From positions 64,001-128,000 of IMG/VR virus record IMGVR_UViG_3300046787_000508: DNA of 64,000 nucleotides; one strand, written 5' to 3'. The notes beneath the pieces were generated by a model, which was not told the DNA's origin, made no database searches, and worked only from the letters and a program-made list of their open reading frames with translations. Positions 1-64,000 of the stretch are shown piece after piece. Both the position numbers and the translations under genes were made by a program. Position 1 is the stretch's first letter. Every line of letters begins with the position of its first letter. Origin of the DNA: a virus. Taxonomy: Duplodnaviria > Caudoviricetes.

Positions 1-1772
1 ACTTGGAATATCTGATTTGACTTCATATATATGGTACTTTCAGCTTGTAGAATCTCTTTTGTTACATCATCTTTATATGATTGTGAAACTTGTGCTGAAG
101 AGTAATCCCCACCGATTTTATTGTAAACTCTAATATCAACAACGTTAACAACACCAACCACATTACCAATTTGAGTTTTTAAATCCCCAACTAATAGTGG
201 GTCTCCCATTTTTCTCTTATCGATTGAGAAAAAGGATGTTGCTTGTTGAACAACGGATTTGATGATATCTGTTGAATTTTCATTTTTATTTACAACTAAA
301 TCAACTTCTAATCCTAAATCGATAACTTCACCACTTTGGATGTCTAAGTAATCGTTTAACATTCTGTATTTTGAAAGATAGTTTAAAACGTTATTTTTCA
401 ACGTATTAGATACGGTATCAATTAGATTACCATTCTCATCATATGATAACAACTTAATTCTAACTTTGTTGTCTTCCTCCATTACACTTACCTTTGCCGG
501 TGCACCGAATGTCGCTGGCATGGTTTCAATCATGGATTTATAATCATTTAACGTCACCGCTCTGTTTTGTGCCGCAAAGTTATATGCAATCATGTTTCTA
601 ATCTCCTCAACTGTAGGTGCGTCTGAACCTCCAACTGCGGGTGTAATGTTAGTAACTCTTAATGATTGGTTTACTTGGTCATTTATTGACGTATTAGGAC
701 CGTTTACAACATATTCGAAGGTATCCATCGAATTGATTACATTAACCCCTAAATTCGTGTCTTTACCACCACCAATACGATATTTTACAAATAAAGTTGA
801 GTTGGTTTTTGGGATTGCACCTAATGAGGTATTATTAAGGAATGTAGAAAGATTAACTTTCATGTTTCCTGTCATATAATTGTCCAAGTTATCCATTGGG
901 TCCACATTACCTGAACCAAAAGTTAGTGAATAATAGTTTTCAGGTGTGTATTCAGTGTAAAATTTATTTACGATACCCATATAATCACCTGATTTGAAAT
1001 TATCTTTATCAGATGCCTCAGTTGGGTCTTCAACAAATATCTTATCTTCAATAAGTGATTTTACTTCGTACCATCTATTATCGGTTCCCATGAATTCATC
1101 TGAAGTAGGATTTGCTCCGTAACCTCCACCATCTTTATGAATTACTGATGTAACACCTAATATGTTTCTTTCAGGTAAATAAATCTTTAAGAATGGTTTT
1201 TGGTCAGTAGATGTAATAACTCTTCTGTAAATTCTTGTTACACCATTTACCACCGCTTCTCTTTTAGTAATTGTATATGAAACCAATTTATTGTTACCAT
1301 CAAAATTAGGTATTTTCAATCTATTAGGTTCACCTTTACTATTAAAAGGACTTGAAAAATCAATATCTTCGACAGTTTCAAATATTTGTCCTCCACCTGA
1401 AACCTGCGCTCCTGATTTCAATATACCTTCATATCTCTCATCATCTTTATCACCCTTTACAGGTACATTAATTGAAAAATCACATAAAGCAATTGATGGT
1501 CTCGGGCCAGGTAGTTTAATACCGTAAGTTTTCGCAATATGAAATAATGATTGTCTTTGTTGTGCAAAGTCCAAAATCGTCTCTTGCCAAACTCTATCAA
1601 TATGATAATGTAAGTTATCCGCAATACCCGCGTTCATGTCCAATAACACCGAATAAATCGAAGCATCATTGAAGTTGGTTATTAGTTCAGGATAGTACTG
1701 TTTGGTTAAATCAACCAATTCTTCTCTAAGTCCCGCAAAATCTCTTGTTGCGTATGATATTTGTTTTGACAT
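1..1772 (-). CDS. gp6: Baseplate wedge subunit (T4 gp6-like), 3' end truncated by the window edge
   Basis: Absent from the ORF track because it has no stop. Read manually from ATG 1772: MSKQISYATRDFAGLREELVDLTKQYYP...GGSDAPTVEEIRNMIAYNFAAQNRAVTLNDY, open to position 1. These are typical gp6/baseplate-J motifs, and the gene directly follows a gp25-like gene. Confidence 0.85.
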   Translation of the reverse strand, partial: MSKQISYATRDFAGLREELVDLTKQYYPELITNFNDASIYSVLLDMNAGIADNLHYHIDRVWQETILDFAQQRQSLFHIAKTYGIKLPGPRPSIALCDFSINVPVKGDKDDERYEGILKSGAQVSGGGQIFETVEDIDFSSPFNSKGEPNRLKIPNFDGNNKLVSYTITKREAVVNGVTRIYRRVITSTDQKPFLKIYLPERNILGVTSVIHKDGGGYGANPTSDEFMGTDNRWYEVKSLIEDKIFVEDPTEASDKDNFKSGDYMGIVNKFYTEYTPENYYSLTFGSGNVDPMDNLDNYMTGNMKVNLSTFLNNTSLGAIPKTNSTLFVKYRIGGGKDTNLGVNVINSMDTFEYVVNGPNTSINDQVNQSLRVTNITPAVGGSDAPTVEEIRNMIAYNFAAQNRAVTLNDYKSMIETMPATFGAPAKVSVMEEDNKVRIKLLSYDENGNLIDTVSNTLKNNVLNYLSKYRMLNDYLDIQSGEVIDLGLEVDLVVNKNENSTDIIKSVVQQATSFFSIDKRKMGDPLLVGDLKTQIGNVVGVVNVVDIRVYNKIGGDYSSAQVSQSYKDDVTKEILQAESTIYMKSNQIFQ

Positions 1773-1773
1773 A

Positions 1774-2226
1774 TTACAAATTAATAATTATAAAATCTGG
1801 TGTGGTAAATGTACCGTTATTAACCGTATAATCAATTTTAACCTTTGCAGTGTACGGTTTGTTCGCTGCAGTTGATACTCTAAATAATCTCGCATCTTCA
1901 TCTTCACTCACGGATGTAATCATCTGCTCAGGGTCGTCTTCCGCAGACATTACCTGAATTGAATTAATATCAAGATTTGGTATGTATTTCTTTACACCTT
2001 CTCTTATTTCTTCTTCGATGTTATTATGTGTGATAATATCGTTTTGGTCGAAAATGTATTCGTATAATCGTGTTCCGAAATCAGGTAATAGGAATCTACT
2101 TCCTTTTCTTGTTAGGAGTAGATGTATTAAATTCGCTCTAACCTCCTTTTCGGGGGTTGCAGTTAATCTAACGTAATTACCAATTGCACTATCCCTAAAT
2201 GGGAAGTCTATACCGTATGTAGCCAT
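1774..2226 (-). CDS. gp25: Baseplate wedge subunit gp25-like
   Basis: VRANLIHLLLTRKGSRFLLPDFGTRLYEYIFD matches the GPW_gp25 family pattern (L.T..GER...P.FG..L....F). Confidence 0.9.
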   Translation of the reverse strand: MATYGIDFPFRDSAIGNYVRLTATPEKEVRANLIHLLLTRKGSRFLLPDFGTRLYEYIFDQNDIITHNNIEEEIREGVKKYIPNLDINSIQVMSAEDDPEQMITSVSEDEDARLFRVSTAANKPYTAKVKIDYTVNNGTFTTPDFIIINL

Positions 2227-2235
2227 AACAATAAA

Positions 2236-2243
2236 TATAAATA
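2236..2243 (-). promoter_or_regulatory. TATTTATA motif (putative late promoter) upstream of gp25
   Basis: Plus strand reads tataaata, so TATTTATA is on the coding strand, 9 nt before the ATG at 2226. Confidence 0.55.
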
Positions 2244-2262
2244 ATTGTAAAATGGTAATAAA

Positions 2263-2293
2263 TAAAAAAACCTTAACAAATGTTAAGGTTTTT
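2263..2293. terminator. Intrinsic terminator downstream of nrdA (possibly bidirectional)
   Basis: Inverted repeat aaaaaccttaaca-aa-tgttaaggttttt with A/T tracts on both sides. Confidence 0.75.
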
Positions 2294-2314
2294 AGTGTTT
2301 AATCGTCTAATATG

Positions 2315-4747
2315 TTATGAACCACATCCTTCACACTCAAAAGGTGAATCTGTTGGTCTTTCTGATGTCATTACAACTTCAGGAGTTTGTTCACTTATTA
2401 GAGTATTGTTAGTTGGTACATCTACATTGTTTACTGAGGATGTCTGTTCAATAGGTTTCATTGCTGACATATCAACACCTAATCCTTTAATTGCATCAAC
2501 CGCCGCTCTTGTTCTTAAGTAATACATACCAGTTTTCAATCCTAATTTCCAACCATATAAGTGTGCCGCCAATAATTTAGGTTTTGTGGCATTGTCCACA
2601 AATAAATTTAATGACTGTGATTGGTCAATAAAGATACTTCTGTTAGCTGCCATTTGTAAAACTCTCTTTTGTGACATTTCCCAAACAGTTTTATAAACTT
2701 CTTTCAATTCAGTTGGGATTTCAGGAATATTTTGAACTGAACCATTTTCCATGATTAATTTGTTCTTAATTGCATCATTCCACAAATCAAGTTTAACCAA
2801 TTCTTTTACTAAGTGTTTATTGATAACAATAAATTCACCACCTAATGTTCTACGTGAATATAGGTTAGTTGTGAATGGTTCGAACGCTTCGTTATTACCT
2901 AAAATTTGTGCCGTAGATGCTGTTGGCATCGGAGCCACTAACAATGAGTTTCTAACACCATAATTAACGACTTCTTTTCTTAATGATTTCCAATCCCAAC
3001 GTCCTGATAAATCACTATCGGTTTTACCCCACATTTGAAATTGGAATATTCCTTTTTCGATAGGTGAACCAACAATAGATTCATACGGTCCGAATTCTTT
3101 TGCCAAATCTTTTGATGAAGTCATCGCCGCGAAATATATTGTTTCGAATATCTCAGTTTGTAACTTATCTGCCTCTTCACTCTCAAACGCCAAACCTAAA
3201 ATACAGAATACGTCAGCTAAACCTTGTACACCAAGACCTACTGGTCTATGTTTAAAGTTTGAACGTTTTGTTTCTTCTGTTGGGTAGAAGTTTAAGTCAA
3301 TTACGTTGTTTAAGTTTTTTGTAACTTGGTAAGTTTGGTCATATAATAATTGATGACTAAATTCTCCGTCAACAATGTATTTTGGTAACGCAATTGATGC
3401 CAAATTACAAACTGCTTGTTCCTCAGGTGAACTATATTCAATGATTTCAGTACATAAATTTGAAGATTTAATAGTACCTAAATTCTTTTGATTTGATTTG
3501 TAGTTTGCCGGGTCCTTATATAACATATAAGGTGTACCTGTTTCAATTTGTGCAGTTAAAATTGCATCCATTAATTTTCGTGCCTTAACCACTTTCCTTG
3601 CTCTACCCTCTTGTTCATATTGTTCATATAAACGAGTGAATGCTTTATCTTCAGGACTATCGTACGCATCTGATAATCCAGGTGCTTCGTCAGGTGAGAA
3701 TAAAGACCAATCTCCATCAGTTTCTACTCTTTCCATGAATAACCCCGGTGTCCACATTGCTAAGAACAAATCTCTTGCTCTCATTTCCTCTTTACCGTGA
3801 TTTTTTCTTAAATCAATAAAATCAAATACGTCAGCGTGCCATGGTTCAAGATATACTGCAAATGAACCCTTACGTTTACCACCTTGGTTAATCCAACGAG
3901 CAACTTCATTATAAGTTTTCATCATTGGTAGTAATCCGTCAGATTCTCCTCCCGTTCCTTTAATGTATGAACCTTTAGCTCTCACATCGTGTACGTGTAA
4001 TCCAATACCACCAGCCCATTTAGAAATCTTAGCAACATCCTTCAACGTATCAAATAAACCATCGATATCGTCACCTTTATTCCCAACTAAGAAACAAGAA
4101 GACATTTGAGGTCTACGAGTACCCGCGTTGAATAATGTTGGTGTAGCATGAGTATAGTAGTGTTCAGATAGGTCGTTATAAATTCTAATAGCTTCATTAA
4201 CGTTACCATTACAAATACCGACCGCAACTCTCATGTAAAGGTATTGAGGTCTTTCAACAACTCTATCACCAATCTTCAACAAATATGAACGTTCTAACGT
4301 TTTGAATCCAAAATAATCAAACATGAAATCTCTTTCTTGATTAATTGCTCCATCTAACACTTCTCTATTTGCCAACACAAACTTGTGAATATCATCATCA
4401 ATAAGTGACGATTCTTTACCTGTTTTAGGTTCCACAAATGAATATAATTCTTTAATCGATTGTGAAAACTTTTTTGGTGTTGTTTTATGTAAATTGGAAA
4501 CCGCTAACCTTCCCGCTAATTTTGAATAGTCAGGATGTGTAGTGGCCATAGCGGCAGCTGTCTCAGCTGCCAATACGTCCAATTCTGTTGTTGATATGCC
4601 GTCAAATATTCCCTGTGTTACCTTTAATGTTACAAAGGTAGGGTCAACATACTCTAAATCTAAATCATTACAGAATACGTTAATTCTTCGTGTAATCTTA
4701 TCATATCTCATTTCCTCAAGGGAACCATCTCTTTTCTTTACTTTCAT
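2315..4747 (-). CDS. nrdA: Ribonucleotide reductase class Ia alpha subunit with N-terminal ATP cone
   Basis: VKKRDG ATP cone, TPTLFNAGT, SSCFL, SNLCTEI (radical Cys), APMPTAST, KTGMYYLR, C-terminal CEGC. Confidence 0.98.
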   Translation of the reverse strand: MKVKKRDGSLEEMRYDKITRRINVFCNDLDLEYVDPTFVTLKVTQGIFDGISTTELDVLAAETAAAMATTHPDYSKLAGRLAVSNLHKTTPKKFSQSIKELYSFVEPKTGKESSLIDDDIHKFVLANREVLDGAINQERDFMFDYFGFKTLERSYLLKIGDRVVERPQYLYMRVAVGICNGNVNEAIRIYNDLSEHYYTHATPTLFNAGTRRPQMSSCFLVGNKGDDIDGLFDTLKDVAKISKWAGGIGLHVHDVRAKGSYIKGTGGESDGLLPMMKTYNEVARWINQGGKRKGSFAVYLEPWHADVFDFIDLRKNHGKEEMRARDLFLAMWTPGLFMERVETDGDWSLFSPDEAPGLSDAYDSPEDKAFTRLYEQYEQEGRARKVVKARKLMDAILTAQIETGTPYMLYKDPANYKSNQKNLGTIKSSNLCTEIIEYSSPEEQAVCNLASIALPKYIVDGEFSHQLLYDQTYQVTKNLNNVIDLNFYPTEETKRSNFKHRPVGLGVQGLADVFCILGLAFESEEADKLQTEIFETIYFAAMTSSKDLAKEFGPYESIVGSPIEKGIFQFQMWGKTDSDLSGRWDWKSLRKEVVNYGVRNSLLVAPMPTASTAQILGNNEAFEPFTTNLYSRRTLGGEFIVINKHLVKELVKLDLWNDAIKNKLIMENGSVQNIPEIPTELKEVYKTVWEMSQKRVLQMAANRSIFIDQSQSLNLFVDNATKPKLLAAHLYGWKLGLKTGMYYLRTRAAVDAIKGLGVDMSAMKPIEQTSSVNNVDVPTNNTLISEQTPEVVMTSERPTDSPFECEGCGS

Positions 4748-4760
4748 CTTCTATTATAGT

Positions 4761-5732
4761 TTAAAAATCAATATCGTCAAATGCTGAATCCAAATCTTCA
4801 GACACGTTATTTACTCCTGCCTTTTGATATTCTGCAACTCGTTTCTCAAAGAAATTAGTTTTACCCTGTAATGCTATGTTTTGCATAAAATCAAATGGGT
4901 TTTCTGAGTTATAAACTTTAGGAACACCTAAAGACACCAATAATCTATCAGTAACGAACTCAAGATATTGTGACATTAATTCAGAGTTCATACCAATCAA
5001 ACGAACTGGTAGAGCTTCAAGAATAAATTCTTTTTCAATTTCTAATGCCCCACAGATAATTTCTTTAATTCTATTTGGGTCGATTTTGTTTTCAATATGT
5101 TGGTTGTAAATATGACAAGCGAAATCACAGTGTACACCCTCATCTCGAGAAATCAATTCATTTGAGAATGTTAACCCAGGCATTAAACCTCTTTTCTTTA
5201 ACCAAAAAATCGAACAGAATGAACCTGAGAAGAAAATACCTTCAACTGCTGCGAATGCAATTAATCTATCCACAAACGAATCCGAATTAATCCATTTTAA
5301 TGCCCAATCCGCCTTCTTCTTAACGGCAGGAATCGTATCAATTGCATTAAACAAATAGTGTTGTTCTTCTTTATCTTTAACTAATGTGTCAATTAAAAGA
5401 GAATAAGTTTCACTATGGATATTTTCCATCATAATTTGGAAACCATAGAAGAATTTTGCCTCGGTATATTGAACCTCATTAACAAAGTTAATTGCCAAAT
5501 TTTCATTTACAATCCCATCGGATGCAGCGAAGAATGCCAATACATGTTTAACGAAATGTTTCTCATCGTCGTTTAATTTATTTTCCCAATCGGATACGTC
5601 TTGTCCCAAATCAATTTCCTCTGAGGTCCAAAAAGACGCTTCAGATTGTTTGTAATATTTCCACAAATCGTGGTGTTGTATTGGGAATAGGACGAATCGT
5701 CCGCCATTATCTTGTAAGATTTTCTCTGTCAT
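4761..5732 (-). CDS. nrdB: Ribonucleotide reductase class Ia beta subunit
   Basis: [38 protein letters not shown] di-iron motifs; [11 protein letters not shown] tail. Confidence 0.98.
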
Positions 5733-5746
5733 ATTTTTATATTTTA

Positions 5747-7129
5747 TTATTGTTGATTTACTCTCGTTTCTTGTGATTTACGATACACTTCCTGTGCTCT
5801 TGTTGCTCTATCCTTTACTTTATCTTGTTCGAATCCTAATAATGTATTTTGTGAATCTGTATCAATAATAAGGAATTTATTATCAAATTTACAGTTTTGG
5901 AAAATAACACCATCTTGACCAATACGTGATTTTAATAAAGTTAACGTACCCAAGTTATTTTCTTTTTGTTCTAACGTTTTACCGATAGAAAGAATAATGT
6001 GAGCCACTTGTGCTTTCTTAATATTACCACCCATTTGGTCACTTGTTACAACTTCAGAAGAAATAGAATCTCTATTACCTTGTGTTGCCGTCCAAACAGC
6101 GAAATCAAATTCAGATGTCATTGATTCTAATTGTCTCATGATTGCACCTTCACCTTTCCATTCTTCACCGAAAGCGTTTTTCTCAGCACTTAAACAATCG
6201 ACATAATCAATTAATAAAAGGTCAATTTTAACACCTTCAGATTCCATTTTTCTTACAATAGTTTTAATGTCTGAAACTGTAACACCGAAACTTGGTAACT
6301 TTAATAATTTCAAGAAGTTTTTACTTTCACTATTTCTTTGTTCAACGATTGAAATTACTTCTTGAGCGTGTTCACTTTGTTTATCTGGTTCAATACCTGT
6401 CCAAATCGTAAAGTGTTTTCTTTTGATATTTGTTTCACTATCCTCGAAGAATATTTGTAAAACATTTTTACCGTCATTAAACGCAGTGTTAGCGAATAAC
6501 GTTAATAAGGTTGTTTTACCTGTACCTGTAGGTGCCAATACCACTCCTAATTCACCCATACCGATACCACCTTTCAAAAGTCTATCGATTCCATTGATTC
6601 CGGTTGGGATTGGTACTCTTGAATCTTTTTCCAACGCTCCTGCAATATCATCAAAGACATCCTTTGCACCGTCTGAAGACGCACCTACTTGTAATGCATC
6701 GTTTACAAGTTTTTCAATCTTTACATATTCCTCAAAGTCTCCATTTTCGATGATATTGTTTACATCTTTAATTGCTTTCTTTAATACCTGTTGTTTACAG
6801 AAATTAAGGGAAGTATTCTTAATGTATTCAGGAACATCAATATGGTGCTCCTGAATTGTTTTTAACGTATCCATGTGTAATTTGGATGACGTATCTTTGT
6901 TCGATTCGGACATTAGTTTTTGTGCCAACGTATCGTAAGACGGGATTGCCCCGAACTTAGTGTGTATTTCTTTAACGTTCTCCATAATGTATCTAAAGTA
7001 TGGACTATCGAAGTACTTACTTTCCATAACATCAACGATGTTCTTAGCAAATTTTTTGTCTTCAATAATTGTTTTCAATAAAGAAACCTGGAACGACTGA
7101 CCTAAATAACCGAAATTCTTTTCACTCAT
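5747..7129 (-). CDS. dnaB: Replicative DnaB-like helicase (gp41-like)
   Basis: Walker [18 protein letters not shown] (Walker B), [15 protein letters not shown]. Confidence 0.92.
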
Positions 7130-7159
7130 GTTTATATTTGTTTATATTTTCTAAAAAAA

Positions 7160-7603
7160 TTACAGCTCATATTGTAGGTAACTTGTCTCTAAGTCATTAG
7201 ATGACAATATATCTGTCAATTCTGACAAAATACCTCTGATTTTTGGTCTAACATCCACCGAGTATCTCGCTTTAGGATGGTAGTAATGTGCTGGGAATAT
7301 TCTAGAAATAAATACATCGTCGCCTAGCTTTACTTCCAATAAAAAGTGTTCTTCTTTGTTCTCATCCCCATCTTCTGAAACATCAGAACCGTAAAAATAA
7401 TTGGGATTTTCACTCATGTAGTCGGAACTTTTCATTTTCAAATCTTCCGAAATTTCGTCACAAATATTTTTTACTGAGTAGTGCATATCCATCGAACGTC
7501 TCGCTCTTGGATTGTAATCTTTAACATTAAAAAATCGTTGGATAATGATGTTTCCTTCTAATGTTAATAGGAATTCGAATTTTGTAATTTCTTGGTTTTG
7601 CAT
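7160..7603 (-). CDS. Hypothetical protein within the replication operon
   Basis: 147-aa ORF tightly packed between RNase H and the helicase; no recognised motif. Confidence 0.75.
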   Translation of the reverse strand: MQNQEITKFEFLLTLEGNIIIQRFFNVKDYNPRARRSMDMHYSVKNICDEISEDLKMKSSDYMSENPNYFYGSDVSEDGDENKEEHFLLEVKLGDDVFISRIFPAHYYHPKARYSVDVRPKIRGILSELTDILSSNDLETSYLQYEL

Positions 7604-7607
7604 TGTG

Positions 7608-8624
7608 TTATTTGATTTTAAATTTAATGTAGCTTTTATTTTTTTCTTTTCTTGTTAATCTAAGGAATGGGTTTAGGAACTTTATCCAAGCGTCGTCTGA
7701 TTTTGGTAACACGTTGAATAGTCCATCCTCCATCATCATTTTCATCGTATTTTTATACGACCGTCCTTCGGGGTCTAAATTTTCATTTATAAGGAGTTCG
7801 ATATTCTCTCTTGCCTCGTCAGTAAGAAAAGGTTTATCCAAACTTACAATACTATTATTTATTTCGAAAAATTCTTCACCTAGAACCCCATGTTTTGTAA
7901 CACCTGTAAGTAATTTGGTAACTAATTTGTTGTTCTTATCCTGTTCAAATAAAATATTAGATTTATCTTTTATTTGTTGCAGTGTAAGTGGTTCCGTTCT
8001 TAGTTCGGGGAAAAGAGACAAAAGACTCTTAACTCCCATACCTCTAATACCTGCAATGTTGTCCGATGCGTCACCACACATCATCTTAACCAACTTTACG
8101 TTTTCAATTAAGAGTTCTTCGTGGTCATAAATAATAGTATCCTTTTGTTTGTATAACTTCCCATGAGATGGGTTGTAGATTTGTGTGTTAGAAGAAACTA
8201 ATTGTGTTAAATCACCATCAGATGAATAAACAATTATTTTTTCTTTCGGTGAGTTTTGAGTGTAATAAGCGATGGCGTCATCGGTCTCACAATACTCATA
8301 TTCACCTTGTCTAACGAATAACTCTTCAAGGTATTGTTTAATACGTTCTCTTTGGTAGTTATAAGAGCTTAATTCTTCTTCGGTTCTTATTCTTGATTTT
8401 CTATTCTCTTTGTAGTGACAATAGAGTTTTTTTCGGGTTTGAGAACCCTCATGACCGTCCCAAAATACTACGATTTTGTCTAACTTATATAATTCAAATG
8501 ATTTTCTAAGGGTATTAATAAAATGGTATAATCCACCAATATGATTTCCTTTATAGAAATAATTCTTAACACCATAGAACCCAATCGTAAGTAAATTGTC
8601 TCCGTCAACAAGTAAAACCGACAT
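7608..8624 (-). CDS. rnh: 5'-3' exonuclease / T4 RNase H-like flap endonuclease
   Basis: LLVDGDNL, RKKLY..YKENR, ETDDAIAY, SSDGDLTQL, GDASDNIAGIRGMGVK (H3TH). Confidence 0.92.
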   Translation of the reverse strand: MSVLLVDGDNLLTIGFYGVKNYFYKGNHIGGLYHFINTLRKSFELYKLDKIVVFWDGHEGSQTRKKLYCHYKENRKSRIRTEEELSSYNYQRERIKQYLEELFVRQGEYEYCETDDAIAYYTQNSPKEKIIVYSSDGDLTQLVSSNTQIYNPSHGKLYKQKDTIIYDHEELLIENVKLVKMMCGDASDNIAGIRGMGVKSLLSLFPELRTEPLTLQQIKDKSNILFEQDKNNKLVTKLLTGVTKHGVLGEEFFEINNSIVSLDKPFLTDEARENIELLINENLDPEGRSYKNTMKMMMEDGLFNVLPKSDDAWIKFLNPFLRLTRKEKNKSYIKFKIK

Positions 8625-8642
8625 TTAAATTTGTTTTATTAA

Positions 8643-9653
8643 TTACTCTTCTTCTGTTACAACTTTCACATCCGCGATGTCTGCAACACTGACACCTAAT
8701 CTTTCACTAATATAATCTCCTGAGATTTTTTTATAGTCTTCGATTGATTTTTTCTCTTCAACATCATCTCTACCTGGCATAAACCCGTGAGATGTTACCA
8801 AGATACGTCCATCCTCATATCCCAAACCATTTACGTGGTTCTTCATAATTGAGATTTTAGTTCTTGTTGCGATTTTAACTTTTCTCTTATCTTTAGTGAT
8901 TGAGATTTTAGTTGTTCCCGCACCTTTTTGGTTACCGAATAAGAATACTAAAGTTGAGTTTAACCAAATGGCTTCACCACCTTTAGCTTTGATTTTTGGT
9001 TGACCGAATGGATTGTCAGGTAATTCTACCCATGGTTGGTTTACAATTACTAATGTGTTTGTATAATCGTTATCTGTTCTTCTTGAACCTGAAATACGTT
9101 GATTCAGACCCATTCCGATTTTATCCGATAATACGGACGCATTATGTTGTTTACCACCTTTACCATCAAAAGTCATTTTACATGGAACAGAACCCACAGA
9201 ATCCCATAAAAACAACATATCGTGAGGAATGTCACCTTTAGCTTGAGCGTCAAGTAATTCGTTAATGTAATCTGTAATTTGTTCTATGTATTGGAAGTTA
9301 TTGTTGAAAAGGAAAAATCCGTCCCAATCAATTGCTCCTGTTTCTTCGTCAACTACTTGTTCACATTCAAAACCCATTAATTTAGCGTGTGGGAAATCCC
9401 ATTTCTGTTCTGTGATGATAAAGACAGGAAGGATTCCTTTCTTTTGTGCATCAACGGCAGTTTTCACTAATGCTGTGGTCTTACCTGTATCTGAGTGACC
9501 AAGTAACATGTTTATGTGTCCCATTGCAGGACCGGGTAACCCCGTTGCTTCCAAGAAAGCGTTACCTAAATCAAAGAATCTTTCAGCTTTGAAAGACGCT
9601 TCTTTAGAGAACTTTTTCTTTAAGGCAGAAAAGTCATTTTTTTTAATTGCCAT
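8643..9653 (-). CDS. uvsX: RecA/UvsX-like recombinase
   Basis: Walker A GHSDTGKT, Walker B LWDSVGS, VNQPW, KGGEAI, KNHVNG. Confidence 0.9.
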   Translation of the reverse strand: MAIKKNDFSALKKKFSKEASFKAERFFDLGNAFLEATGLPGPAMGHINMLLGHSDTGKTTALVKTAVDAQKKGILPVFIITEQKWDFPHAKLMGFECEQVVDEETGAIDWDGFFLFNNNFQYIEQITDYINELLDAQAKGDIPHDMLFLWDSVGSVPCKMTFDGKGGKQHNASVLSDKIGMGLNQRISGSRRTDNDYTNTLVIVNQPWVELPDNPFGQPKIKAKGGEAIWLNSTLVFLFGNQKGAGTTKISITKDKRKVKIATRTKISIMKNHVNGLGYEDGRILVTSHGFMPGRDDVEEKKSIEDYKKISGDYISERLGVSVADIADVKVVTEEE

Positions 9654-9670
9654 GTTGGTTGTTTTAAAAT

Positions 9671-9697
9671 GGAACCCAAGGTGAATCCAAGGGTTCC
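9671..9697 (-). terminator. Stem-loop between gp32 and recA (terminator/attenuator or mRNA processing hairpin)
   Basis: ggaaccc...gggttcc inverted repeat followed by atttt on the minus strand. Confidence 0.55.
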
Positions 9698-9711
9698 TTG
9701 TTGTTTGTTAA

Positions 9712-10575
9712 TTAGAAAGGTAAATCTTCGTCAACTTCCTCGTCGATTTGTGGGTCAACCACAGGTGCCGTAGGTGTTGAAGTTGTAGGTGTTTTAGCTC
9801 CTCCGAAAGTTTCTTCACCTGATGTAGATGAAACATATTTCTTAAGGTCACTATCCCAACGTGGTGCCTCACCTCTTGCCACTAACTCAAGGTAATCTTC
9901 ACTTTTTTGTGAATACACATCAGCCCAAGTCAATTCATCGTTAACCCATGTTTCAGATACAGTTGCATCTGTATGTAATGGACCCATATCTTCAGGGATG
10001 ATTGAGTTAATTGTTGTATATTCTTTTCCTGTTCCCGCTTTACTTAAAGCTAAAGAAAGAATTAAATCACGTCCGTTTTCAGCATTGGTGATATCACCTT
10101 TGTTACGGAAAATAGGGAATACTTTGTCCATGATACCATCACCTTTGTGGTTATGTTTGAATCTCCAAAACTTAACCCCGTCTTGTTCGTTATCACGGTC
10201 AATAACTTTTACGATGTAAAATTTACGAGAACGATAAGTTCTAGCTAATTCTCTATCTGATTCTACACCCGTCATCATTAAACTGTCATAAACTTCGTTT
10301 AATGGTGAACGTTTTCCTTCTTGTTTTGGGTCATATAATTTAACCCATTTACCATCTACTTGTACTTCGTGGAAATACACTTCTTTAAATGGTGATGTAC
10401 CATCTGTAGTTGGTAAAATACGAATACGTCTTTCCTCACCTTTTGAACCTTTAGGTAAAATGGTAGTGAAATAACGTTTTAATCTGTCCTCTTGCGAGAT
10501 TTTTCCTGCGTTGCCACTTGTGGCGTTGTTCTTGTTCTTCTCGTACTGTGCCAGTACTGCATCAAATGTTGACAT
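9712..10575 (-). CDS. gp32: Single-stranded DNA-binding protein (gp32-like)
   Basis: IRILP..DG.SPF....FH, FYIVKVIDRD, VKFWRF, acidic C-terminal tail ending DEDLPF. Confidence 0.88.
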   Translation of the reverse strand: MSTFDAVLAQYEKNKNNATSGNAGKISQEDRLKRYFTTILPKGSKGEERRIRILPTTDGTSPFKEVYFHEVQVDGKWVKLYDPKQEGKRSPLNEVYDSLMMTGVESDRELARTYRSRKFYIVKVIDRDNEQDGVKFWRFKHNHKGDGIMDKVFPIFRNKGDITNAENGRDLILSLALSKAGTGKEYTTINSIIPEDMGPLHTDATVSETWVNDELTWADVYSQKSEDYLELVARGEAPRWDSDLKKYVSSTSGEETFGGAKTPTTSTPTAPVVDPQIDEEVDEDLPF

Positions 10576-10612
10576 GTTTTTAAAATTTAAATTAATAGAA
10601 ATATTATACTAA

Positions 10613-10641
10613 AATATACATAAAAAAACCCGGACTTCAAA
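10613..10641 (-). promoter_or_regulatory. Sigma70-like promoter for the replication operon (TTTGAA-17-TATATT)
   Basis: Exact 17-nt spacer. The same TATATT -10 occurs upstream of polB, the first GT and the HAD gene. Confidence 0.45.
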
Positions 10642-10650
10642 ATCCGGGTT
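10622..10650 (-). terminator. Intrinsic terminator after the LamG gene
   Basis: Minus strand aacccgga-ttttgaag-tccgggtt followed by a T tract. Confidence 0.8.
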
Positions 10651-10677
10651 AATCTTTTTTTAATATATTTTTAATCG

Positions 10678-11589
10678 TTATACGAATGGTGTATCAGAAC
10701 TCCATTCTGAACCGTTGTTAACCAAATTGTTATAACCGGCAGCGTCAAAAACAGGGTTAGCTAATGAACCACCTAATAATAATAACTTAGTAGTTGCTGT
10801 GGCTGTTAATGGAGATGTTGGAACCGTTAACGAAGAACCTGTATAGATTGCTGAGTTATCCCAACGGAAGTTAGTTAAATAACCTGACCACCAGTTTGGA
10901 GAACCAGCTTCAGGGTCATCCACACCCATATTTAAGTCAAATCCGGCATTTACTGAATCTGTAATATCTCTATTGTCATTTAATTTAGTTTCAGCTAAAG
11001 TTCCGTCAATAAATAATTTTGTTGTTGTTCCACTTCTACAAATTGCAATGTGTGTCCAAGAACTTCCATCGTTATAACCATCAGGCATCGTACCATTTAA
11101 TGCACCACCATATGGCCAAATATAACATGTTGAACCTTCGATAGAACATCCGATAGTTGCTGTTGTGTTAAAACCTAAAGAGAATACTCTAGGGAAACTA
11201 CTACCACCAACTCCTTTCTTCATGAACCATTCGATTGTAAAATCTCCTGTGCCCGGTAACCAATTTACCAAGTCAGAGTTTAATGCCGTAACATATTGTG
11301 TACTACCATTAAACGTTATTGTCCCTGAGCCTTCAGCTGGTACAGTTGAAGGTATTGGTTCCCAACTAATGATATAATCATTGTGGGTTCCCATAAATGA
11401 ATTTTTAGGTGTTACATCATAACCATATACATTTCTCAACTCGCTAACCATTGAATCGTCAATATGTTGGTTATCGACAAATATACGATAAAGTCCTTGA
11501 GTTGTTGCACCTGTCACTAATTCATTAATATATGAAAGTGATGTTCTTGTTAATGTTGAACCTGTTGTTGCTACTGAGCCTGATATCAT
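10678..11589 (-). CDS. LamG/concanavalin A-like lectin domain protein
   Basis: GTGDFTIEWFMK, WTHIAICRSG..TKLFIDG, GYLTNFRW....IYTG LamG_3 motifs after an ~80-aa N-terminal domain. Confidence 0.8.
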   Translation of the reverse strand: MISGSVATTGSTLTRTSLSYINELVTGATTQGLYRIFVDNQHIDDSMVSELRNVYGYDVTPKNSFMGTHNDYIISWEPIPSTVPAEGSGTITFNGSTQYVTALNSDLVNWLPGTGDFTIEWFMKKGVGGSSFPRVFSLGFNTTATIGCSIEGSTCYIWPYGGALNGTMPDGYNDGSSWTHIAICRSGTTTKLFIDGTLAETKLNDNRDITDSVNAGFDLNMGVDDPEAGSPNWWSGYLTNFRWDNSAIYTGSSLTVPTSPLTATATTKLLLLGGSLANPVFDAAGYNNLVNNGSEWSSDTPFV

Positions 11590-11604
11590 TTTTTATTATT
11601 ATTT

Positions 11605-11976
11605 TTATTCTAAAGTTAATAGATAACTTAATTTATTGATTTCTCCCAACATTTCGTCACGAATATTTAATAAATCAGAATCTTTATCTGTTAAGTCTGA
11701 ATTCATCTCTAAAAGTTTTCCTTTGATTGTCTTTATAAAAAGTCCCAATTCTAAGTCAGAAATATTTTGTAGGTTTAAAGTTTTTTCGTTTTCACTCAAA
11801 GAAAATCTACCATACTTACCCATTGCCGTTTCAGTAAAGGTATCGATTAAATCATCAAGTGCCGAATATATTCCACCAAAAGCATTATGTCTTGCATAAC
11901 CTTTGGTTTGCCAATGTAAAATTCTAAATTGTGTTTGTGTTTCTAAAAGAAACTGAACATTAGTACTGAGCTGCAT
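11605..11976 (-). CDS. Ferritin/Dps-like four-helix protein (DUF5856-like)
   Basis: LHWQTKGYARHNAFGGIYSALDDLIDTFTETAMG parallels the Dps HWN...H..F...Y....D..AE ferroxidase pattern. Confidence 0.65.
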   Translation of the reverse strand: MQLSTNVQFLLETQTQFRILHWQTKGYARHNAFGGIYSALDDLIDTFTETAMGKYGRFSLSENEKTLNLQNISDLELGLFIKTIKGKLLEMNSDLTDKDSDLLNIRDEMLGEINKLSYLLTLE

Positions 11977-12655
11977 TATCTAAGTCTGGGTTAAATGATT
12001 TCATTATTTCGTCCTTACCGTAATTTTCAACGTCATCTTTTGTTAACACATATTCATTTTTACCACTTTGTCTCATCTCACCTTGTTTGTGAGCAAAAAA
12101 TTCTTGTGGTTTTTCATTAAATGGGTATGAATCTAAAGAACGCATGTTAAGTTTTTCTTCAGGAGTTTTTGGTTTTACTTGTTGAATTAATGAACCTAAT
12201 TCATCGATTTTAGCAAGTACAGTATCCATCTCACTTAATTTACCTTCTAATTCAGATAATTTAGAGAATACACTGTCCATCTTTTGGATTGCACCGTTAC
12301 TTTCATCTTTTGACGCGTCCATTTGTTTTTTGATACTTTTAGTCATATTAACTAAATCAGTAATATCAATTTCTTCAGTACTTTCCTCTTCCATACCAGG
12401 TTCCGCCGGTGCACTCATATCTTCACCTGGCATTGGTGGAGCTGGAACATCACCCATAGGTGCTGCGTCTGTTGGTGCTGAACTTGTGTCCAATGCAGGG
12501 TCAGCAGGCATTTCTAATGCGGGGTCCGCAACAGGTGCTTCATCACCCAACGCAGGTTCCTCAAGAGGTGCGTCTTGTTCCATAATCATTGTACTACCAT
12601 ATTTATTGATGGCCTTGTGACGCATCAATTCTTCGTGTAATTTGTTTTCTAACAT
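11960..12655 (-). CDS. Acidic Pro/Ala-rich protein with coiled coil (putative scaffold or head cargo)
   Basis: 231-aa ORF with a low-complexity D/E/P/A tract followed by a heptad-like region. Confidence 0.7.
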   Translation of the reverse strand: MLENKLHEELMRHKAINKYGSTMIMEQDAPLEEPALGDEAPVADPALEMPADPALDTSSAPTDAAPMGDVPAPPMPGEDMSAPAEPGMEEESTEEIDITDLVNMTKSIKKQMDASKDESNGAIQKMDSVFSKLSELEGKLSEMDTVLAKIDELGSLIQQVKPKTPEEKLNMRSLDSYPFNEKPQEFFAHKQGEMRQSGKNEYVLTKDDVENYGKDEIMKSFNPDLDNAAQY

Positions 12656-12659
12656 AATT

Positions 12660-12863
12660 TTAGTCTTGTAAAAGTTGTCTACCGTCTTCGGTAATGTATT
12701 TTTTATTTATTCTTTCAACGATTCCGTCTTTTGACCTGATTACGTAACATTCTCCGGTTACCATATCACACTCTTCTCTTTCCATTCCGTCGTTAGAAAC
12801 ACTCTTTACGGTTTTAGGTGAAAGGAATTGGTCCATTGTATTGTTTAGTCTATTATTTTCCAT
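12660..12863 (-). CDS. Hypothetical protein
   Basis: 67-aa ORF with ATG start, first gene after a TATTTATA motif. Confidence 0.65.
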   Translation of the reverse strand: MENNRLNNTMDQFLSPKTVKSVSNDGMEREECDMVTGECYVIRSKDGIVERINKKYITEDGRQLLQD

Positions 12864-12880
12864 AATATTGTTTTTATAAG

Positions 12881-12888
12881 TATAAATA
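12881..12888 (-). promoter_or_regulatory. TATTTATA motif (putative late promoter)
   Basis: GATATTTATA on the coding strand, 17 nt before the ATG at 12863. Confidence 0.6.
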
Positions 12889-12905
12889 TCTGTAACTTAG
12901 TTAAT

Positions 12906-15900
12906 CTACTCGGTCATTTTGAAATATACGATATCTCCATCGAATAATTTCAATTTATCAAGTAATGCTTTGGACATACCAATACCATATCCGTTAATTG
13001 ATGGTCCAACATTGACAGGTCCTTCGTATTTTTTATTTGTTACATTTATGTTAGTATCTAACGTATATCTAATATTTGCCGTTGGGTTAAGGAATTCAGT
13101 TTTTTTGAATTTATCCACAACAAAATCAGGAGTGGCCTTACCAACATTAAACTTAGTAGAATAATACATTTGTTTATTATCCTTTATGTCTGACCACTTT
13201 AATAATATTGGTGTGTCTATTGATTTGTTCAATTTAGAAACATAACTCATATTGATGTCATCGGCAATTGGATAATTCTTACCTCCCATTTGTACTACGT
13301 TAGCTCTTAACCATTCTTCTTTATTAAGTGTGATTAGTTGGACGTATTTTTCACCATCTTTTCCGTTAAATGGAATACCATACTCTTTGTAGTTCGTTTG
13401 ATTAACTAACTCCTCACCTTTTATTGGTGTTTTACTACTGATATCAATCGTAAAGGTTCCTTCTTCATTTTGGATAACTTTCTCAGTACCTTTGGCGTTT
13501 TGAAGTTGTAGATTTTCAGATTTAACTCTTGTTACCGCCTTTTTAACTAACTTATCAAATAACGACCTATACGATGCTAAGAATGAATCCTCAGGATTAG
13601 GTAATGATTGGATTGGTATTCTCGTTCCTTTGAATGAAGTTTCGATATTTCCCGCTCTAATGTTATGACTCACTTCAGTAATCCAGTATGAACCTCTGAA
13701 TAGTGGAATATTTTTTAAGTAGAAATACATGGTCGGTTGTATCATTACGTTACCTAAAGATGTTACATCACAAGTATACGATGATTGTCGATAAATGTCA
13801 AATAGTCCAATATCAATCTGTGCAGTACTTGAACCTGTTTCTTGTTGTCCAAGTCTTTCCATTATCTTAAACGACTCACTTGTATTTTTAATACTACTTT
13901 GGTCTAACTGTACGGATTTAAACATTGACTGATTTTGGTCACCAAAACTCACCTCGAATGCAACAACCTTATTTGCCTTTGAGTAGTCAGTATTAAGAAA
14001 CGCATCATTGGCAACTAATATTGGATTATTATTCGGGTCCCCGACGTTAAAACTGTCGTCTTTATATTTGTATTTCTTATTAATGTCGGATAATTCCAAG
14101 TGTTTTGATGTTGGTCCGATATATTGTAAAATAATTTTTGGTGATGATTCTTGGTAGTCTACTTCCAGAAATGTACCAAATAGACTTTCCGCAACTTTTT
14201 TAGTTGGTGTAATTTTTTTCTTATTCGTAAAGTTTGTTCCGTAGAAATTAACGTAAGCCGGTAACGCTCTCATATCAAATCCCGAATCTTGTATTAATAA
14301 CGACAACGCAGAATATAAATTAATTTTATCGTTTTTCTTATCTACCAAATTAACAAGTCTTTCCATGTCAAGGAAAACTTTATCACCAATGTCTTTGTTC
14401 GCCTTATCTATGAATAAAAATTCTTCCAACAATCCTCTTTGACCAATTGAATTACCGGCAATCCACTTATCATTAAACGATTTAAAATAATTGTAAAGTT
14501 CTAATTTAACAGGGTCGTCATTATAACCGTTAACAATGTTTAACACTTGAGTTCCTTTTTTAACCTCTAATTCTTTTTGTATTTTACTAACAAATCGAGT
14601 TAAAAATAAACTTAACCTATCGTTCATTGTACTAACATTGGTCACGGGGTTAACGGGTCCACTTATTAAATTTACACTTAAATAATTTATAAATGCAGAC
14701 TTTGGTGGGTAAACAAAACTATTGTAATTTACATCTGTTGGATTTAACCTTATGTATTCATTTTTTAAATTCTGAATGTACCCCGCGTAGATGTGGATTA
14801 TCGACCTAAATTGTTTTATGTTATCTTCACTAAGTTCAATGTTATTATTAACAAAGAAGTTTAGGTAGTCTCCACTAATATCTTCACCTAAAAATAATTT
14901 AATATTGTCTAAGTTATCTGTAAGTTGAGATGCGTTGAATTCATTAACTGAAAACGTTTGATTATCAATACCTGTGAAACCACCTAAAACGTAATTGTTT
15001 ATTTCTCTTGGATTACCTAAAGTTAACTTTATTAGGTTTTCGTTTGATAGTAATTCGTTGGTAATGTATTTTAAATTGTTAGTTTGTTCAGTTATTAATA
15101 GAGGTATTAGTTCATTAATATCCGTTGGATTGTTTACACCCTTTTTAACAGAAACGATTTCCTTTAATAAATCTTGGAATTTACTGTACTTAACGTTGTA
15201 TGGTTTGTACGGGATTTCTTCATTAATCTTACCACTTGCAAAGTCCAAGAACGCATCTTCAAATGTGTCTAAAATGTCCGATTTGAAAACGGCAATTAAA
15301 TCTATAATTTTCTTATAGTTAGAACTTATTGAGTATTTGTTAGTTATCGTTTTGTGATATTGTGAATACGTTGGTAACGTTTGACCACTATAGTTAATTG
15401 GTTTTTCACCCATCGGCAACGAATCAATTCCCCATAAAGTTCTGAAGTTATTTTGTTTTTCAAAATCAGATGAATCGTTGTAAAGATATCTTCTACCGTT
15501 ACTTGGTAGTAACGTATAACGTGTATCCGTTTTTGTGAATTTTGAATTGTCAATAAATGTTGTCCATCTCTTACCTCCAGTAATTGGTTGACCTTCTAAT
15601 AAGATGACGTTATTGTTAATTGCCGCACTAAAACTCGTTGCACCTGTAATCAAATTATAGTATGTATATCCATTAACAATTTGGTGAAATACCGATTGGT
15701 AAAATGGACATATTCCGAAATCGTTACTACTTTGTGTTACCGTTTGTCCGTTGTTTAATGTGTATGTTCTTCCTGACATTGCATCAAAAAATAACGGAAC
15801 ATTAATCGTTTCGGTTGTACCACTAATAATGTCAACACCTTCAGTTATAAATTTCTTATATCTGTGATATATTGACCCCCATTTTAAAATTAAATGATAT

Positions 15901-18656
15901 GGAATAAAATGTGTTGCGCCCACTTCTTTAAAAAGTGTGGATAATCTAACTTCACCAACGGTCGAATTTGTACCTTCTTTAACCACTTCATTTGGTGTTA
16001 TTTTATCATCTAAATCAATAAATGGTAATGAGTTTAATAAGAGATACGCCGAACCGACATACTTTTCGTTTATACCACTCTTTGTAAAATCTTTATAGAG
16101 TTGTTTATGAAAGTACGGTGTGTTTAATATATGTTTTGACAGGGTATTACCTGAAATATCTCTAAAATCCATCGTTTGGGTAAAAAGGTTTTCTTGAAAC
16201 TCTTTTTTCGCCCACATTTTTCCGTTAACAGATGAAGTAACAAATGCCTCATTAGTGTCCACTTTTAACATGTTGTTCAATAACAACTCACTATCTTTAT
16301 ATTCTGTGATATTAAGATACGATAAGTAGGTAGATGAGTTAAACGGATATAATGATAATCTATATGGTTCGGGTTTGTAATTACTTAAATCATAAGATAG
16401 TTTATCGTATTCTCCATCAAAATTTAACGTTTTAGATGTTTGAACATATTTTTCAATAAAAAAATCCTGTGATAATAAATCCTTTATATAACTTACCGTC
16501 GGTAATTGGTCTTGATAATAAGGCCACCTATCGAATGCCGAGAATCCCTTCATGTAAGTTTTTAAACTCTCAACGTCCTTTATATTCGTTTTTAAAATGT
16601 CAATAATGTCATAATCACCTTCAATTTGTGATTTCAAATTTGAAAATTCAATATCCGCCAATTGTTGTATTGTTTGATTACTGAAAGAATTAAATGACGT
16701 AGTGTATTTTGCTCTTTCAAAAATTTCATATAGAACAGATGCAATTGATTTATCATAATACGGTACGTATGGTGATAAATAAGTTAATGTACTAATGTCC
16801 TTTTTACTTAATTTAGCAGTATCGGTTTCAAATGTAAAACTGATACTATCGGGATTACCCTCCTTATTTGCCAATGGGTCCGATTTTTTTGTTGACACTT
16901 GGTAGAAATTCTCAACGAAGTCTACTTCAGGCCAAAGATTTCTATCATTGGATTGTAACTTTCCAACCATATCTTTACTACCTGGGTATACTAAAACTGA
17001 ATTTTTACCCCCTGCGGTTTGTTTTTTCACTTCCGGCCAAGGATATATATCATCACCAATACTATCGGTCGATATATTTTTTAATAAATCTTTTCTAACA
17101 TTCGAAGCTTCAAACGCCTTGTAATGTACATCTCGTAATAATCGAATGTAAGCATCGGCGTTTGCAAGAATAACACCAACAATATTTCTTATTGTAGGTT
17201 CAAATCCAATTCCAAGAGTACCATCACTAACGATTGCATTCATTTTCTTTTCGATATTCAATTCAAGTTTGTTTCTTTGTTCAACAAAATCTCTTTGAAT
17301 GTCATAAAGGGTTTCTAATAAGTCATCAATATTAACCCCTACTTTATCTTTAGTTCTATAAAAGTTTTTTAAATTCTTTAATCTCCCAAATGATACAGGA
17401 TGAATATCAAAGTCTAACTTACGTAATAGTTTCTTATCTCTATTTTCACCGAAAGCCTCGTTTTGACTTAATTTATCTGAGTAATTTTTAATAATGGTTT
17501 CTAAAGTTCCTGATGTGGTTGAACCTGTGATAGTTGTTAGTTCAGTCTTTTTGTTGCCCGCTAATTCGTGCCATCTTTTAAAGTAGGTTGTACCATCAGG
17601 TTTTTGAGTTGGAATATCGTCCTCCTCATATACCGCCGATAGATGTTTCGATTTCCAACCGATAATTGCGTTTTCAAATGTCGTTATTGTATCTTCAAAA
17701 TTTTTAATACCTGCAAGTACTTTATGGTCAATAATTTTTGAGAATAATTCCTTTTCTAAAATACTGTTTAATCTACCGGCAATAACAATTACTTCCCTCA
17801 ATGTTCTTGGTGGGAAGTCTTTGGGTAATAATCCTTTATTTATATATTCTTGATAAACCGATTTTAATATACTATAACCTTTTGTTGATTTTGTAACTTT
17901 CTTATCTTGTAATTTGGTATTACCATTAATGTTTCCATCGGTTGTTGTTTCAGTTAAAAACATATATGGTGCATCTAAAATACCTTCCAACGGAATGTCC
18001 GAAAGATAAGCATGAGTTGACCCAATAAATGATGTTGTTACTTCAAAGTTACCATTGGATGAATTATATCTTGAATTAAACTTAACTAAGTGTAATCTGT
18101 ATCTTATCGCCTTACCGTAAAATCCTTTTACCGTTAGATAAAATATTGGCCATGGTAAATGAAAGAATGCTTGATATGGTGAATTTTCAGGTGATTCAAA
18201 TAATGTCTTCCCTCTTACATCAACAAAATTAATGGTAACCCTAGGTACCGCATTGGCACCTGTAATGTCAATTTTTATATTGTCTATACCGAAACCCTGA
18301 CCTGAAGTATCTGACATGATAAAATCATCGTCAATTTTTTTTGTTGCACTATTTTGTTTAATCTCAGTATATGTTTCGGTCCAAGTCGAATCAAAATCTT
18401 TTCCTTGGTTACTCATCATATTGAACGTACCCTTTGCAATTGAAGTAAGAGTGTTTCGTTCATTACCTGACACAAGTATTGAACGGGGAATTAAATCCGC
18501 CTCTAAGTTAACATACATAACCAAATTTTCAGGTTGTATGTCTCTTGGCGATATTTCTCCATTAGATACTACAGTGTTAGGGTCGATAAACATTAAGTTG
18601 TTTTGGTCAACCTTTACTAATATATCATTACTTTTTTTTAAATTATTGTTCCCCAT
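12906..18656 (-). CDS. Giant baseplate hub-like protein (gp27/GpD-like N- and C-terminal halves) with C-terminal DPBB-like domain
   Basis: N-terminal FGIDNIKIDI..VPRVTINFVDVRG and late TCDVTSLGNVMIQPTMYFYL..GSYWITEVSHNI..IETSFKG are hub-like. It follows tape measure, tube initiator and LysM genes. Confidence 0.65.
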   Translation of the reverse strand: MGNNNLKKSNDILVKVDQNNLMFIDPNTVVSNGEISPRDIQPENLVMYVNLEADLIPRSILVSGNERNTLTSIAKGTFNMMSNQGKDFDSTWTETYTEIKQNSATKKIDDDFIMSDTSGQGFGIDNIKIDITGANAVPRVTINFVDVRGKTLFESPENSPYQAFFHLPWPIFYLTVKGFYGKAIRYRLHLVKFNSRYNSSNGNFEVTTSFIGSTHAYLSDIPLEGILDAPYMFLTETTTDGNINGNTKLQDKKVTKSTKGYSILKSVYQEYINKGLLPKDFPPRTLREVIVIAGRLNSILEKELFSKIIDHKVLAGIKNFEDTITTFENAIIGWKSKHLSAVYEEDDIPTQKPDGTTYFKRWHELAGNKKTELTTITGSTTSGTLETIIKNYSDKLSQNEAFGENRDKKLLRKLDFDIHPVSFGRLKNLKNFYRTKDKVGVNIDDLLETLYDIQRDFVEQRNKLELNIEKKMNAIVSDGTLGIGFEPTIRNIVGVILANADAYIRLLRDVHYKAFEASNVRKDLLKNISTDSIGDDIYPWPEVKKQTAGGKNSVLVYPGSKDMVGKLQSNDRNLWPEVDFVENFYQVSTKKSDPLANKEGNPDSISFTFETDTAKLSKKDISTLTYLSPYVPYYDKSIASVLYEIFERAKYTTSFNSFSNQTIQQLADIEFSNLKSQIEGDYDIIDILKTNIKDVESLKTYMKGFSAFDRWPYYQDQLPTVSYIKDLLSQDFFIEKYVQTSKTLNFDGEYDKLSYDLSNYKPEPYRLSLYPFNSSTYLSYLNITEYKDSELLLNNMLKVDTNEAFVTSSVNGKMWAKKEFQENLFTQTMDFRDISGNTLSKHILNTPYFHKQLYKDFTKSGINEKYVGSAYLLLNSLPFIDLDDKITPNEVVKEGTNSTVGEVRLSTLFKEVGATHFIPYHLILKWGSIYHRYKKFITEGVDIISGTTETINVPLFFDAMSGRTYTLNNGQTVTQSSNDFGICPFYQSVFHQIVNGYTYYNLITGATSFSAAINNNVILLEGQPITGGKRWTTFIDNSKFTKTDTRYTLLPSNGRRYLYNDSSDFEKQNNFRTLWGIDSLPMGEKPINYSGQTLPTYSQYHKTITNKYSISSNYKKIIDLIAVFKSDILDTFEDAFLDFASGKINEEIPYKPYNVKYSKFQDLLKEIVSVKKGVNNPTDINELIPLLITEQTNNLKYITNELLSNENLIKLTLGNPREINNYVLGGFTGIDNQTFSVNEFNASQLTDNLDNIKLFLGEDISGDYLNFFVNNNIELSEDNIKQFRSIIHIYAGYIQNLKNEYIRLNPTDVNYNSFVYPPKSAFINYLSVNLISGPVNPVTNVSTMNDRLSLFLTRFVSKIQKELEVKKGTQVLNIVNGYNDDPVKLELYNYFKSFNDKWIAGNSIGQRGLLEEFLFIDKANKDIGDKVFLDMERLVNLVDKKNDKINLYSALSLLIQDSGFDMRALPAYVNFYGTNFTNKKKITPTKKVAESLFGTFLEVDYQESSPKIILQYIGPTSKHLELSDINKKYKYKDDSFNVGDPNNNPILVANDAFLNTDYSKANKVVAFEVSFGDQNQSMFKSVQLDQSSIKNTSESFKIMERLGQQETGSSTAQIDIGLFDIYRQSSYTCDVTSLGNVMIQPTMYFYLKNIPLFRGSYWITEVSHNIRAGNIETSFKGTRIPIQSLPNPEDSFLASYRSLFDKLVKKAVTRVKSENLQLQNAKGTEKVIQNEEGTFTIDISSKTPIKGEELVNQTNYKEYGIPFNGKDGEKYVQLITLNKEEWLRANVVQMGGKNYPIADDINMSYVSKLNKSIDTPILLKWSDIKDNKQMYYSTKFNVGKATPDFVVDKFKKTEFLNPTANIRYTLDTNINVTNKKYEGPVNVGPSINGYGIGMSKALLDKLKLFDGDIVYFKMTE

Positions 18657-18969
18657 AATATAGTTTATACAGTTCTATGTTTTTTCTATAATCTTGTAAG
18701 GACGGAACAAGTGGAAATGGAATCCTCATAACAAAGTTATTAGGTATTTCAAATTCGATTCCACCCGCAGTTGGGTTGGCCTGTAAAATTAACCAACCAA
18801 ATAACGGTGTGTCATAATATTCTTGTGACATCTTATCCAATCTATCTTTATTTTTTTTAAATTGAACGTATTTGTCTGTTGACTTAATAGGTAATTCAAT
18901 TCCCGGTACAATTTTAAAATTACCGTCTTCCAAAAAATATTGGTATCTATCTATGTATTGACTATTCAT
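18643..18969 (-). CDS. LysM-like / tail protein X (gp53-like) baseplate component
   Basis: DRLDKMSQEYYDTPLFGWLILQANP....F.IP....MRIP matches the gpX/gp53 LysM pattern. Confidence 0.8.
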   Translation of the reverse strand: MNSQYIDRYQYFLEDGNFKIVPGIELPIKSTDKYVQFKKNKDRLDKMSQEYYDTPLFGWLILQANPTAGGIEFEIPNNFVMRIPFPLVPSLQDYRKNIELYKLYYGEQ

Positions 18970-21900
18970 TATCTTACGTAATTTAATGTATCAGTTGATT
19001 TCACTTTTCCTGTGGTGTTCACTTTTACTAATTGTTCCTTTTGTGTATCATTAAATGTAAAGGTTTCATTTGTAATATTAAATGAAACTTTATTACTATC
19101 CTTCTGAATTGGGTATTTTTTTACTTTTAAATCCTTTTCTTTTGGTGTAACCATAAATTTATTAAGTCTTTTTTCAATATCAGCTAAAATCCTTTTTGTA
19201 AAAATGGTTTCATCTTTCGTGTATAATCCCTTTATTTCCTGTATTGAATCTTTCAATAGAATTGATAGGAAATTCGTCATATCTTCGGTTGTCATTGTGG
19301 ACGTACTTTCAAAAATATATGAATCATCTAAATCTTCATAAAATTTACTTTGTTTATCACGTATGAATTTTATGTTGTTGTCATATTTTGAATAGAGTTT
19401 ATCATAGGTAAAACCAGATAATTCAGCACCAATGTATTGGTCCTTATCTACTTTACCGTCATGACCCGTTTCAACTAAGAAATTTACCTTATCTAAAGTT
19501 AAAATTAAATCGTTTCTACTTTTTTCAATGTCAACAATCGATTTATTACTTGAGAACGTGTCAATCATTTCACTAACTTTTTTAATAATGAATGGTTTTA
19601 AAATCTCTTCCGATTTCTTAACAACAGGTTCCGTCATATCTCTATCAAACTTAAACATTTCGGTCATACTTTCACTTTCAATTTTACTAATAAAAATTTG
19701 TTTGAAGTCATTAGCCATTACCGATAGTTCTTTATTTTTTACATAATCACCGAATAACTGAATTGTTTCAGTACCCGCACCTGTTTGTACCGTATAGTTT
19801 CTTATTGTTCTATATGTTGGTGATAGGAACATCGATGATAACGTATCCCCATATTGTTTAACAATGTTATTATACCCCGTAATATACGTTTTAGTATAAT
19901 TCTCGGTATCCTTAAACACTTGTTTTACTAAATCTGTGTAATCTAAAGTTTTATCATTTAAAGTTCCAATGTATTTCCCTTCAGTTACTTTATTGGTTTG
20001 TGTTAATGCATCAACCGCGTTTGGTTTTACTTCTGAAGGTTTAGATAAATTTAAAGTTTGTAAAAACTCTTTTGTAAATTTACTTCTATCTTCAGTTGCC
20101 GTTGCTCTTGGGTCATACACTTCACTATTTGCAAAGAAATTGGAAGATAACGCGTTCTGTAATCTCTCCACAGGTTTTTCCATACCTTGTCCACCAATAA
20201 AACTAATACTCAATGTAGCGGTCGCAATCATTGGTTGAACTCCGATACCTTCAGGATTTAAATCCCATGTACCTTCGTCAAATGAGAAGTTCACGTCACG
20301 GATAATAATTTTTGAGTGGTAGAAATCACCAACTCTCAATACACAAATAGGTGGAGGACCAAATGTAGTGTTTCTCGCATTTATATCACTCTCATCTGAT
20401 ATTCCTTTAATGGGTATAGTGTCTCCGGGTCTAATACATTGTTGTAAAAATGTTAGACGTGAGTTTAAACCCTCAGGTGTTGTTGAGTGGAAACCAGGGT
20501 GAAAGTATCTTAACTTTTCTTTTAACGAGTTAAATTGAACCGGTGAATCTTCCTCTAAAATTTTAAAGTAATGACATTCAGAAAGAACTTTCATTACAAT
20601 ATTTTTAAGTGGGTCAATACTTGGTTTTCTATCTTTCGCTTTTGGTTTTTCCTCGTATGGTACCAATCTTGTTTTAGGAACCTCAGTTATAGATGGTGGT
20701 GGTGTCGTTGCCGGTACATCCGGTGGTTTAACCGAATAGTTAACCTCAAATGTTGTTTCTCTACACCAAAATGTTATCGGTGCAGTTCTTTTAAGGTCAT
20801 TTGACGTTGTTACCAATTTATTATCACTACAATCGACATTTTTATGACTACCGATTGAACCGTTTGTTAATTGTTCACCAATATTTGAAACATATTCAAT
20901 TGTAAATTTACCTTCATTGTCAGTATATCCGAAATCTTTTAAAGATATTTCAATTGCACTTTCTTTAGCTGACTTATCTTTAGTTGTTACAACGTTTTTC
21001 CATTTAACTTTATCTAAAGCGGTTGTTGTTCCGTCTTTAGATATTTTTGTAATTAAATCGGTAATAATACTATAACTTCTTCTGTATGCTAATTTTAAAT
21101 TATAATTGTCGTCAGCAACCGCAGATGTGGTTGATGATAGTTTAATTTTAATATCTTTAACTGTTTTATCTGTTAATCCCTTTTTAAGTTCCTCATACTT
21201 TTCATTTACTTTAGGGTATGTCGTACTTAACTCATTAAATGCATCATCTATCTGTTTTTCAACTTCAGTTTTTAATGCCGGTACTTCAGATATGTTTGGT
21301 TTTGTTGGCGATTCTTTTCCAAATAAAATTTTATAATCTTTTTTAGATTTTGGTCCCCACGTACCGTTAACCAATAAGTTATCTAAACCTTGGTTTAATT
21401 CTTTTTTATATTCACCTTCCTTTAACAACATGTAATGGTCAAACTCTTTTTGGTATGTTGTGTCAGAATATAAATCACCTTTAGAACTACCTTTTGTTGG
21501 GTAATCGTTAGGGAAATATAACGTCGCTGAAAAACTCTTAGGGTCTGTTTTATTTGGGTCGGTATTTGGTACCGCACCTCCATTATCAGGTGTTCCAGGA
21601 TTTTCAATTGGGTCTGTTACACTTGTAAATTGTGTAATTGTTTGTGGGTCGTTATTTCCATTTAAAAATGCCTGTATTGTAGTAATATCTGTTTGACTTA
21701 AAGTTACATACTTTCGAATCAAATCGTAAAAATCTACGTCTTGACATCCCGCAAAAAACGCATTAATGTAATTTTCAGACTCCTCATCTGACATCCCTTT
21801 AAAGTGTTCTCTTACCAATAAGTTTAATACACTTGGGTGGTCAACAACAATCTTAAAACTAATTTGTCCCGTTCTTTCAGTATTTTGATACGTGTAAACA

Positions 21901-23726
21901 GGTTCAGGTCGACCTAAGAAAGTGTTAGTTTCCCACTTAGCACTGTTGTTCTCACTAATTTTTAAATCATAAGGTGGGAACCACATAACACGACCTCCGT
22001 TTGGGCCTCTTTCACAATATGGTAAATCGTTATAACTAAATCCAGGTAAGTTAGATGTTTTCCAAGCTAAGTTTTCAATAGAAAACATGTATTTTTTTGC
22101 ATAAAATCCGTCACCTTTACCTTTAACGATATTTGATTCGGGTCCAAAGTCTTTGTTTCCATTAGACATTGGCGCGATATTCAAGTTCCACGGTTTGGTT
22201 AAAACGCTACTACCGTACTTTCTAATAAGTCCAGTTCTTTTCATGGTGTCAGAATTGTTCATATAAGACCTATCCTTGGTCCAAACTCTACAATACTCAA
22301 TTCCACCTTCCTCTTTAGTAAACTTGTCAACATACTTAACTGCAGACCCTCTGGACATCATTGTATCACCTTCCTTAAAGATTCTACTTGTTTGGTCGAT
22401 AACATTCGCAACGTGTGAACGTGCTGCAGCTCCATTCGTTGGCATTGAATCAAGAATATCCTGAGTCGTGTCTAATATTGACCCATTTCTAAAGTTATAG
22501 TTAGTTGATAAACTTTCCGAAAATTGTGATTTCTCACTTGGGAACTCTTTGTTACCGACTCCTAATTTATTTTTTGATGAACGACTAATCCACGTTAATT
22601 TACCTCCAATTCCTCCACCTTCAGAAATATTTCGTTTTCTTCCAAATAAATCCGCCTGTATTGGGTCGAACATAACACTAAGATAGTAATTGCTTCTAAC
22701 TGGTCTATCATTAAAGTCATTCATTGCATATTTTACATCATCACTTCTATCGTCACCAATATATGCATATTTTGTTGGTGCCTCGACACCTAAAACGTTT
22801 TTAACACCTTGAGCTAAATTATCAATAAAATTAAATAATTTAGATGAATTTTGAGACCTTGCTGTTGTCGTGTAGTTTGGTCCGTATTTTGAATATGATA
22901 AATTATCAAATAACGCAATTTTTTGTCCCGAACCAAGATATTCAATCATTAAATCTGAAGGTTTCCTTGAAACTTTTGGCCTTCTATCAATACCAATTAA
23001 AGAACCCAATGCTCCCGTTACGTCTTGGTATATTTTACCTAACTCAGTTTTTGCCTCAGGTCTATAGTTTACCGGATTTCTTGGGTTAGATAAGTAATCG
23101 CCAGGTATTTCCGACCATGGAAATTCAACACCCACGACTGTTTGTACAAAATCAATTGCTTTACCCGGTAAAGTTTTTGCTACGGTTATTTTCGTATTAC
23201 CTTCAACAAGTGGTTCTCTACCTGTAATAATATTAATCGCTGTAGTTGTGTTTCCTTGTAATGCGTCTATTAATCTTACTCGACCAACAGTTGCTGCGTA
23301 TAAGTTTTGTTGTATTCTCGCTAATAATGGACCTTGTGGGTCTGTTTTAATATATGATGACGCAAATTTGAACAATTCAGATTCATTATCATAATTTGAT
23401 GTGGTTAATATACCAATTAAATTATGGTCTTGGTCTCTTTCAAAATATGGGTATAAATTTAAGTTTGCTCTTCTTGGTAATGTGTTGATACCATCTCTAA
23501 CCGAATATTGTAATGGTTTAAAAATGTTACCATTTTGTGTGTTAACCAAATATTGTGGTAAATTATTCTCTACAGTTCCAGGGTCAACGTTTGACATGTT
23601 ACTTAAAGATTGAACAGCATAATTTGAAGAACTACTAGTCTGAGGACCATTAGGAGATTGAAGAGTCTTACCCAAAATGTAATCTCTAAAGTTTTTTGTA
23701 GTATCGAAATCTAAGTAACTTGGCAT
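18969..23726 (-). CDS. Giant tail tube initiator-like (gp48/gp54-like) protein with inserted OmpA-like domain
   Basis: Tube-fold motifs ERTGQISFKIVVDHP and FGPPPICVLRVGDFYHSKIII..V.FSF flank an OmpA-like segment (SAVADDNYNLKLAYRRSYSI). Confidence 0.6.
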   Translation of the reverse strand: MPSYLDFDTTKNFRDYILGKTLQSPNGPQTSSSSNYAVQSLSNMSNVDPGTVENNLPQYLVNTQNGNIFKPLQYSVRDGINTLPRRANLNLYPYFERDQDHNLIGILTTSNYDNESELFKFASSYIKTDPQGPLLARIQQNLYAATVGRVRLIDALQGNTTTAINIITGREPLVEGNTKITVAKTLPGKAIDFVQTVVGVEFPWSEIPGDYLSNPRNPVNYRPEAKTELGKIYQDVTGALGSLIGIDRRPKVSRKPSDLMIEYLGSGQKIALFDNLSYSKYGPNYTTTARSQNSSKLFNFIDNLAQGVKNVLGVEAPTKYAYIGDDRSDDVKYAMNDFNDRPVRSNYYLSVMFDPIQADLFGRKRNISEGGGIGGKLTWISRSSKNKLGVGNKEFPSEKSQFSESLSTNYNFRNGSILDTTQDILDSMPTNGAAARSHVANVIDQTSRIFKEGDTMMSRGSAVKYVDKFTKEEGGIEYCRVWTKDRSYMNNSDTMKRTGLIRKYGSSVLTKPWNLNIAPMSNGNKDFGPESNIVKGKGDGFYAKKYMFSIENLAWKTSNLPGFSYNDLPYCERGPNGGRVMWFPPYDLKISENNSAKWETNTFLGRPEPVYTYQNTERTGQISFKIVVDHPSVLNLLVREHFKGMSDEESENYINAFFAGCQDVDFYDLIRKYVTLSQTDITTIQAFLNGNNDPQTITQFTSVTDPIENPGTPDNGGAVPNTDPNKTDPKSFSATLYFPNDYPTKGSSKGDLYSDTTYQKEFDHYMLLKEGEYKKELNQGLDNLLVNGTWGPKSKKDYKILFGKESPTKPNISEVPALKTEVEKQIDDAFNELSTTYPKVNEKYEELKKGLTDKTVKDIKIKLSSTTSAVADDNYNLKLAYRRSYSIITDLITKISKDGTTTALDKVKWKNVVTTKDKSAKESAIEISLKDFGYTDNEGKFTIEYVSNIGEQLTNGSIGSHKNVDCSDNKLVTTSNDLKRTAPITFWCRETTFEVNYSVKPPDVPATTPPPSITEVPKTRLVPYEEKPKAKDRKPSIDPLKNIVMKVLSECHYFKILEEDSPVQFNSLKEKLRYFHPGFHSTTPEGLNSRLTFLQQCIRPGDTIPIKGISDESDINARNTTFGPPPICVLRVGDFYHSKIIIRDVNFSFDEGTWDLNPEGIGVQPMIATATLSISFIGGQGMEKPVERLQNALSSNFFANSEVYDPRATATEDRSKFTKEFLQTLNLSKPSEVKPNAVDALTQTNKVTEGKYIGTLNDKTLDYTDLVKQVFKDTENYTKTYITGYNNIVKQYGDTLSSMFLSPTYRTIRNYTVQTGAGTETIQLFGDYVKNKELSVMANDFKQIFISKIESESMTEMFKFDRDMTEPVVKKSEEILKPFIIKKVSEMIDTFSSNKSIVDIEKSRNDLILTLDKVNFLVETGHDGKVDKDQYIGAELSGFTYDKLYSKYDNNIKFIRDKQSKFYEDLDDSYIFESTSTMTTEDMTNFLSILLKDSIQEIKGLYTKDETIFTKRILADIEKRLNKFMVTPKEKDLKVKKYPIQKDSNKVSFNITNETFTFNDTQKEQLVKVNTTGKVKSTDTLNYVR

Positions 23727-23742
23727 CTTATTCTTTTATATG

Positions 23743-23749
23743 ATAAATA
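23743..23749 (-). promoter_or_regulatory. TATTTAT motif (putative late promoter)
   Basis: CTATTTATC on the coding strand, 16 nt before the ATG at 23726. Confidence 0.5.
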
Positions 23750-23767
23750 GGTGTTTATGAAAAATTA

Positions 23768-25654
23768 CTAATTGGCATTAAGGTATGAACCCTTAATTTG
23801 ACCTTGGAAGTACGCATCGTTGAACATTTCTCTCATAATACCATCGGTTAATGTGTTATTTGATGTTATTTTTAATTCCACTTCTTTTTTCTCAATTGGT
23901 TTTTCAGTAACTTTTTGTGTTTTATCTTCGGTTTTCTTAATTTCCTCTTTAGTGTTAATTGGGGTTGTTTTACCTGTAACAGTACCTTTTTGATTTGATT
24001 CTTTTGTACTTGAAAATACATCTGTCGCTATCGTTCTAATAACATTGGCGGTGTCCTCAGTCCCCTTAGCTACTTTGTTAGCAATTTCTTTTGATTCGAT
24101 TGCCATTTTCATTGGGTCAAATCCCAATTGTTTTACTAAACTATCACCTAATTTACCTGCCTCAACTCTTGCCTTGGCGGCGATAAATGATACATCACGA
24201 TTAATGTTCTCAATTGCACTAACTTGTTTTGTTGCAATTTCCTCTGCTGACATTTTCTTAAACGCCTCTCTTTGGTTTAATAGAATATTTTTTTGATTGT
24301 CACTCATGGATTCTAATGCCACGGTACTACCTCCCAATTGGTCTTGTAAACTTTTTGGTACTTCAATTACCATTTTACCGTCTTTCATTTGAGCCATGTT
24401 AGTAAGGAATTCTCTATCATCATCCTCCATCACTAACCCTGTTGACATTAATTCACTAGCCGCAGACATTCTTTGAGCCGAATTAACCGCTAAATCAGAT
24501 AATTGTTTAAAATCTTGTCCGGTAGCACTTGCAATTGCTCTTACTTGTCTTAAATTTGCTCCTGTTACTTCAAATCGACCTGTTTGTTGGTTGAACGTTG
24601 CTAAACCTTTAACCGTTCCGGCTAATGCATCTTGTAAACCATTCATATCGTTGGTTGTCATATACATTAATTTAAGAGGGTCGTTCATTGCACCAAATGC
24701 TCCTCCAACTGCCGATAATTGTGCCGCCAATTCCATTGCCCCTTCGGGTTCAAATGCTTTATCGGCTAAAGCGGTGACCATCGAGAAGTCCATTTTTAAT
24801 GATTGTGCCTTCTGAGCCATTTTGGTTAAACCTTCAATTCCATTTTTGAAACCATATTGATTTAACAATCCTATATTTTGACCAACCTTACTGATTGTTT
24901 CTTTTGAATTTAAACCTAACTCTAGTGAACTTTTACTTGCATCTTGGATATAGTCCATTGTATCTTTAACGCCCATGGAAACTCTTTGAAAATCGTTTGC
25001 CATTTGTGCGGCACCTGACATTCCCCCCTCAACAAACTTACTTGATAGTTCCATATCACGAATAGTATCGGCATTGACTAATCTAAATCTACCTGAATCG
25101 GCAACTAAACTTGTCATTGTTTGTGATAACTCAGAAAAAGATATTCCTAATCTTTGAGCGTCAGGATATGCTTCGGTAATTTCTTCTCTAAATGCTTTAG
25201 ATAATTCTCCGGTCATCATTGTTCCCGAATTAATATCTTGTAATAAAGCGTTTTGTTGTTTGTAGTTGTCAACTAATGCGGTACCGGCTTGTGAAACCGC
25301 ATCTTTTGCTATGTCACCTAACGATTTTAATTTATTATTCGCATCGAATAACATATTAATCGCAGTTTCAATTGTTGCATTCTCACTTGTTGAACCGTAA
25401 TCTTTTCCTGATTGACTTTTTAACCCCTCTCTTACCGCTTGTAAAATACCCTTTGGTGCACTTGACGTTGGTCCACTTGTTGTGGTTGTTGGGTTAGATG
25501 ATGTACTTGGAGCAACACTATTATCGGTTGTTCTATAAAAGTTATACGCAGCCGACATATCCGATACACTTGCGTTCGGATTTGTCTTTTTATATTCGTT
25601 AAAAAATTCGGTTTGCCTTCCCGATTTGGCGAGTTGGGATAATTTATCGTTCAT
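23768..25654 (-). CDS. Tape measure protein
   Basis: 628-aa Ala/Met/Gln/Lys-rich helical protein directly downstream of tube and chaperone genes; length similar to T4 gp29. Confidence 0.8.
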   Translation of the reverse strand: MNDKLSQLAKSGRQTEFFNEYKKTNPNASVSDMSAAYNFYRTTDNSVAPSTSSNPTTTTSGPTSSAPKGILQAVREGLKSQSGKDYGSTSENATIETAINMLFDANNKLKSLGDIAKDAVSQAGTALVDNYKQQNALLQDINSGTMMTGELSKAFREEITEAYPDAQRLGISFSELSQTMTSLVADSGRFRLVNADTIRDMELSSKFVEGGMSGAAQMANDFQRVSMGVKDTMDYIQDASKSSLELGLNSKETISKVGQNIGLLNQYGFKNGIEGLTKMAQKAQSLKMDFSMVTALADKAFEPEGAMELAAQLSAVGGAFGAMNDPLKLMYMTTNDMNGLQDALAGTVKGLATFNQQTGRFEVTGANLRQVRAIASATGQDFKQLSDLAVNSAQRMSAASELMSTGLVMEDDDREFLTNMAQMKDGKMVIEVPKSLQDQLGGSTVALESMSDNQKNILLNQREAFKKMSAEEIATKQVSAIENINRDVSFIAAKARVEAGKLGDSLVKQLGFDPMKMAIESKEIANKVAKGTEDTANVIRTIATDVFSSTKESNQKGTVTGKTTPINTKEEIKKTEDKTQKVTEKPIEKKEVELKITSNNTLTDGIMREMFNDAYFQGQIKGSYLNAN

Positions 25655-25658
25655 ACCT

Positions 25659-25666
25659 TATAAATA
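25659..25666 (-). promoter_or_regulatory. TATTTATA motif (putative late promoter)
   Basis: Only 4 nt before the tape measure ATG at 25654. Confidence 0.55.
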
Positions 25667-25671
25667 GATTG

Positions 25672-25854
25672 TTAATCGTTTCCACTTTCAATTTCTATCA
25701 AGTATTGAACGTAATATCGTCTAACATAAACAGGCATTGAGATAATATCTGAGTATGAGAATCCTCTTTTTACTAAATATAGTATCTCATCGAGCTGACC
25801 TTTCCTATAATCCGTAGAAAGGGCGAAAAAACTCAACCCCGAATCCAACTTCAA
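25672..25854 (-). CDS. gp51-like small ORF, probably the frameshifted C-terminal extension of the tail assembly chaperone
   Basis: No ATG (TTG start only). It overlaps the chaperone end in the +1 frame and shares the TTTTTT run. GFSYSDIISMPVYVRRYY resembles gp51/GT-type tails. Confidence 0.65.
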   Translation of the reverse strand: MKLDSGLSFFALSTDYRKGQLDEILYLVKRGFSYSDIISMPVYVRRYYVQYLIEIESGND

Positions 25855-26554
25855 CTTGGACTATATCTCCTGACGGGGTGGTTACATCTTTAGTCAAATT
25901 TAATCCAGGTTTAATATCTGAAATAAACTTTCTAAAGTCTTGGGAATCTTTTATTGGTAAACGTTCGATTAAATTTCGTATCTCCATTTGGTTTCTATTA
26001 CCACCGATAGATTTAATCATCATTTCAAGTTTTTTTGTTACGATTGGTGCAATACCATTACCGTTCCAACTATCTTTGATTTTTTGAAGTTCGTCTTCTT
26101 GTTTTTGTGTTAAAAAGGTAAATGTAATATCAACCTTACTTTTTTCAAAATAATAAGGATATTCATTATTAGCATCCGCAACTAAATTGAATTCTTTAAT
26201 CGGTACATTTGATAAATCAACCACTGCAGTAAACTGTTCGTTTGTTTTTGGGTCGGTAATCGTCATATTGTATTCAGAGCCGAAAGCGGTGTTTCTTAAA
26301 AAAATTAAGATTGCTTGTCTATCTTCTTCAACAATATCATCAAATTTTAAATCGTGGTCCAAAACTTTTCTGTTGATTAACTCATTAACAACTGTGTTTG
26401 TTGCGATTAAATTTGGGGATGCTAAGATATTTTCGTCTGCGGCAGTTAAGTAAGCCACCTTGACAGATTTTTTACCACTTGGGTAATGTAAACCTCGACT
26501 TGGCAGTTCCACCACGTCATAGGCAATCGTTGGGTCTATTCTAAATTCTTCCAT
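25805..26554 (-). CDS. Tail/baseplate assembly chaperone (gp26-like)
   Basis: VELPSRGLHY, YLTAADENIL, DRQAILIFLRNTAFGSEY, C-terminal GFGVEFFRP; located between tube and tape measure. Confidence 0.8.
   Translation of the reverse strand: MEEFRIDPTIAYDVVELPSRGLHYPSGKKSVKVAYLTAADENILASPNLIATNTVVNELINRKVLDHDLKFDDIVEEDRQAILIFLRNTAFGSEYNMTITDPKTNEQFTAVVDLSNVPIKEFNLVADANNEYPYYFEKSKVDITFTFLTQKQEDELQKIKDSWNGNGIAPIVTKKLEMMIKSIGGNRNQMEIRNLIERLPIKDSQDFRKFISDIKPGLNLTKDVTTPSGDIVQVEVGFGVEFFRPFYGL
25825..25834 (-). other. Putative programmed frameshift site GAG-TTT-TTT-C(GC)
   Basis: A Phe-Phe codon pair can re-pair in +1 (UUU to UUC), joining the chaperone to the 25672 ORF. Confidence 0.6.
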
Positions 26555-26559
26555 GGTAT

Positions 26560-26588
26560 AAGTTACACAATAACTATTTGAAAGTAAA
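26560..26588 (-). promoter_or_regulatory. Sigma70-like promoter (TTTACT-17-TAACTT) upstream of the chaperone
   Basis: Exact 17-nt spacer. The -35 is identical to the one at 54412. Confidence 0.5.
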
Positions 26589-26602
26589 TAATATAAAGAA
26601 AA

Positions 26603-26650
26603 TAAAAACCCATTAACTTATTAGACAGATTTACCTTAATAGTTAATGGG
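26603..26650 (-). terminator. Long hairpin/terminator after the tail tube gene
   Basis: cccattaact (26609-26618) pairs with agttaatggg (26641-26650), the stem is extendable, and a T tract follows on the minus strand. Confidence 0.7.
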
Positions 26651-26674
26651 AATTTAATATGTTTTATGTGAATA

Positions 26675-27163
26675 TTAGTAAACTTGAATACATCTATCCA
26701 TTCTTAACGATGCATCGATTGTTGCTAAATCGTCTTGAGAATAGTTCAAATCACCGAAGTTCAAACTTGTTAAGAAACAACCTTGAAGTATCCATTTTTC
26801 AACAACTACTCCCGTTGGGTCTAACATTTCGAGTTCAACGTCCTTTTTGTATCCAGCAGCGTATCCCATACGACCTGTTACTGATTCTGCGTGTAAACGG
26901 AACCATTCCATAAGTGCTTGAGACGCAGAGGGACCAATTGGGTCTTTGAACGTTACTTTTATCTCTTCCCAATCAAAACGACCTGCAACGTATGTTGAAG
27001 TGTTCAAGAAAGGAATTTCCACCGATTTAATCTTAGCACTTGGACGAGATGTTGATGTCACGTACCATTCGTTAATTCCCAATGATGAAGGGAATCTAAG
27101 AATAAATCTATTTTTACGTTTCGGTTCATAAGGAACCGGCATTTTCATTAGTAAATCTGCCAT
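26675..27163 (-). CDS. gp19: Tail tube protein (gp19-like)
   Basis: EPKRKNRFILRF, VEIPFLN...YVAGRF.WE.I.VTF.DPI, YKKD..L.MLDP.G.VVEKW.L.G.F. Confidence 0.92.
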   Translation of the reverse strand: MADLLMKMPVPYEPKRKNRFILRFPSSLGINEWYVTSTSRPSAKIKSVEIPFLNTSTYVAGRFDWEEIKVTFKDPIGPSASQALMEWFRLHAESVTGRMGYAAGYKKDVELEMLDPTGVVVEKWILQGCFLTSLNFGDLNYSQDDLATIDASLRMDRCIQVY

Positions 27164-27200
27164 GTTGTATTTGTTAGTTTTTTTTGTTATTATATACTCT

Positions 27201-27208
27201 TATAAATA
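27201..27208 (-). promoter_or_regulatory. TATTTATA motif (putative late promoter of the tube gene)
   Basis: 37 nt before the ATG at 27163. Confidence 0.55.
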
Positions 27209-27245
27209 TATCTCAATTGGAAATAATTTTATTTTACTCAATTAC

Positions 27246-27274
27246 TTGACTTTATCAATTTTATTTCGTAGTTT
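27246..27274 (+). promoter_or_regulatory. Sigma70-like promoter (TTGACT-17-TAGTTT) firing into the sheath-tube spacer
   Basis: Near-consensus -35 with an exact 17-nt spacer; no plus-strand CDS downstream. Confidence 0.5.
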
Positions 27275-27280
27275 TTTACA

Positions 27281-27460
27281 GGCTCCAGCAATTAAGTTCC
27301 AGTATAAATAGATTATTATATAATAAATACTAGAATATAATAATATAACTAGTATTTCTAGTTCCAGTAATGCTGGGTAAATTAAAAATATAACAATAAT
27401 ATTATTATGGTTCCTTGTGGAACTAAAAAAGGGTACCATTTCTGATACCCTTTCTTTTTT
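27281..27460 (+). ncRNA. Candidate ~180-nt structured non-coding RNA or origin transcript
   Basis: Bounded by a promoter and a hairpin with T tract. Internal inverted repeats AAATACTAG/CTAGTATTT, CCAGCA/TGCTGG and GTTCC/GGAAC; no credible ORF. Confidence 0.35.
27425..27460. terminator. Bidirectional intrinsic terminator after the sheath gene
   Basis: aaaaaagggta-ccatttctga-taccctttctttttt, with T tracts on both strands. Confidence 0.75.
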
Positions 27461-27475
27461 ATATCCCCTTTTAGA

Positions 27476-30301
27476 TTAGATATTTTCAAATGATGCTCCT
27501 GTTGGAGTAATAATGAATTCAACATCTATAAATTCAAGTGAACGAGTAGGTTTGATGTAAATTTTTCCTCTCAATGTGTTTGCATCGATGTCCTCAGGGT
27601 CATTAGATACACTTACACGGAAGTCATATAAACCTCTTTCTTTCTTGATAGCCTCAAGAATTGGGTTAACCAATCTTAAGAATTCATTTCTTACTTGTTC
27701 ATCGTTTTGTTCAAACAATAATCTAACCGCAACTGCTGAAATTAATTTTCTTGCTCTTAATAACAATCTTCTTACGTTGATTCTATCTAAAGCAGATTCT
27801 CTAACTTGTAACGTTTTGTTACCCCAAATAATTGTACCTGTATCAGAGAATGTAGCGATTGGGTTAATTCTGTTTTTATATAAACTATCTCTTTCGTCAA
27901 GAGTTAATTTCTTTTGAGCTTTAATTGCGTTTACCAAACCTCTTGAGTAACCCGCTACTGCGAACCATGGGTAAGAAACATTATCAGTTAATGCGATGTT
28001 TTTCAAAACCTCACCTGTTGGTGGAAGGAATAATTGAGTTGCATTGTCATTATCTCTTACTTGAATCCAAGGCCAATATGTTGCTGAATAGTTACTATCC
28101 AAAGAAGCTGTGTCCAAATTGTCAATTGCCTCATCAGCAGATGTTACATTTGGAGAAGCCACGATGTAAAGTGAATCCGCTCTATCGTTCTCAATCATAT
28201 CAATTGCTGCGGTTGTTAATGAACCGTGGTCAAAGAAGTTAATACCAGGAGTTGCAAATACGTTAATATCTACAGCTTCAGGGTTTGAGAACGTTTCAAT
28301 ACCTTTAGTGTAAGCGTAGTAATCAGAATTACCAAAGTTTACATTAAACACACCACCGTTGTTAGTGTTATTTGCGGTGTAAGTTGACTTACCAAATATA
28401 AATGAATCTGTGTTAGTTCTATTTTTTTGGTAGATATCCCAACCGTCAAATCCTCCAAACACTGCGAATGTGAATTTACGTGAAGCTAAAGTATCTAATT
28501 TTCCTTTATTAGTTCCCTCTAAATCGTAAGGTGTACAATCATAAGCAAAACCTGTAATTGTATTACCTGTAATTGAAGATGCATTTGTTGATAAGTGGAA
28601 ACCTGGCGTTACTTTGTCAGGATTAACTCCCTTGTATTTTAAAATGTCCTTATCAAAACCAACTTTAGATGATAAACCTAAAGATACTTTTTTGATTTTA
28701 TCTCCTGATTCAACTGTACCAAATGAATTGTATGCTGCTAAATCAACGATATCACCCGCATCGTGGTATTGTGTTTTGTAAATTACTGAACCTAATGTTG
28801 TTCCACTAATAGTGTCTGTAACGAAACCTTTAAAACCTGCAGGAATTGCGTCCGTAGGGTGACCGTCAGCCAATACCAATGTAATGAATTTTGAACGTAA
28901 TTCATATTCACCATCAGATGTACCGATTTTTCTACCGATATAACCTGGTTTATCTAAACTCATTGAACATCTAGTGTATTTTTCCAATACAACCATATTG
29001 TCGTCAGTATCGTTGAAATCACGAACTAATACATCAAATTCACCTTCTTCTAAGTTAATGTTCACGATTGAGATTTTTACTTGGAAGTTTGCCATCTCAC
29101 CGTCTGAAATTGTTTGGATTTGGAATAAGTCAGCAACATTACCACCTCGTACTTCAGAAACCACCATAGGTGATATTGTAGTATCAAACTCAGCAACGAA
29201 ATCATTACCAGTTGAATGGTAAACCTCATCTAAACTAATTCCTCTAACCAATCCTCTACTATATAAAGTTTGGATTAAATTAGGGTAAATTTCATGAACA
29301 TACATTGGATACTCGTCCATATCTTTATCAAATACATCTACACCTAATACTTTAGTGATATATTTTGTTGACGTGTTATCTAATGAACATGTGTATGTTT
29401 TAGTAGATGTACCTGAAGATATAGATACTTCAAATTCCCCTAAAATGTTAGTGTTAACACTTGTTGAATTGATAGTAAACCCACTATTATTTGTTACTTT
29501 TAGATTTAATGTACTACCCGCGTATTCACCTCTTGACCTTAAAGCTGCAACGGTAATATTGTTGTAATCATTAACAGTTGCACCTGTATAGTTAAATTTA
29601 GTTACATTGAACGTGTTCGATGCTCCTGAATAAACAAAAAGGTAAGAATTTAATCCGTTAACGACACCACCACTAGTCGTGTAGTAATCATTTGACCATC
29701 TATAATCAGTTGCGTCACCGATTGGTCCTGTTATTTCTGTTCCTGATAGTGAGTTAGTTTCAGAATCAGGTACGAAACCGATTGTGAACCAATCATTATT
29801 GGAATATGTACCACCCACAATGAATTCAGTTACACTGTCACCTGTTGTTGCAGTTTTACCTGATAATAATGAGTAGAATGTACTTCCTGTTACTCCTGTA
29901 ACGGTTGGAATTAATGTCCCTGTAGTATCTACAGGTGTTGACGTAGCATCAAATGTGACACTACCTAATGTTTTAAGACCAAATGTTTTATTTGGTTTAT
30001 AACCCGTTAATCCAAGTACTCTTGTTACGAATAGTTGGTTTGATTCTTGAAGATAAGATTTTGCAACATAAGGTAATTCATATTTTGGGTTACCATTACC
30101 GTATTTCAAAGGTGATGTGGTACCAAAATATGTCTTAAATTCGTCGAAATTTGTAATCAATACAGGTTCGAAAGCGGGACCTTTTAAAGTCTCACCTACT
30201 AAACCTAATGTTGTTACTCCGACACTTTGTGCAACAAATGTTAAATCCTTCTCTGAAGTGTAGACCCCTGGAGAAACGAATACTCTGTTTGAATTTGCCA
30301 T
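27476..30301 (-). CDS. gp18: Tail sheath protein (gp18-like)
   Basis: FVSPGVYTSEKD, GETLKGPAFEP, SNYSATYWPW, PWFAVAG..RG, LYKNRINPIATF, IWGNKTLQ, RINVRRL. Confidence 0.97.
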   Translation of the reverse strand: MANSNRVFVSPGVYTSEKDLTFVAQSVGVTTLGLVGETLKGPAFEPVLITNFDEFKTYFGTTSPLKYGNGNPKYELPYVAKSYLQESNQLFVTRVLGLTGYKPNKTFGLKTLGSVTFDATSTPVDTTGTLIPTVTGVTGSTFYSLLSGKTATTGDSVTEFIVGGTYSNNDWFTIGFVPDSETNSLSGTEITGPIGDATDYRWSNDYYTTSGGVVNGLNSYLFVYSGASNTFNVTKFNYTGATVNDYNNITVAALRSRGEYAGSTLNLKVTNNSGFTINSTSVNTNILGEFEVSISSGTSTKTYTCSLDNTSTKYITKVLGVDVFDKDMDEYPMYVHEIYPNLIQTLYSRGLVRGISLDEVYHSTGNDFVAEFDTTISPMVVSEVRGGNVADLFQIQTISDGEMANFQVKISIVNINLEEGEFDVLVRDFNDTDDNMVVLEKYTRCSMSLDKPGYIGRKIGTSDGEYELRSKFITLVLADGHPTDAIPAGFKGFVTDTISGTTLGSVIYKTQYHDAGDIVDLAAYNSFGTVESGDKIKKVSLGLSSKVGFDKDILKYKGVNPDKVTPGFHLSTNASSITGNTITGFAYDCTPYDLEGTNKGKLDTLASRKFTFAVFGGFDGWDIYQKNRTNTDSFIFGKSTYTANNTNNGGVFNVNFGNSDYYAYTKGIETFSNPEAVDINVFATPGINFFDHGSLTTAAIDMIENDRADSLYIVASPNVTSADEAIDNLDTASLDSNYSATYWPWIQVRDNDNATQLFLPPTGEVLKNIALTDNVSYPWFAVAGYSRGLVNAIKAQKKLTLDERDSLYKNRINPIATFSDTGTIIWGNKTLQVRESALDRINVRRLLLRARKLISAVAVRLLFEQNDEQVRNEFLRLVNPILEAIKKERGLYDFRVSVSNDPEDIDANTLRGKIYIKPTRSLEFIDVEFIITPTGASFENI

Positions 30302-30338
30302 CGATTGTTGTTTGGTTAATTATTTTATTACTTATTCA

Positions 30339-30345
30339 ATAAATA
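30339..30345 (-). promoter_or_regulatory. TATTTAT motif (putative late promoter of the sheath gene)
   Basis: GATATTTATT on the coding strand, 37 nt before the ATG at 30301. Confidence 0.55.
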
Positions 30346-30427
30346 TCTTTGTTTTTAGCAAAGATTTCCGTAATTTTAGATAAAAAGATAGTAAATTATC
30401 TTTTTTTATCTTTATTTATCTTTAGTT

Positions 30428-30586
30428 ATGGAAAACAAAACGAAAAACGTGAAAATCAGTGATGTACATCATGAGATGTTAAAAGTCTACTGCGAAAAAA
30501 ATGGACTAAAAATTTATAAAGTTTTAGAGAAGTGGATTGACGAACATTGTAAACCAAAAAAGAAGGATATGTACGGTGATGATTAG
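30428..30586 (+). CDS. Small ribbon-helix-helix-like DNA-binding protein (52 aa)
   Basis: Not in the ORF track. Manual translation: MENKTKNVKISDVHHEMLKVYCEKNGLKIYKVLEKWIDEHCKPKKKDMYGDD. The beta-strand KNVKIS followed by two helices is the RHH pattern. Confidence 0.6.
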   Translation: MENKTKNVKISDVHHEMLKVYCEKNGLKIYKVLEKWIDEHCKPKKKDMYGDD

Positions 30587-31857
30587 TGTATATAACACAC
30601 ACCGATTTTAGAACCGACCGTTGGAGTACCTAATAATGTAATGTCTTTATCTCCCGTTACAGCAAAACCACTACCTTCTTCATCAACAAGACCGTTAATA
30701 TCAATGTGAATTACACTGTCAATTTTATTTTGTACGGTAAATGTTAAAGTTGACCCATCATACACAAAAATTTCATTTTCTAAGAATAAAGGTTTACCAT
30801 AACTGTCAATAAATACACTATTTTTACCCGGATAATAAGAAATCATAATTGTACTACCTTCAGGAGGTGGAGACACGAACGTTATCTTTGATGTCTGTGC
30901 GATATGGTAAAAATCGACATCTCGTTCTTGGAGAAGTCCGTTTATTGAAACGTAAAATAAAAATCCAATACTTTCACCGACACTAAATGTCGTCTGCATA
31001 CCATCAGCAATAAAGGTTACGGTTTTTGTTTCAATAGATTTATTAAAGAATTTTTTAGCAAAAGGTTTAGTTCCCACAAATTCTGTCATTAAAAATAACC
31101 TACTAATTGCGGGTTTTACTTCAAACTCTTCAGAATCTATTAAGAAACCTAACATTGTTAGGTCATATGTTTGTAGGTAAAATTTTCTACCATCTAAGGC
31201 ATCAATCGGTGAATTATCACTTATTTTATCTAAAATAATTGGAATATAGTGACCTTTTACTGTGGTGTATGCCTGTCTTGATGAAAATTTTTGTAAGAAT
31301 ATCTTATTAAATCTGTTTAAATCTCTAAATTTTTGACAAACAATGGTTATTTCAAAACTAATATCAACCGCAACAGGTTGAGGTATTTTATAAACATCGG
31401 CACCCATTTGTGAACCGTTCCATGTTGGGACAGTTGCATAATTAAATGTTCTTCTATCAGGAATCGTTCTTTGAATAGAAGGATTTGTTCCGGGTTGAAC
31501 ATCAGGTTTTCTAATAACACCAATGAACGGTAATTTCATATTACCATCCTCGTCTGAGAAATTCCAATTGTTAGATATCTCACCCCATCTTTGGATTGTT
31601 AAAATTTTTGGAATAACAGGGATAGTGGCCCCATCGGACACAACTTTTAAGTTCTCCTTTACGAAATCTAACATCCCACCATCTAAATCGTCATGTAATA
31701 TTGAATCCGGAAGATAACCGTCCGATTTAGTAATCCTATCCAAAAGTTGTTGTCTTCTTTCGGTCAGTTCTTTACCTTTGTAAATCTCAATATTGTTTTT
31801 TCTTTTAGGTATTCCCATTTTATACTCCTCTAAATTCGTTTTCTTGTGTTGGTACAC
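30583..31857 (-). CDS. Tail terminator/completion protein (gp15-like) with two C-terminal beta-sandwich modules
   Basis: PQPVAVDISFEITI, DL..F....LQKF N-terminal domain; two F.ADG.Q/YDGS..TF....SINGL...  repeats at the C-terminus. Confidence 0.6.
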   Translation of the reverse strand: MYQHKKTNLEEYKMGIPKRKNNIEIYKGKELTERRQQLLDRITKSDGYLPDSILHDDLDGGMLDFVKENLKVVSDGATIPVIPKILTIQRWGEISNNWNFSDEDGNMKLPFIGVIRKPDVQPGTNPSIQRTIPDRRTFNYATVPTWNGSQMGADVYKIPQPVAVDISFEITIVCQKFRDLNRFNKIFLQKFSSRQAYTTVKGHYIPIILDKISDNSPIDALDGRKFYLQTYDLTMLGFLIDSEEFEVKPAISRLFLMTEFVGTKPFAKKFFNKSIETKTVTFIADGMQTTFSVGESIGFLFYVSINGLLQERDVDFYHIAQTSKITFVSPPPEGSTIMISYYPGKNSVFIDSYGKPLFLENEIFVYDGSTLTFTVQNKIDSVIHIDINGLVDEEGSGFAVTGDKDITLLGTPTVGSKIGVCYIH

Positions 31858-32332
31858 ATGTTATTGTTCGGTAATAAGGTTTGTACCCAAAATAATTATG
31901 TTTATTATCTGAGGTTACTTTCCCGTCATTTGAAACCGTGTAAAATCTAAGTCTACCTTCACTCTGAGGATATCCGATGTAATCACCGTACTTTATATCA
32001 ATTTTTAAATCTTCTAATTGTTTAATATAAACGGATATCTGCATGTTACCAGGTTCAAGATATCTCATAGTACCATTTTTATATGAACTATTTTTTGATT
32101 CTTCTATTTTAACTAATCCGTTAAATTCAATTGGTGGGAAATACTTTATCTCGTCTTTCCCAACTTCACCATAAACATCGTCTATGTCGGACTTTGACCT
32201 ATCCACTCGGTAAAGAACAAGTTTCATGTTCAAATCACCATGTAGGTATTCTTGTCCCATTTCTATTTGTAGGTCAAAATCCTCCTGTGAGAAGAATTTA
32301 GACATTCTTGTAATTGGTAGTTTATTGTCCAT
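31820..32332 (-). CDS. Head closure/neck protein (gp14-like)
   Basis: VLYRVDRSKSDIDDVYGE, EPGNMQISVY..L..L.IDI..GDYI; neck-gene context. Confidence 0.65.
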   Translation of the reverse strand: MDNKLPITRMSKFFSQEDFDLQIEMGQEYLHGDLNMKLVLYRVDRSKSDIDDVYGEVGKDEIKYFPPIEFNGLVKIEESKNSSYKNGTMRYLEPGNMQISVYIKQLEDLKIDIKYGDYIGYPQSEGRLRFYTVSNDGKVTSDNKHNYFGYKPYYRTITCVPTQENEFRGV

Positions 32333-32338
32333 ATCTCT

Positions 32339-32346
32339 TATAAATA
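32339..32346 (-). promoter_or_regulatory. TATTTATA motif (putative late promoter)
   Basis: 6 nt before the ATG at 32332. Confidence 0.55.
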
Positions 32347-32381
32347 GTTTAATTATTCAATCTAATTATTTATATTTTAAT

Positions 32382-34133
32382 ATGGAAACAAAAATCCCTG
32401 AAATTGAGGCAAGAACTATCTTATCAACATACGAAGGTTCAAACAACCAACTATTGGATTGGAAGAGAAAATTCGTAGAAGTTAAGAATTTCAAATTAAC
32501 AAGACCTCAGGCAGAATATGTACTAAAGTATCATGAAGTGACTCCAAAGGTTGCTCGAAAATATATCAATATTGTTAACACGTTTGGTGAGAAATTAATG
32601 GAAGATAAATTACTCCCGTTACCTCCAACCAAAATATGGTGTGAGAAGTTGTTATGTGACACAGATAAGGCGTTCCACATTTGGGGGAAAATCTTAGATA
32701 GTGAGAATTTGAGTGCAATGTGGTTACCTAAAGCTGCCGTAGTACAAGAAGAAAAGAAACTAAATCGAATCATCGATTATACCAAATACGATGAGAGACC
32801 ACCAATGGACCACCAGAAGGTCGCCATTGAGAAGTTATTGGCAAATGATAAGTTTATACTTGCGGATGATATGGGTCTCGGAAAAACGACCTCAGCGGTT
32901 ATTGCGTCGATTGAGTCTAACGTTAAGAAAGTATTAATTGTTTGTCCGGCTTCTTTGAAGATAAATTGGAAACGAGAGATTGCTAATTATTCAGATAAGA
33001 AGGTGTTAATTGTGGAAGGACGTAAATGGGGGTCAACTTTTGATTATTACATCATTAATTACGATATCATTAAAAATTATCACACCACAGATAAAAGTGA
33101 GGATAGTGACGATTATAAATTGTTAGTTAATGAAAAGTTCGATTTGGCAATTGTGGATGAAGCACATTATATTTCAAACGCAACCGCTAATAGAACACGA
33201 TTACTTAATGATGTACTTGAACAGATACCACGTGTTTGGTTATTAACAGGTACACCTATGACATCACGACCTATTAACTATTTTAACCTTTTAAAGATTG
33301 TTGAATCACCGTTAACTTTGAATTGGCAATCATATGTTCGTAGATATTGTAAAGGATACCAATTTAATGTTGGTACTCGCAAAGTGTGGAACACCAGTGG
33401 TGCAAGTAATTTAGATGAACTTCGTGAAAGAACAAAGAATCTTGTTCTACGAAGAATGAAGACTGACATTCTTGATTTACCTGAAAAAATTGTAACACCT
33501 GTATTTGTTGAATTGACAAGTAAGATGTATGATGAGGAATTGGAGGATTTTACACGTATTACTAACGATAAGAAAGAAGATGAAACCATTACAGTAACAT
33601 TAAATCGTTTAATGAAAATTAGACAACTTATTGCTTACGAAAAAATTCCATATACTTGTGAGTTAATTGATAGATGTCTTGAACAAGGTAAAAAAGTAAT
33701 TGTACTTACTAACTTCACAATGTCGTTAGATATGTTACATGAAAAATATAAAAAGAATTCAGTTACGTTGGATGGTCGTATGTCAAAAGATAAAAGACAG
33801 GAAAATGTTGATAGATTCCAAACTGACGATAAGATAAAAGTTTTTATTGGTAACATTAAAGCTGCCGGTGTTGGTATTACCTTAACTGCAGCAGAAGTTG
33901 TTATTATGAATGACTTATCGTTTGTACCCGCCGACCACGCACAAGGGGAAGATAGAGCTTATAGATATGGACAAAAAAACAGTGTCCTCGTTTACTATCC
34001 TGTATTTGAGAACACTGTTGAGAAAATTATTTATAATATCTTACAGAAAAAGAAAAACGTCATCGACCAAGTGATGGGTGACGGTGAATATTCTGAATCG
34101 TTCAGTAAAGATTTACTTAAACAACTCCTTTAA
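32382..34133 (+). CDS. SNF2-family (SMARCAL1-like) helicase/annealing ATPase
   Basis: LADDMGLGKT, IVDEAHY, LLTGTP, LRRMK, GVGITLT, QGEDRAYRYGQ. Start reassigned to ATG 32382 because the longer frame overlaps the opposite-strand gene. Confidence 0.92.
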   Translation: METKIPEIEARTILSTYEGSNNQLLDWKRKFVEVKNFKLTRPQAEYVLKYHEVTPKVARKYINIVNTFGEKLMEDKLLPLPPTKIWCEKLLCDTDKAFHIWGKILDSENLSAMWLPKAAVVQEEKKLNRIIDYTKYDERPPMDHQKVAIEKLLANDKFILADDMGLGKTTSAVIASIESNVKKVLIVCPASLKINWKREIANYSDKKVLIVEGRKWGSTFDYYIINYDIIKNYHTTDKSEDSDDYKLLVNEKFDLAIVDEAHYISNATANRTRLLNDVLEQIPRVWLLTGTPMTSRPINYFNLLKIVESPLTLNWQSYVRRYCKGYQFNVGTRKVWNTSGASNLDELRERTKNLVLRRMKTDILDLPEKIVTPVFVELTSKMYDEELEDFTRITNDKKEDETITVTLNRLMKIRQLIAYEKIPYTCELIDRCLEQGKKVIVLTNFTMSLDMLHEKYKKNSVTLDGRMSKDKRQENVDRFQTDDKIKVFIGNIKAAGVGITLTAAEVVIMNDLSFVPADHAQGEDRAYRYGQKNSVLVYYPVFENTVEKIIYNILQKKKNVIDQVMGDGEYSESFSKDLLKQLL

Positions 34134-35165
34134 TTCGTTAATTTTATTACTTAATAGGGTCTCAAGTTCTTTGTCTTCATAATCGACAAAGTTTATTGAG
34201 ACCTTTTTTTTCTCGTCATCGTAGACAACACTATTTTTCTCTTCTTCTTTCTTTAAAACAAATTCTATATTATTTTTTCCACAAAGAGTTAATAGTTCAG
34301 TTAATTTTTGAGGTATTGGCATGTTTTTAGTTTTGTTATATTTTATATTTTCTTTATTAACCTTAATAACATTACCGACCTTTTTTAGTGTAGGTACATT
34401 TTCAAAAAAAACAACTGAAGTCATTTTTTCCATTGTGTTAATGTTACCATAACCGTAATAATCGGCATCATATGTTAAATCATTTGGAGAACCTGTTATG
34501 TTGAATTCGTCCCCTATCTCTACGCAACGACCACTCTTTATTTGCATTGTCTTAAACTCCCCATTTGGTAATTTAAAACTTAAATCAACCCCATTCATAT
34601 CACCACCATCACCATCTTCAAATGTAAATTCAACGTCAGTCACCTCACCAAATGAATCTTTTAAGGATTGTATTACAGAAATCACAGTTAGGTTCCCATT
34701 GTTCCACGACCTTTGACATTTAACTCTTAATTCTTTTAAATATTTATCGGTTCTCTCATTTGTAAAAATTAAATCAAAGAATTGGTCTATAAACCCCCAC
34801 ATTTTTTTTGCGTTATATTCGTGATAATCAATGTTACCAAACTCAATAAACATATCGGGGTCATATTTTGTTGCCCAATTATAAAAAGATAAACAACAAT
34901 TAGGGTGCGTATTGATTCTATTTGTCCACGACCATAAGTTGTCATCATTAATGTGTCCCATTTTTTTACTATCACTCGGATTTGGTCTCCATTTATTTAA
35001 AGGTTTAAAATGTTTTTCAAAACATTTCTGAGCTCCATTAAAATAATGAGCTTTCCAACCCCTCCCATTCATCCAACCTTGGTCAAAAAGATATTGAATA
35101 TCGGAATAGGTTACAATAGTTTTAGTAGTATTTTCCATTTTACCAATATACTTAAAATTTTCCAA
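34113..35165 (-). CDS. Hypothetical protein with PD-(D/E)xK-like nuclease motif and a separable 69-aa C-terminal module
   Basis: DMNGVDLSF...KTMQIKSG resembles D...(D/E/Q)xK; in-frame internal ATG at 34322 in A-rich context. Confidence 0.5.
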   Translation of the reverse strand: MENFKYIGKMENTTKTIVTYSDIQYLFDQGWMNGRGWKAHYFNGAQKCFEKHFKPLNKWRPNPSDSKKMGHINDDNLWSWTNRINTHPNCCLSFYNWATKYDPDMFIEFGNIDYHEYNAKKMWGFIDQFFDLIFTNERTDKYLKELRVKCQRSWNNGNLTVISVIQSLKDSFGEVTDVEFTFEDGDGGDMNGVDLSFKLPNGEFKTMQIKSGRCVEIGDEFNITGSPNDLTYDADYYGYGNINTMEKMTSVVFFENVPTLKKVGNVIKVNKENIKYNKTKNMPIPQKLTELLTLCGKNNIEFVLKKEEEKNSVVYDDEKKKVSINFVDYEDKELETLLSNKINELKELFK

Positions 35166-35186
35166 AATTCATAATTGAAACTGAGA

Positions 35187-35193
35187 TATTTAT
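35187..35193 (+). promoter_or_regulatory. TATTTAT motif (putative late promoter)
   Basis: GATATTTATC, 5 nt before the ATG at 35199. Confidence 0.55.
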
Positions 35194-35198
35194 CAAAT

Positions 35199-36311
35199 AT
35201 GAGCGCAACAATTATAACCCAAGAACAAAAAGATAAACTATACACTCAGGTTTTTCACCTATTAGGTATGCCAGTTCGTGGTATAGAACTTACCGAAGAA
35301 CAAATGGACACATTTTTAGAATTGTCCTTATCGGAATATGAACAATACGTTAGTGATTGGTTAATCGAATCTCAATGGTCAGCATTGGCGGGATTAGATG
35401 TCGATACTCAATCTTTAACCCGTGCGTTTACTACAAGAAGTTTAGATTATGAAACACAATATTCGTATTCGTATTCTAAAATTGTAGGATTACAAGCCGG
35501 TGGAGATAATGAAATGAAAAAAGATTTTATTGAGTTATCAGGTAATACACAAACTTATGTAATTCCTGCAGGACGTGAAATAAATGAACTTTTATGGTTC
35601 ACACGTGCTGAGTTATCCGATTCCATTGTTGACCCATTCTTAGGTGGATTTGGTGGTCTTGGTGGTGTTGGTTTTGGTGGTGTTGGTGGATTTGCTCAAG
35701 TAGGTTCTTCAGGTTCATACTTTATGTTACCAGCATTTGACCTTTTATTAAGGATGCAAGATAGAAACATTAAAAACCGTTTAATTGGTGGGGAATTAAC
35801 ATATAGAATAACTGCAGGTCCTAACGGAACAAAACTTGTACATCTTTATAATGTACCGGGTGGTAGATTTGATTTTGGTTCATTAAAAACCTATAGAGTT
35901 TGGTATTGGTATTATCCAACAACCGATAGAGATACTTGTCTTGATAAAAACAAAGACGTAATTAAATTACCTTCAGATGTTGAAACAGAGGAATTGACAT
36001 GGGATAGTTTAAATAAACCGGCGCAAAACTGGGTTAGAAAATATCTTATTGCTTATTCTAAAGAAGGATTGGGACGTATTTGGGGTAAATTCTCAGGTGA
36101 GTTACAAGTTCCTGATAGTTCAGTTAAATTAGATTACACGTCATTATTAACTGAGGGTAAAGATGAGAAGTTAAAACTAATCGAAGAATTAACACAACGA
36201 TTAGAGAGACTCCGCCCTGAAAAAATTCTTGAAAGAAAAGGTGCAGAAGCGGAGAATCTAAACAAATCGTTGAAGTATAGACCTATGGTCTCTCCATTTA
36301 ATGTGATTTAA
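35199..36311 (+). CDS. Neck/head-tail adaptor protein (gp13-like)
   Basis: LYTQVFHLLG.PV..IELT.EQ, WVRKYLIAY.K..LGRIWGKF, DY..L..EG..EK..L.E.L. Start reassigned to ATG 35199. Confidence 0.8.
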   Translation: MSATIITQEQKDKLYTQVFHLLGMPVRGIELTEEQMDTFLELSLSEYEQYVSDWLIESQWSALAGLDVDTQSLTRAFTTRSLDYETQYSYSYSKIVGLQAGGDNEMKKDFIELSGNTQTYVIPAGREINELLWFTRAELSDSIVDPFLGGFGGLGGVGFGGVGGFAQVGSSGSYFMLPAFDLLLRMQDRNIKNRLIGGELTYRITAGPNGTKLVHLYNVPGGRFDFGSLKTYRVWYWYYPTTDRDTCLDKNKDVIKLPSDVETEELTWDSLNKPAQNWVRKYLIAYSKEGLGRIWGKFSGELQVPDSSVKLDYTSLLTEGKDEKLKLIEELTQRLERLRPEKILERKGAEAENLNKSLKYRPMVSPFNVI

Positions 36312-39205
36312 CCTTCCATTACGTGTAATATAAGGTCACCATTATCGTTACCGATAATTTCATCTTCATTACTAACCGTACTTTGTGCTTGTGAACGTAG
36401 AACTTTTCTATTATGTTCGACCCATGATTGGTCAACTAATTTTAAACTATCTTCTACGTACATAAAGTATGGGTCACGACCAACTTTATTCCAAAACACA
36501 ACCTCACTATCTGAAAGTGTCATTACCTCATCGAATTTATCTTGACCACTTTCTTTTAATGGGTATCCATTTACTAACTCACATTGTGATTTGGTAAAAT
36601 ATTGTCGGTCTTTCGGGTCCTCAATTAAGATATCTTCTCTAATTTCAGGATTAAATGCAACTAATAATGGTTCCACACGTTTATTGAAGTTATTAAGATA
36701 ACGTGCAACATTATAATCACCCTTTAAATCAGGATTGTCCACGATATCTTTTTCAGGAATCATATAACAACTAATCTCGATGTAATTCTCAGGTATTTGT
36801 GTCCCGAATTTATTTAAATAATCTTCTTGTTGTTTCTTAGTTGGTTTTGTAATTCTCTGTACGTCACCTGATGATTTCTTAGTACCATTATTAATGTAGT
36901 AGATTGTATCACCTAAACCTGCAGGATAATCATTTTGTAAGATTAATTCCATATGTGCTTGACGAGACATTAAAGAACCTGACTTTGTTGTCTTCTGAAT
37001 GTGTTTTTTATAATCATTAACAGATTGTTTAACACGTGCTTTGTTTGCTATTTTAGAAAGTGGAATTTCTTTATTGTAGATTTTCTCCACATAATCGTAG
37101 TACAATTCTAAAAACGATAAACCATCACCATTTAATAAATGTTTTAATCCTTCATCTAAGAATTCAACAACATATGTCTGTAATTTTTTTGACTTAATAG
37201 TATTACCTGTCAATTTAATTTTCTCCTTACCTTTCTTAACTAATTTAATGATATAGTTTTTACGAGATACGTTAATACAAGACGGTGCGGTGTAGTCAAT
37301 ATCTAACCCCATTTCATTTCTCATGAATATGTCGTTAAATTCTGCGGTGTCCGCTTCAATACCGTGATATTCCTTACCCTCAATAACTAACTCATTTAAA
37401 CCTTTACCTATGTAAACTGTATCCTTTGCACTTTCAGGTGTTTCAAAGTTCACACCGTCCGTATCCATTACAAGAGGTTTATAACCTTTCTTCATGTAGA
37501 ACATAATCATCATACGTAAACATTGACGACCTATACATGTAATTGTTTCACCTGAATCCATTTCTCCCCATGGGAATACGTGTGGTGCGGATAATGAACC
37601 AAAATAAGCATTAATAAAGATTTTAATCGGTAACTGTTTACGGTCATACATTTCCGCAGCAACAGGGTCACTATCTTTTAATTCACTTGCAAGGTGTTTA
37701 TACTTAATACGAATGTTACGGAAATATTTTAACATCGATTTTTGAACACTCATAACATCACAGTCAGGGAAAACATCATACACAAGTTGTATTGATGGAT
37801 AAAGTGATGAGTAGTCAAACTTAACAATGTTCTTAGCGTAACCAACATTTAATAAACGAGACAAACCACCCGTAAATGGTCTCTTCTCATCTTTTGCAGG
37901 GATTGCTAAATTATTCTCGTATGACCACGCCAACATGATTAATTTCCACAATGTTGCAGTACCCATTGTTGCAATTCTTTCGTATGTTGTCGGTACAAGT
38001 TTAGAAAGTAAAAAAGTAGATTGAGAGAATGAATCGTCAACGACCATTGTCTCGAACAAGTCATCGTCAAGATATTGTTCAACTATTTTTCTACCTGTCC
38101 ATATTTCAAATTTACCCGGAAATCTTTCTAATAGATTTTCGGTACCAGGTTCACCAATCTTTTTATAACCACCCGTTTTTGGATTAACATAATAACTTTC
38201 ATTATCGAGATAAATTTTTGAAATTTGGTTACCCTCAACGTATACACGATTCTGTTTCTCCTTTTCCAAATACTTTGTGATATATTTCAATCCCCATGAT
38301 TTAATTTCAGAGTTAATTGCTTGAGCTCTACGAACCGAATGTGCGATATCTATAATGTTAAATCCCCAAATGACGTGTTGAGTATAGTCCTCAATTTCAT
38401 TTGCCAATTTTAACATTCCTTTCTTTTCTTTAATGCCCGTCGAAGTATATATTTGAGTTGCACCGTTAACGTCAACACCTAAAATCTGTGCTCGTCTTAA
38501 TATAAACGGCCAGTCAAAGAATGCGGAGTTATAACCTGCAACAATGGTCGGTTTTAATTGTCTGATGTGTTGAAAAAATCTTTCGATACATTCTTTTTCA
38601 CCATCCTCACCAAACGCAGATATTGTCTCATTTAAACCACGGTTATCCTTAACTCCAATCAAGATGATTTTACAAGTCTCAGGGTCTAAACCTGTGGTCT
38701 CAATATCGAATACAAATCGATAAACACCATCGTAATCGTCAATACCTTTGAATAATCTTTTCTTTGTTTGAACGAGATACTGTTCTACGGGTGTTAATAT
38801 TGTGAAGTGTTTTCTAACTTCTTCTCCCCATGGGTCTAATCCACCTTGTTTGAAGAAATTAATTAAATCGGTATAACTCTTGATACTTTTTACCAAGTAT
38901 TTCATACCTCTTTCAAGTCGGTCATTACCTTGAGTTTCTAATTTCTCAATTATGATACCGTACTTACCCATCATTCGTTTTTGGGTTTGTTTTGAACCTT
39001 GGTAAAAATTTAGTTCGGATAAGTCACCGACCCATAAAAATGGAATAAAGGAATCCGTTTTTACAATTTTACCCTTCTCAGGGTCCTGAATGATTTTGGA
39101 GATTGAATTGGTGGGGTAGTCGTACTCGACACCTACGATGTATTTCTCATCGTCGCCCCCATTTAGAAAGTTTTCGATAACTTCCTGAGAGATAACTTCT
39201 TTCAT
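36308..39205 (-). CDS. polB: DNA polymerase family B with 3'-5' exonuclease
   Basis: ExoI FDIETTG, ExoII YNSAFFDW, ExoIII YLDDD, motif A DYSSLYPS, motif B K...NAYFG, motif C MDTDG. Confidence 0.95.
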   Translation of the reverse strand: MKEVISQEVIENFLNGGDDEKYIVGVEYDYPTNSISKIIQDPEKGKIVKTDSFIPFLWVGDLSELNFYQGSKQTQKRMMGKYGIIIEKLETQGNDRLERGMKYLVKSIKSYTDLINFFKQGGLDPWGEEVRKHFTILTPVEQYLVQTKKRLFKGIDDYDGVYRFVFDIETTGLDPETCKIILIGVKDNRGLNETISAFGEDGEKECIERFFQHIRQLKPTIVAGYNSAFFDWPFILRRAQILGVDVNGATQIYTSTGIKEKKGMLKLANEIEDYTQHVIWGFNIIDIAHSVRRAQAINSEIKSWGLKYITKYLEKEKQNRVYVEGNQISKIYLDNESYYVNPKTGGYKKIGEPGTENLLERFPGKFEIWTGRKIVEQYLDDDLFETMVVDDSFSQSTFLLSKLVPTTYERIATMGTATLWKLIMLAWSYENNLAIPAKDEKRPFTGGLSRLLNVGYAKNIVKFDYSSLYPSIQLVYDVFPDCDVMSVQKSMLKYFRNIRIKYKHLASELKDSDPVAAEMYDRKQLPIKIFINAYFGSLSAPHVFPWGEMDSGETITCIGRQCLRMMIMFYMKKGYKPLVMDTDGVNFETPESAKDTVYIGKGLNELVIEGKEYHGIEADTAEFNDIFMRNEMGLDIDYTAPSCINVSRKNYIIKLVKKGKEKIKLTGNTIKSKKLQTYVVEFLDEGLKHLLNGDGLSFLELYYDYVEKIYNKEIPLSKIANKARVKQSVNDYKKHIQKTTKSGSLMSRQAHMELILQNDYPAGLGDTIYYINNGTKKSSGDVQRITKPTKKQQEDYLNKFGTQIPENYIEISCYMIPEKDIVDNPDLKGDYNVARYLNNFNKRVEPLLVAFNPEIREDILIEDPKDRQYFTKSQCELVNGYPLKESGQDKFDEVMTLSDSEVVFWNKVGRDPYFMYVEDSLKLVDQSWVEHNRKVLRSQAQSTVSNEDEIIGNDNGDLILHVMEG

Positions 39206-39271
39206 GTTAGATATTAATTAAGTTTGACGTATTAGCTTACCAATATGGTAATTTGTCTTTGTTTCCTTAAT

Positions 39272-39300
39272 AATATAAACAAAAAAAGTTATAATACCAA
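39272..39300 (-). promoter_or_regulatory. Sigma70-like promoter for polB (TTGGTA-17-TATATT)
   Basis: Exact 17-nt spacer, about 65 nt before the ATG at 39205. Confidence 0.5.
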
Positions 39301-39301
39301 A

Positions 39302-39670
39302 TTAGATAATGTTAATGTATAACTTTTCTCTAATCGGTAGTATTAATTTTGTGGTTGGTTGTGAATCGGTATCTAAAAATTGAATGGTAATTTTACCTTC
39401 GAACTTACCAATTTCAAATGTCTGTTCTTCGGTAAATCTATACGTAATATAATATTCATCAGTTGTTTGGTCATATAACTTAGTTCTTGTTGTTAACAAA
39501 CATTGACCATTAAGTATATGTGCAATTCCGGTTTTTTGTTCAACCATCTCAAATGTTATATTAGAATTTTCTAACATATCATTGAAAGATGATTTATCGT
39601 TTTTACCGTCATCGATTAGTCTCATTTTTAAAATTGGGTCAGATGCCCCTTGTCGTATAAAGAATTCCAT
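39302..39670 (-). CDS. BppU N-terminal-like structural/adaptor protein
   Basis: FFIRQGASDPILKMRL...ITFEM....G..ITY.F....T...G.FEG...I.F is the BppU-like pattern. Confidence 0.55.
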   Translation of the reverse strand: MEFFIRQGASDPILKMRLIDDGKNDKSSFNDMLENSNITFEMVEQKTGIAHILNGQCLLTTRTKLYDQTTDEYYITYRFTEEQTFEIGKFEGKITIQFLDTDSQPTTKLILPIREKLYINII

Positions 39671-39673
39671 ATG

Positions 39674-40510
39674 TTATGTTAATCTAATTAAAATGTGACT
39701 TCCACTTCTATAAAGTCCACCTAATGGTACATTACCAGCTTCCGCCTCAGAATCGTTTGCAAAATTTAAACTTGACGAAACCTCAGATAATACAACAAAT
39801 CCATTTGTGGTTAGGTTTTGTGTTACATCTAAATTATTTAATAAATTAACACTCCCACTGAATTCGTATTGATAACCTTCACTAACGTTAACCGTATTAA
39901 ACCCAACTACACCTGAACCACTAATATGTATTTGAGGGTTTTCCCATCTATTTTGTGAAAATAAATTTAAATTGGCGGGATGAGAAGGTCCACCGACTGT
40001 ACCAACATATAAATCTTTACCTACATTCAATAGATACGAATCATTCGCATAACCAACATACCCACCGGTATATTGACTTGAATTTATCCCCAAATCTACG
40101 TAATGTATGAATTCAGTACCATTATCCGCCGTAACCACAATGTCGGCACTTGCATTTGAACCACTATTAGTGTTTTGTAGATTGATTTGAGTATATGCAT
40201 AATGGTTACCACTAAAATGTGCAACATTATAACTACCACTATTCTCAACATGTAATATTTCGGGATTGTTAGTGTGAGTAATACCCGAACCAACCACAAC
40301 CTGATTCTTAAATGTTGATGAACTTGAAACAAATAACGTACCTTGTATTGTTTGGTTACCACTAAAGGTATGTGAACCACTATCCACTAAAACGGTTCTA
40401 AGGGTACCCAATGACGACTTATAGGTTTGACTACCATCGTCATAGATTGTGTACCCCGTTAAACTTGGGTTAGTTGTTCCCGAAAAATCCTTTATATATT
40501 TGTTTGGCAT
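39674..40510 (-). CDS. Tail fibre-like beta-rich protein
   Basis: G/S/N/T-rich beta repeats; C-terminal FANDSEAEAGNVPLGGLYRSGS...IR motif of the kind seen in aquatic phage fibres. Confidence 0.55.
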   Translation of the reverse strand: MPNKYIKDFSGTTNPSLTGYTIYDDGSQTYKSSLGTLRTVLVDSGSHTFSGNQTIQGTLFVSSSSTFKNQVVVGSGITHTNNPEILHVENSGSYNVAHFSGNHYAYTQINLQNTNSGSNASADIVVTADNGTEFIHYVDLGINSSQYTGGYVGYANDSYLLNVGKDLYVGTVGGPSHPANLNLFSQNRWENPQIHISGSGVVGFNTVNVSEGYQYEFSGSVNLLNNLDVTQNLTTNGFVVLSEVSSSLNFANDSEAEAGNVPLGGLYRSGSHILIRLT

Positions 40511-40512
40511 TA

Positions 40513-40755
40513 TTACTTAATTGTTAAAATAAATTGGTTACCTGATTTAATTGGTGCTGTTTCACCTTCTTTCAATTCACTAGACATATAAAAGAATTGC
40601 TCTTTTACAATTTCGTGTGGAAATTTGATTTCTTCTTTAACCGCATTCTTAATGTTTTCAATTGTTAATGGTTCATCAACATTGAATGTCTTGCGGTATC
40701 TTTTTATTTTTTCTTCGTTCTTAACGATTAAAACCTCTAAATTAAATGATTTCAT
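40513..40755 (-). CDS. Hypothetical protein
   Basis: 80-aa ORF, co-oriented and tightly packed. Confidence 0.65.
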   Translation of the reverse strand: MKSFNLEVLIVKNEEKIKRYRKTFNVDEPLTIENIKNAVKEEIKFPHEIVKEQFFYMSSELKEGETAPIKSGNQFILTIK

Positions 40756-40783
40756 ATTTTATATTTTTTTTATTTCTTAATTA

Positions 40784-42865
40784 TTAATCATCCCACCAGA
40801 TGTAATCGTTTATTAATTGTTCACCATCATAATCATCCATTGTAACTGATGTTATTGTTTCATCACTAACTAAGAAAAACTCTTTTGTTCCTTGACCTTG
40901 GAATATAACCACAAATCTATCTTTTGCTGAATATATGTCACTCCAATTATTGTATTGTGTTGTGTAGGTGTTTAATATTGTTCCTGTAAAATCATATAAA
41001 TTTATTGTATAAACACCACCATCTGATTCGTTATATACTAACATAAACTTATCTTTCCCAACTGACATATTGTAATTATAATATTCTGGAATAGTAAACT
41101 CTGAACTAATTCCACTATTAGTTAAAACTCTACAGTTTAATCCACCTTCAGACCATAATACCATATTACTTGGGGTTAAGAATGTAGATGTGAAATAATC
41201 ATTTGGTGTACTAATTTGATTGTAATGTGTTGTTGATGTAAACCCAGTACTTCCACTATAAACATAATATGCATGATTAGTAGTAGACGAATCAGTATAA
41301 CGTAAATAAAATACATCGCCGTTACTAGTCATATTGTAAGCATAATTTGAATATAATATCGGGTCTAAACTATCAAGAATTGTTCCGTCGTTACCAATTA
41401 AATTGAAGAACATATCTATTCCGCTGTTTGTACTGTAAGATGTTACAAGTCTATCTCCCATTGAGTAATAATTGGTGTCGGTTATACCTGAAACTGGTTC
41501 AGTTAAATCTGCAATTGTTACACCACTTATTGTAATTGTTATCACACCTAATGTGTTACCTGTTGTTTCGCAGAATGATTTATAAGTGTTACCAAGATTA
41601 CCCCACGTTGCCACCGTTCTATTTGCACCATTTGTCACAGAATAAGTTGTAAATCCGGTTTGGTTATTCAACATATAAACATAGTCGAAATAATCACATT
41701 GCGGTCCCAAATTACTGTATCCAACTTCGTTATATAATGAAATTACAACACTACCATCGACACTGCTATCAGGCCAATAACTTTCGTCACCATTTATGTT
41801 AATAGCATCATAATTAGAACCTCTAACGTGAGTTGTTTCAGTTAAAGTTCCTGTTGTACCATTGTAATGGATTATTTTATAATCGACAGCGGTATTGTCC
41901 CAATTGTAATAAACCGCACACATTCTATCTGTTCCAAGAAAACGAGCATCTACACTAGCGTATGTGTCTCCCGTAAGTGATATTGTTTCTAAAATATCAC
42001 CGTCGGTGTTATAAATTTCTAAACTTGTGTATTGATTGGTATCTTGGTCTCTAGTTTCAACGGCAATGAAATCGATAAATGGTGATATCATATGGTCAAC
42101 ATTTATACAGTCGCTCCAAGTTTTGAATGGAATAACTGTACCATCAGGTTTCATAATATATGACGCACCTGCACCATTACACGCCCATTGTCCAATTTCA
42201 TATTTTTTTACAATAATAGAACCGTCACCCATTACGGCATCATAATCCCATTCAATATCAATATTATGTGTTTCAGGATTCCAAGTGTAAGTATATAAAT
42301 CTATTCCGTTGAAATATTTTAATATACCATTATCAGCATCTTCATATGTAATCCATTTACCATCTAAACTATTAAGGTCATAACTATTTGTTGTTCCACT
42401 ATATTGACCAACAATGGCGTTCGATGCATCTGTGAATATTACGAGATTTTCGTTGCCATTGTCTCTACCTGCAAAATGATAACCATATCCTGAATCGGTT
42501 AACGGATAAAGGTTGTAGTTGTACCAATAAGTTGAGTCAATTCCTAAATCAATAACCTCAGCGGTGAAATCGTTAAAGTTTAACGTTGCTGCACCATAGT
42601 TACTCGAAGTTGTCATTCTATCTGAATGAACGAATAATTGTGTTTCAACTACCGGTTCGTCAATCGTTAACGTATACGTGTAATCATACTCGGCCAAATA
42701 GATGTTGTAAACACCATATGGATGTGATGTAATGTTATTAAAAGGGATTGTTTTAGTTCCAAGGTTTACCGTGGTACCTGATGTTGTCCCTGTATATGGT
42801 ATAAACGTTACTGTTGCCGTCTTACCACTTAAGTTCTCACTTGTTATTCTTGCTCCTATTGCCAT
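40784..42865 (-). CDS. Virion surface / receptor-binding-like protein (Y/T/D/N-rich, beta-propeller-like)
   Basis: 693 aa, beta-rich composition, late motif upstream, dense [ST]GxT motifs. Confidence 0.55.
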   Translation of the reverse strand: MAIGARITSENLSGKTATVTFIPYTGTTSGTTVNLGTKTIPFNNITSHPYGVYNIYLAEYDYTYTLTIDEPVVETQLFVHSDRMTTSSNYGAATLNFNDFTAEVIDLGIDSTYWYNYNLYPLTDSGYGYHFAGRDNGNENLVIFTDASNAIVGQYSGTTNSYDLNSLDGKWITYEDADNGILKYFNGIDLYTYTWNPETHNIDIEWDYDAVMGDGSIIVKKYEIGQWACNGAGASYIMKPDGTVIPFKTWSDCINVDHMISPFIDFIAVETRDQDTNQYTSLEIYNTDGDILETISLTGDTYASVDARFLGTDRMCAVYYNWDNTAVDYKIIHYNGTTGTLTETTHVRGSNYDAININGDESYWPDSSVDGSVVISLYNEVGYSNLGPQCDYFDYVYMLNNQTGFTTYSVTNGANRTVATWGNLGNTYKSFCETTGNTLGVITITISGVTIADLTEPVSGITDTNYYSMGDRLVTSYSTNSGIDMFFNLIGNDGTILDSLDPILYSNYAYNMTSNGDVFYLRYTDSSTTNHAYYVYSGSTGFTSTTHYNQISTPNDYFTSTFLTPSNMVLWSEGGLNCRVLTNSGISSEFTIPEYYNYNMSVGKDKFMLVYNESDGGVYTINLYDFTGTILNTYTTQYNNWSDIYSAKDRFVVIFQGQGTKEFFLVSDETITSVTMDDYDGEQLINDYIWWDD

Positions 42866-42884
42866 TGTTTAATATTTTGTCTAT

Positions 42885-42892
42885 TATAAATA
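42885..42892 (-). promoter_or_regulatory. TATTTATA motif (putative late promoter)
   Basis: 19 nt before the ATG at 42865. Confidence 0.55.
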
Positions 42893-42933
42893 CTTTATTT
42901 TATTGTATCTTTTATTATTTGTTATATTTTATT

Positions 42934-47799
<4,866 letters not shown>

Positions 47800-47804
47800 G
47801 TTTA

Positions 47805-47837
47805 TATAAATATCTTTCCCTTCGTTTGATATTTATA
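47805..47837. promoter_or_regulatory. Back-to-back TATTTATA motifs at the strand switch (divergent late promoters)
   Basis: 47805-47812 on minus (GATATTTATA) serves gene 47799; 47830-47837 on plus (GATATTTATA) serves gene 47853. Confidence 0.65.
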
Positions 47838-47852
47838 ATAAAAGTGATTTAG

Positions 47853-48638
47853 ATGAATAATTTTATTAAACAGGTAATTGAGGAGAAATTTGCTTCAAAA
47901 GCACAACAACGTTTCTTCTATGCAAAGGCAAACGAAAAGGGTGCCAGCAAGAAAGAAAAAGAAAAATGGGGTAAGATGGCGAAGGAGTTTTCAGATAAAA
48001 CAAATTTTAAAAAAATCCCTAATAAAGTTGATGAAACCGACCCAAATCAAGAAGAATTACAATTTGATGAGATTGTTGATGCCGATGGAAACATCATGAC
48101 AGGGTCAAAACCAACTAATGCCAACACTAAAGGTATTACTTCAAAATCTACAAGTGATGACGTTGTAAGGTCAGCAATGGGTCAAATGGGTACATTTGGT
48201 ATTGCAGGCGGAACGAGAAAAGGTGCAACCACAATGAGATATTGGGGAGAATCTGATATGAGTAAAGCATTAGGTTATGAAGACACGTTGGGTAGTGATG
48301 AGGATATCGAAGACGCTAAAAGTCATTTTGAAGATGAATTAGGTTTGCCTGATGATGAAGCAAAAGAAAGAATGAACAAAATGGGATACGATGAGAATTT
48401 ACCTGACGATAAGGTTAGGTTAATTGAGACCCCAAAGAAATTCATAGAAGAGTATATTGAAAGTTTATTGGCTAAGAAAACAAAATCAGATGATTTAGTG
48501 AAAGGTAGTCAAAACGAAATTGATGAGAAAAAAATTAACCCTATATTAATGAGACAATTAAAATCTTTAAAGAGTTCTTTAAAAGATAATGATTTATCGG
48601 TAAAGGATATTATTGATTATTTAAACGACAATGAATAA
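47853..48638 (+). CDS. Hypothetical late protein (putative head cargo)
   Basis: N-terminal basic module FASKAQQRFFYAK...KW..MA.EF...T followed by an acidic region. Confidence 0.75.
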   Translation: MNNFIKQVIEEKFASKAQQRFFYAKANEKGASKKEKEKWGKMAKEFSDKTNFKKIPNKVDETDPNQEELQFDEIVDADGNIMTGSKPTNANTKGITSKSTSDDVVRSAMGQMGTFGIAGGTRKGATTMRYWGESDMSKALGYEDTLGSDEDIEDAKSHFEDELGLPDDEAKERMNKMGYDENLPDDKVRLIETPKKFIEEYIESLLAKKTKSDDLVKGSQNEIDEKKINPILMRQLKSLKSSLKDNDLSVKDIIDYLNDNE

Positions 48639-49122
48639 AGAATTAATGGGTAGAGAATTTAACCTACCTGAAAATATTATACAACATTTAGCTACCAAGT
48701 TATCTCAACATACTTCGGATACCGATGGTACTATGCGTACGAAAAATCTTTTACAAACCAAAAAAGTTAACTACAACCAACTTAAAAGAATTTTACACGA
48801 CATGAAATACATGGACAAAACGAATGAAAGTGTAAAATATGAACTATATGGTGGTGAATTAATGGAGAAATGGGGCAATCAAATACTTCATTCGGAAAGA
48901 GGACAAATTCAAAATAGAAAAGATTCAAGACAAAGGGCGGATAATATCGGAGGAATAAACGGAATGAGAAAAAATTCACATTTAAGTTCTCACACAAAAA
49001 AAGATAGTTATAAAAGTCCAATTAACACCATGAAAAGTAACTCAGAAAAAACTTCAGTTTCTTCTTTGTCTCTTTCAAAATTATTTGAGGAATTAACAAA
49101 ATCTAAAAAAACAATTAAATAA
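48631..49122 (+). CDS. Hypothetical basic late protein
   Basis: 163-aa ORF overlapping the upstream stop; K/N/S-rich C-terminal half. Confidence 0.7.
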   Translation: MNKELMGREFNLPENIIQHLATKLSQHTSDTDGTMRTKNLLQTKKVNYNQLKRILHDMKYMDKTNESVKYELYGGELMEKWGNQILHSERGQIQNRKDSRQRADNIGGINGMRKNSHLSSHTKKDSYKSPINTMKSNSEKTSVSSLSLSKLFEELTKSKKTIK

Positions 49123-49123
49123 T

Positions 49124-49783
49124 ATGGCAACATTGTTAGAACAATTAGCGGAAAAAGAAAGAGTTGCAAGTTTGGCTCGTAATTCATATGGAACCGACGG
49201 TAACTATAATTCAACACATCCCAATGCAATTGCAAATGGGGACGAAAAAGGTAAAGGTGAAAATAGTGGAATGATTGGTTCATCTATTGACATTATGAAT
49301 AGAAATGAAAGTTTATCAAGAAATACCTACAATTTAAATAACGGATATTCTGAGGTAAACATTAACGCACTTTCAGATGGGGATGAAAAAGGTAAAGGTG
49401 ATAACAACGGTAGTGTAGGTTCACTAACGGACATCAATAAAAGAAATGATTTATTATCGAGAAACCCATACCAATCACAAAACCAATATGGTGTTACTAA
49501 TGCTAATGCAATTTCAGACGGAGACGAAAAAGGTAAAGGTGAAAACAATGGTAATATAGGTTCTGCATCAGATATTCAAAATAGAATTGACAATATCGGA
49601 AGAAATCCTTATAATAAAGATAACGGTTATAGTTTAAATCACGTTAATGCGTTATCAAATAACGACGAGAAAGGTAAAGGTGAATATAATCAAAGTGTTG
49701 GGTCCCTTACAGATATTAACACAAGAACCCAAGTTACGGGAATCAATAAATTTAAGTTGAATAACACATACCCAGATTTTTAA
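49124..49783 (+). CDS. Tandem-repeat protein (4 x 47 aa, DEKGKG core)
   Basis: A 31-aa leader plus four repeats fills the 219-aa ORF exactly. Confidence 0.8.
   Translation: MATLLEQLAEKERVASLARNSYGTDGNYNSTHPNAIANGDEKGKGENSGMIGSSIDIMNRNESLSRNTYNLNNGYSEVNINALSDGDEKGKGDNNGSVGSLTDINKRNDLLSRNPYQSQNQYGVTNANAISDGDEKGKGENNGNIGSASDIQNRIDNIGRNPYNKDNGYSLNHVNALSNNDEKGKGEYNQSVGSLTDINTRTQVTGINKFKLNNTYPDF
49217..49780 (+). repeat. Four tandem 141-nt coding repeats
   Basis: GAY-GAR-AAA-GGT-AAA-GGT core begins at 49241, 49382, 49523 and 49664, an exact 141-nt period. Confidence 0.92.
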
Positions 49784-50667
49784 TGTTTCAAATTACCGAA
49801 ATAGCATTACTACTTGAACAAGATAGTAAATTAGAATTATTAAGAAAATCGATTAGTGGTCGTTTACCGATTACTATCAATTATTCTGGACCCTCCAATG
49901 AGGTTAAATCAGGAAAGAGAATCGATATTCAACCCGTAATATTAGGTAAACACGTAAAAAGTGACAACTTAGTATTTTGGGCGTTTGTGTCAAAAGGAGT
50001 ATCTAAGAAAGGTCTTCCAAATTGGAAAATGTTTAGAGTTGATAGAGTTCTTGAGGTAAAATTTAATTTAGGAGCTCAACCATTTAATTTAATTGATATT
50101 CCAGGGTTTGTTAAAGGTAAGGCACCAAGCGCGATGAAATCGTTATCAAGTGTTGACATTATGTCACCGTATTGGTTTGAGGATGATAAGAGATACACTA
50201 AATCACCAATTACTCGTCCTACCGTTAAACAAAAACCAACTCCACCATCAGTAACTAAACCAACACCTGAGGTTCCAGAACCACAAACTCAACCTCAACC
50301 GGTGGAACCAAAAGCAGTAGAGAATCCTGAAACATCCAACGTAGATTATTCGGGGGAAATTTACAATAACTTAAAAAATAAAATATCTGATAATAACGGA
50401 CAAAAAACAATTACAACTAAGGATTATCAAGATGCTTTAAATGATTTGTATAGAAAGCAAGAAGATGAATGGAAGACCTACCAAAGAAAAGTTGGTGGTA
50501 ATGATAGACCTGGTCAAGGTACAAGAGCGAAGTTTAATAATAACTCTAAATCACAAATAGATTCACTTCTGTCTAAGGATAATATCACCGTAAATGATAA
50601 TAATCCTGAAACACTTTCAGAAAGATATAAAATACAAAATAGATTTAAACAGTTGATTAATTCATAA
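49783..50667 (+). CDS. WYL-domain protein with Pro-rich linker and C-terminal helical domain
   Basis: LRKSISGR.PITINY......R.DIQPVILG......VFWAF.......WKMFRVDRV follows the WYL pattern (L..AI..R..V.I.Y...R...P..L...WR.FR.DRI). Confidence 0.75.
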   Translation: MFQITEIALLLEQDSKLELLRKSISGRLPITINYSGPSNEVKSGKRIDIQPVILGKHVKSDNLVFWAFVSKGVSKKGLPNWKMFRVDRVLEVKFNLGAQPFNLIDIPGFVKGKAPSAMKSLSSVDIMSPYWFEDDKRYTKSPITRPTVKQKPTPPSVTKPTPEVPEPQTQPQPVEPKAVENPETSNVDYSGEIYNNLKNKISDNNGQKTITTKDYQDALNDLYRKQEDEWKTYQRKVGGNDRPGQGTRAKFNNNSKSQIDSLLSKDNITVNDNNPETLSERYKIQNRFKQLINS

Positions 50668-50687
50668 TTTAAAAATATATTTAGAAC

Positions 50688-51278
50688 ATGTCACAATTAA
50701 ATAACGGCCCAATTACATCAAACGATTTGATGCAAAGATTAGTACAGGCAAAAAAAGTATTAAATAAAGTAGATTCAGGTAATTATCATAAAGGTAACAT
50801 AAATGAAAATATGTTATCCAATAATGATTCTTACGATTCTTACGATTATGATGAGGTACCTCAAGTACCTACAAATAATCCATCATCTGTAAGTCAACCA
50901 ATGAGTAATGATAGAATACAAAATTCAAAATTACCCGACGCAATTAAAAAGGCAATGATGGAAAACCCAATACCACAGATTTCACTTAGCGATACCTTAG
51001 ATATGGATTTTGTTAAGGGAGCAAAAAGATTAATGGAAGCAGAAAACGCAGCTGCTAGACCACCACAAACTAAAAAATCGGCACCACAAATGAGTGGTAA
51101 TGTTGATATGAAGGCAATTGCCACTTTAGTGGAGAATACAGTACGTAAAGTTATGGATGAAAAACTAAACCAAATACTTGCCGCTTCACAAACTCAGTCT
51201 ATTAATGAGAATTTAGTGTTAAAAGTGGGAGATTCAATCTTTAAAGGTAAAATTACGGGAGTAAATAAATCTAAATAG
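50688..51278 (+). CDS. Hypothetical protein
   Basis: 196-aa co-oriented ORF; no recognised motif. Confidence 0.75.
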   Translation: MSQLNNGPITSNDLMQRLVQAKKVLNKVDSGNYHKGNINENMLSNNDSYDSYDYDEVPQVPTNNPSSVSQPMSNDRIQNSKLPDAIKKAMMENPIPQISLSDTLDMDFVKGAKRLMEAENAAARPPQTKKSAPQMSGNVDMKAIATLVENTVRKVMDEKLNQILAASQTQSINENLVLKVGDSIFKGKITGVNKSK

Positions 51279-51281
51279 GAT

Positions 51282-51310
51282 TTGATTTTTTGAAATTTTT
51301 TATCTATATT
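51282..51310 (+). promoter_or_regulatory. Sigma70-like promoter (TTGATT-17-TATATT) for the GT/dUTPase/PhoH operon
   Basis: Exact 17-nt spacer, 19 nt before the ATG at 51330. Confidence 0.55.
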
Positions 51311-51329
51311 TTATTAGATAAAGAATTAT

Positions 51330-52559
51330 ATGTCAAAAATACGAATATTAGCAATCCCCTCCGACACACATGGAGTTGGTAAATTTAGAATTTTAGGTCC
51401 ATACACGTTCATCCAAGAAAACTACGGTGAAGATTTCCACGTGGACATTAAAACTAACGTACCCGATGATGATAAAGAATTTGAAAATTACGATATTGTA
51501 GTTTTTCATAGTTTTATCCATTCTCATTCTGAGTTTGAAAGAAATTTAGAAAGAATTGAATGGTTAAAGAAAAAAGGTATCATCACAATTATTGATAACG
51601 ATGACTATTGGGAACCTGATTTCAGACACCCAATGTACAATCAAATTATCAAAACGGGTACACCAAAGAAAAAGGTCCAATTATTAAAATTGGCCGATTA
51701 CATTACAGTAACTACACCAATATTTAGGAACACAATTAAAACAAAACTTGGATTAACCAATGTTCAAGTGTTTCCTAATGCCGTTGATGAAACAGAACCA
51801 CAATATAAACCAAACCCAACAAAATCAGATAGAGTTAGATTTGGTTGGTTAGGAGGTTCTTCTCATTTCCACGATTTAGATTTAATGACTAGCGGGATTA
51901 ACTCGGTTTATTCATCACATAAAGATAAGGTACAATTTGTTTTATGTGGATTCGATTTACGAGGTACCGTTACTGAAATCGACCAAAAATCAGGTCAAAA
52001 AAGACAAAGAGATATACGTCCTCATGAAACTACTTGGTTCCAATATGAGAAAATATTCACAGACAATTATCGAGCAATTGATGAAGACTACTTAAAATTC
52101 CTCACATCATTCAAGGAAGAAGAGTATAACGACATCGATTTACCATATAGAAGAAGATGGACAATGCCAATTTCAAAATATGCTTTGAATTATAATCATT
52201 TTGATGTATCTTTGGCCCCGTTAATACCATCAACGTTTAACGGTAACAAATCCCAATTAAAATTAATTGAGGCCGGATTCCACAAAAAGGCAATCATTGC
52301 AAGTGAAACTGACCCTTACACAATTGATATTATTAGTGCCGTTAATGAAGGTAAATTTAATGACAATGGTAATGGATTATTGGTTAACCAAAATAGAAAC
52401 CACAAAGAGTGGGCAAAACATATGAAGAAATTAATCGACAATCCAAACATGATTGAGGATTTAGGTAATCGTTTATATGAAACAGTAAAAGACACATACT
52501 CAATGAAAAAAGTATGTAAAGATAGAGTAGAATTTATTAAATCAATTATTAACAATTAA
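51330..52559 (+). CDS. Glycosyltransferase, GT-B fold (GT4-like)
   Basis: GVGKFRI..P, IDNDDYW, ADYITVTT..F, V.VFPNAVD, RFGWLGGSSH..DL, FDVSLAPL..S.FN..KS.LKLIEAG....IIAS. Confidence 0.85.
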   Translation: MSKIRILAIPSDTHGVGKFRILGPYTFIQENYGEDFHVDIKTNVPDDDKEFENYDIVVFHSFIHSHSEFERNLERIEWLKKKGIITIIDNDDYWEPDFRHPMYNQIIKTGTPKKKVQLLKLADYITVTTPIFRNTIKTKLGLTNVQVFPNAVDETEPQYKPNPTKSDRVRFGWLGGSSHFHDLDLMTSGINSVYSSHKDKVQFVLCGFDLRGTVTEIDQKSGQKRQRDIRPHETTWFQYEKIFTDNYRAIDEDYLKFLTSFKEEEYNDIDLPYRRRWTMPISKYALNYNHFDVSLAPLIPSTFNGNKSQLKLIEAGFHKKAIIASETDPYTIDIISAVNEGKFNDNGNGLLVNQNRNHKEWAKHMKKLIDNPNMIEDLGNRLYETVKDTYSMKKVCKDRVEFIKSIINN

Positions 52560-52570
52560 AACAAACAAAC

Positions 52571-52801
52571 ATGCATTATTTAGTTACAATCGGTTACGAG
52601 TCAGAACAAATGGACAGAGAAGGTAACCCAAGAGTTAAAAAGTACAAATACATTATTGAAGCTGAAACAGTGGAAGAAGCAACAATCGTAGCATCTAAGT
52701 ACAGAGCTGGGGATACTCGTTCAAGTGAAAGTATCTCAGTGGCCAAAATGGCAATCGAATGTGTTATCGATTCAAAAAACACACCTGAATATTATAAATA
52801 A
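52571..52801 (+). CDS. DUF4494-like small protein
   Basis: Y.VTI.Y......G..+VK..YII.A.TVEEA pattern resembles Bacteroidota DUF4494. Confidence 0.5.
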   Translation: MHYLVTIGYESEQMDREGNPRVKKYKYIIEAETVEEATIVASKYRAGDTRSSESISVAKMAIECVIDSKNTPEYYK

Positions 52802-52825
52802 TAATTAAAACACATCATCCGAGTT

Positions 52826-53050
52826 ATGGACTTTAATAGTAGAGATATACAAATACTTCGTCAGTCACAAAGTAAAATGGCATTAGAGTACCTTAACTCG
52901 GTTGGTGTTAAGGTTACATTTGAGGAATTACAACGTGTAACGGATGTGTTCGTTGAGTGTTGTTTAAGACCTCAAGATAACGACTTAAAGGAAAGAATTA
53001 AGAAGTTAGATAAATGGATTATCGAAAAGAAATTAAGTCAAAATGGATAA
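52826..53050 (+). CDS. Hypothetical protein
   Basis: 74-aa helical ORF (IL.RQSQ.KMALEYL). Confidence 0.7.
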   Translation: MDFNSRDIQILRQSQSKMALEYLNSVGVKVTFEELQRVTDVFVECCLRPQDNDLKERIKKLDKWIIEKKLSQNG

Positions 53051-53654
53051 AAGTGAAATAGAATCATATCTAAAGAGATTACAAGAATTAGATGAACAAT
53101 TAAGTAATGACGAGGACGATATCGATGAAGGTGGTTTCATGTCTGAACTTAATAAAGTTTTGGGTGGATTATCTAACGATGTACAAAGTGAGTTATTGAA
53201 ATCAAATGACCTTGCTTTGGGTGGGGCTTTAAAAATTAACATAAAAAAATTACATCCCGATGCCGTCATACCATCCTATTCAAAAGATGGAGATGCGGGT
53301 ATGGATTTAACTATTGTACGTGAAATTGATAACACTTCATTTTATGTAACATATGGTTTTGGTATTGCAATTGAGATACCTAAAGGTTATGTTGGTTTAG
53401 TTTTCCCTCGTTCGTCTATACGTAACTTTGATTTGTTATTAACAAACGCAGTTGGAGTTATTGATAGTGGTTATCGAGGTGAGATACAAGCAACATTTAA
53501 AAAAACTGATGGTTTAGATTCTCTTAAATACAATGTAGGTGAACGAGGAGCACAAATAGTGATTATGCCATACCCCAAAGTTGAATTTAACGAGACGGAC
53601 ACATTATCATCAACAGAAAGAGGTGATGGTGGATTCGGTTCAACGGGTAAATAA
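53043..53654 (+). CDS. dut: Trimeric dUTPase with ~60-aa acidic N-terminal extension
   Basis: GDAGMDL, VFPRSS, GVIDSGYRGEI, GERGAQIVI, ERGDGGFGSTG (motifs I-V). Confidence 0.95.
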   Translation: MDKSEIESYLKRLQELDEQLSNDEDDIDEGGFMSELNKVLGGLSNDVQSELLKSNDLALGGALKINIKKLHPDAVIPSYSKDGDAGMDLTIVREIDNTSFYVTYGFGIAIEIPKGYVGLVFPRSSIRNFDLLLTNAVGVIDSGYRGEIQATFKKTDGLDSLKYNVGERGAQIVIMPYPKVEFNETDTLSSTERGDGGFGSTGK

Positions 53655-53686
53655 TAAACCCATAAAAAAAATAAAAAACGAGAGAT

Positions 53687-54409
53687 TTGTCAACAAAACC
53701 TAGAGTTAAAAAATATCCTCCTGTGGTAGAAGAAAGAAAAACTTCCCACAAAGAGAGAATTCGAGAAATTATAAAAAAACCAAAAGAGAAGTTCCTTACG
53801 TCTAACCAAGAAAAGTATTGGAATATTTTAGGTGATAATCAAATAACACTATGTTTTGGACCTGCGGGTGTTGGTAAATCATATATTGCAATGAAAAGAG
53901 CAATTGATTTATTACACGATGAGAATAACAAATATGAGAAAATCATTATTGTTAGACCGGCAGTTGAAGCGGAGGAAAAGTTAGGGTCATTACCTGGTGG
54001 TTTAGAAGAAAAATTAGACCCATACATTTACCCGTCATATTATTTGTTAAATAAAATTATTGGCAAAGATGCTCGTGAAACATTGAAAGATGAGGGTTAT
54101 ATTGAAGTTGCGGCATTGGCGTATATGAGAGGATGGAATGTGGATAACACAATACTTGTTTTCGAAGAAGCACAAAATGCAACACCCGCTCAAATTAAAT
54201 TACTTTTAACACGTATTGGATTTAATTCTAAATTTTTCCTTTCAGGAGATTTGGAACAATCGGATAAGTTTAAAGATAAGACAAAATCAGGTCTTTACGA
54301 TGCAAAGAAAAGATTAAATGATGTAAAAGGAATTGGAATTTTTGAATTCGATATGTCCGACATTGTTAGAAATCCAATAATTGGTGAAATTCTTAATAGA
54401 TACGAATAG
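53687..54409 (+). CDS. phoH: PhoH-like ATPase
   Basis: GPAGVGKS, IIIVRPAVEA.EKLG.LPG, LAYMRG, FEEAQN, GDLEQSD, DIVRNP.I. Confidence 0.95.
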   Translation: MSTKPRVKKYPPVVEERKTSHKERIREIIKKPKEKFLTSNQEKYWNILGDNQITLCFGPAGVGKSYIAMKRAIDLLHDENNKYEKIIIVRPAVEAEEKLGSLPGGLEEKLDPYIYPSYYLLNKIIGKDARETLKDEGYIEVAALAYMRGWNVDNTILVFEEAQNATPAQIKLLLTRIGFNSKFFLSGDLEQSDKFKDKTKSGLYDAKKRLNDVKGIGIFEFDMSDIVRNPIIGEILNRYE

Positions 54410-54411
54410 GG

Positions 54412-54440
54412 TTTACTTATAACATATTTGGTGGTATATT
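54412..54440 (+). promoter_or_regulatory. Sigma70-like promoter (TTTACT-17-TATATT)
   Basis: Exact 17-nt spacer; the -10 ends 6 nt before the ATG at 54447. Confidence 0.55.
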
Positions 54441-54446
54441 TCTATT

Positions 54447-55130
54447 ATGGAAGTATACATTAGCATCGACGGTGTTTTAAGAAACACAATACAAAAATTT
54501 GATTACCACTATGGTGAATCTTTTTTAGTATCAGAATTTGAAAATGAAACCGATTTCGAATATGGGGTAACTAAACCTATATTAAATAATAATTTATTAA
54601 ACTCATACAAATTCCAATCAAGGGACGAGTATGAGTTTTTCTTGTTTATGGAATACCCAATCGAAATATTCGGACACGCAGGTATAAGTTACCCAACAAC
54701 CTTTACCGACTTAAACAAATTCCTTTATGAAAATAAAGAACATAACATTACTTTGGTTGGTTTAGATGAATTAGGTAAGGCAAAACCCGCAACCTTATTT
54801 TTCTTGTCAAAGAATGGTTACTTAGGGGATAATATTAAATTTGTTAAGACTGAGGACTTACCTTCAGTTTGGAAAAAATGTGATTTATGGATTACTGATA
54901 GTCTTAACGTTATTGAGACATGTCCTAAAAATAAAAAAGTTGTTAAGTTTAATACGAAATACAACGAACACTTTACTAATAGTTTAGAAATTAATAAATT
55001 AACTGAAATAGAAACATCATGGTTGAAATCCTCGGAAAATATTATTACGTCGACATTGACTCAATTACTGAAAAATGTAAAACAGGGGAAATTATCAATG
55101 AAGAAGACGGAACACAAGGAACAGAAATAA
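54447..55130 (+). CDS. HAD-fold 5'(3')-nucleotidase-like protein lacking the nucleophile Asp
   Basis: ISIDGVLRN (normally IDIDGV), KPATLFFL..., CDLWITDS motif IV variant, FN..YN tail. Confidence 0.55.
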   Translation: MEVYISIDGVLRNTIQKFDYHYGESFLVSEFENETDFEYGVTKPILNNNLLNSYKFQSRDEYEFFLFMEYPIEIFGHAGISYPTTFTDLNKFLYENKEHNITLVGLDELGKAKPATLFFLSKNGYLGDNIKFVKTEDLPSVWKKCDLWITDSLNVIETCPKNKKVVKFNTKYNEHFTNSLEINKLTEIETSWLKSSENIITSTLTQLLKNVKQGKLSMKKTEHKEQK

Positions 55131-55294
55131 ACATATTCAAATATGAAATAATAAAAATGTGTCTAGAACGAATTATGTCGGAATACGATGAGGTCGATGA
55201 ACAAATGGGGGCATTAGCCACTCGTGAAATGTCGGTATCATTTAAATTGGCATTTAATACACTATTAAAAAATGAAATCTTAATCGAAGAATGA
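55019..55294 (+). CDS. Hypothetical protein
   Basis: 91-aa ORF whose stop overlaps the next ATG; typical codon and amino-acid usage. Confidence 0.7.
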   Translation: MVEILGKYYYVDIDSITEKCKTGEIINEEDGTQGTEINIFKYEIIKMCLERIMSEYDEVDEQMGALATREMSVSFKLAFNTLLKNEILIEE

Positions 55295-56358
55295 GCAACA
55301 ATCAAACAAACATTGAAAAATTAGAATCTGCATTAAGTAGAATCGAAAACAAGGAAAGTGTAATTTACTTTCTAACTTATGACACTAAGAATAACCCAAG
55401 AGCGTCTGTAAAAAATATTTACGACATGGCGCTTGCGTTAAAAGAAAATGGTTACAATGCCAAAATCTTAGTGGAAGATAACACGTACACAGGTGTACAA
55501 AATTGGTTAGGTGAGGAATATCTAAAATTAGACGTGGTATCAATTAAGGATGATAAAATTGAAATCATGGTTGACGATGTGATTGTAGTACCTGAACACT
55601 ACTCAAACGTATTACCTCAATTAACCAATGTTAAATCCGTTAAAGTGGTCTTAGTACAACAAAAAGATTACATTTTCGAGACATTATCAATTGGTAGTAA
55701 ATGGAGTGATTACGGTTTTGATAAAGCAATCACAACAACTGAGGAATCAAAAAAATACATCTCGGAATATTTCCCTGAAAGTTTAGTACATATCATTCCA
55801 CCATTCATTGGGGATAATTTCACTCCAACCGAAAAACCTATTAAACCATTTGTGGCTATTAGTAGTAGAGATAGATTAATTCACCGAAGATTAATTTCAG
55901 AATTTTATTTAAAGTACCCACAATTACGTTGGGTTACTTTTAGAGATATGGTCCAAATGACCTACGATGAATTCTCAGAAGCGTTAAAAGAATGTATGGT
56001 ATCTGTATGGGTTGACGATGAAAGTACCTTTGGTACATTCCCATTGGAGTCAATGAAATGTGGTGTACCTATTGTGGGTAAAATCCCAAATTCAGAACCA
56101 GAGTGGATGGACGAAAATGGATTATGGACTTATGATATCAATAAGTTAGTTGAAATTTTGGCAACTTATATTTTAGCTTGGTTAGAAGGTGTAGAATTAA
56201 CTGAAGAGGTAAAAGATAAAATGAAATCTACTGTTTTACCGTACACTAAAGAAAATCATAACAACAAGACATTGGCGGTTTTTGGGTCACTAATTTCAAT
56301 TAGAACCGAATCAATAAAAACAGCATTAACAAAATTAAAACAAGAAGAAACAGTATAA
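55291..56358 (+). CDS. Glycosyltransferase-like protein, GT-B fold
   Basis: SVKNIYDMA..LKENGY, DDVIVVPE, C-terminal DDESTFGTFPLESMKCGVPIVG is a variant of the GT4 EGFGLP.LEAMACG.PVV motif. Confidence 0.75.
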   Translation: MSNNQTNIEKLESALSRIENKESVIYFLTYDTKNNPRASVKNIYDMALALKENGYNAKILVEDNTYTGVQNWLGEEYLKLDVVSIKDDKIEIMVDDVIVVPEHYSNVLPQLTNVKSVKVVLVQQKDYIFETLSIGSKWSDYGFDKAITTTEESKKYISEYFPESLVHIIPPFIGDNFTPTEKPIKPFVAISSRDRLIHRRLISEFYLKYPQLRWVTFRDMVQMTYDEFSEALKECMVSVWVDDESTFGTFPLESMKCGVPIVGKIPNSEPEWMDENGLWTYDINKLVEILATYILAWLEGVELTEEVKDKMKSTVLPYTKENHNNKTLAVFGSLISIRTESIKTALTKLKQEETV

Positions 56359-56359
56359 C

Positions 56360-57148
56360 ATGAAAAAAATAACAATACTTTTACCAGTACATAAATTAGA
56401 CGGTGATGACATCATTATGTTGAAAAATGCAGTTGACTCTGTTGAGGATTTTCATAACGATGTTAAAGTTTCAATCATTGCACCAAAAAATCTAAAATCA
56501 CAATTAATCGAATTAGGTTTAAGTGAAAAATTAGAAATAAACATTCTTGAAAATACAACAAAACAAACTGATTTCGTAAGTCAGATTAATTTAGGTATTG
56601 AAAACTGTGATACTGAATGGTTCTCAATCTTAGAGATGGACGATGAGTATAATAAAGTTTGGTTAACTGCTGTTAGTGAATACGCTCACAACTATAAAGA
56701 CGTTGATGTTTTCTTACCGATAGTAAAAGATATCAATGTTGAAGGTTCATTCTTAAGTTTCACCAACGAATCGGTTTGGGCTTACGGGTTCACCGAAACT
56801 CAAGGTTATTTAGATAACGAAGTACTATTAGAATACCAAAACTACCAAACTAGTGGTGGTCTTTATAAGACTGAGGTAATCAAGGAAAATGGTTCATTTA
56901 AAGATAACATGAAGTTAACTTTTAGTTACGAACTATTATTAAGATTAACCCACAATGGTGTTAAAATCATGGGGGTACCGAAAATCGGATACCAACACGT
57001 AAACTTCAGAGAGAATTCGTTATTTTGGTCATATAAAAATGACGATAAAACAAAATTAACAGAGGAAGAAGTTAAATTTTGGTTAGAGACGGCCAAAAAA
57101 GAATTTTTCTTCAAAAATAAACGTGAGATAATTTATACAGAAGCTTAA
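56360..57148 (+). CDS. Glycosyltransferase family 2 (GT-A fold)
   Basis: ITILLPVH, INLGIENCDTEWFSILEMDDEY (DxD-like), FSYELLLRL..NG.KI...P...Y.H. Confidence 0.8.
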   Translation: MKKITILLPVHKLDGDDIIMLKNAVDSVEDFHNDVKVSIIAPKNLKSQLIELGLSEKLEINILENTTKQTDFVSQINLGIENCDTEWFSILEMDDEYNKVWLTAVSEYAHNYKDVDVFLPIVKDINVEGSFLSFTNESVWAYGFTETQGYLDNEVLLEYQNYQTSGGLYKTEVIKENGSFKDNMKLTFSYELLLRLTHNGVKIMGVPKIGYQHVNFRENSLFWSYKNDDKTKLTEEEVKFWLETAKKEFFFKNKREIIYTEA

Positions 57149-57846
57149 TGCCAAGACCCAGAACCCAAAAAATCTATTTTGGGGAGGAGCAAGAAAAGGC
57201 GGTAGTCAGTTACCTTGAAAGTACTGATGATGCGGAAAGAAACAAGATATTCAACGAATATTTAAGAGACCCTCTCACAATTATGGTTGAAAGTATCATT
57301 AGAAGATACAAACTATACAGGAAAGACTTTGAATTCATAGATTTACATACGGATACAATGTCTTTCCTAATTACAAAAATAAGTAAATTTGACCATACGA
57401 AGAACCATAAGGCTTATTCGTATTTTGGTACTATTTGTAAAAACTACCTTATGGGTGCAATACAAAAAGACCAAAAAGATATGAATAGAACAGTGTCTTA
57501 TGACGATATATCTTCGGATATTGAGGAGAGACCTGATTTAACATACGTCATTGACAACACTCCATTAGACTATAAAGATGTTATTGTTAAGTTAACAACA
57601 ACTTTAGAGGAATTTATGGAAAGAGAGGATTTGAACGAAAACGAACAAAAGTTAGGTTATGCCTTACTTGAAATATTCGGTAATTTCGACAAAATCTTTG
57701 AAGTCGGAGAAGGTAACAAGTTCAATAAGAACTTGATTCTCCTTTCATTAAGGGAAATGACATCATTATCAACTAAAGAAATCAGAGTGTCAATTAAGAA
57801 ATTCAAAAAAATGTACGATGGTATACTTTTTAATTTCCTAAATTAA
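57148..57846 (+). CDS. Phage RNA polymerase sigma factor (gp55-like)
   Basis: YFG..E.AV..Y, L..MVE.II.RY, KFD..K..KAYSYFGTICKNYL matches the gp55/sigma region 2 (KAFSYFT.I..N) pattern. Confidence 0.72.
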   Translation: MPRPRTQKIYFGEEQEKAVVSYLESTDDAERNKIFNEYLRDPLTIMVESIIRRYKLYRKDFEFIDLHTDTMSFLITKISKFDHTKNHKAYSYFGTICKNYLMGAIQKDQKDMNRTVSYDDISSDIEERPDLTYVIDNTPLDYKDVIVKLTTTLEEFMEREDLNENEQKLGYALLEIFGNFDKIFEVGEGNKFNKNLILLSLREMTSLSTKEIRVSIKKFKKMYDGILFNFLN

Positions 57847-57855
57847 GAAAAACTC

Positions 57856-57863
57856 TATTTATA
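57856..57863 (+). promoter_or_regulatory. TATTTATA motif (putative late promoter)
   Basis: 3 nt before the ATG at 57867. Confidence 0.5.
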
Positions 57864-57866
57864 TAG

Positions 57867-58250
57867 ATGAGACAGAGAAAAAATTTAATATCATTAGAAA
57901 TGGATTCGGCATTGGCTTTAATGCAGGAAATCTATAATGATATTGTAGAACAAAAGAACACAGCCTCTTTAATTACAAAGAAAATGTTAACTTTTATGAA
58001 GGATGCTGAGGATATGAGTGTTATTGGTCCCGTAATTAAGGAACAACAAAAAATCCTTAATGATTGTACTGAAAAGAAAATATCACTTGTTAAGTTACAA
58101 GGGGTATTATTAAAACAATCGGGAACAACTGGTGGAAGTACGGATAAAGGATTTGGTAAATTAACATTATCGGATGATGATAGGGATTTACTTGAGAAAT
58201 TGGTTAATGACCAAGATAACGATACAAAAACAGGTAACTACACTATATAA
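57867..58250 (+). CDS. Hypothetical coiled-coil protein
   Basis: 127-aa ORF heading an operon of structural genes. Confidence 0.7.
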   Translation: MRQRKNLISLEMDSALALMQEIYNDIVEQKNTASLITKKMLTFMKDAEDMSVIGPVIKEQQKILNDCTEKKISLVKLQGVLLKQSGTTGGSTDKGFGKLTLSDDDRDLLEKLVNDQDNDTKTGNYTI

Positions 58251-60145
58251 TGTCTAAAATTGAAAAAACCAGAAGTAAGATAAGGTCAAAATTAGATGCC
58301 ATAAAGGCGATTAATAATGACCCGAGCATGGTCGACAAAATGTTTGACGATGTCTTCGATGCACACAAAGAAGACTTACCTGATATTGGTGGATTCATGC
58401 AAAAACGTATTACCGACCTAACCTCAAAAGTTAAGGGTAAATCCAAAAACAAAAAAGACGTTTTTGGTGAACTTATAAAAACAGTTGAGGGATTTTTAGG
58501 GACGGATAAACAAGACAACTCAAACCTTAAAAAGAAACCACTTGTTAAAAGTAAATTAAAAAAATACGCTAAGGAGTCGGCACATCTTACTTTACAGGAT
58601 TCGAGAAACATTGTTCTAAATTCGGTAAAACAAACCTTATTTGGTGGGGACGGAGTTTGTGGTGGAAATAGTACATTTCCATCCGATACTTCAAGAATTT
58701 CACCAAAAGAATTTGATTTCATGAACGTACTAAAATTAGACCCAGATTCAATGGCGGGTACAATTATGTATGAAAATCAGGATACAAATCAAGGACATGT
58801 AAAACTTAATAGAAAACTTTTCGAATCTTTTGATAATACCTCACCATATTTCTTCCAAACAAAAGATTACAATACTTTATTTTCTTTACAATGGGATAGT
58901 AATACTCAGGAATATAATATTTCAGGATTACAAGGTGTAACCGGTCAAACCCAAGTAGGGGATTTCTTAACAAACTACTATAATGGTATTGAGTATCCCG
59001 ACATTCAACACGTAGTTAAAACTGCAATGTTAATGACACTACAAGGAGATGGTGGAGAACCTAGTTCTTTTGGTTCGGGTATGAACGATTTAGATAGGTT
59101 ATTACAGAAATTATTTGCACTATGTGGTACACCACCTAAAAAGAACCCATTAAAGGCCGACACTGCCGACCAATTCAATGAAGATGAGGAAGATATTACT
59201 TCTTATTTTGATTTTGACGATGTCGAAGGTATCGATTTAGATGATGAGGCAAATAGAAAAAGAAGAGTTTTAAAATTTAGAGATTGTGACAATTTTGAGG
59301 TTCCAATAAATTCCAATCACATGGAGGATTTTGTTTTCTTATTAAACGGTAAAAACTTAGACCAAAATGTTGATGACACTTTATTGAAAACTGCCGCAGA
59401 TGCTAGTGAACAAGGTTCATTAGGTATTGATGATTTACAACTATCAATTTTAAACACATTCATTTTACAATTACCAAAAGCATTAGTGAGTAGTGTTCTA
59501 TCACCTAAAATGTTTCTACCGATTGTGATTCTTTATAAACAATTTCAAAATGTTGTATTGTCAGCTAAAGAATTAATGAAAAAATTGGCAAAATTGTTTG
59601 TTACCATTGTTAAGGCTCTATTTTGGAGATTCCTTGCTGAATTTTGGAAATTTGTAAAGAAAGACTTATTGGAATTTATTAAAAAAATTGCAATAAAAAT
59701 CTTCAAAAATAAATTAAAAAGATGGAAAGGTATCATATTAGCATTAATTGCATTATTAATAAAAATTCTTACCGAACAACTCGAGAGTTGTGAACAAATC
59801 TTTAATTTAATACTACAGACAATTCAAGGTGCATTAAACGCTCCAATAAAAATTCCTATACCAGGGTTACTATTGGTGTTCTCAGATATGCTTCCCGGTT
59901 TCAGTAGTGATAGAGCGTTTATGAATGTTAACGAGAGATTAACGGCCATGGGTGTCAATATGGGACCGTTGTATGGTTCTGAAAATAAATTAAACTCAAT
60001 CATAAAAGGTATTATTGATGGTCACACAGAGGAGGTTGATGCCAATTCATTTATAAAAATTGCACTTAAACCTTCAATCATACCGGCAGGTCCTGGTGGT
60101 GCGGTAATATCACCATTGGTAACGGGTGTAGGTAAAATGTTCTAA
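58250..60145 (+). CDS. Hypothetical structural protein with a long cationic amphipathic/hydrophobic helix
   Basis: 631 aa; segment KLFVTIVKALFWRFLAEFWKFVKKDLLEFIKKIAIKIFKNKLKRWKGIILALIALLIKIL. Confidence 0.7.
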   Translation: MSKIEKTRSKIRSKLDAIKAINNDPSMVDKMFDDVFDAHKEDLPDIGGFMQKRITDLTSKVKGKSKNKKDVFGELIKTVEGFLGTDKQDNSNLKKKPLVKSKLKKYAKESAHLTLQDSRNIVLNSVKQTLFGGDGVCGGNSTFPSDTSRISPKEFDFMNVLKLDPDSMAGTIMYENQDTNQGHVKLNRKLFESFDNTSPYFFQTKDYNTLFSLQWDSNTQEYNISGLQGVTGQTQVGDFLTNYYNGIEYPDIQHVVKTAMLMTLQGDGGEPSSFGSGMNDLDRLLQKLFALCGTPPKKNPLKADTADQFNEDEEDITSYFDFDDVEGIDLDDEANRKRRVLKFRDCDNFEVPINSNHMEDFVFLLNGKNLDQNVDDTLLKTAADASEQGSLGIDDLQLSILNTFILQLPKALVSSVLSPKMFLPIVILYKQFQNVVLSAKELMKKLAKLFVTIVKALFWRFLAEFWKFVKKDLLEFIKKIAIKIFKNKLKRWKGIILALIALLIKILTEQLESCEQIFNLILQTIQGALNAPIKIPIPGLLLVFSDMLPGFSSDRAFMNVNERLTAMGVNMGPLYGSENKLNSIIKGIIDGHTEEVDANSFIKIALKPSIIPAGPGGAVISPLVTGVGKMF

Positions 60146-60146
60146 T

Positions 60147-60344
60147 ATGGATAAAGATAAAATCATTGAAATTGTACAAAACGTAAAAGATAAATCAAAT
60201 AAAGATTTAATTGAGAGTAGAGACGTGCTAGCTGATGAGTATGAAAAAACAAAAACTCTTATTGTTGATTTAACAAGACATTTGGAGATTGTGGAGAATT
60301 ACTACAACACAGTTAATAATGAAGTTGGAAATAGAATGACGTAA
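60147..60344 (+). CDS. Hypothetical coiled-coil protein
   Basis: 65-aa ORF, tightly packed. Confidence 0.65.
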   Translation: MDKDKIIEIVQNVKDKSNKDLIESRDVLADEYEKTKTLIVDLTRHLEIVENYYNTVNNEVGNRMT

Positions 60345-60345
60345 T

Positions 60346-61881
60346 ATGAAAATAATTGACATTGCGGTTTGTGTTAATAACATAGACCCTAAAGGTATCG
60401 GTAGAGTTAGATATAGACCTTATGGATTGTATCTAAGTGAAATTGAAGGTGGGATAAAGTACGAAGAGTGGGATGAAAATGACCCACTTATTGCGTTACC
60501 ATTCCTACCTGCACATATCAATATTATTCCGAAAATACAATCGTCAATCAAATTAATAAAATATGACACCGACAAGGATACTCAAAATGTTGAATATGTA
60601 ACCGGTCCCTTTAGTTCTCCACACGATTTTGGAAGTGAGTCTTTTACCTCACAAAACAAATACACCACGTATGGTGGGGTTATCGTTTCAGATAGAAAAG
60701 ATGTTCGTACTAAGGAAGGTAAATTAATATCCCCATTAACCGAGGGTTCGTTTGCTAAGTTAAATGACATTAGTATCAACGGTGATTACGGTTCCGATGT
60801 AATTTTTACCGAAAACGGTGTTCAAATTAGAGGAGGGGCATTAATAAACAAAGATGCGGGAAATAACTCTAAATTCAAACAAAGTTTAATGGATTTCCCA
60901 CAAGTTGCAAAAAAGATGGGTAGATTCGGATTAAAGAAATTCCCACATACAATGCAATTGGTTTCAGAAGATGTTGTCATATCAAAACAAGTTGTTTCAA
61001 AATTAAAATATCTTGTTGAATTTGAAGTCGATAGTTTCACGTCCCCAACAAAATTAGATTTGTTTGTTTATAAAATAATTGATGAATACGGTTCTAAATT
61101 TAGCACCGTTAATTTTAATCAAAACACCGTAATTGATAGAACCGATACTAAAGTTGTTAAATTGATAAACGTAGACAATACGTTAACAACCCCAACAGTT
61201 AGTAAAGATATTGTCGGCACAACTAATACCGAAAAAATACAAAGTGTATATGTTAACATGAGAGAATTGTTACATATTATTGACATGAGAGGACTTGGAG
61301 ATTTAGACCCATCATTTGAACCTACAGATTGTCACCCATTTTACTATAGACCCACCCCAACGTTCCTTACAACTATACCATCAACACCTCAAGGTATTGA
61401 AAACAAAACTAAAATTGTACAAAAGATACAAGTTAGAAATAGATTGGGAGATAATGGATTGGTTTATTCTAAAACAAGTCTTTATGCACCATTTATCGAT
61501 GAAAAAAAGAAGGAAATTAAAATTAAACACGTAAAAGATGCGGGGGAACAATCGTTCTCATACTTAAGTTCAGATAAGGTGTACCTACTTTCAACCTCAC
61601 CTAACATTGGTGTGAACGTTGAATCAATTAATTTTAATGAACTAAGCGAATACGAATTAACTCAAGAAGATTACGTAAAATCTATTGACCCTAAGACATA
61701 TGCGTTAGTTAGGGGCGAAAATCTATATAATGTGTTAGTTGCATTTAAAAATATTATAGACAGTCACGTCCATAATATCAACGAACCTTTGGAAAAAGGA
61801 GACCCTAATTGGTTAAAATTAGACGAATTAATATCAACTTTACGAAATGACCTTTTAAATGATTCAATTAGAATAAACTAA
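60346..61881 (+). CDS. Baseplate central spike protein (gp5/gpV-like OB fold, C-terminal HxH)
   Basis: N-terminal V.N.DPKGIGRVR....A.P.LP......PK....I.LI OB fold; C-terminal LVRGENL...IDSHVH; no lysozyme domain seen. Confidence 0.7.
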   Translation: MKIIDIAVCVNNIDPKGIGRVRYRPYGLYLSEIEGGIKYEEWDENDPLIALPFLPAHINIIPKIQSSIKLIKYDTDKDTQNVEYVTGPFSSPHDFGSESFTSQNKYTTYGGVIVSDRKDVRTKEGKLISPLTEGSFAKLNDISINGDYGSDVIFTENGVQIRGGALINKDAGNNSKFKQSLMDFPQVAKKMGRFGLKKFPHTMQLVSEDVVISKQVVSKLKYLVEFEVDSFTSPTKLDLFVYKIIDEYGSKFSTVNFNQNTVIDRTDTKVVKLINVDNTLTTPTVSKDIVGTTNTEKIQSVYVNMRELLHIIDMRGLGDLDPSFEPTDCHPFYYRPTPTFLTTIPSTPQGIENKTKIVQKIQVRNRLGDNGLVYSKTSLYAPFIDEKKKEIKIKHVKDAGEQSFSYLSSDKVYLLSTSPNIGVNVESINFNELSEYELTQEDYVKSIDPKTYALVRGENLYNVLVAFKNIIDSHVHNINEPLEKGDPNWLKLDELISTLRNDLLNDSIRIN

Positions 61882-61885
61882 TTGA

Positions 61886-61892
61886 TATTTAT
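61886..61892 (+). promoter_or_regulatory. TATTTAT motif (putative late promoter)
   Basis: GATATTTATT, 12 nt before the ATG at 61905. Confidence 0.55.
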
Positions 61893-61904
61893 TAAATAAA
61901 AAAG

Positions 61905-63278
61905 ATGTCATATTTCCGTTCATACTTTAACAAAAACAACACGTTAGTAAAAGACTCTCAGATTAATACCGCTAAAAATCCAAATACCGAGATATTCTAT
62001 GGTTCAGGATTTTCTAAGTATATCTTTAGAGTTGACCTTACCGATTTGAAAAGTAAAATCGATAATGGTGAATTAGTTCTAAACGAGAACACAAAACATT
62101 ATTTACATTTAACTAACACCATTTTTGGTGACGAATCTCTAATGGGACAGAAAAGAGGTACGGGTAGAGAAAGAACTACGTCGTTTAACCTTATAGTTTT
62201 CCCTGTTACTGAATTTTGGGATGAAGGTGTTGGATTTGATTACGAACAAGCTTACGATTTTACAACAGGTAATGAAACATTTGACGAAAGACCGTCAAAC
62301 TGGTTTAATAGAACGACTTTGGATAGTTGGACTCAAGAAGGTGTTTATTCTACTGACCCATCGGAAATAATTGCAACAGTACATTTCGATAATGGTAATG
62401 AAGATTTACATGCAGACATTACAACATTCTTAAATGGTGTTCTAACAGGCTCAACCCCAAATTACGGAATGGGAGTTGCATTTGCACCCGCATACATGGA
62501 TATAACCAATGAGGTTGACCAATCGGTCGCTTTCTTTACAAAATACACTCAAACATTTTTTGAACCATTTGTAGAAACGGTATTTAACGATACTATTGAA
62601 GACAATAGAGAGAACTTTATTGCCGAAGTGGATAGAAATCTTTATTTATACGTGACTAAGGGAACGAATTCATATGATTTGGATGAATTACCTACAGTCG
62701 ATGTTTTGGACTCAACCAGCAACCCTATTTCGGGTCTGACGGGACTTACAACAACAAAGGTAAGAAAGGGTGTTTATAAAGTTACATTTGGTTTGACGGG
62801 ATTTTTATGTGATGGAAAAAAATTCTATTTTGATAAATGGAAAAACATAAAATTAGACGGTGTAGACTTTAGTGACGTTATTCAAAAATTTGTACCTAAA
62901 CAACATACTTCACTATTCTCCATCGGAGCAAACCAAACAGAATTGGAACGATATTCAATTCAATTTTTTGGTGTGAAAATGAATGAAAAAATAAAGAGAG
63001 GTGAAAACAAGAAAATCGTTGTAACTTTTAGGTCTATAAACCAACCAATGTCGGTTCTATTTGATGATGTGTACTATAGAATATACATTAAAGAGGGAAG
63101 AACCAACATTAATGTGTTTGATTGGACAAAATTAGATAGAACGAATGAAAATTCATTTATGTTAGATACCAGTTATTTAATTCCTCGTGAATATTTTGTT
63201 GAGGTTAAGGCTAAGACTCATGGTGAAGAGATATACTATAAAGATGAAATCAAATTCGAAATCATTTCGGAAAAGTAA
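61905..63278 (+). CDS. Hypothetical structural protein (beta-sandwich domains)
   Basis: 457 aa; W.EG.G.DY, SNW......W...G, FFT..T.T.F.P..E pattern recalls DNRLRE-like structural domains. Confidence 0.6.
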   Translation: MSYFRSYFNKNNTLVKDSQINTAKNPNTEIFYGSGFSKYIFRVDLTDLKSKIDNGELVLNENTKHYLHLTNTIFGDESLMGQKRGTGRERTTSFNLIVFPVTEFWDEGVGFDYEQAYDFTTGNETFDERPSNWFNRTTLDSWTQEGVYSTDPSEIIATVHFDNGNEDLHADITTFLNGVLTGSTPNYGMGVAFAPAYMDITNEVDQSVAFFTKYTQTFFEPFVETVFNDTIEDNRENFIAEVDRNLYLYVTKGTNSYDLDELPTVDVLDSTSNPISGLTGLTTTKVRKGVYKVTFGLTGFLCDGKKFYFDKWKNIKLDGVDFSDVIQKFVPKQHTSLFSIGANQTELERYSIQFFGVKMNEKIKRGENKKIVVTFRSINQPMSVLFDDVYYRIYIKEGRTNINVFDWTKLDRTNENSFMLDTSYLIPREYFVEVKAKTHGEEIYYKDEIKFEIISEK

Positions 63279-63281
63279 AAA

Positions 63282-63288
63282 TATTTAT
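63282..63288 (+). promoter_or_regulatory. TATTTAT motif (putative late promoter)
   Basis: 4 nt before the ATG at 63293. Confidence 0.5.
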
Positions 63289-63292
63289 TAAT

Positions 63293-63802
63293 ATGGAATT
63301 AAAACAAATCATCAGAGAGAGACTAAAACAAATCGTTTTAGAAAATGAAATGACAGTGAATTATATGTTTTTCAGTAATATACAACAAATACATAGACAA
63401 TGTGAAATGTTGTTAAAAATGGACAAGGAAACATTAGATTCAATTATTCAAAATGGTCACGATTGGGCAGACGACCACGTATCTGAAGCTAAGAATAATA
63501 TGGACCAAGTTTTCGATTTTTTCATGAACGAAACTAAAAAAGAGGATAACGTTAACGAGGTAAAGAACTCATCTCAACAAGCGGCCATCGCTATTAATAT
63601 GAAAAAAAAGGGTGTCGAACCTAAAAATGAATCATATGGTGAGATAGATGAAAGTAAAAACTGTCCAACCGACCCCGCAAAATGGGCAGCATCTAAAGCC
63701 AAAGCTAAAAGAAAGTTTGACGTGTACCCTTCGGCATACGCAAATGGGTTCGCAGCTAAGGACTATAAGGCCAAAGGTGGTGGATGGAAAAAATGTAAAT
63801 AA
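63293..63802 (+). CDS. Hypothetical late protein with C-terminal basic YPSAYANG module
   Basis: PTDPAKWAASKAKAKRKFDVYPSAYANGFAAKDYKAKGGGWKK. Confidence 0.75.
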   Translation: MELKQIIRERLKQIVLENEMTVNYMFFSNIQQIHRQCEMLLKMDKETLDSIIQNGHDWADDHVSEAKNNMDQVFDFFMNETKKEDNVNEVKNSSQQAAIAINMKKKGVEPKNESYGEIDESKNCPTDPAKWAASKAKAKRKFDVYPSAYANGFAAKDYKAKGGGWKKCK

Positions 63803-63803
63803 C

Positions 63804-64000
63804 ATGAAAATAATAGTTTCAAAAGAAGACAAGAAGTACATCGAAGAGTCTATTAAGTCAGGTGAGGTTTTAGTCGAAGACCTTAGACGATGGTTTAAAG
63901 AAAAGTGGGTAGATGTATCTAAGAAAGTAGATGGTAAACATCCCCCTTGTGGTAGAAAGGATGCTGACGGTAAATCATATCCAAAATGTAGACCTTCAAA
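63804..64000 (+). CDS. Hypothetical protein, truncated by the window edge
   Basis: Manual translation: MKIIVSKEDKKYIEESIKSGEVLVEDLRRWFKEKWVDVSKKVDGKHPPCGRKDADGKSYPKCRPS, no stop before 64000. Confidence 0.75.
   Translation, partial: MKIIVSKEDKKYIEESIKSGEVLVEDLRRWFKEKWVDVSKKVDGKHPPCGRKDADGKSYPKCRPS

What the first reader, a model, noticed from the sequence alone, without database searches (positions are those of the whole stretch)
40784..42865. Recurrent hydrophobic-[S/T]-G-x-T motif in exposed virion proteins: candidate sequon for phage-encoded virion glycosylation
Seen, by manual count of strict [ST]GxT: about 11 copies in this 693-aa protein (LSGKT, YTGTT, TSGTT, YSGTT, LTGDT, QTGFT, TTGNT, ISGVT, VSGIT, YSGST, STGFT). 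About 7 in the sheath, all in the variable insertion region rather than the conserved core. About 6 in the 1916-aa hub, about 6 in the 1621-aa adhesin, and 3 each in the 303-aa LamG, 278-aa fibre and 457-aa proteins. A rough composition-based expectation is about 1 per protein for the 693-aa protein, sheath and hub. The residue before the motif is usually I/L/V/Y/F. In contrast, NrdA, NrdB, gp32, SNF2 and the GTs have none, and the single hits in DnaB and RecA are their Walker A motifs (PolB has 2, RNase H 1). Established: some phages glycosylate capsid and tail proteins with their own glycosyltransferases (mycobacteriophages), and Bacteroidota O-glycosylation uses short sequons such as D-[S/T]-hydrophobic. 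Inference: a motif shared across unrelated folds, concentrated in surface proteins, in a genome with three GTs, looks like a modification signal distinct from the host sequon. It would give a glycan-coated virion.
Basis: partly seen in the sequence, partly recalled or inferred. Interest (0 to 1): 0.88.

Follow-up and report, generated by a model that had tools for sequence, protein, structure and literature searches.

The report
Ser/Thr-Gly-x-Thr tag on phage tail proteins
The outward-facing tail, baseplate and fibre proteins of this uncultured aquatic jumbo phage and its relatives carry the motif hydrophobic-Ser/Thr-Gly-x-Thr several times more often than chance, in a way that points to a tag read by some other molecule, perhaps the phage's own sugar-adding enzymes, though no modification has been shown.

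Summary
The 693-aa protein (window 40784-42865, minus strand) has exactly the 11 [ST]GxT copies listed, against 1.55 expected. Genome-wide the count is 143 against about 67 (z about 10). Reversed and permuted motifs, [ST]GxS, NGxT and DGxT sit at chance. Codons vary, so the signal is in the protein, not the DNA. Paralogy and local composition do not explain it. The excess lies in outer, late-expressed tail proteins. Head, inner tail and enzymes are at chance.

The trait belongs to one clade. Sheath enrichment falls from 5.1x to 3.5x to 1.7x with distance. The nearest named phage, Mel-JY01, has 0 copies against 4 expected. Distant homologues of the same double-propeller fold are at 1.06x. In the sheath and adhesin the sites turn over about as fast as background, yet the numbers stay high. 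A 203-kb relative also enriches [ST]AxT.

This favours a selected tag read in trans over a purely structural turn. Three glycosyltransferase-like genes are conserved across the clade, but their acceptors cannot be inferred. Glycosylation is therefore plausible and unproven. Earlier follow-ups in this scan reported the same motif on other genomes of this clade.

The parts
40784..42865 (-). 693-aa late protein P0001 with 11 [ST]GxT sites (residues 13, 25, 29, 156, 298, 403, 435, 447, 459, 537, 540)
   Evidence: In the family alignment A1 (75 sequences) each sequence has 6-12 sites against 1.44 expected.
42886..42893 (-). Late-promoter-like GTATTTAT, 28 nt upstream of the P0001 start
   Evidence: The 8-mer RTATTTAT is 16-19x enriched upstream of ORFs. 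It precedes the sheath, tube, portal, terminase, fibres, adhesin and P0001.
42656..42865 (-). N-terminal module of about 70 aa holding three invariant motif copies (NLSGKT, YTGxTSGTT)
   Evidence: Invariant columns in A1. pLDDT is low, 57-73. The same module heads many other proteins of different lengths, usually followed by a PT linker.
40787..42643 (-). Tandem beta-propeller body (residues about 75-693) with 8 motif sites at strand-to-loop junctions
   Evidence: AF2 model md61e20fc51c9, pLDDT 90.4. Foldseek hits are tandem WD/YWTD propellers.
42934..47799 (-). 1621-aa adhesin-like late protein, 7 sites. Its N-terminal 490-aa domain carries 1-8 sites in relatives.
39674..40510 (-). 278-aa fibre-like protein, 3 sites against 0.57 expected
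   Evidence: It is 60% identical over 189 aa to a 1252-aa fibre protein elsewhere in the genome.
27476..30301 (-). Tail sheath (941 aa), 7 sites
   Evidence: Pfam Phage_sheath_1 and Phage_sheath_1C at residues 657-931. Counts.
28334..30001 (-). Sheath insertion region (residues 101-656) holding all 7 sheath sites (7 against 1.58 expected)
   Evidence: The sites are labile among relatives.
12906..18656 (-). 1916-aa tail/baseplate protein, 6 sites against 1.2 expected
10678..11589 (-). 303-aa LamG-domain protein, 3 sites against 0.95 expected
   Evidence: Pfam Laminin_G_3. Counts.
61905..63278 (+). 457-aa late protein, 3 sites against 0.48 expected, with a late-promoter motif upstream
51330..52559 (+). 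GT-B/GT4-type glycosyltransferase (409 aa), candidate reader of the motif. It has 0 motif copies itself.
   Evidence: phrog_7162, E 7e-34. Weak Pfam GT4/GT1 hits. AF2 model pLDDT 86. Foldseek hits are GlgM, MshA, PglA, BshA, SdgB and T4 AGT. Conserved at 50-91% identity in relatives. More than 6,600 homologues.
55291..56358 (+). Second GT-like gene (355 aa)
   Evidence: Weak Pfam Glyco_trans_1_4 hit. PDB 8xsg glucoside glucosyltransferase, E 2e-7. Present in 5 of 5 relatives.
56360..57148 (+). Third GT-like gene (262 aa, weak GT2 match)
   Evidence: Pfam Glycos_transf_2, E 1.3e-4, just under the cut-off. Present in 5 of 5 relatives.
47853..48638 (+). First gene of the plus-strand run 47853-52559 that ends with the 409-aa GT. 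It has a late-promoter motif 24 nt upstream.
   Evidence: No plus-strand terminator-like site lies between it and the GT. Its function is unknown.
57148..57846 (+). Late sigma factor-like gene directly after the GT pair
   Evidence: phrog_234 late sigma transcription factor and a weak Sigma70_r2 hit

Best explanation
Hydrophobic-[S/T]-G-x-T is a short linear tag that this clade of uncultured aquatic jumbo myophages keeps under selection on the outward-facing parts of its late tail, baseplate and fibre proteins. The sheath's inserted domains are included. Something encoded by the clade reads the tag in trans. The leading candidate is cytoplasmic O-glycosylation of the Ser/Thr at the start of a strand-loop-strand element by one or more of the three clade-conserved glycosyltransferase-like genes.

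Shown:
- The enrichment, its specificity for order and residue, and its restriction to outer late proteins.
- Its restriction to one clade.
- Its positional turnover at constant density in two protein families.
- Its absence from distant homologues of the same folds.

Inferred:
- That a trans-acting reader exists.
- That the enzyme is a GT.

The 693-aa protein is a late tail-associated protein. It consists of a modular 70-aa N-terminal anchor plus a tandem beta-propeller, and it carries 10 anciently fixed copies of the tag.
For: 1. Specific enrichment. The count is 143 against 67 genome-wide. Permuted motifs, [ST]G.S, NG.T and DG.T are at chance. The extended motif occurs 84 times against 22.
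2. The signal is in the protein. Six Ser/Thr codons and three Gly codons are used at the sites.
3. It sits on outer late proteins only. Window virion/late set: 43 against 12.9. Enzymes: 5 against 2.4, of which 2 are P-loops. Head: 3 against 1.05. Inner tail and baseplate core: 1 against 2.1. P0001, the adhesin, the sheath and the fibres all have the late-promoter motif.
4. The top proteins show no BLAST paralogy, and the folds differ.
5. The trait is clade-specific.
- Sheath ratios are 5.14, 3.45 and 1.68 at >=58%, 41-53% and <=38% identity.
- Mel-JY01 tail proteins have 0 copies against 3.96 expected.
- Propeller homologues fall from 5.6x to 1.06x with distance.
6. Selection acts on number, not position.
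- In sheaths the motif occupies 34 and 47 sporadic alignment columns (5.6 and 4.9 per sequence). Permuted motifs give 1.3-2.2 per sequence, and the distant tier equals the controls.
- A given site is retained in another clade member 30% or 25% of the time. Random residue triplets are retained 22% or 17% of the time.
- The adhesin N-domain has 15 sporadic columns (2.4 per sequence) against 0-0.2 for controls.
7. A 203-kb relative (G002) is enriched 2.9x, including in proteins with no homologue here. It also enriches [ST]A.T 2.5x, whereas this genome has 0.72x. This looks like a shift in reader specificity. It also argues against a strict requirement for Gly geometry.
8. Three GT-like genes are conserved in 5 of 5 relatives. 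They are absent from Mel-JY01, the immuto phage and HTVC008M. The 409-aa GT may be transcribed from a late promoter.
9. There is precedent. [quoted passage not shown] Mycobacteriophages glycosylate virion proteins with their own GTs (Freeman 2023, as cited in PMC12619734).
Against: - No chemical evidence of any modification exists.
- The GT fold matches protein (SdgB), DNA (T4 AGT), lipid-linked-sugar and small-molecule transferases equally well.
- The two adjacent GTs have no late promoter and sit next to dUTPase/dCTP-deaminase-like and PhoH genes. They could serve DNA or host-envelope glycosylation instead.
- The link between GTs and motif rests on one clade, so it is confounded by phylogeny. 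The contigs are fragments.
- In P0001 the excess sits at 10 conserved columns, and sporadic sites are at control level. A structural or binding role fits that pattern equally well.
- All sites sit at strand-turn junctions, where a Gly-containing turn is structurally sensible.
Confidence: 0.4

Rival explanations
1. The motif is a clade-specific structural idiom. It would be a preferred way of closing beta-hairpins (strand, hydrophobic residue, Ser/Thr cap, Gly, x, beta-branched Thr opening the next strand) in the beta-rich outer domains of these phages. Selection would act on folding or stability, and nothing would read the motif.
For: - Every site in the AF2 model of P0001 lies at a strand-to-loop junction, with a hydrophobic residue at -1 and often -3.
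- In the P0001 family the sites are fixed at 10 columns and the x position varies freely.
- Two copies belong to the conserved signature of a modular N-terminal domain found on many proteins.
Against: - The same folds in more distant phages carry no excess. Tier C sheaths are at 1.68x, equal to permuted controls. Mel-JY01 has 0 against 3.96. Distant propellers are at 1.06x.
- Asn and Asp are not enriched before the Gly. From memory, they are as good as Ser and Thr at that turn position.
- Sheath relatives replace the Gly by D, N, Q, S or A at aligned positions without losing the domain.
- A relative also enriches Ala at the Gly position.
- Rapid positional turnover at constant density is not what a fold-determined turn predicts.
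Confidence: 0.28
2. The tag is read by something other than a glycosyltransferase. Candidates are another modifying enzyme (kinase, acyl- or ADP-ribosyl-transferase), an assembly chaperone, or a decoration protein that docks on exposed hairpins.
For: The evidence for a trans-acting reader is the same as for the best explanation. Nothing ties the motif specifically to the GTs. Most genes of the clade, including the five upstream of the 409-aa GT, have no recognisable function.
Against: No candidate enzyme or partner was identified. The GTs are the only recognisable protein-modifying candidates that are conserved across the clade and absent from the unenriched outgroups.
Confidence: 0.2
3. The enrichment is an artefact of composition, internal repeats, paralogous domains or a DNA-level word.
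For: The outer proteins are rich in Ser, Thr and Gly. Some fibre proteins carry SGSSQI..[ST]G[IL]T repeats.
Against: - Global and 20-residue local shuffles give z values of 9.8 and 9.4.
- Permuted motifs of the same composition are at chance.
- The top proteins show no paralogy.
- Codons at the sites vary, and the other reading frames give 8 and 18 hits.
Confidence: 0.02

Closest known systems
Virion glycosylation of mycobacteriophages by phage-encoded glycosyltransferases (Freeman et al. 2023, Cell Host Microbe; read only through its citation in PMC12619734, as the paper itself is not held)
   Same: A tailed phage carries its own GT genes, and exposed virion proteins are the proposed targets.
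   Different: In mycobacteriophages the glycans sit at the C-termini of capsid and tail-tube subunits. Here the tube has no motif, the capsid protein has 2 internal copies, and the excess is on the sheath insertions, baseplate periphery and fibres. I know of no 4-5-residue sequon described there. Here nothing is chemically shown.
Aah/TibC autotransporter heptosyltransferases of E. coli (PMC3835316, citing Charbonneau et al. 2012)
   Same: These are cytoplasmic O-glycosyltransferases acting on beta-rich adhesins. [quoted passage not shown] In the P0001 model the Ser/Thr is the second loop residue at 5 of 8 folded sites.
   Different: Aah has no sequence consensus, whereas here the consensus is sharp. 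The phage GT is a generic GT4-type GT-B enzyme, and no Aah/TibC structure appears among the top 50 fold matches.
SdgA/SdgB and GtfA/B O-GlcNAc transferases of Gram-positive adhesins
   Same: These are GT-B enzymes that modify many Ser residues of surface adhesins in the cytoplasm. SdgB is among the fold matches of the 409-aa GT (rank 21).
   Different: Their targets are long low-complexity SD or Ser-rich repeats, not isolated hairpin motifs in folded domains. The fold match is no better than the matches to DNA or small-molecule GTs.
Kuenenia stuttgartiensis S-layer O-glycosylation with probable site G-[T/S]-X (PMC5088730)
   Same: It is a short Gly-containing O-glycosylation motif present in many copies on one surface protein.
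   Different: The order differs (Gly directly before the acceptor). It is a cellular S-layer with a different enzyme system, and the motif there is itself only inferred.
Phage DNA glycosylation (T4 alpha/beta-GT; virus-encoded GTs that hypermodify DNA, bioRxiv 10.1101/2023.12.21.572611)
   Same: The phage encodes GT-B glycosyltransferases, and T4 AGT is among the fold matches (rank 24). Two of the GTs lie near nucleotide-metabolism genes.
   Different: This would explain the GTs but not the protein motif. No thymidylate-synthase-like or TET/JBP gene was found in the 203 kb held. That record is only about 60% complete.

Membership tests
Phage virion glycosylation (mycobacteriophage type) | Phage-encoded glycosyltransferase genes | tested here: met
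   Three GT-like genes. The 409-aa one is solid (phrog_7162 E 7e-34, GT-B model). The 355-aa and 262-aa ones are weaker.
Phage virion glycosylation (mycobacteriophage type) | Targets are the C-termini of the capsid and tail-tube subunits | tested here: not met
   The tube has 0 motifs. The capsid protein has 2, at internal residues 209 and 306. The excess is on the sheath insertions, baseplate periphery and fibres.
Phage virion glycosylation (mycobacteriophage type) | Glycan demonstrated on virion proteins | not testable with these tools
   This needs glycoproteomics or glycan staining. No cultured member of the clade is known to me.
Aah/TibC-type structural-motif O-glycosylation | [quoted passage not shown] | tested here: met
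   All 8 folded-domain sites in the AF2 model of P0001 bridge a strand-loop-strand element. At 5 of them the Ser/Thr is the second loop residue. This rests on a model only.
Aah/TibC-type structural-motif O-glycosylation | Enzyme belongs to the autotransporter heptosyltransferase family | tested here: not met
   The top 50 Foldseek matches of the 409-aa GT are GT4-type enzymes (GlgM, MshA, PglA, BshA, TreT, SdgB, AGT). No Aah/TibC structure is among them.
Bacteroidota general O-glycosylation | Sequon D-[S/T]-[A/I/L/V/M/T] on the targets | tested here: not met
   26 observed against 31.2 +- 5.0 in the outer virion set.
N-linked glycosylation | N-x-S/T enrichment | tested here: not met
   99 observed against 110.5 +- 8.9.
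Generic beta-hairpin turn motif | Comparable frequency in homologous folds of other phages | tested here: not met
   Tier C sheaths 1.68x, equal to permuted controls. Mel-JY01 0 against 3.96. Most distant propeller homologues 1.06x.
Generic beta-hairpin turn motif | Gly obligatory, and Asn/Asp as acceptable as Ser/Thr before it | tested here: not met
   NG.T 1.28x and DG.T 1.08x against [ST]G.T 2.14x. Gly is replaced by D/N/Q/S/A at aligned sheath sites. [ST]A.T is 2.5x enriched in relative G002.
Collagen-like G-x-T repeats (BclA type; recalled from memory) | Long runs of G-X-Y triplets | tested here: not met
   Only 5 overlapping doublets ([ST]G.TG.T) occur in the genome, and there are no long runs.
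Phage DNA glucosylation (T4 type) as the role of the GTs | Gene for making a hydroxymethyl-pyrimidine or another acceptor base | tested here: inconclusive
   No Thymidylat_synt or Tet_JBP match. The record is only about 60% complete, and the TET control search found nothing in any of the control genomes either.

The most novel reading that the evidence does not exclude
An abundant clade of uncultured aquatic jumbo phages runs its own sequon-directed protein glycosylation system. A conserved GT4-type enzyme, with two partner GTs, would decorate Ser/Thr in hydrophobic-[S/T]-G-x-T hairpins on the sheath surface, baseplate periphery and fibres. The phage would keep tag density high while the positions drift, and the sequon would have relaxed to [S/T]-[G/A]-x-T in one sub-clade. 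This would be the first defined sequon for phage virion glycosylation.
Probability: 0.3. Interest if true: 0.8.

Novelty: new variant of a known kind. Interest (0 to 1): 0.62.

Why it matters
If the tag is a modification site, a large and environmentally common group of phages coats its tail and fibres with a self-made modification. The GT family alone has more than 6,600 close relatives in metagenomes. Such a coat would affect adsorption, host range, particle stickiness and resistance to proteases. It would also give a simple sequence rule for predicting modified virion proteins from metagenomes.

The motif is short, sharply defined and present in folded, expressible domains. The hypothesis can therefore be tested by co-expression in E. 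coli without culturing the phage. If the tag is structural instead, it is still a clean example of a lineage-specific turn idiom under selection.

Tried and rejected
- **P0001 against known phages and families.** tblastn against GenBank phages gave no match. Pfam and PHROGs gave nothing usable for P0001 or the other top-enriched proteins.
- **DNA-level word.** Rejected: codons vary and the off-frame counts are low.
- **Paralogy among the enriched proteins.** Rejected.
- **Local composition.** Rejected.
- **Clustering of sites.** Only modest: spacing <=12 residues occurs 18 times against 9.9 expected.
- **GT acceptor from sequence or fold.** No discrimination was possible.
- **Genes upstream of the 409-aa GT.** Pfam, PHROGs and two Atlas look-ups gave nothing.
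- **Co-occurrence of GT and motif across 39 relatives' contigs.** The GT was found in 14, and in none of the 9 distant-tier contigs. All contigs are fragments of 3-68% completeness, so this is uninformative.
- **DNA-hypermodification genes.** None found, but the genome is incomplete.
- **HSP70, to place the phage among the 'moraphages' of PMC12619734.** None found in the 203 kb held, so membership of that lineage stays open.
- **Freeman et al. 2023.** The paper is not held.
- **GT-substrate complex prediction.** Not run, because the tool's own guidance says enzyme-substrate pairs rarely give a useful answer.
- **Solvent exposure.** Could not be computed, because model coordinates are not returned. 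Only the secondary-structure context was used.
Full report
**What is there**

The window is bases 64001-128000 of a 202,894-bp IMG/VR virus record (GC about 33%, CheckV completeness about 60%). It is a distant T4-like jumbo myophage. The best named sheath relatives are Microcystis phage Mel-JY01 (32% identity), Flavobacterium phage immuto and Pelagibacter phage HTVC008M.

The finding's coordinates are one minus-strand ORF of 693 aa (P0001). The motif GTATTTAT lies 28 nt upstream of its start. RTATTTAT is 16-19-fold enriched upstream of ORFs. It precedes the sheath, tube, portal, terminase, fibres and the neighbouring adhesin, so it behaves as the late promoter.

An AlphaFold2 model built on 75 homologues (pLDDT 90.4) shows two parts. 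Residues 1-70 are of low confidence. The rest is an all-beta body that Foldseek matches to tandem WD/YWTD propellers. A profile search shows that these are separable modules:
- The 70-aa N-terminal module heads many other proteins of 200-700 aa, usually followed by a Pro-Thr linker.
- The double propeller also occurs behind other N-termini.

P0001 is therefore most simply a late, tail-associated protein with an anchor module and a propeller head.

Yes. The 11 listed pentapeptides are all present, against 1.55 expected (P <= 0.0005).

- Genome-wide there are 143 copies against 66.8 +- 7.8 in whole-protein shuffles. Against shuffles confined to 20-residue windows the expectation is 74.3 +- 7.3.
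- The reversed motif is at 1.05x. The permutations are at 0.89x, 1.37x and 1.29x. [ST]G.S is at 1.08x, NG.T at 1.28x, DG.T at 1.08x, and [ST]A.T at 0.72x.
- Among all a-b-x-c patterns, only Pro-Thr linker and SGSSQI repeat patterns score higher than SGxT and TGxT.
- The sites use six Ser/Thr codons and three Gly codons, and the other frames give 8 and 18 hits. The signal is therefore in the protein.
- The strongly enriched proteins are not BLAST-detectable paralogues. They are the 693-, 723-, 589-, 306-, 1956-, 1423-, 1916- and 941-aa proteins.
- A hydrophobic residue precedes 59% of sites against a 33% background. The five-residue motif is 3.8-fold enriched (84 against 22 +- 4.5).

**Where it sits**

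| Protein set | Observed | Expected |
|---|---|---|
| Window late/virion proteins | 43 | 12.9 |
| Replication, nucleotide and GT enzymes (2 are Walker A loops) | 5 | 2.4 |
| Head and packaging proteins | 3 | 1.05 |
| Inner tail and baseplate core (tube, hub-like, gp25, baseplate J, 1585-aa protein) | 1 | 2.1 |
| Sheath, inserted region 101-656 | 7 | 1.58 |
| Sheath, conserved N- and C-terminal core | 0 | 0.30 |

By analogy with T4 gp18 (from memory), the inserted region is the outward-facing part of the sheath. The tag therefore marks the outside of the tail, not the whole virion.

In the P0001 model every site bridges a strand-loop-strand element. At five of the eight folded sites the order is strand, hydrophobic residue, Ser/Thr, Gly.

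**Is it just a turn?**

Four results argue that it is not merely structural.

1. *Relatedness.* In 80 sheath loci from IMG/VR the sheath ratio is 5.14 at >=58% identity, 3.45 at 41-53%, and 1.68 at <=38%. In the last tier it equals the permuted controls. The four large tail proteins of Mel-JY01, including a sheath that aligns over 82% of ours, have 0 copies against 3.96 expected. Homologues of the double propeller decline from 5.6x through 4.8x, 2.9x and 2.3x to 1.06x with distance. The same folds exist without the motif.

2. *Residue specificity.* Asn and Asp are not enriched before the Gly. At aligned sheath positions, relatives carry D, N, Q, S or A in place of the Gly.

3. *Turnover.* In the two enriched sheath tiers the motif occupies 34 and 47 different low-frequency alignment columns. 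That is 5.6 and 4.9 per sequence, against 1.3-2.2 for permuted motifs. A site is found in another member only 30% or 25% of the time. This is hardly more than three random residues of the same region (22% or 17%). Yet every sheath of the close tier keeps 4-11 copies. The N-terminal 490-aa domain of the neighbouring adhesin behaves the same way. It has 1-8 copies in ten orthologues and 15 sporadic columns, against 0-2 for the controls. High density with drifting positions indicates selection for the motif as such.

4. *A relative with a shifted motif.* A 203-kb relative (G002) is enriched 2.9-fold, including in several large proteins with no homologue in this genome. It also enriches [ST]A.T 2.5-fold, which this genome does not.

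The counter-example is P0001 itself. Its excess lies at 10 conserved columns, and sporadic sites are at control level. Two copies belong to the signature of the modular N-terminal domain. In this one protein a structural or binding role is as good an explanation as a tag.

**The glycosyltransferases**

Three GT-like genes lie in the window.
- The 409-aa protein is a clear GT-B/GT4 enzyme (phrog_7162, E 7e-34; model pLDDT 86).
- The 355-aa protein resembles a glucoside glucosyltransferase (PDB 8xsg, E 2e-7).
- The 262-aa protein is a weak GT2 match.

All three are present in five of five longer contigs of relatives from both enriched tiers. The 409-aa family has more than 6,600 members at typically 65% identity. 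None of the three is found in Mel-JY01, immuto or HTVC008M. The 409-aa GT is the last gene of a plus-strand run whose first gene has the late-promoter motif, with no terminator-like site between them.

The GT's structural neighbours include enzymes acting on small molecules, lipid-linked sugars, protein (SdgB) and DNA (T4 AGT). The acceptor therefore cannot be read from the fold. The 355/262 pair lacks a late promoter and lies near dUTPase/dCTP-deaminase-like and PhoH genes. No hydroxymethylase-type gene was found, but the record is incomplete.

**Comparison with what is known**

- Phage-encoded virion glycosylation is established for mycobacteriophages, at the C-termini of capsid and tube subunits (Freeman 2023, via PMC12619734). 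That placement is not what is seen here.
[quoted passage not shown] Those enzymes have no sequence consensus and belong to a different family.
- A short Gly-containing O-glycosylation site has been proposed for the Kuenenia S-layer (PMC5088730).
- A recent paper on large aquatic phages with predicted Bacteroidota hosts reports four core GT families of unknown role (PMC12619734). I could not show that this phage belongs to that lineage.
- I found no paper describing this motif.
- Earlier follow-ups in this scan reported the same motif on other genomes. I treated those notes as leads and re-tested their claims here.

**Verdict**

A selected, clade-specific tag on outer tail proteins is well supported. 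That it is a glycosylation sequon is the best single guess (about 0.3-0.4) and is untested.

Noticed in passing
window 42656-42865 (-) and proteins P0358-P0390: The first ~70 residues of P0001 form a modular N-terminal domain. It heads many unrelated proteins of 200-700 aa in metagenomes and is usually followed by a Pro-Thr linker. It is probably a shared virion-attachment adaptor.
   Followed up: partly
window 42934-47799 (-), and genome 38.8-54.5 kb (loci L002/L003): (PT)n linker runs occur in six fibre- or adhesin-like proteins, with 150 residues of PT runs in the 1956-aa protein. PT-repeat patterns (PTP, TPT) are the most over-represented tripeptides in the proteome. Such linkers are classical O-glycosylation targets in other systems (from memory).
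   Followed up: partly
whole genome; examples at window 42886-42893 (-) and upstream of 47853 (+): RTATTTAT(A) lies 8-80 nt upstream of 47 of 196 ORFs, nearly all virion or late genes. It is a late-promoter consensus different from T4's TATAAATA.
   Followed up: partly
relative G002 (loci L116-L126): This 203-kb relative enriches [ST]A.T (80 against 31) as well as [ST]G.T (199 against 69), whereas this genome depletes [ST]A.T (25 against 35). The motif seems to have shifted between sub-clades.
   Followed up: partly
window 49587-49615 (+): A perfect TTGACA-17-TATAAT sigma-70 consensus lies inside the 219-aa gene, upstream of the 294-aa gene and the 409-aa GT. It could be an internal early promoter.
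   Followed up: no
whole genome: Codons AGC (1% of Ser) and GGC (2% of Gly) are almost absent, well below what 33% GC alone suggests. This may reflect avoidance of a GC-containing site.
   Followed up: no
genome 3648-13711 (locus L001): Three large fibre proteins share SGSSQI(S/D)Y(S/T)G(I/L)T repeat units and 50-65% identical modules with each other and with the 278-aa protein at window 39674-40510. They form a mosaic fibre family.
   Followed up: partly
window 51330-52559 (+), residues about 209-280 of the GT: The 409-aa GT has a family-specific insertion between its two Rossmann halves (two short strands and two helices, pLDDT 50-80). It might be an acceptor-binding element.
   Followed up: no
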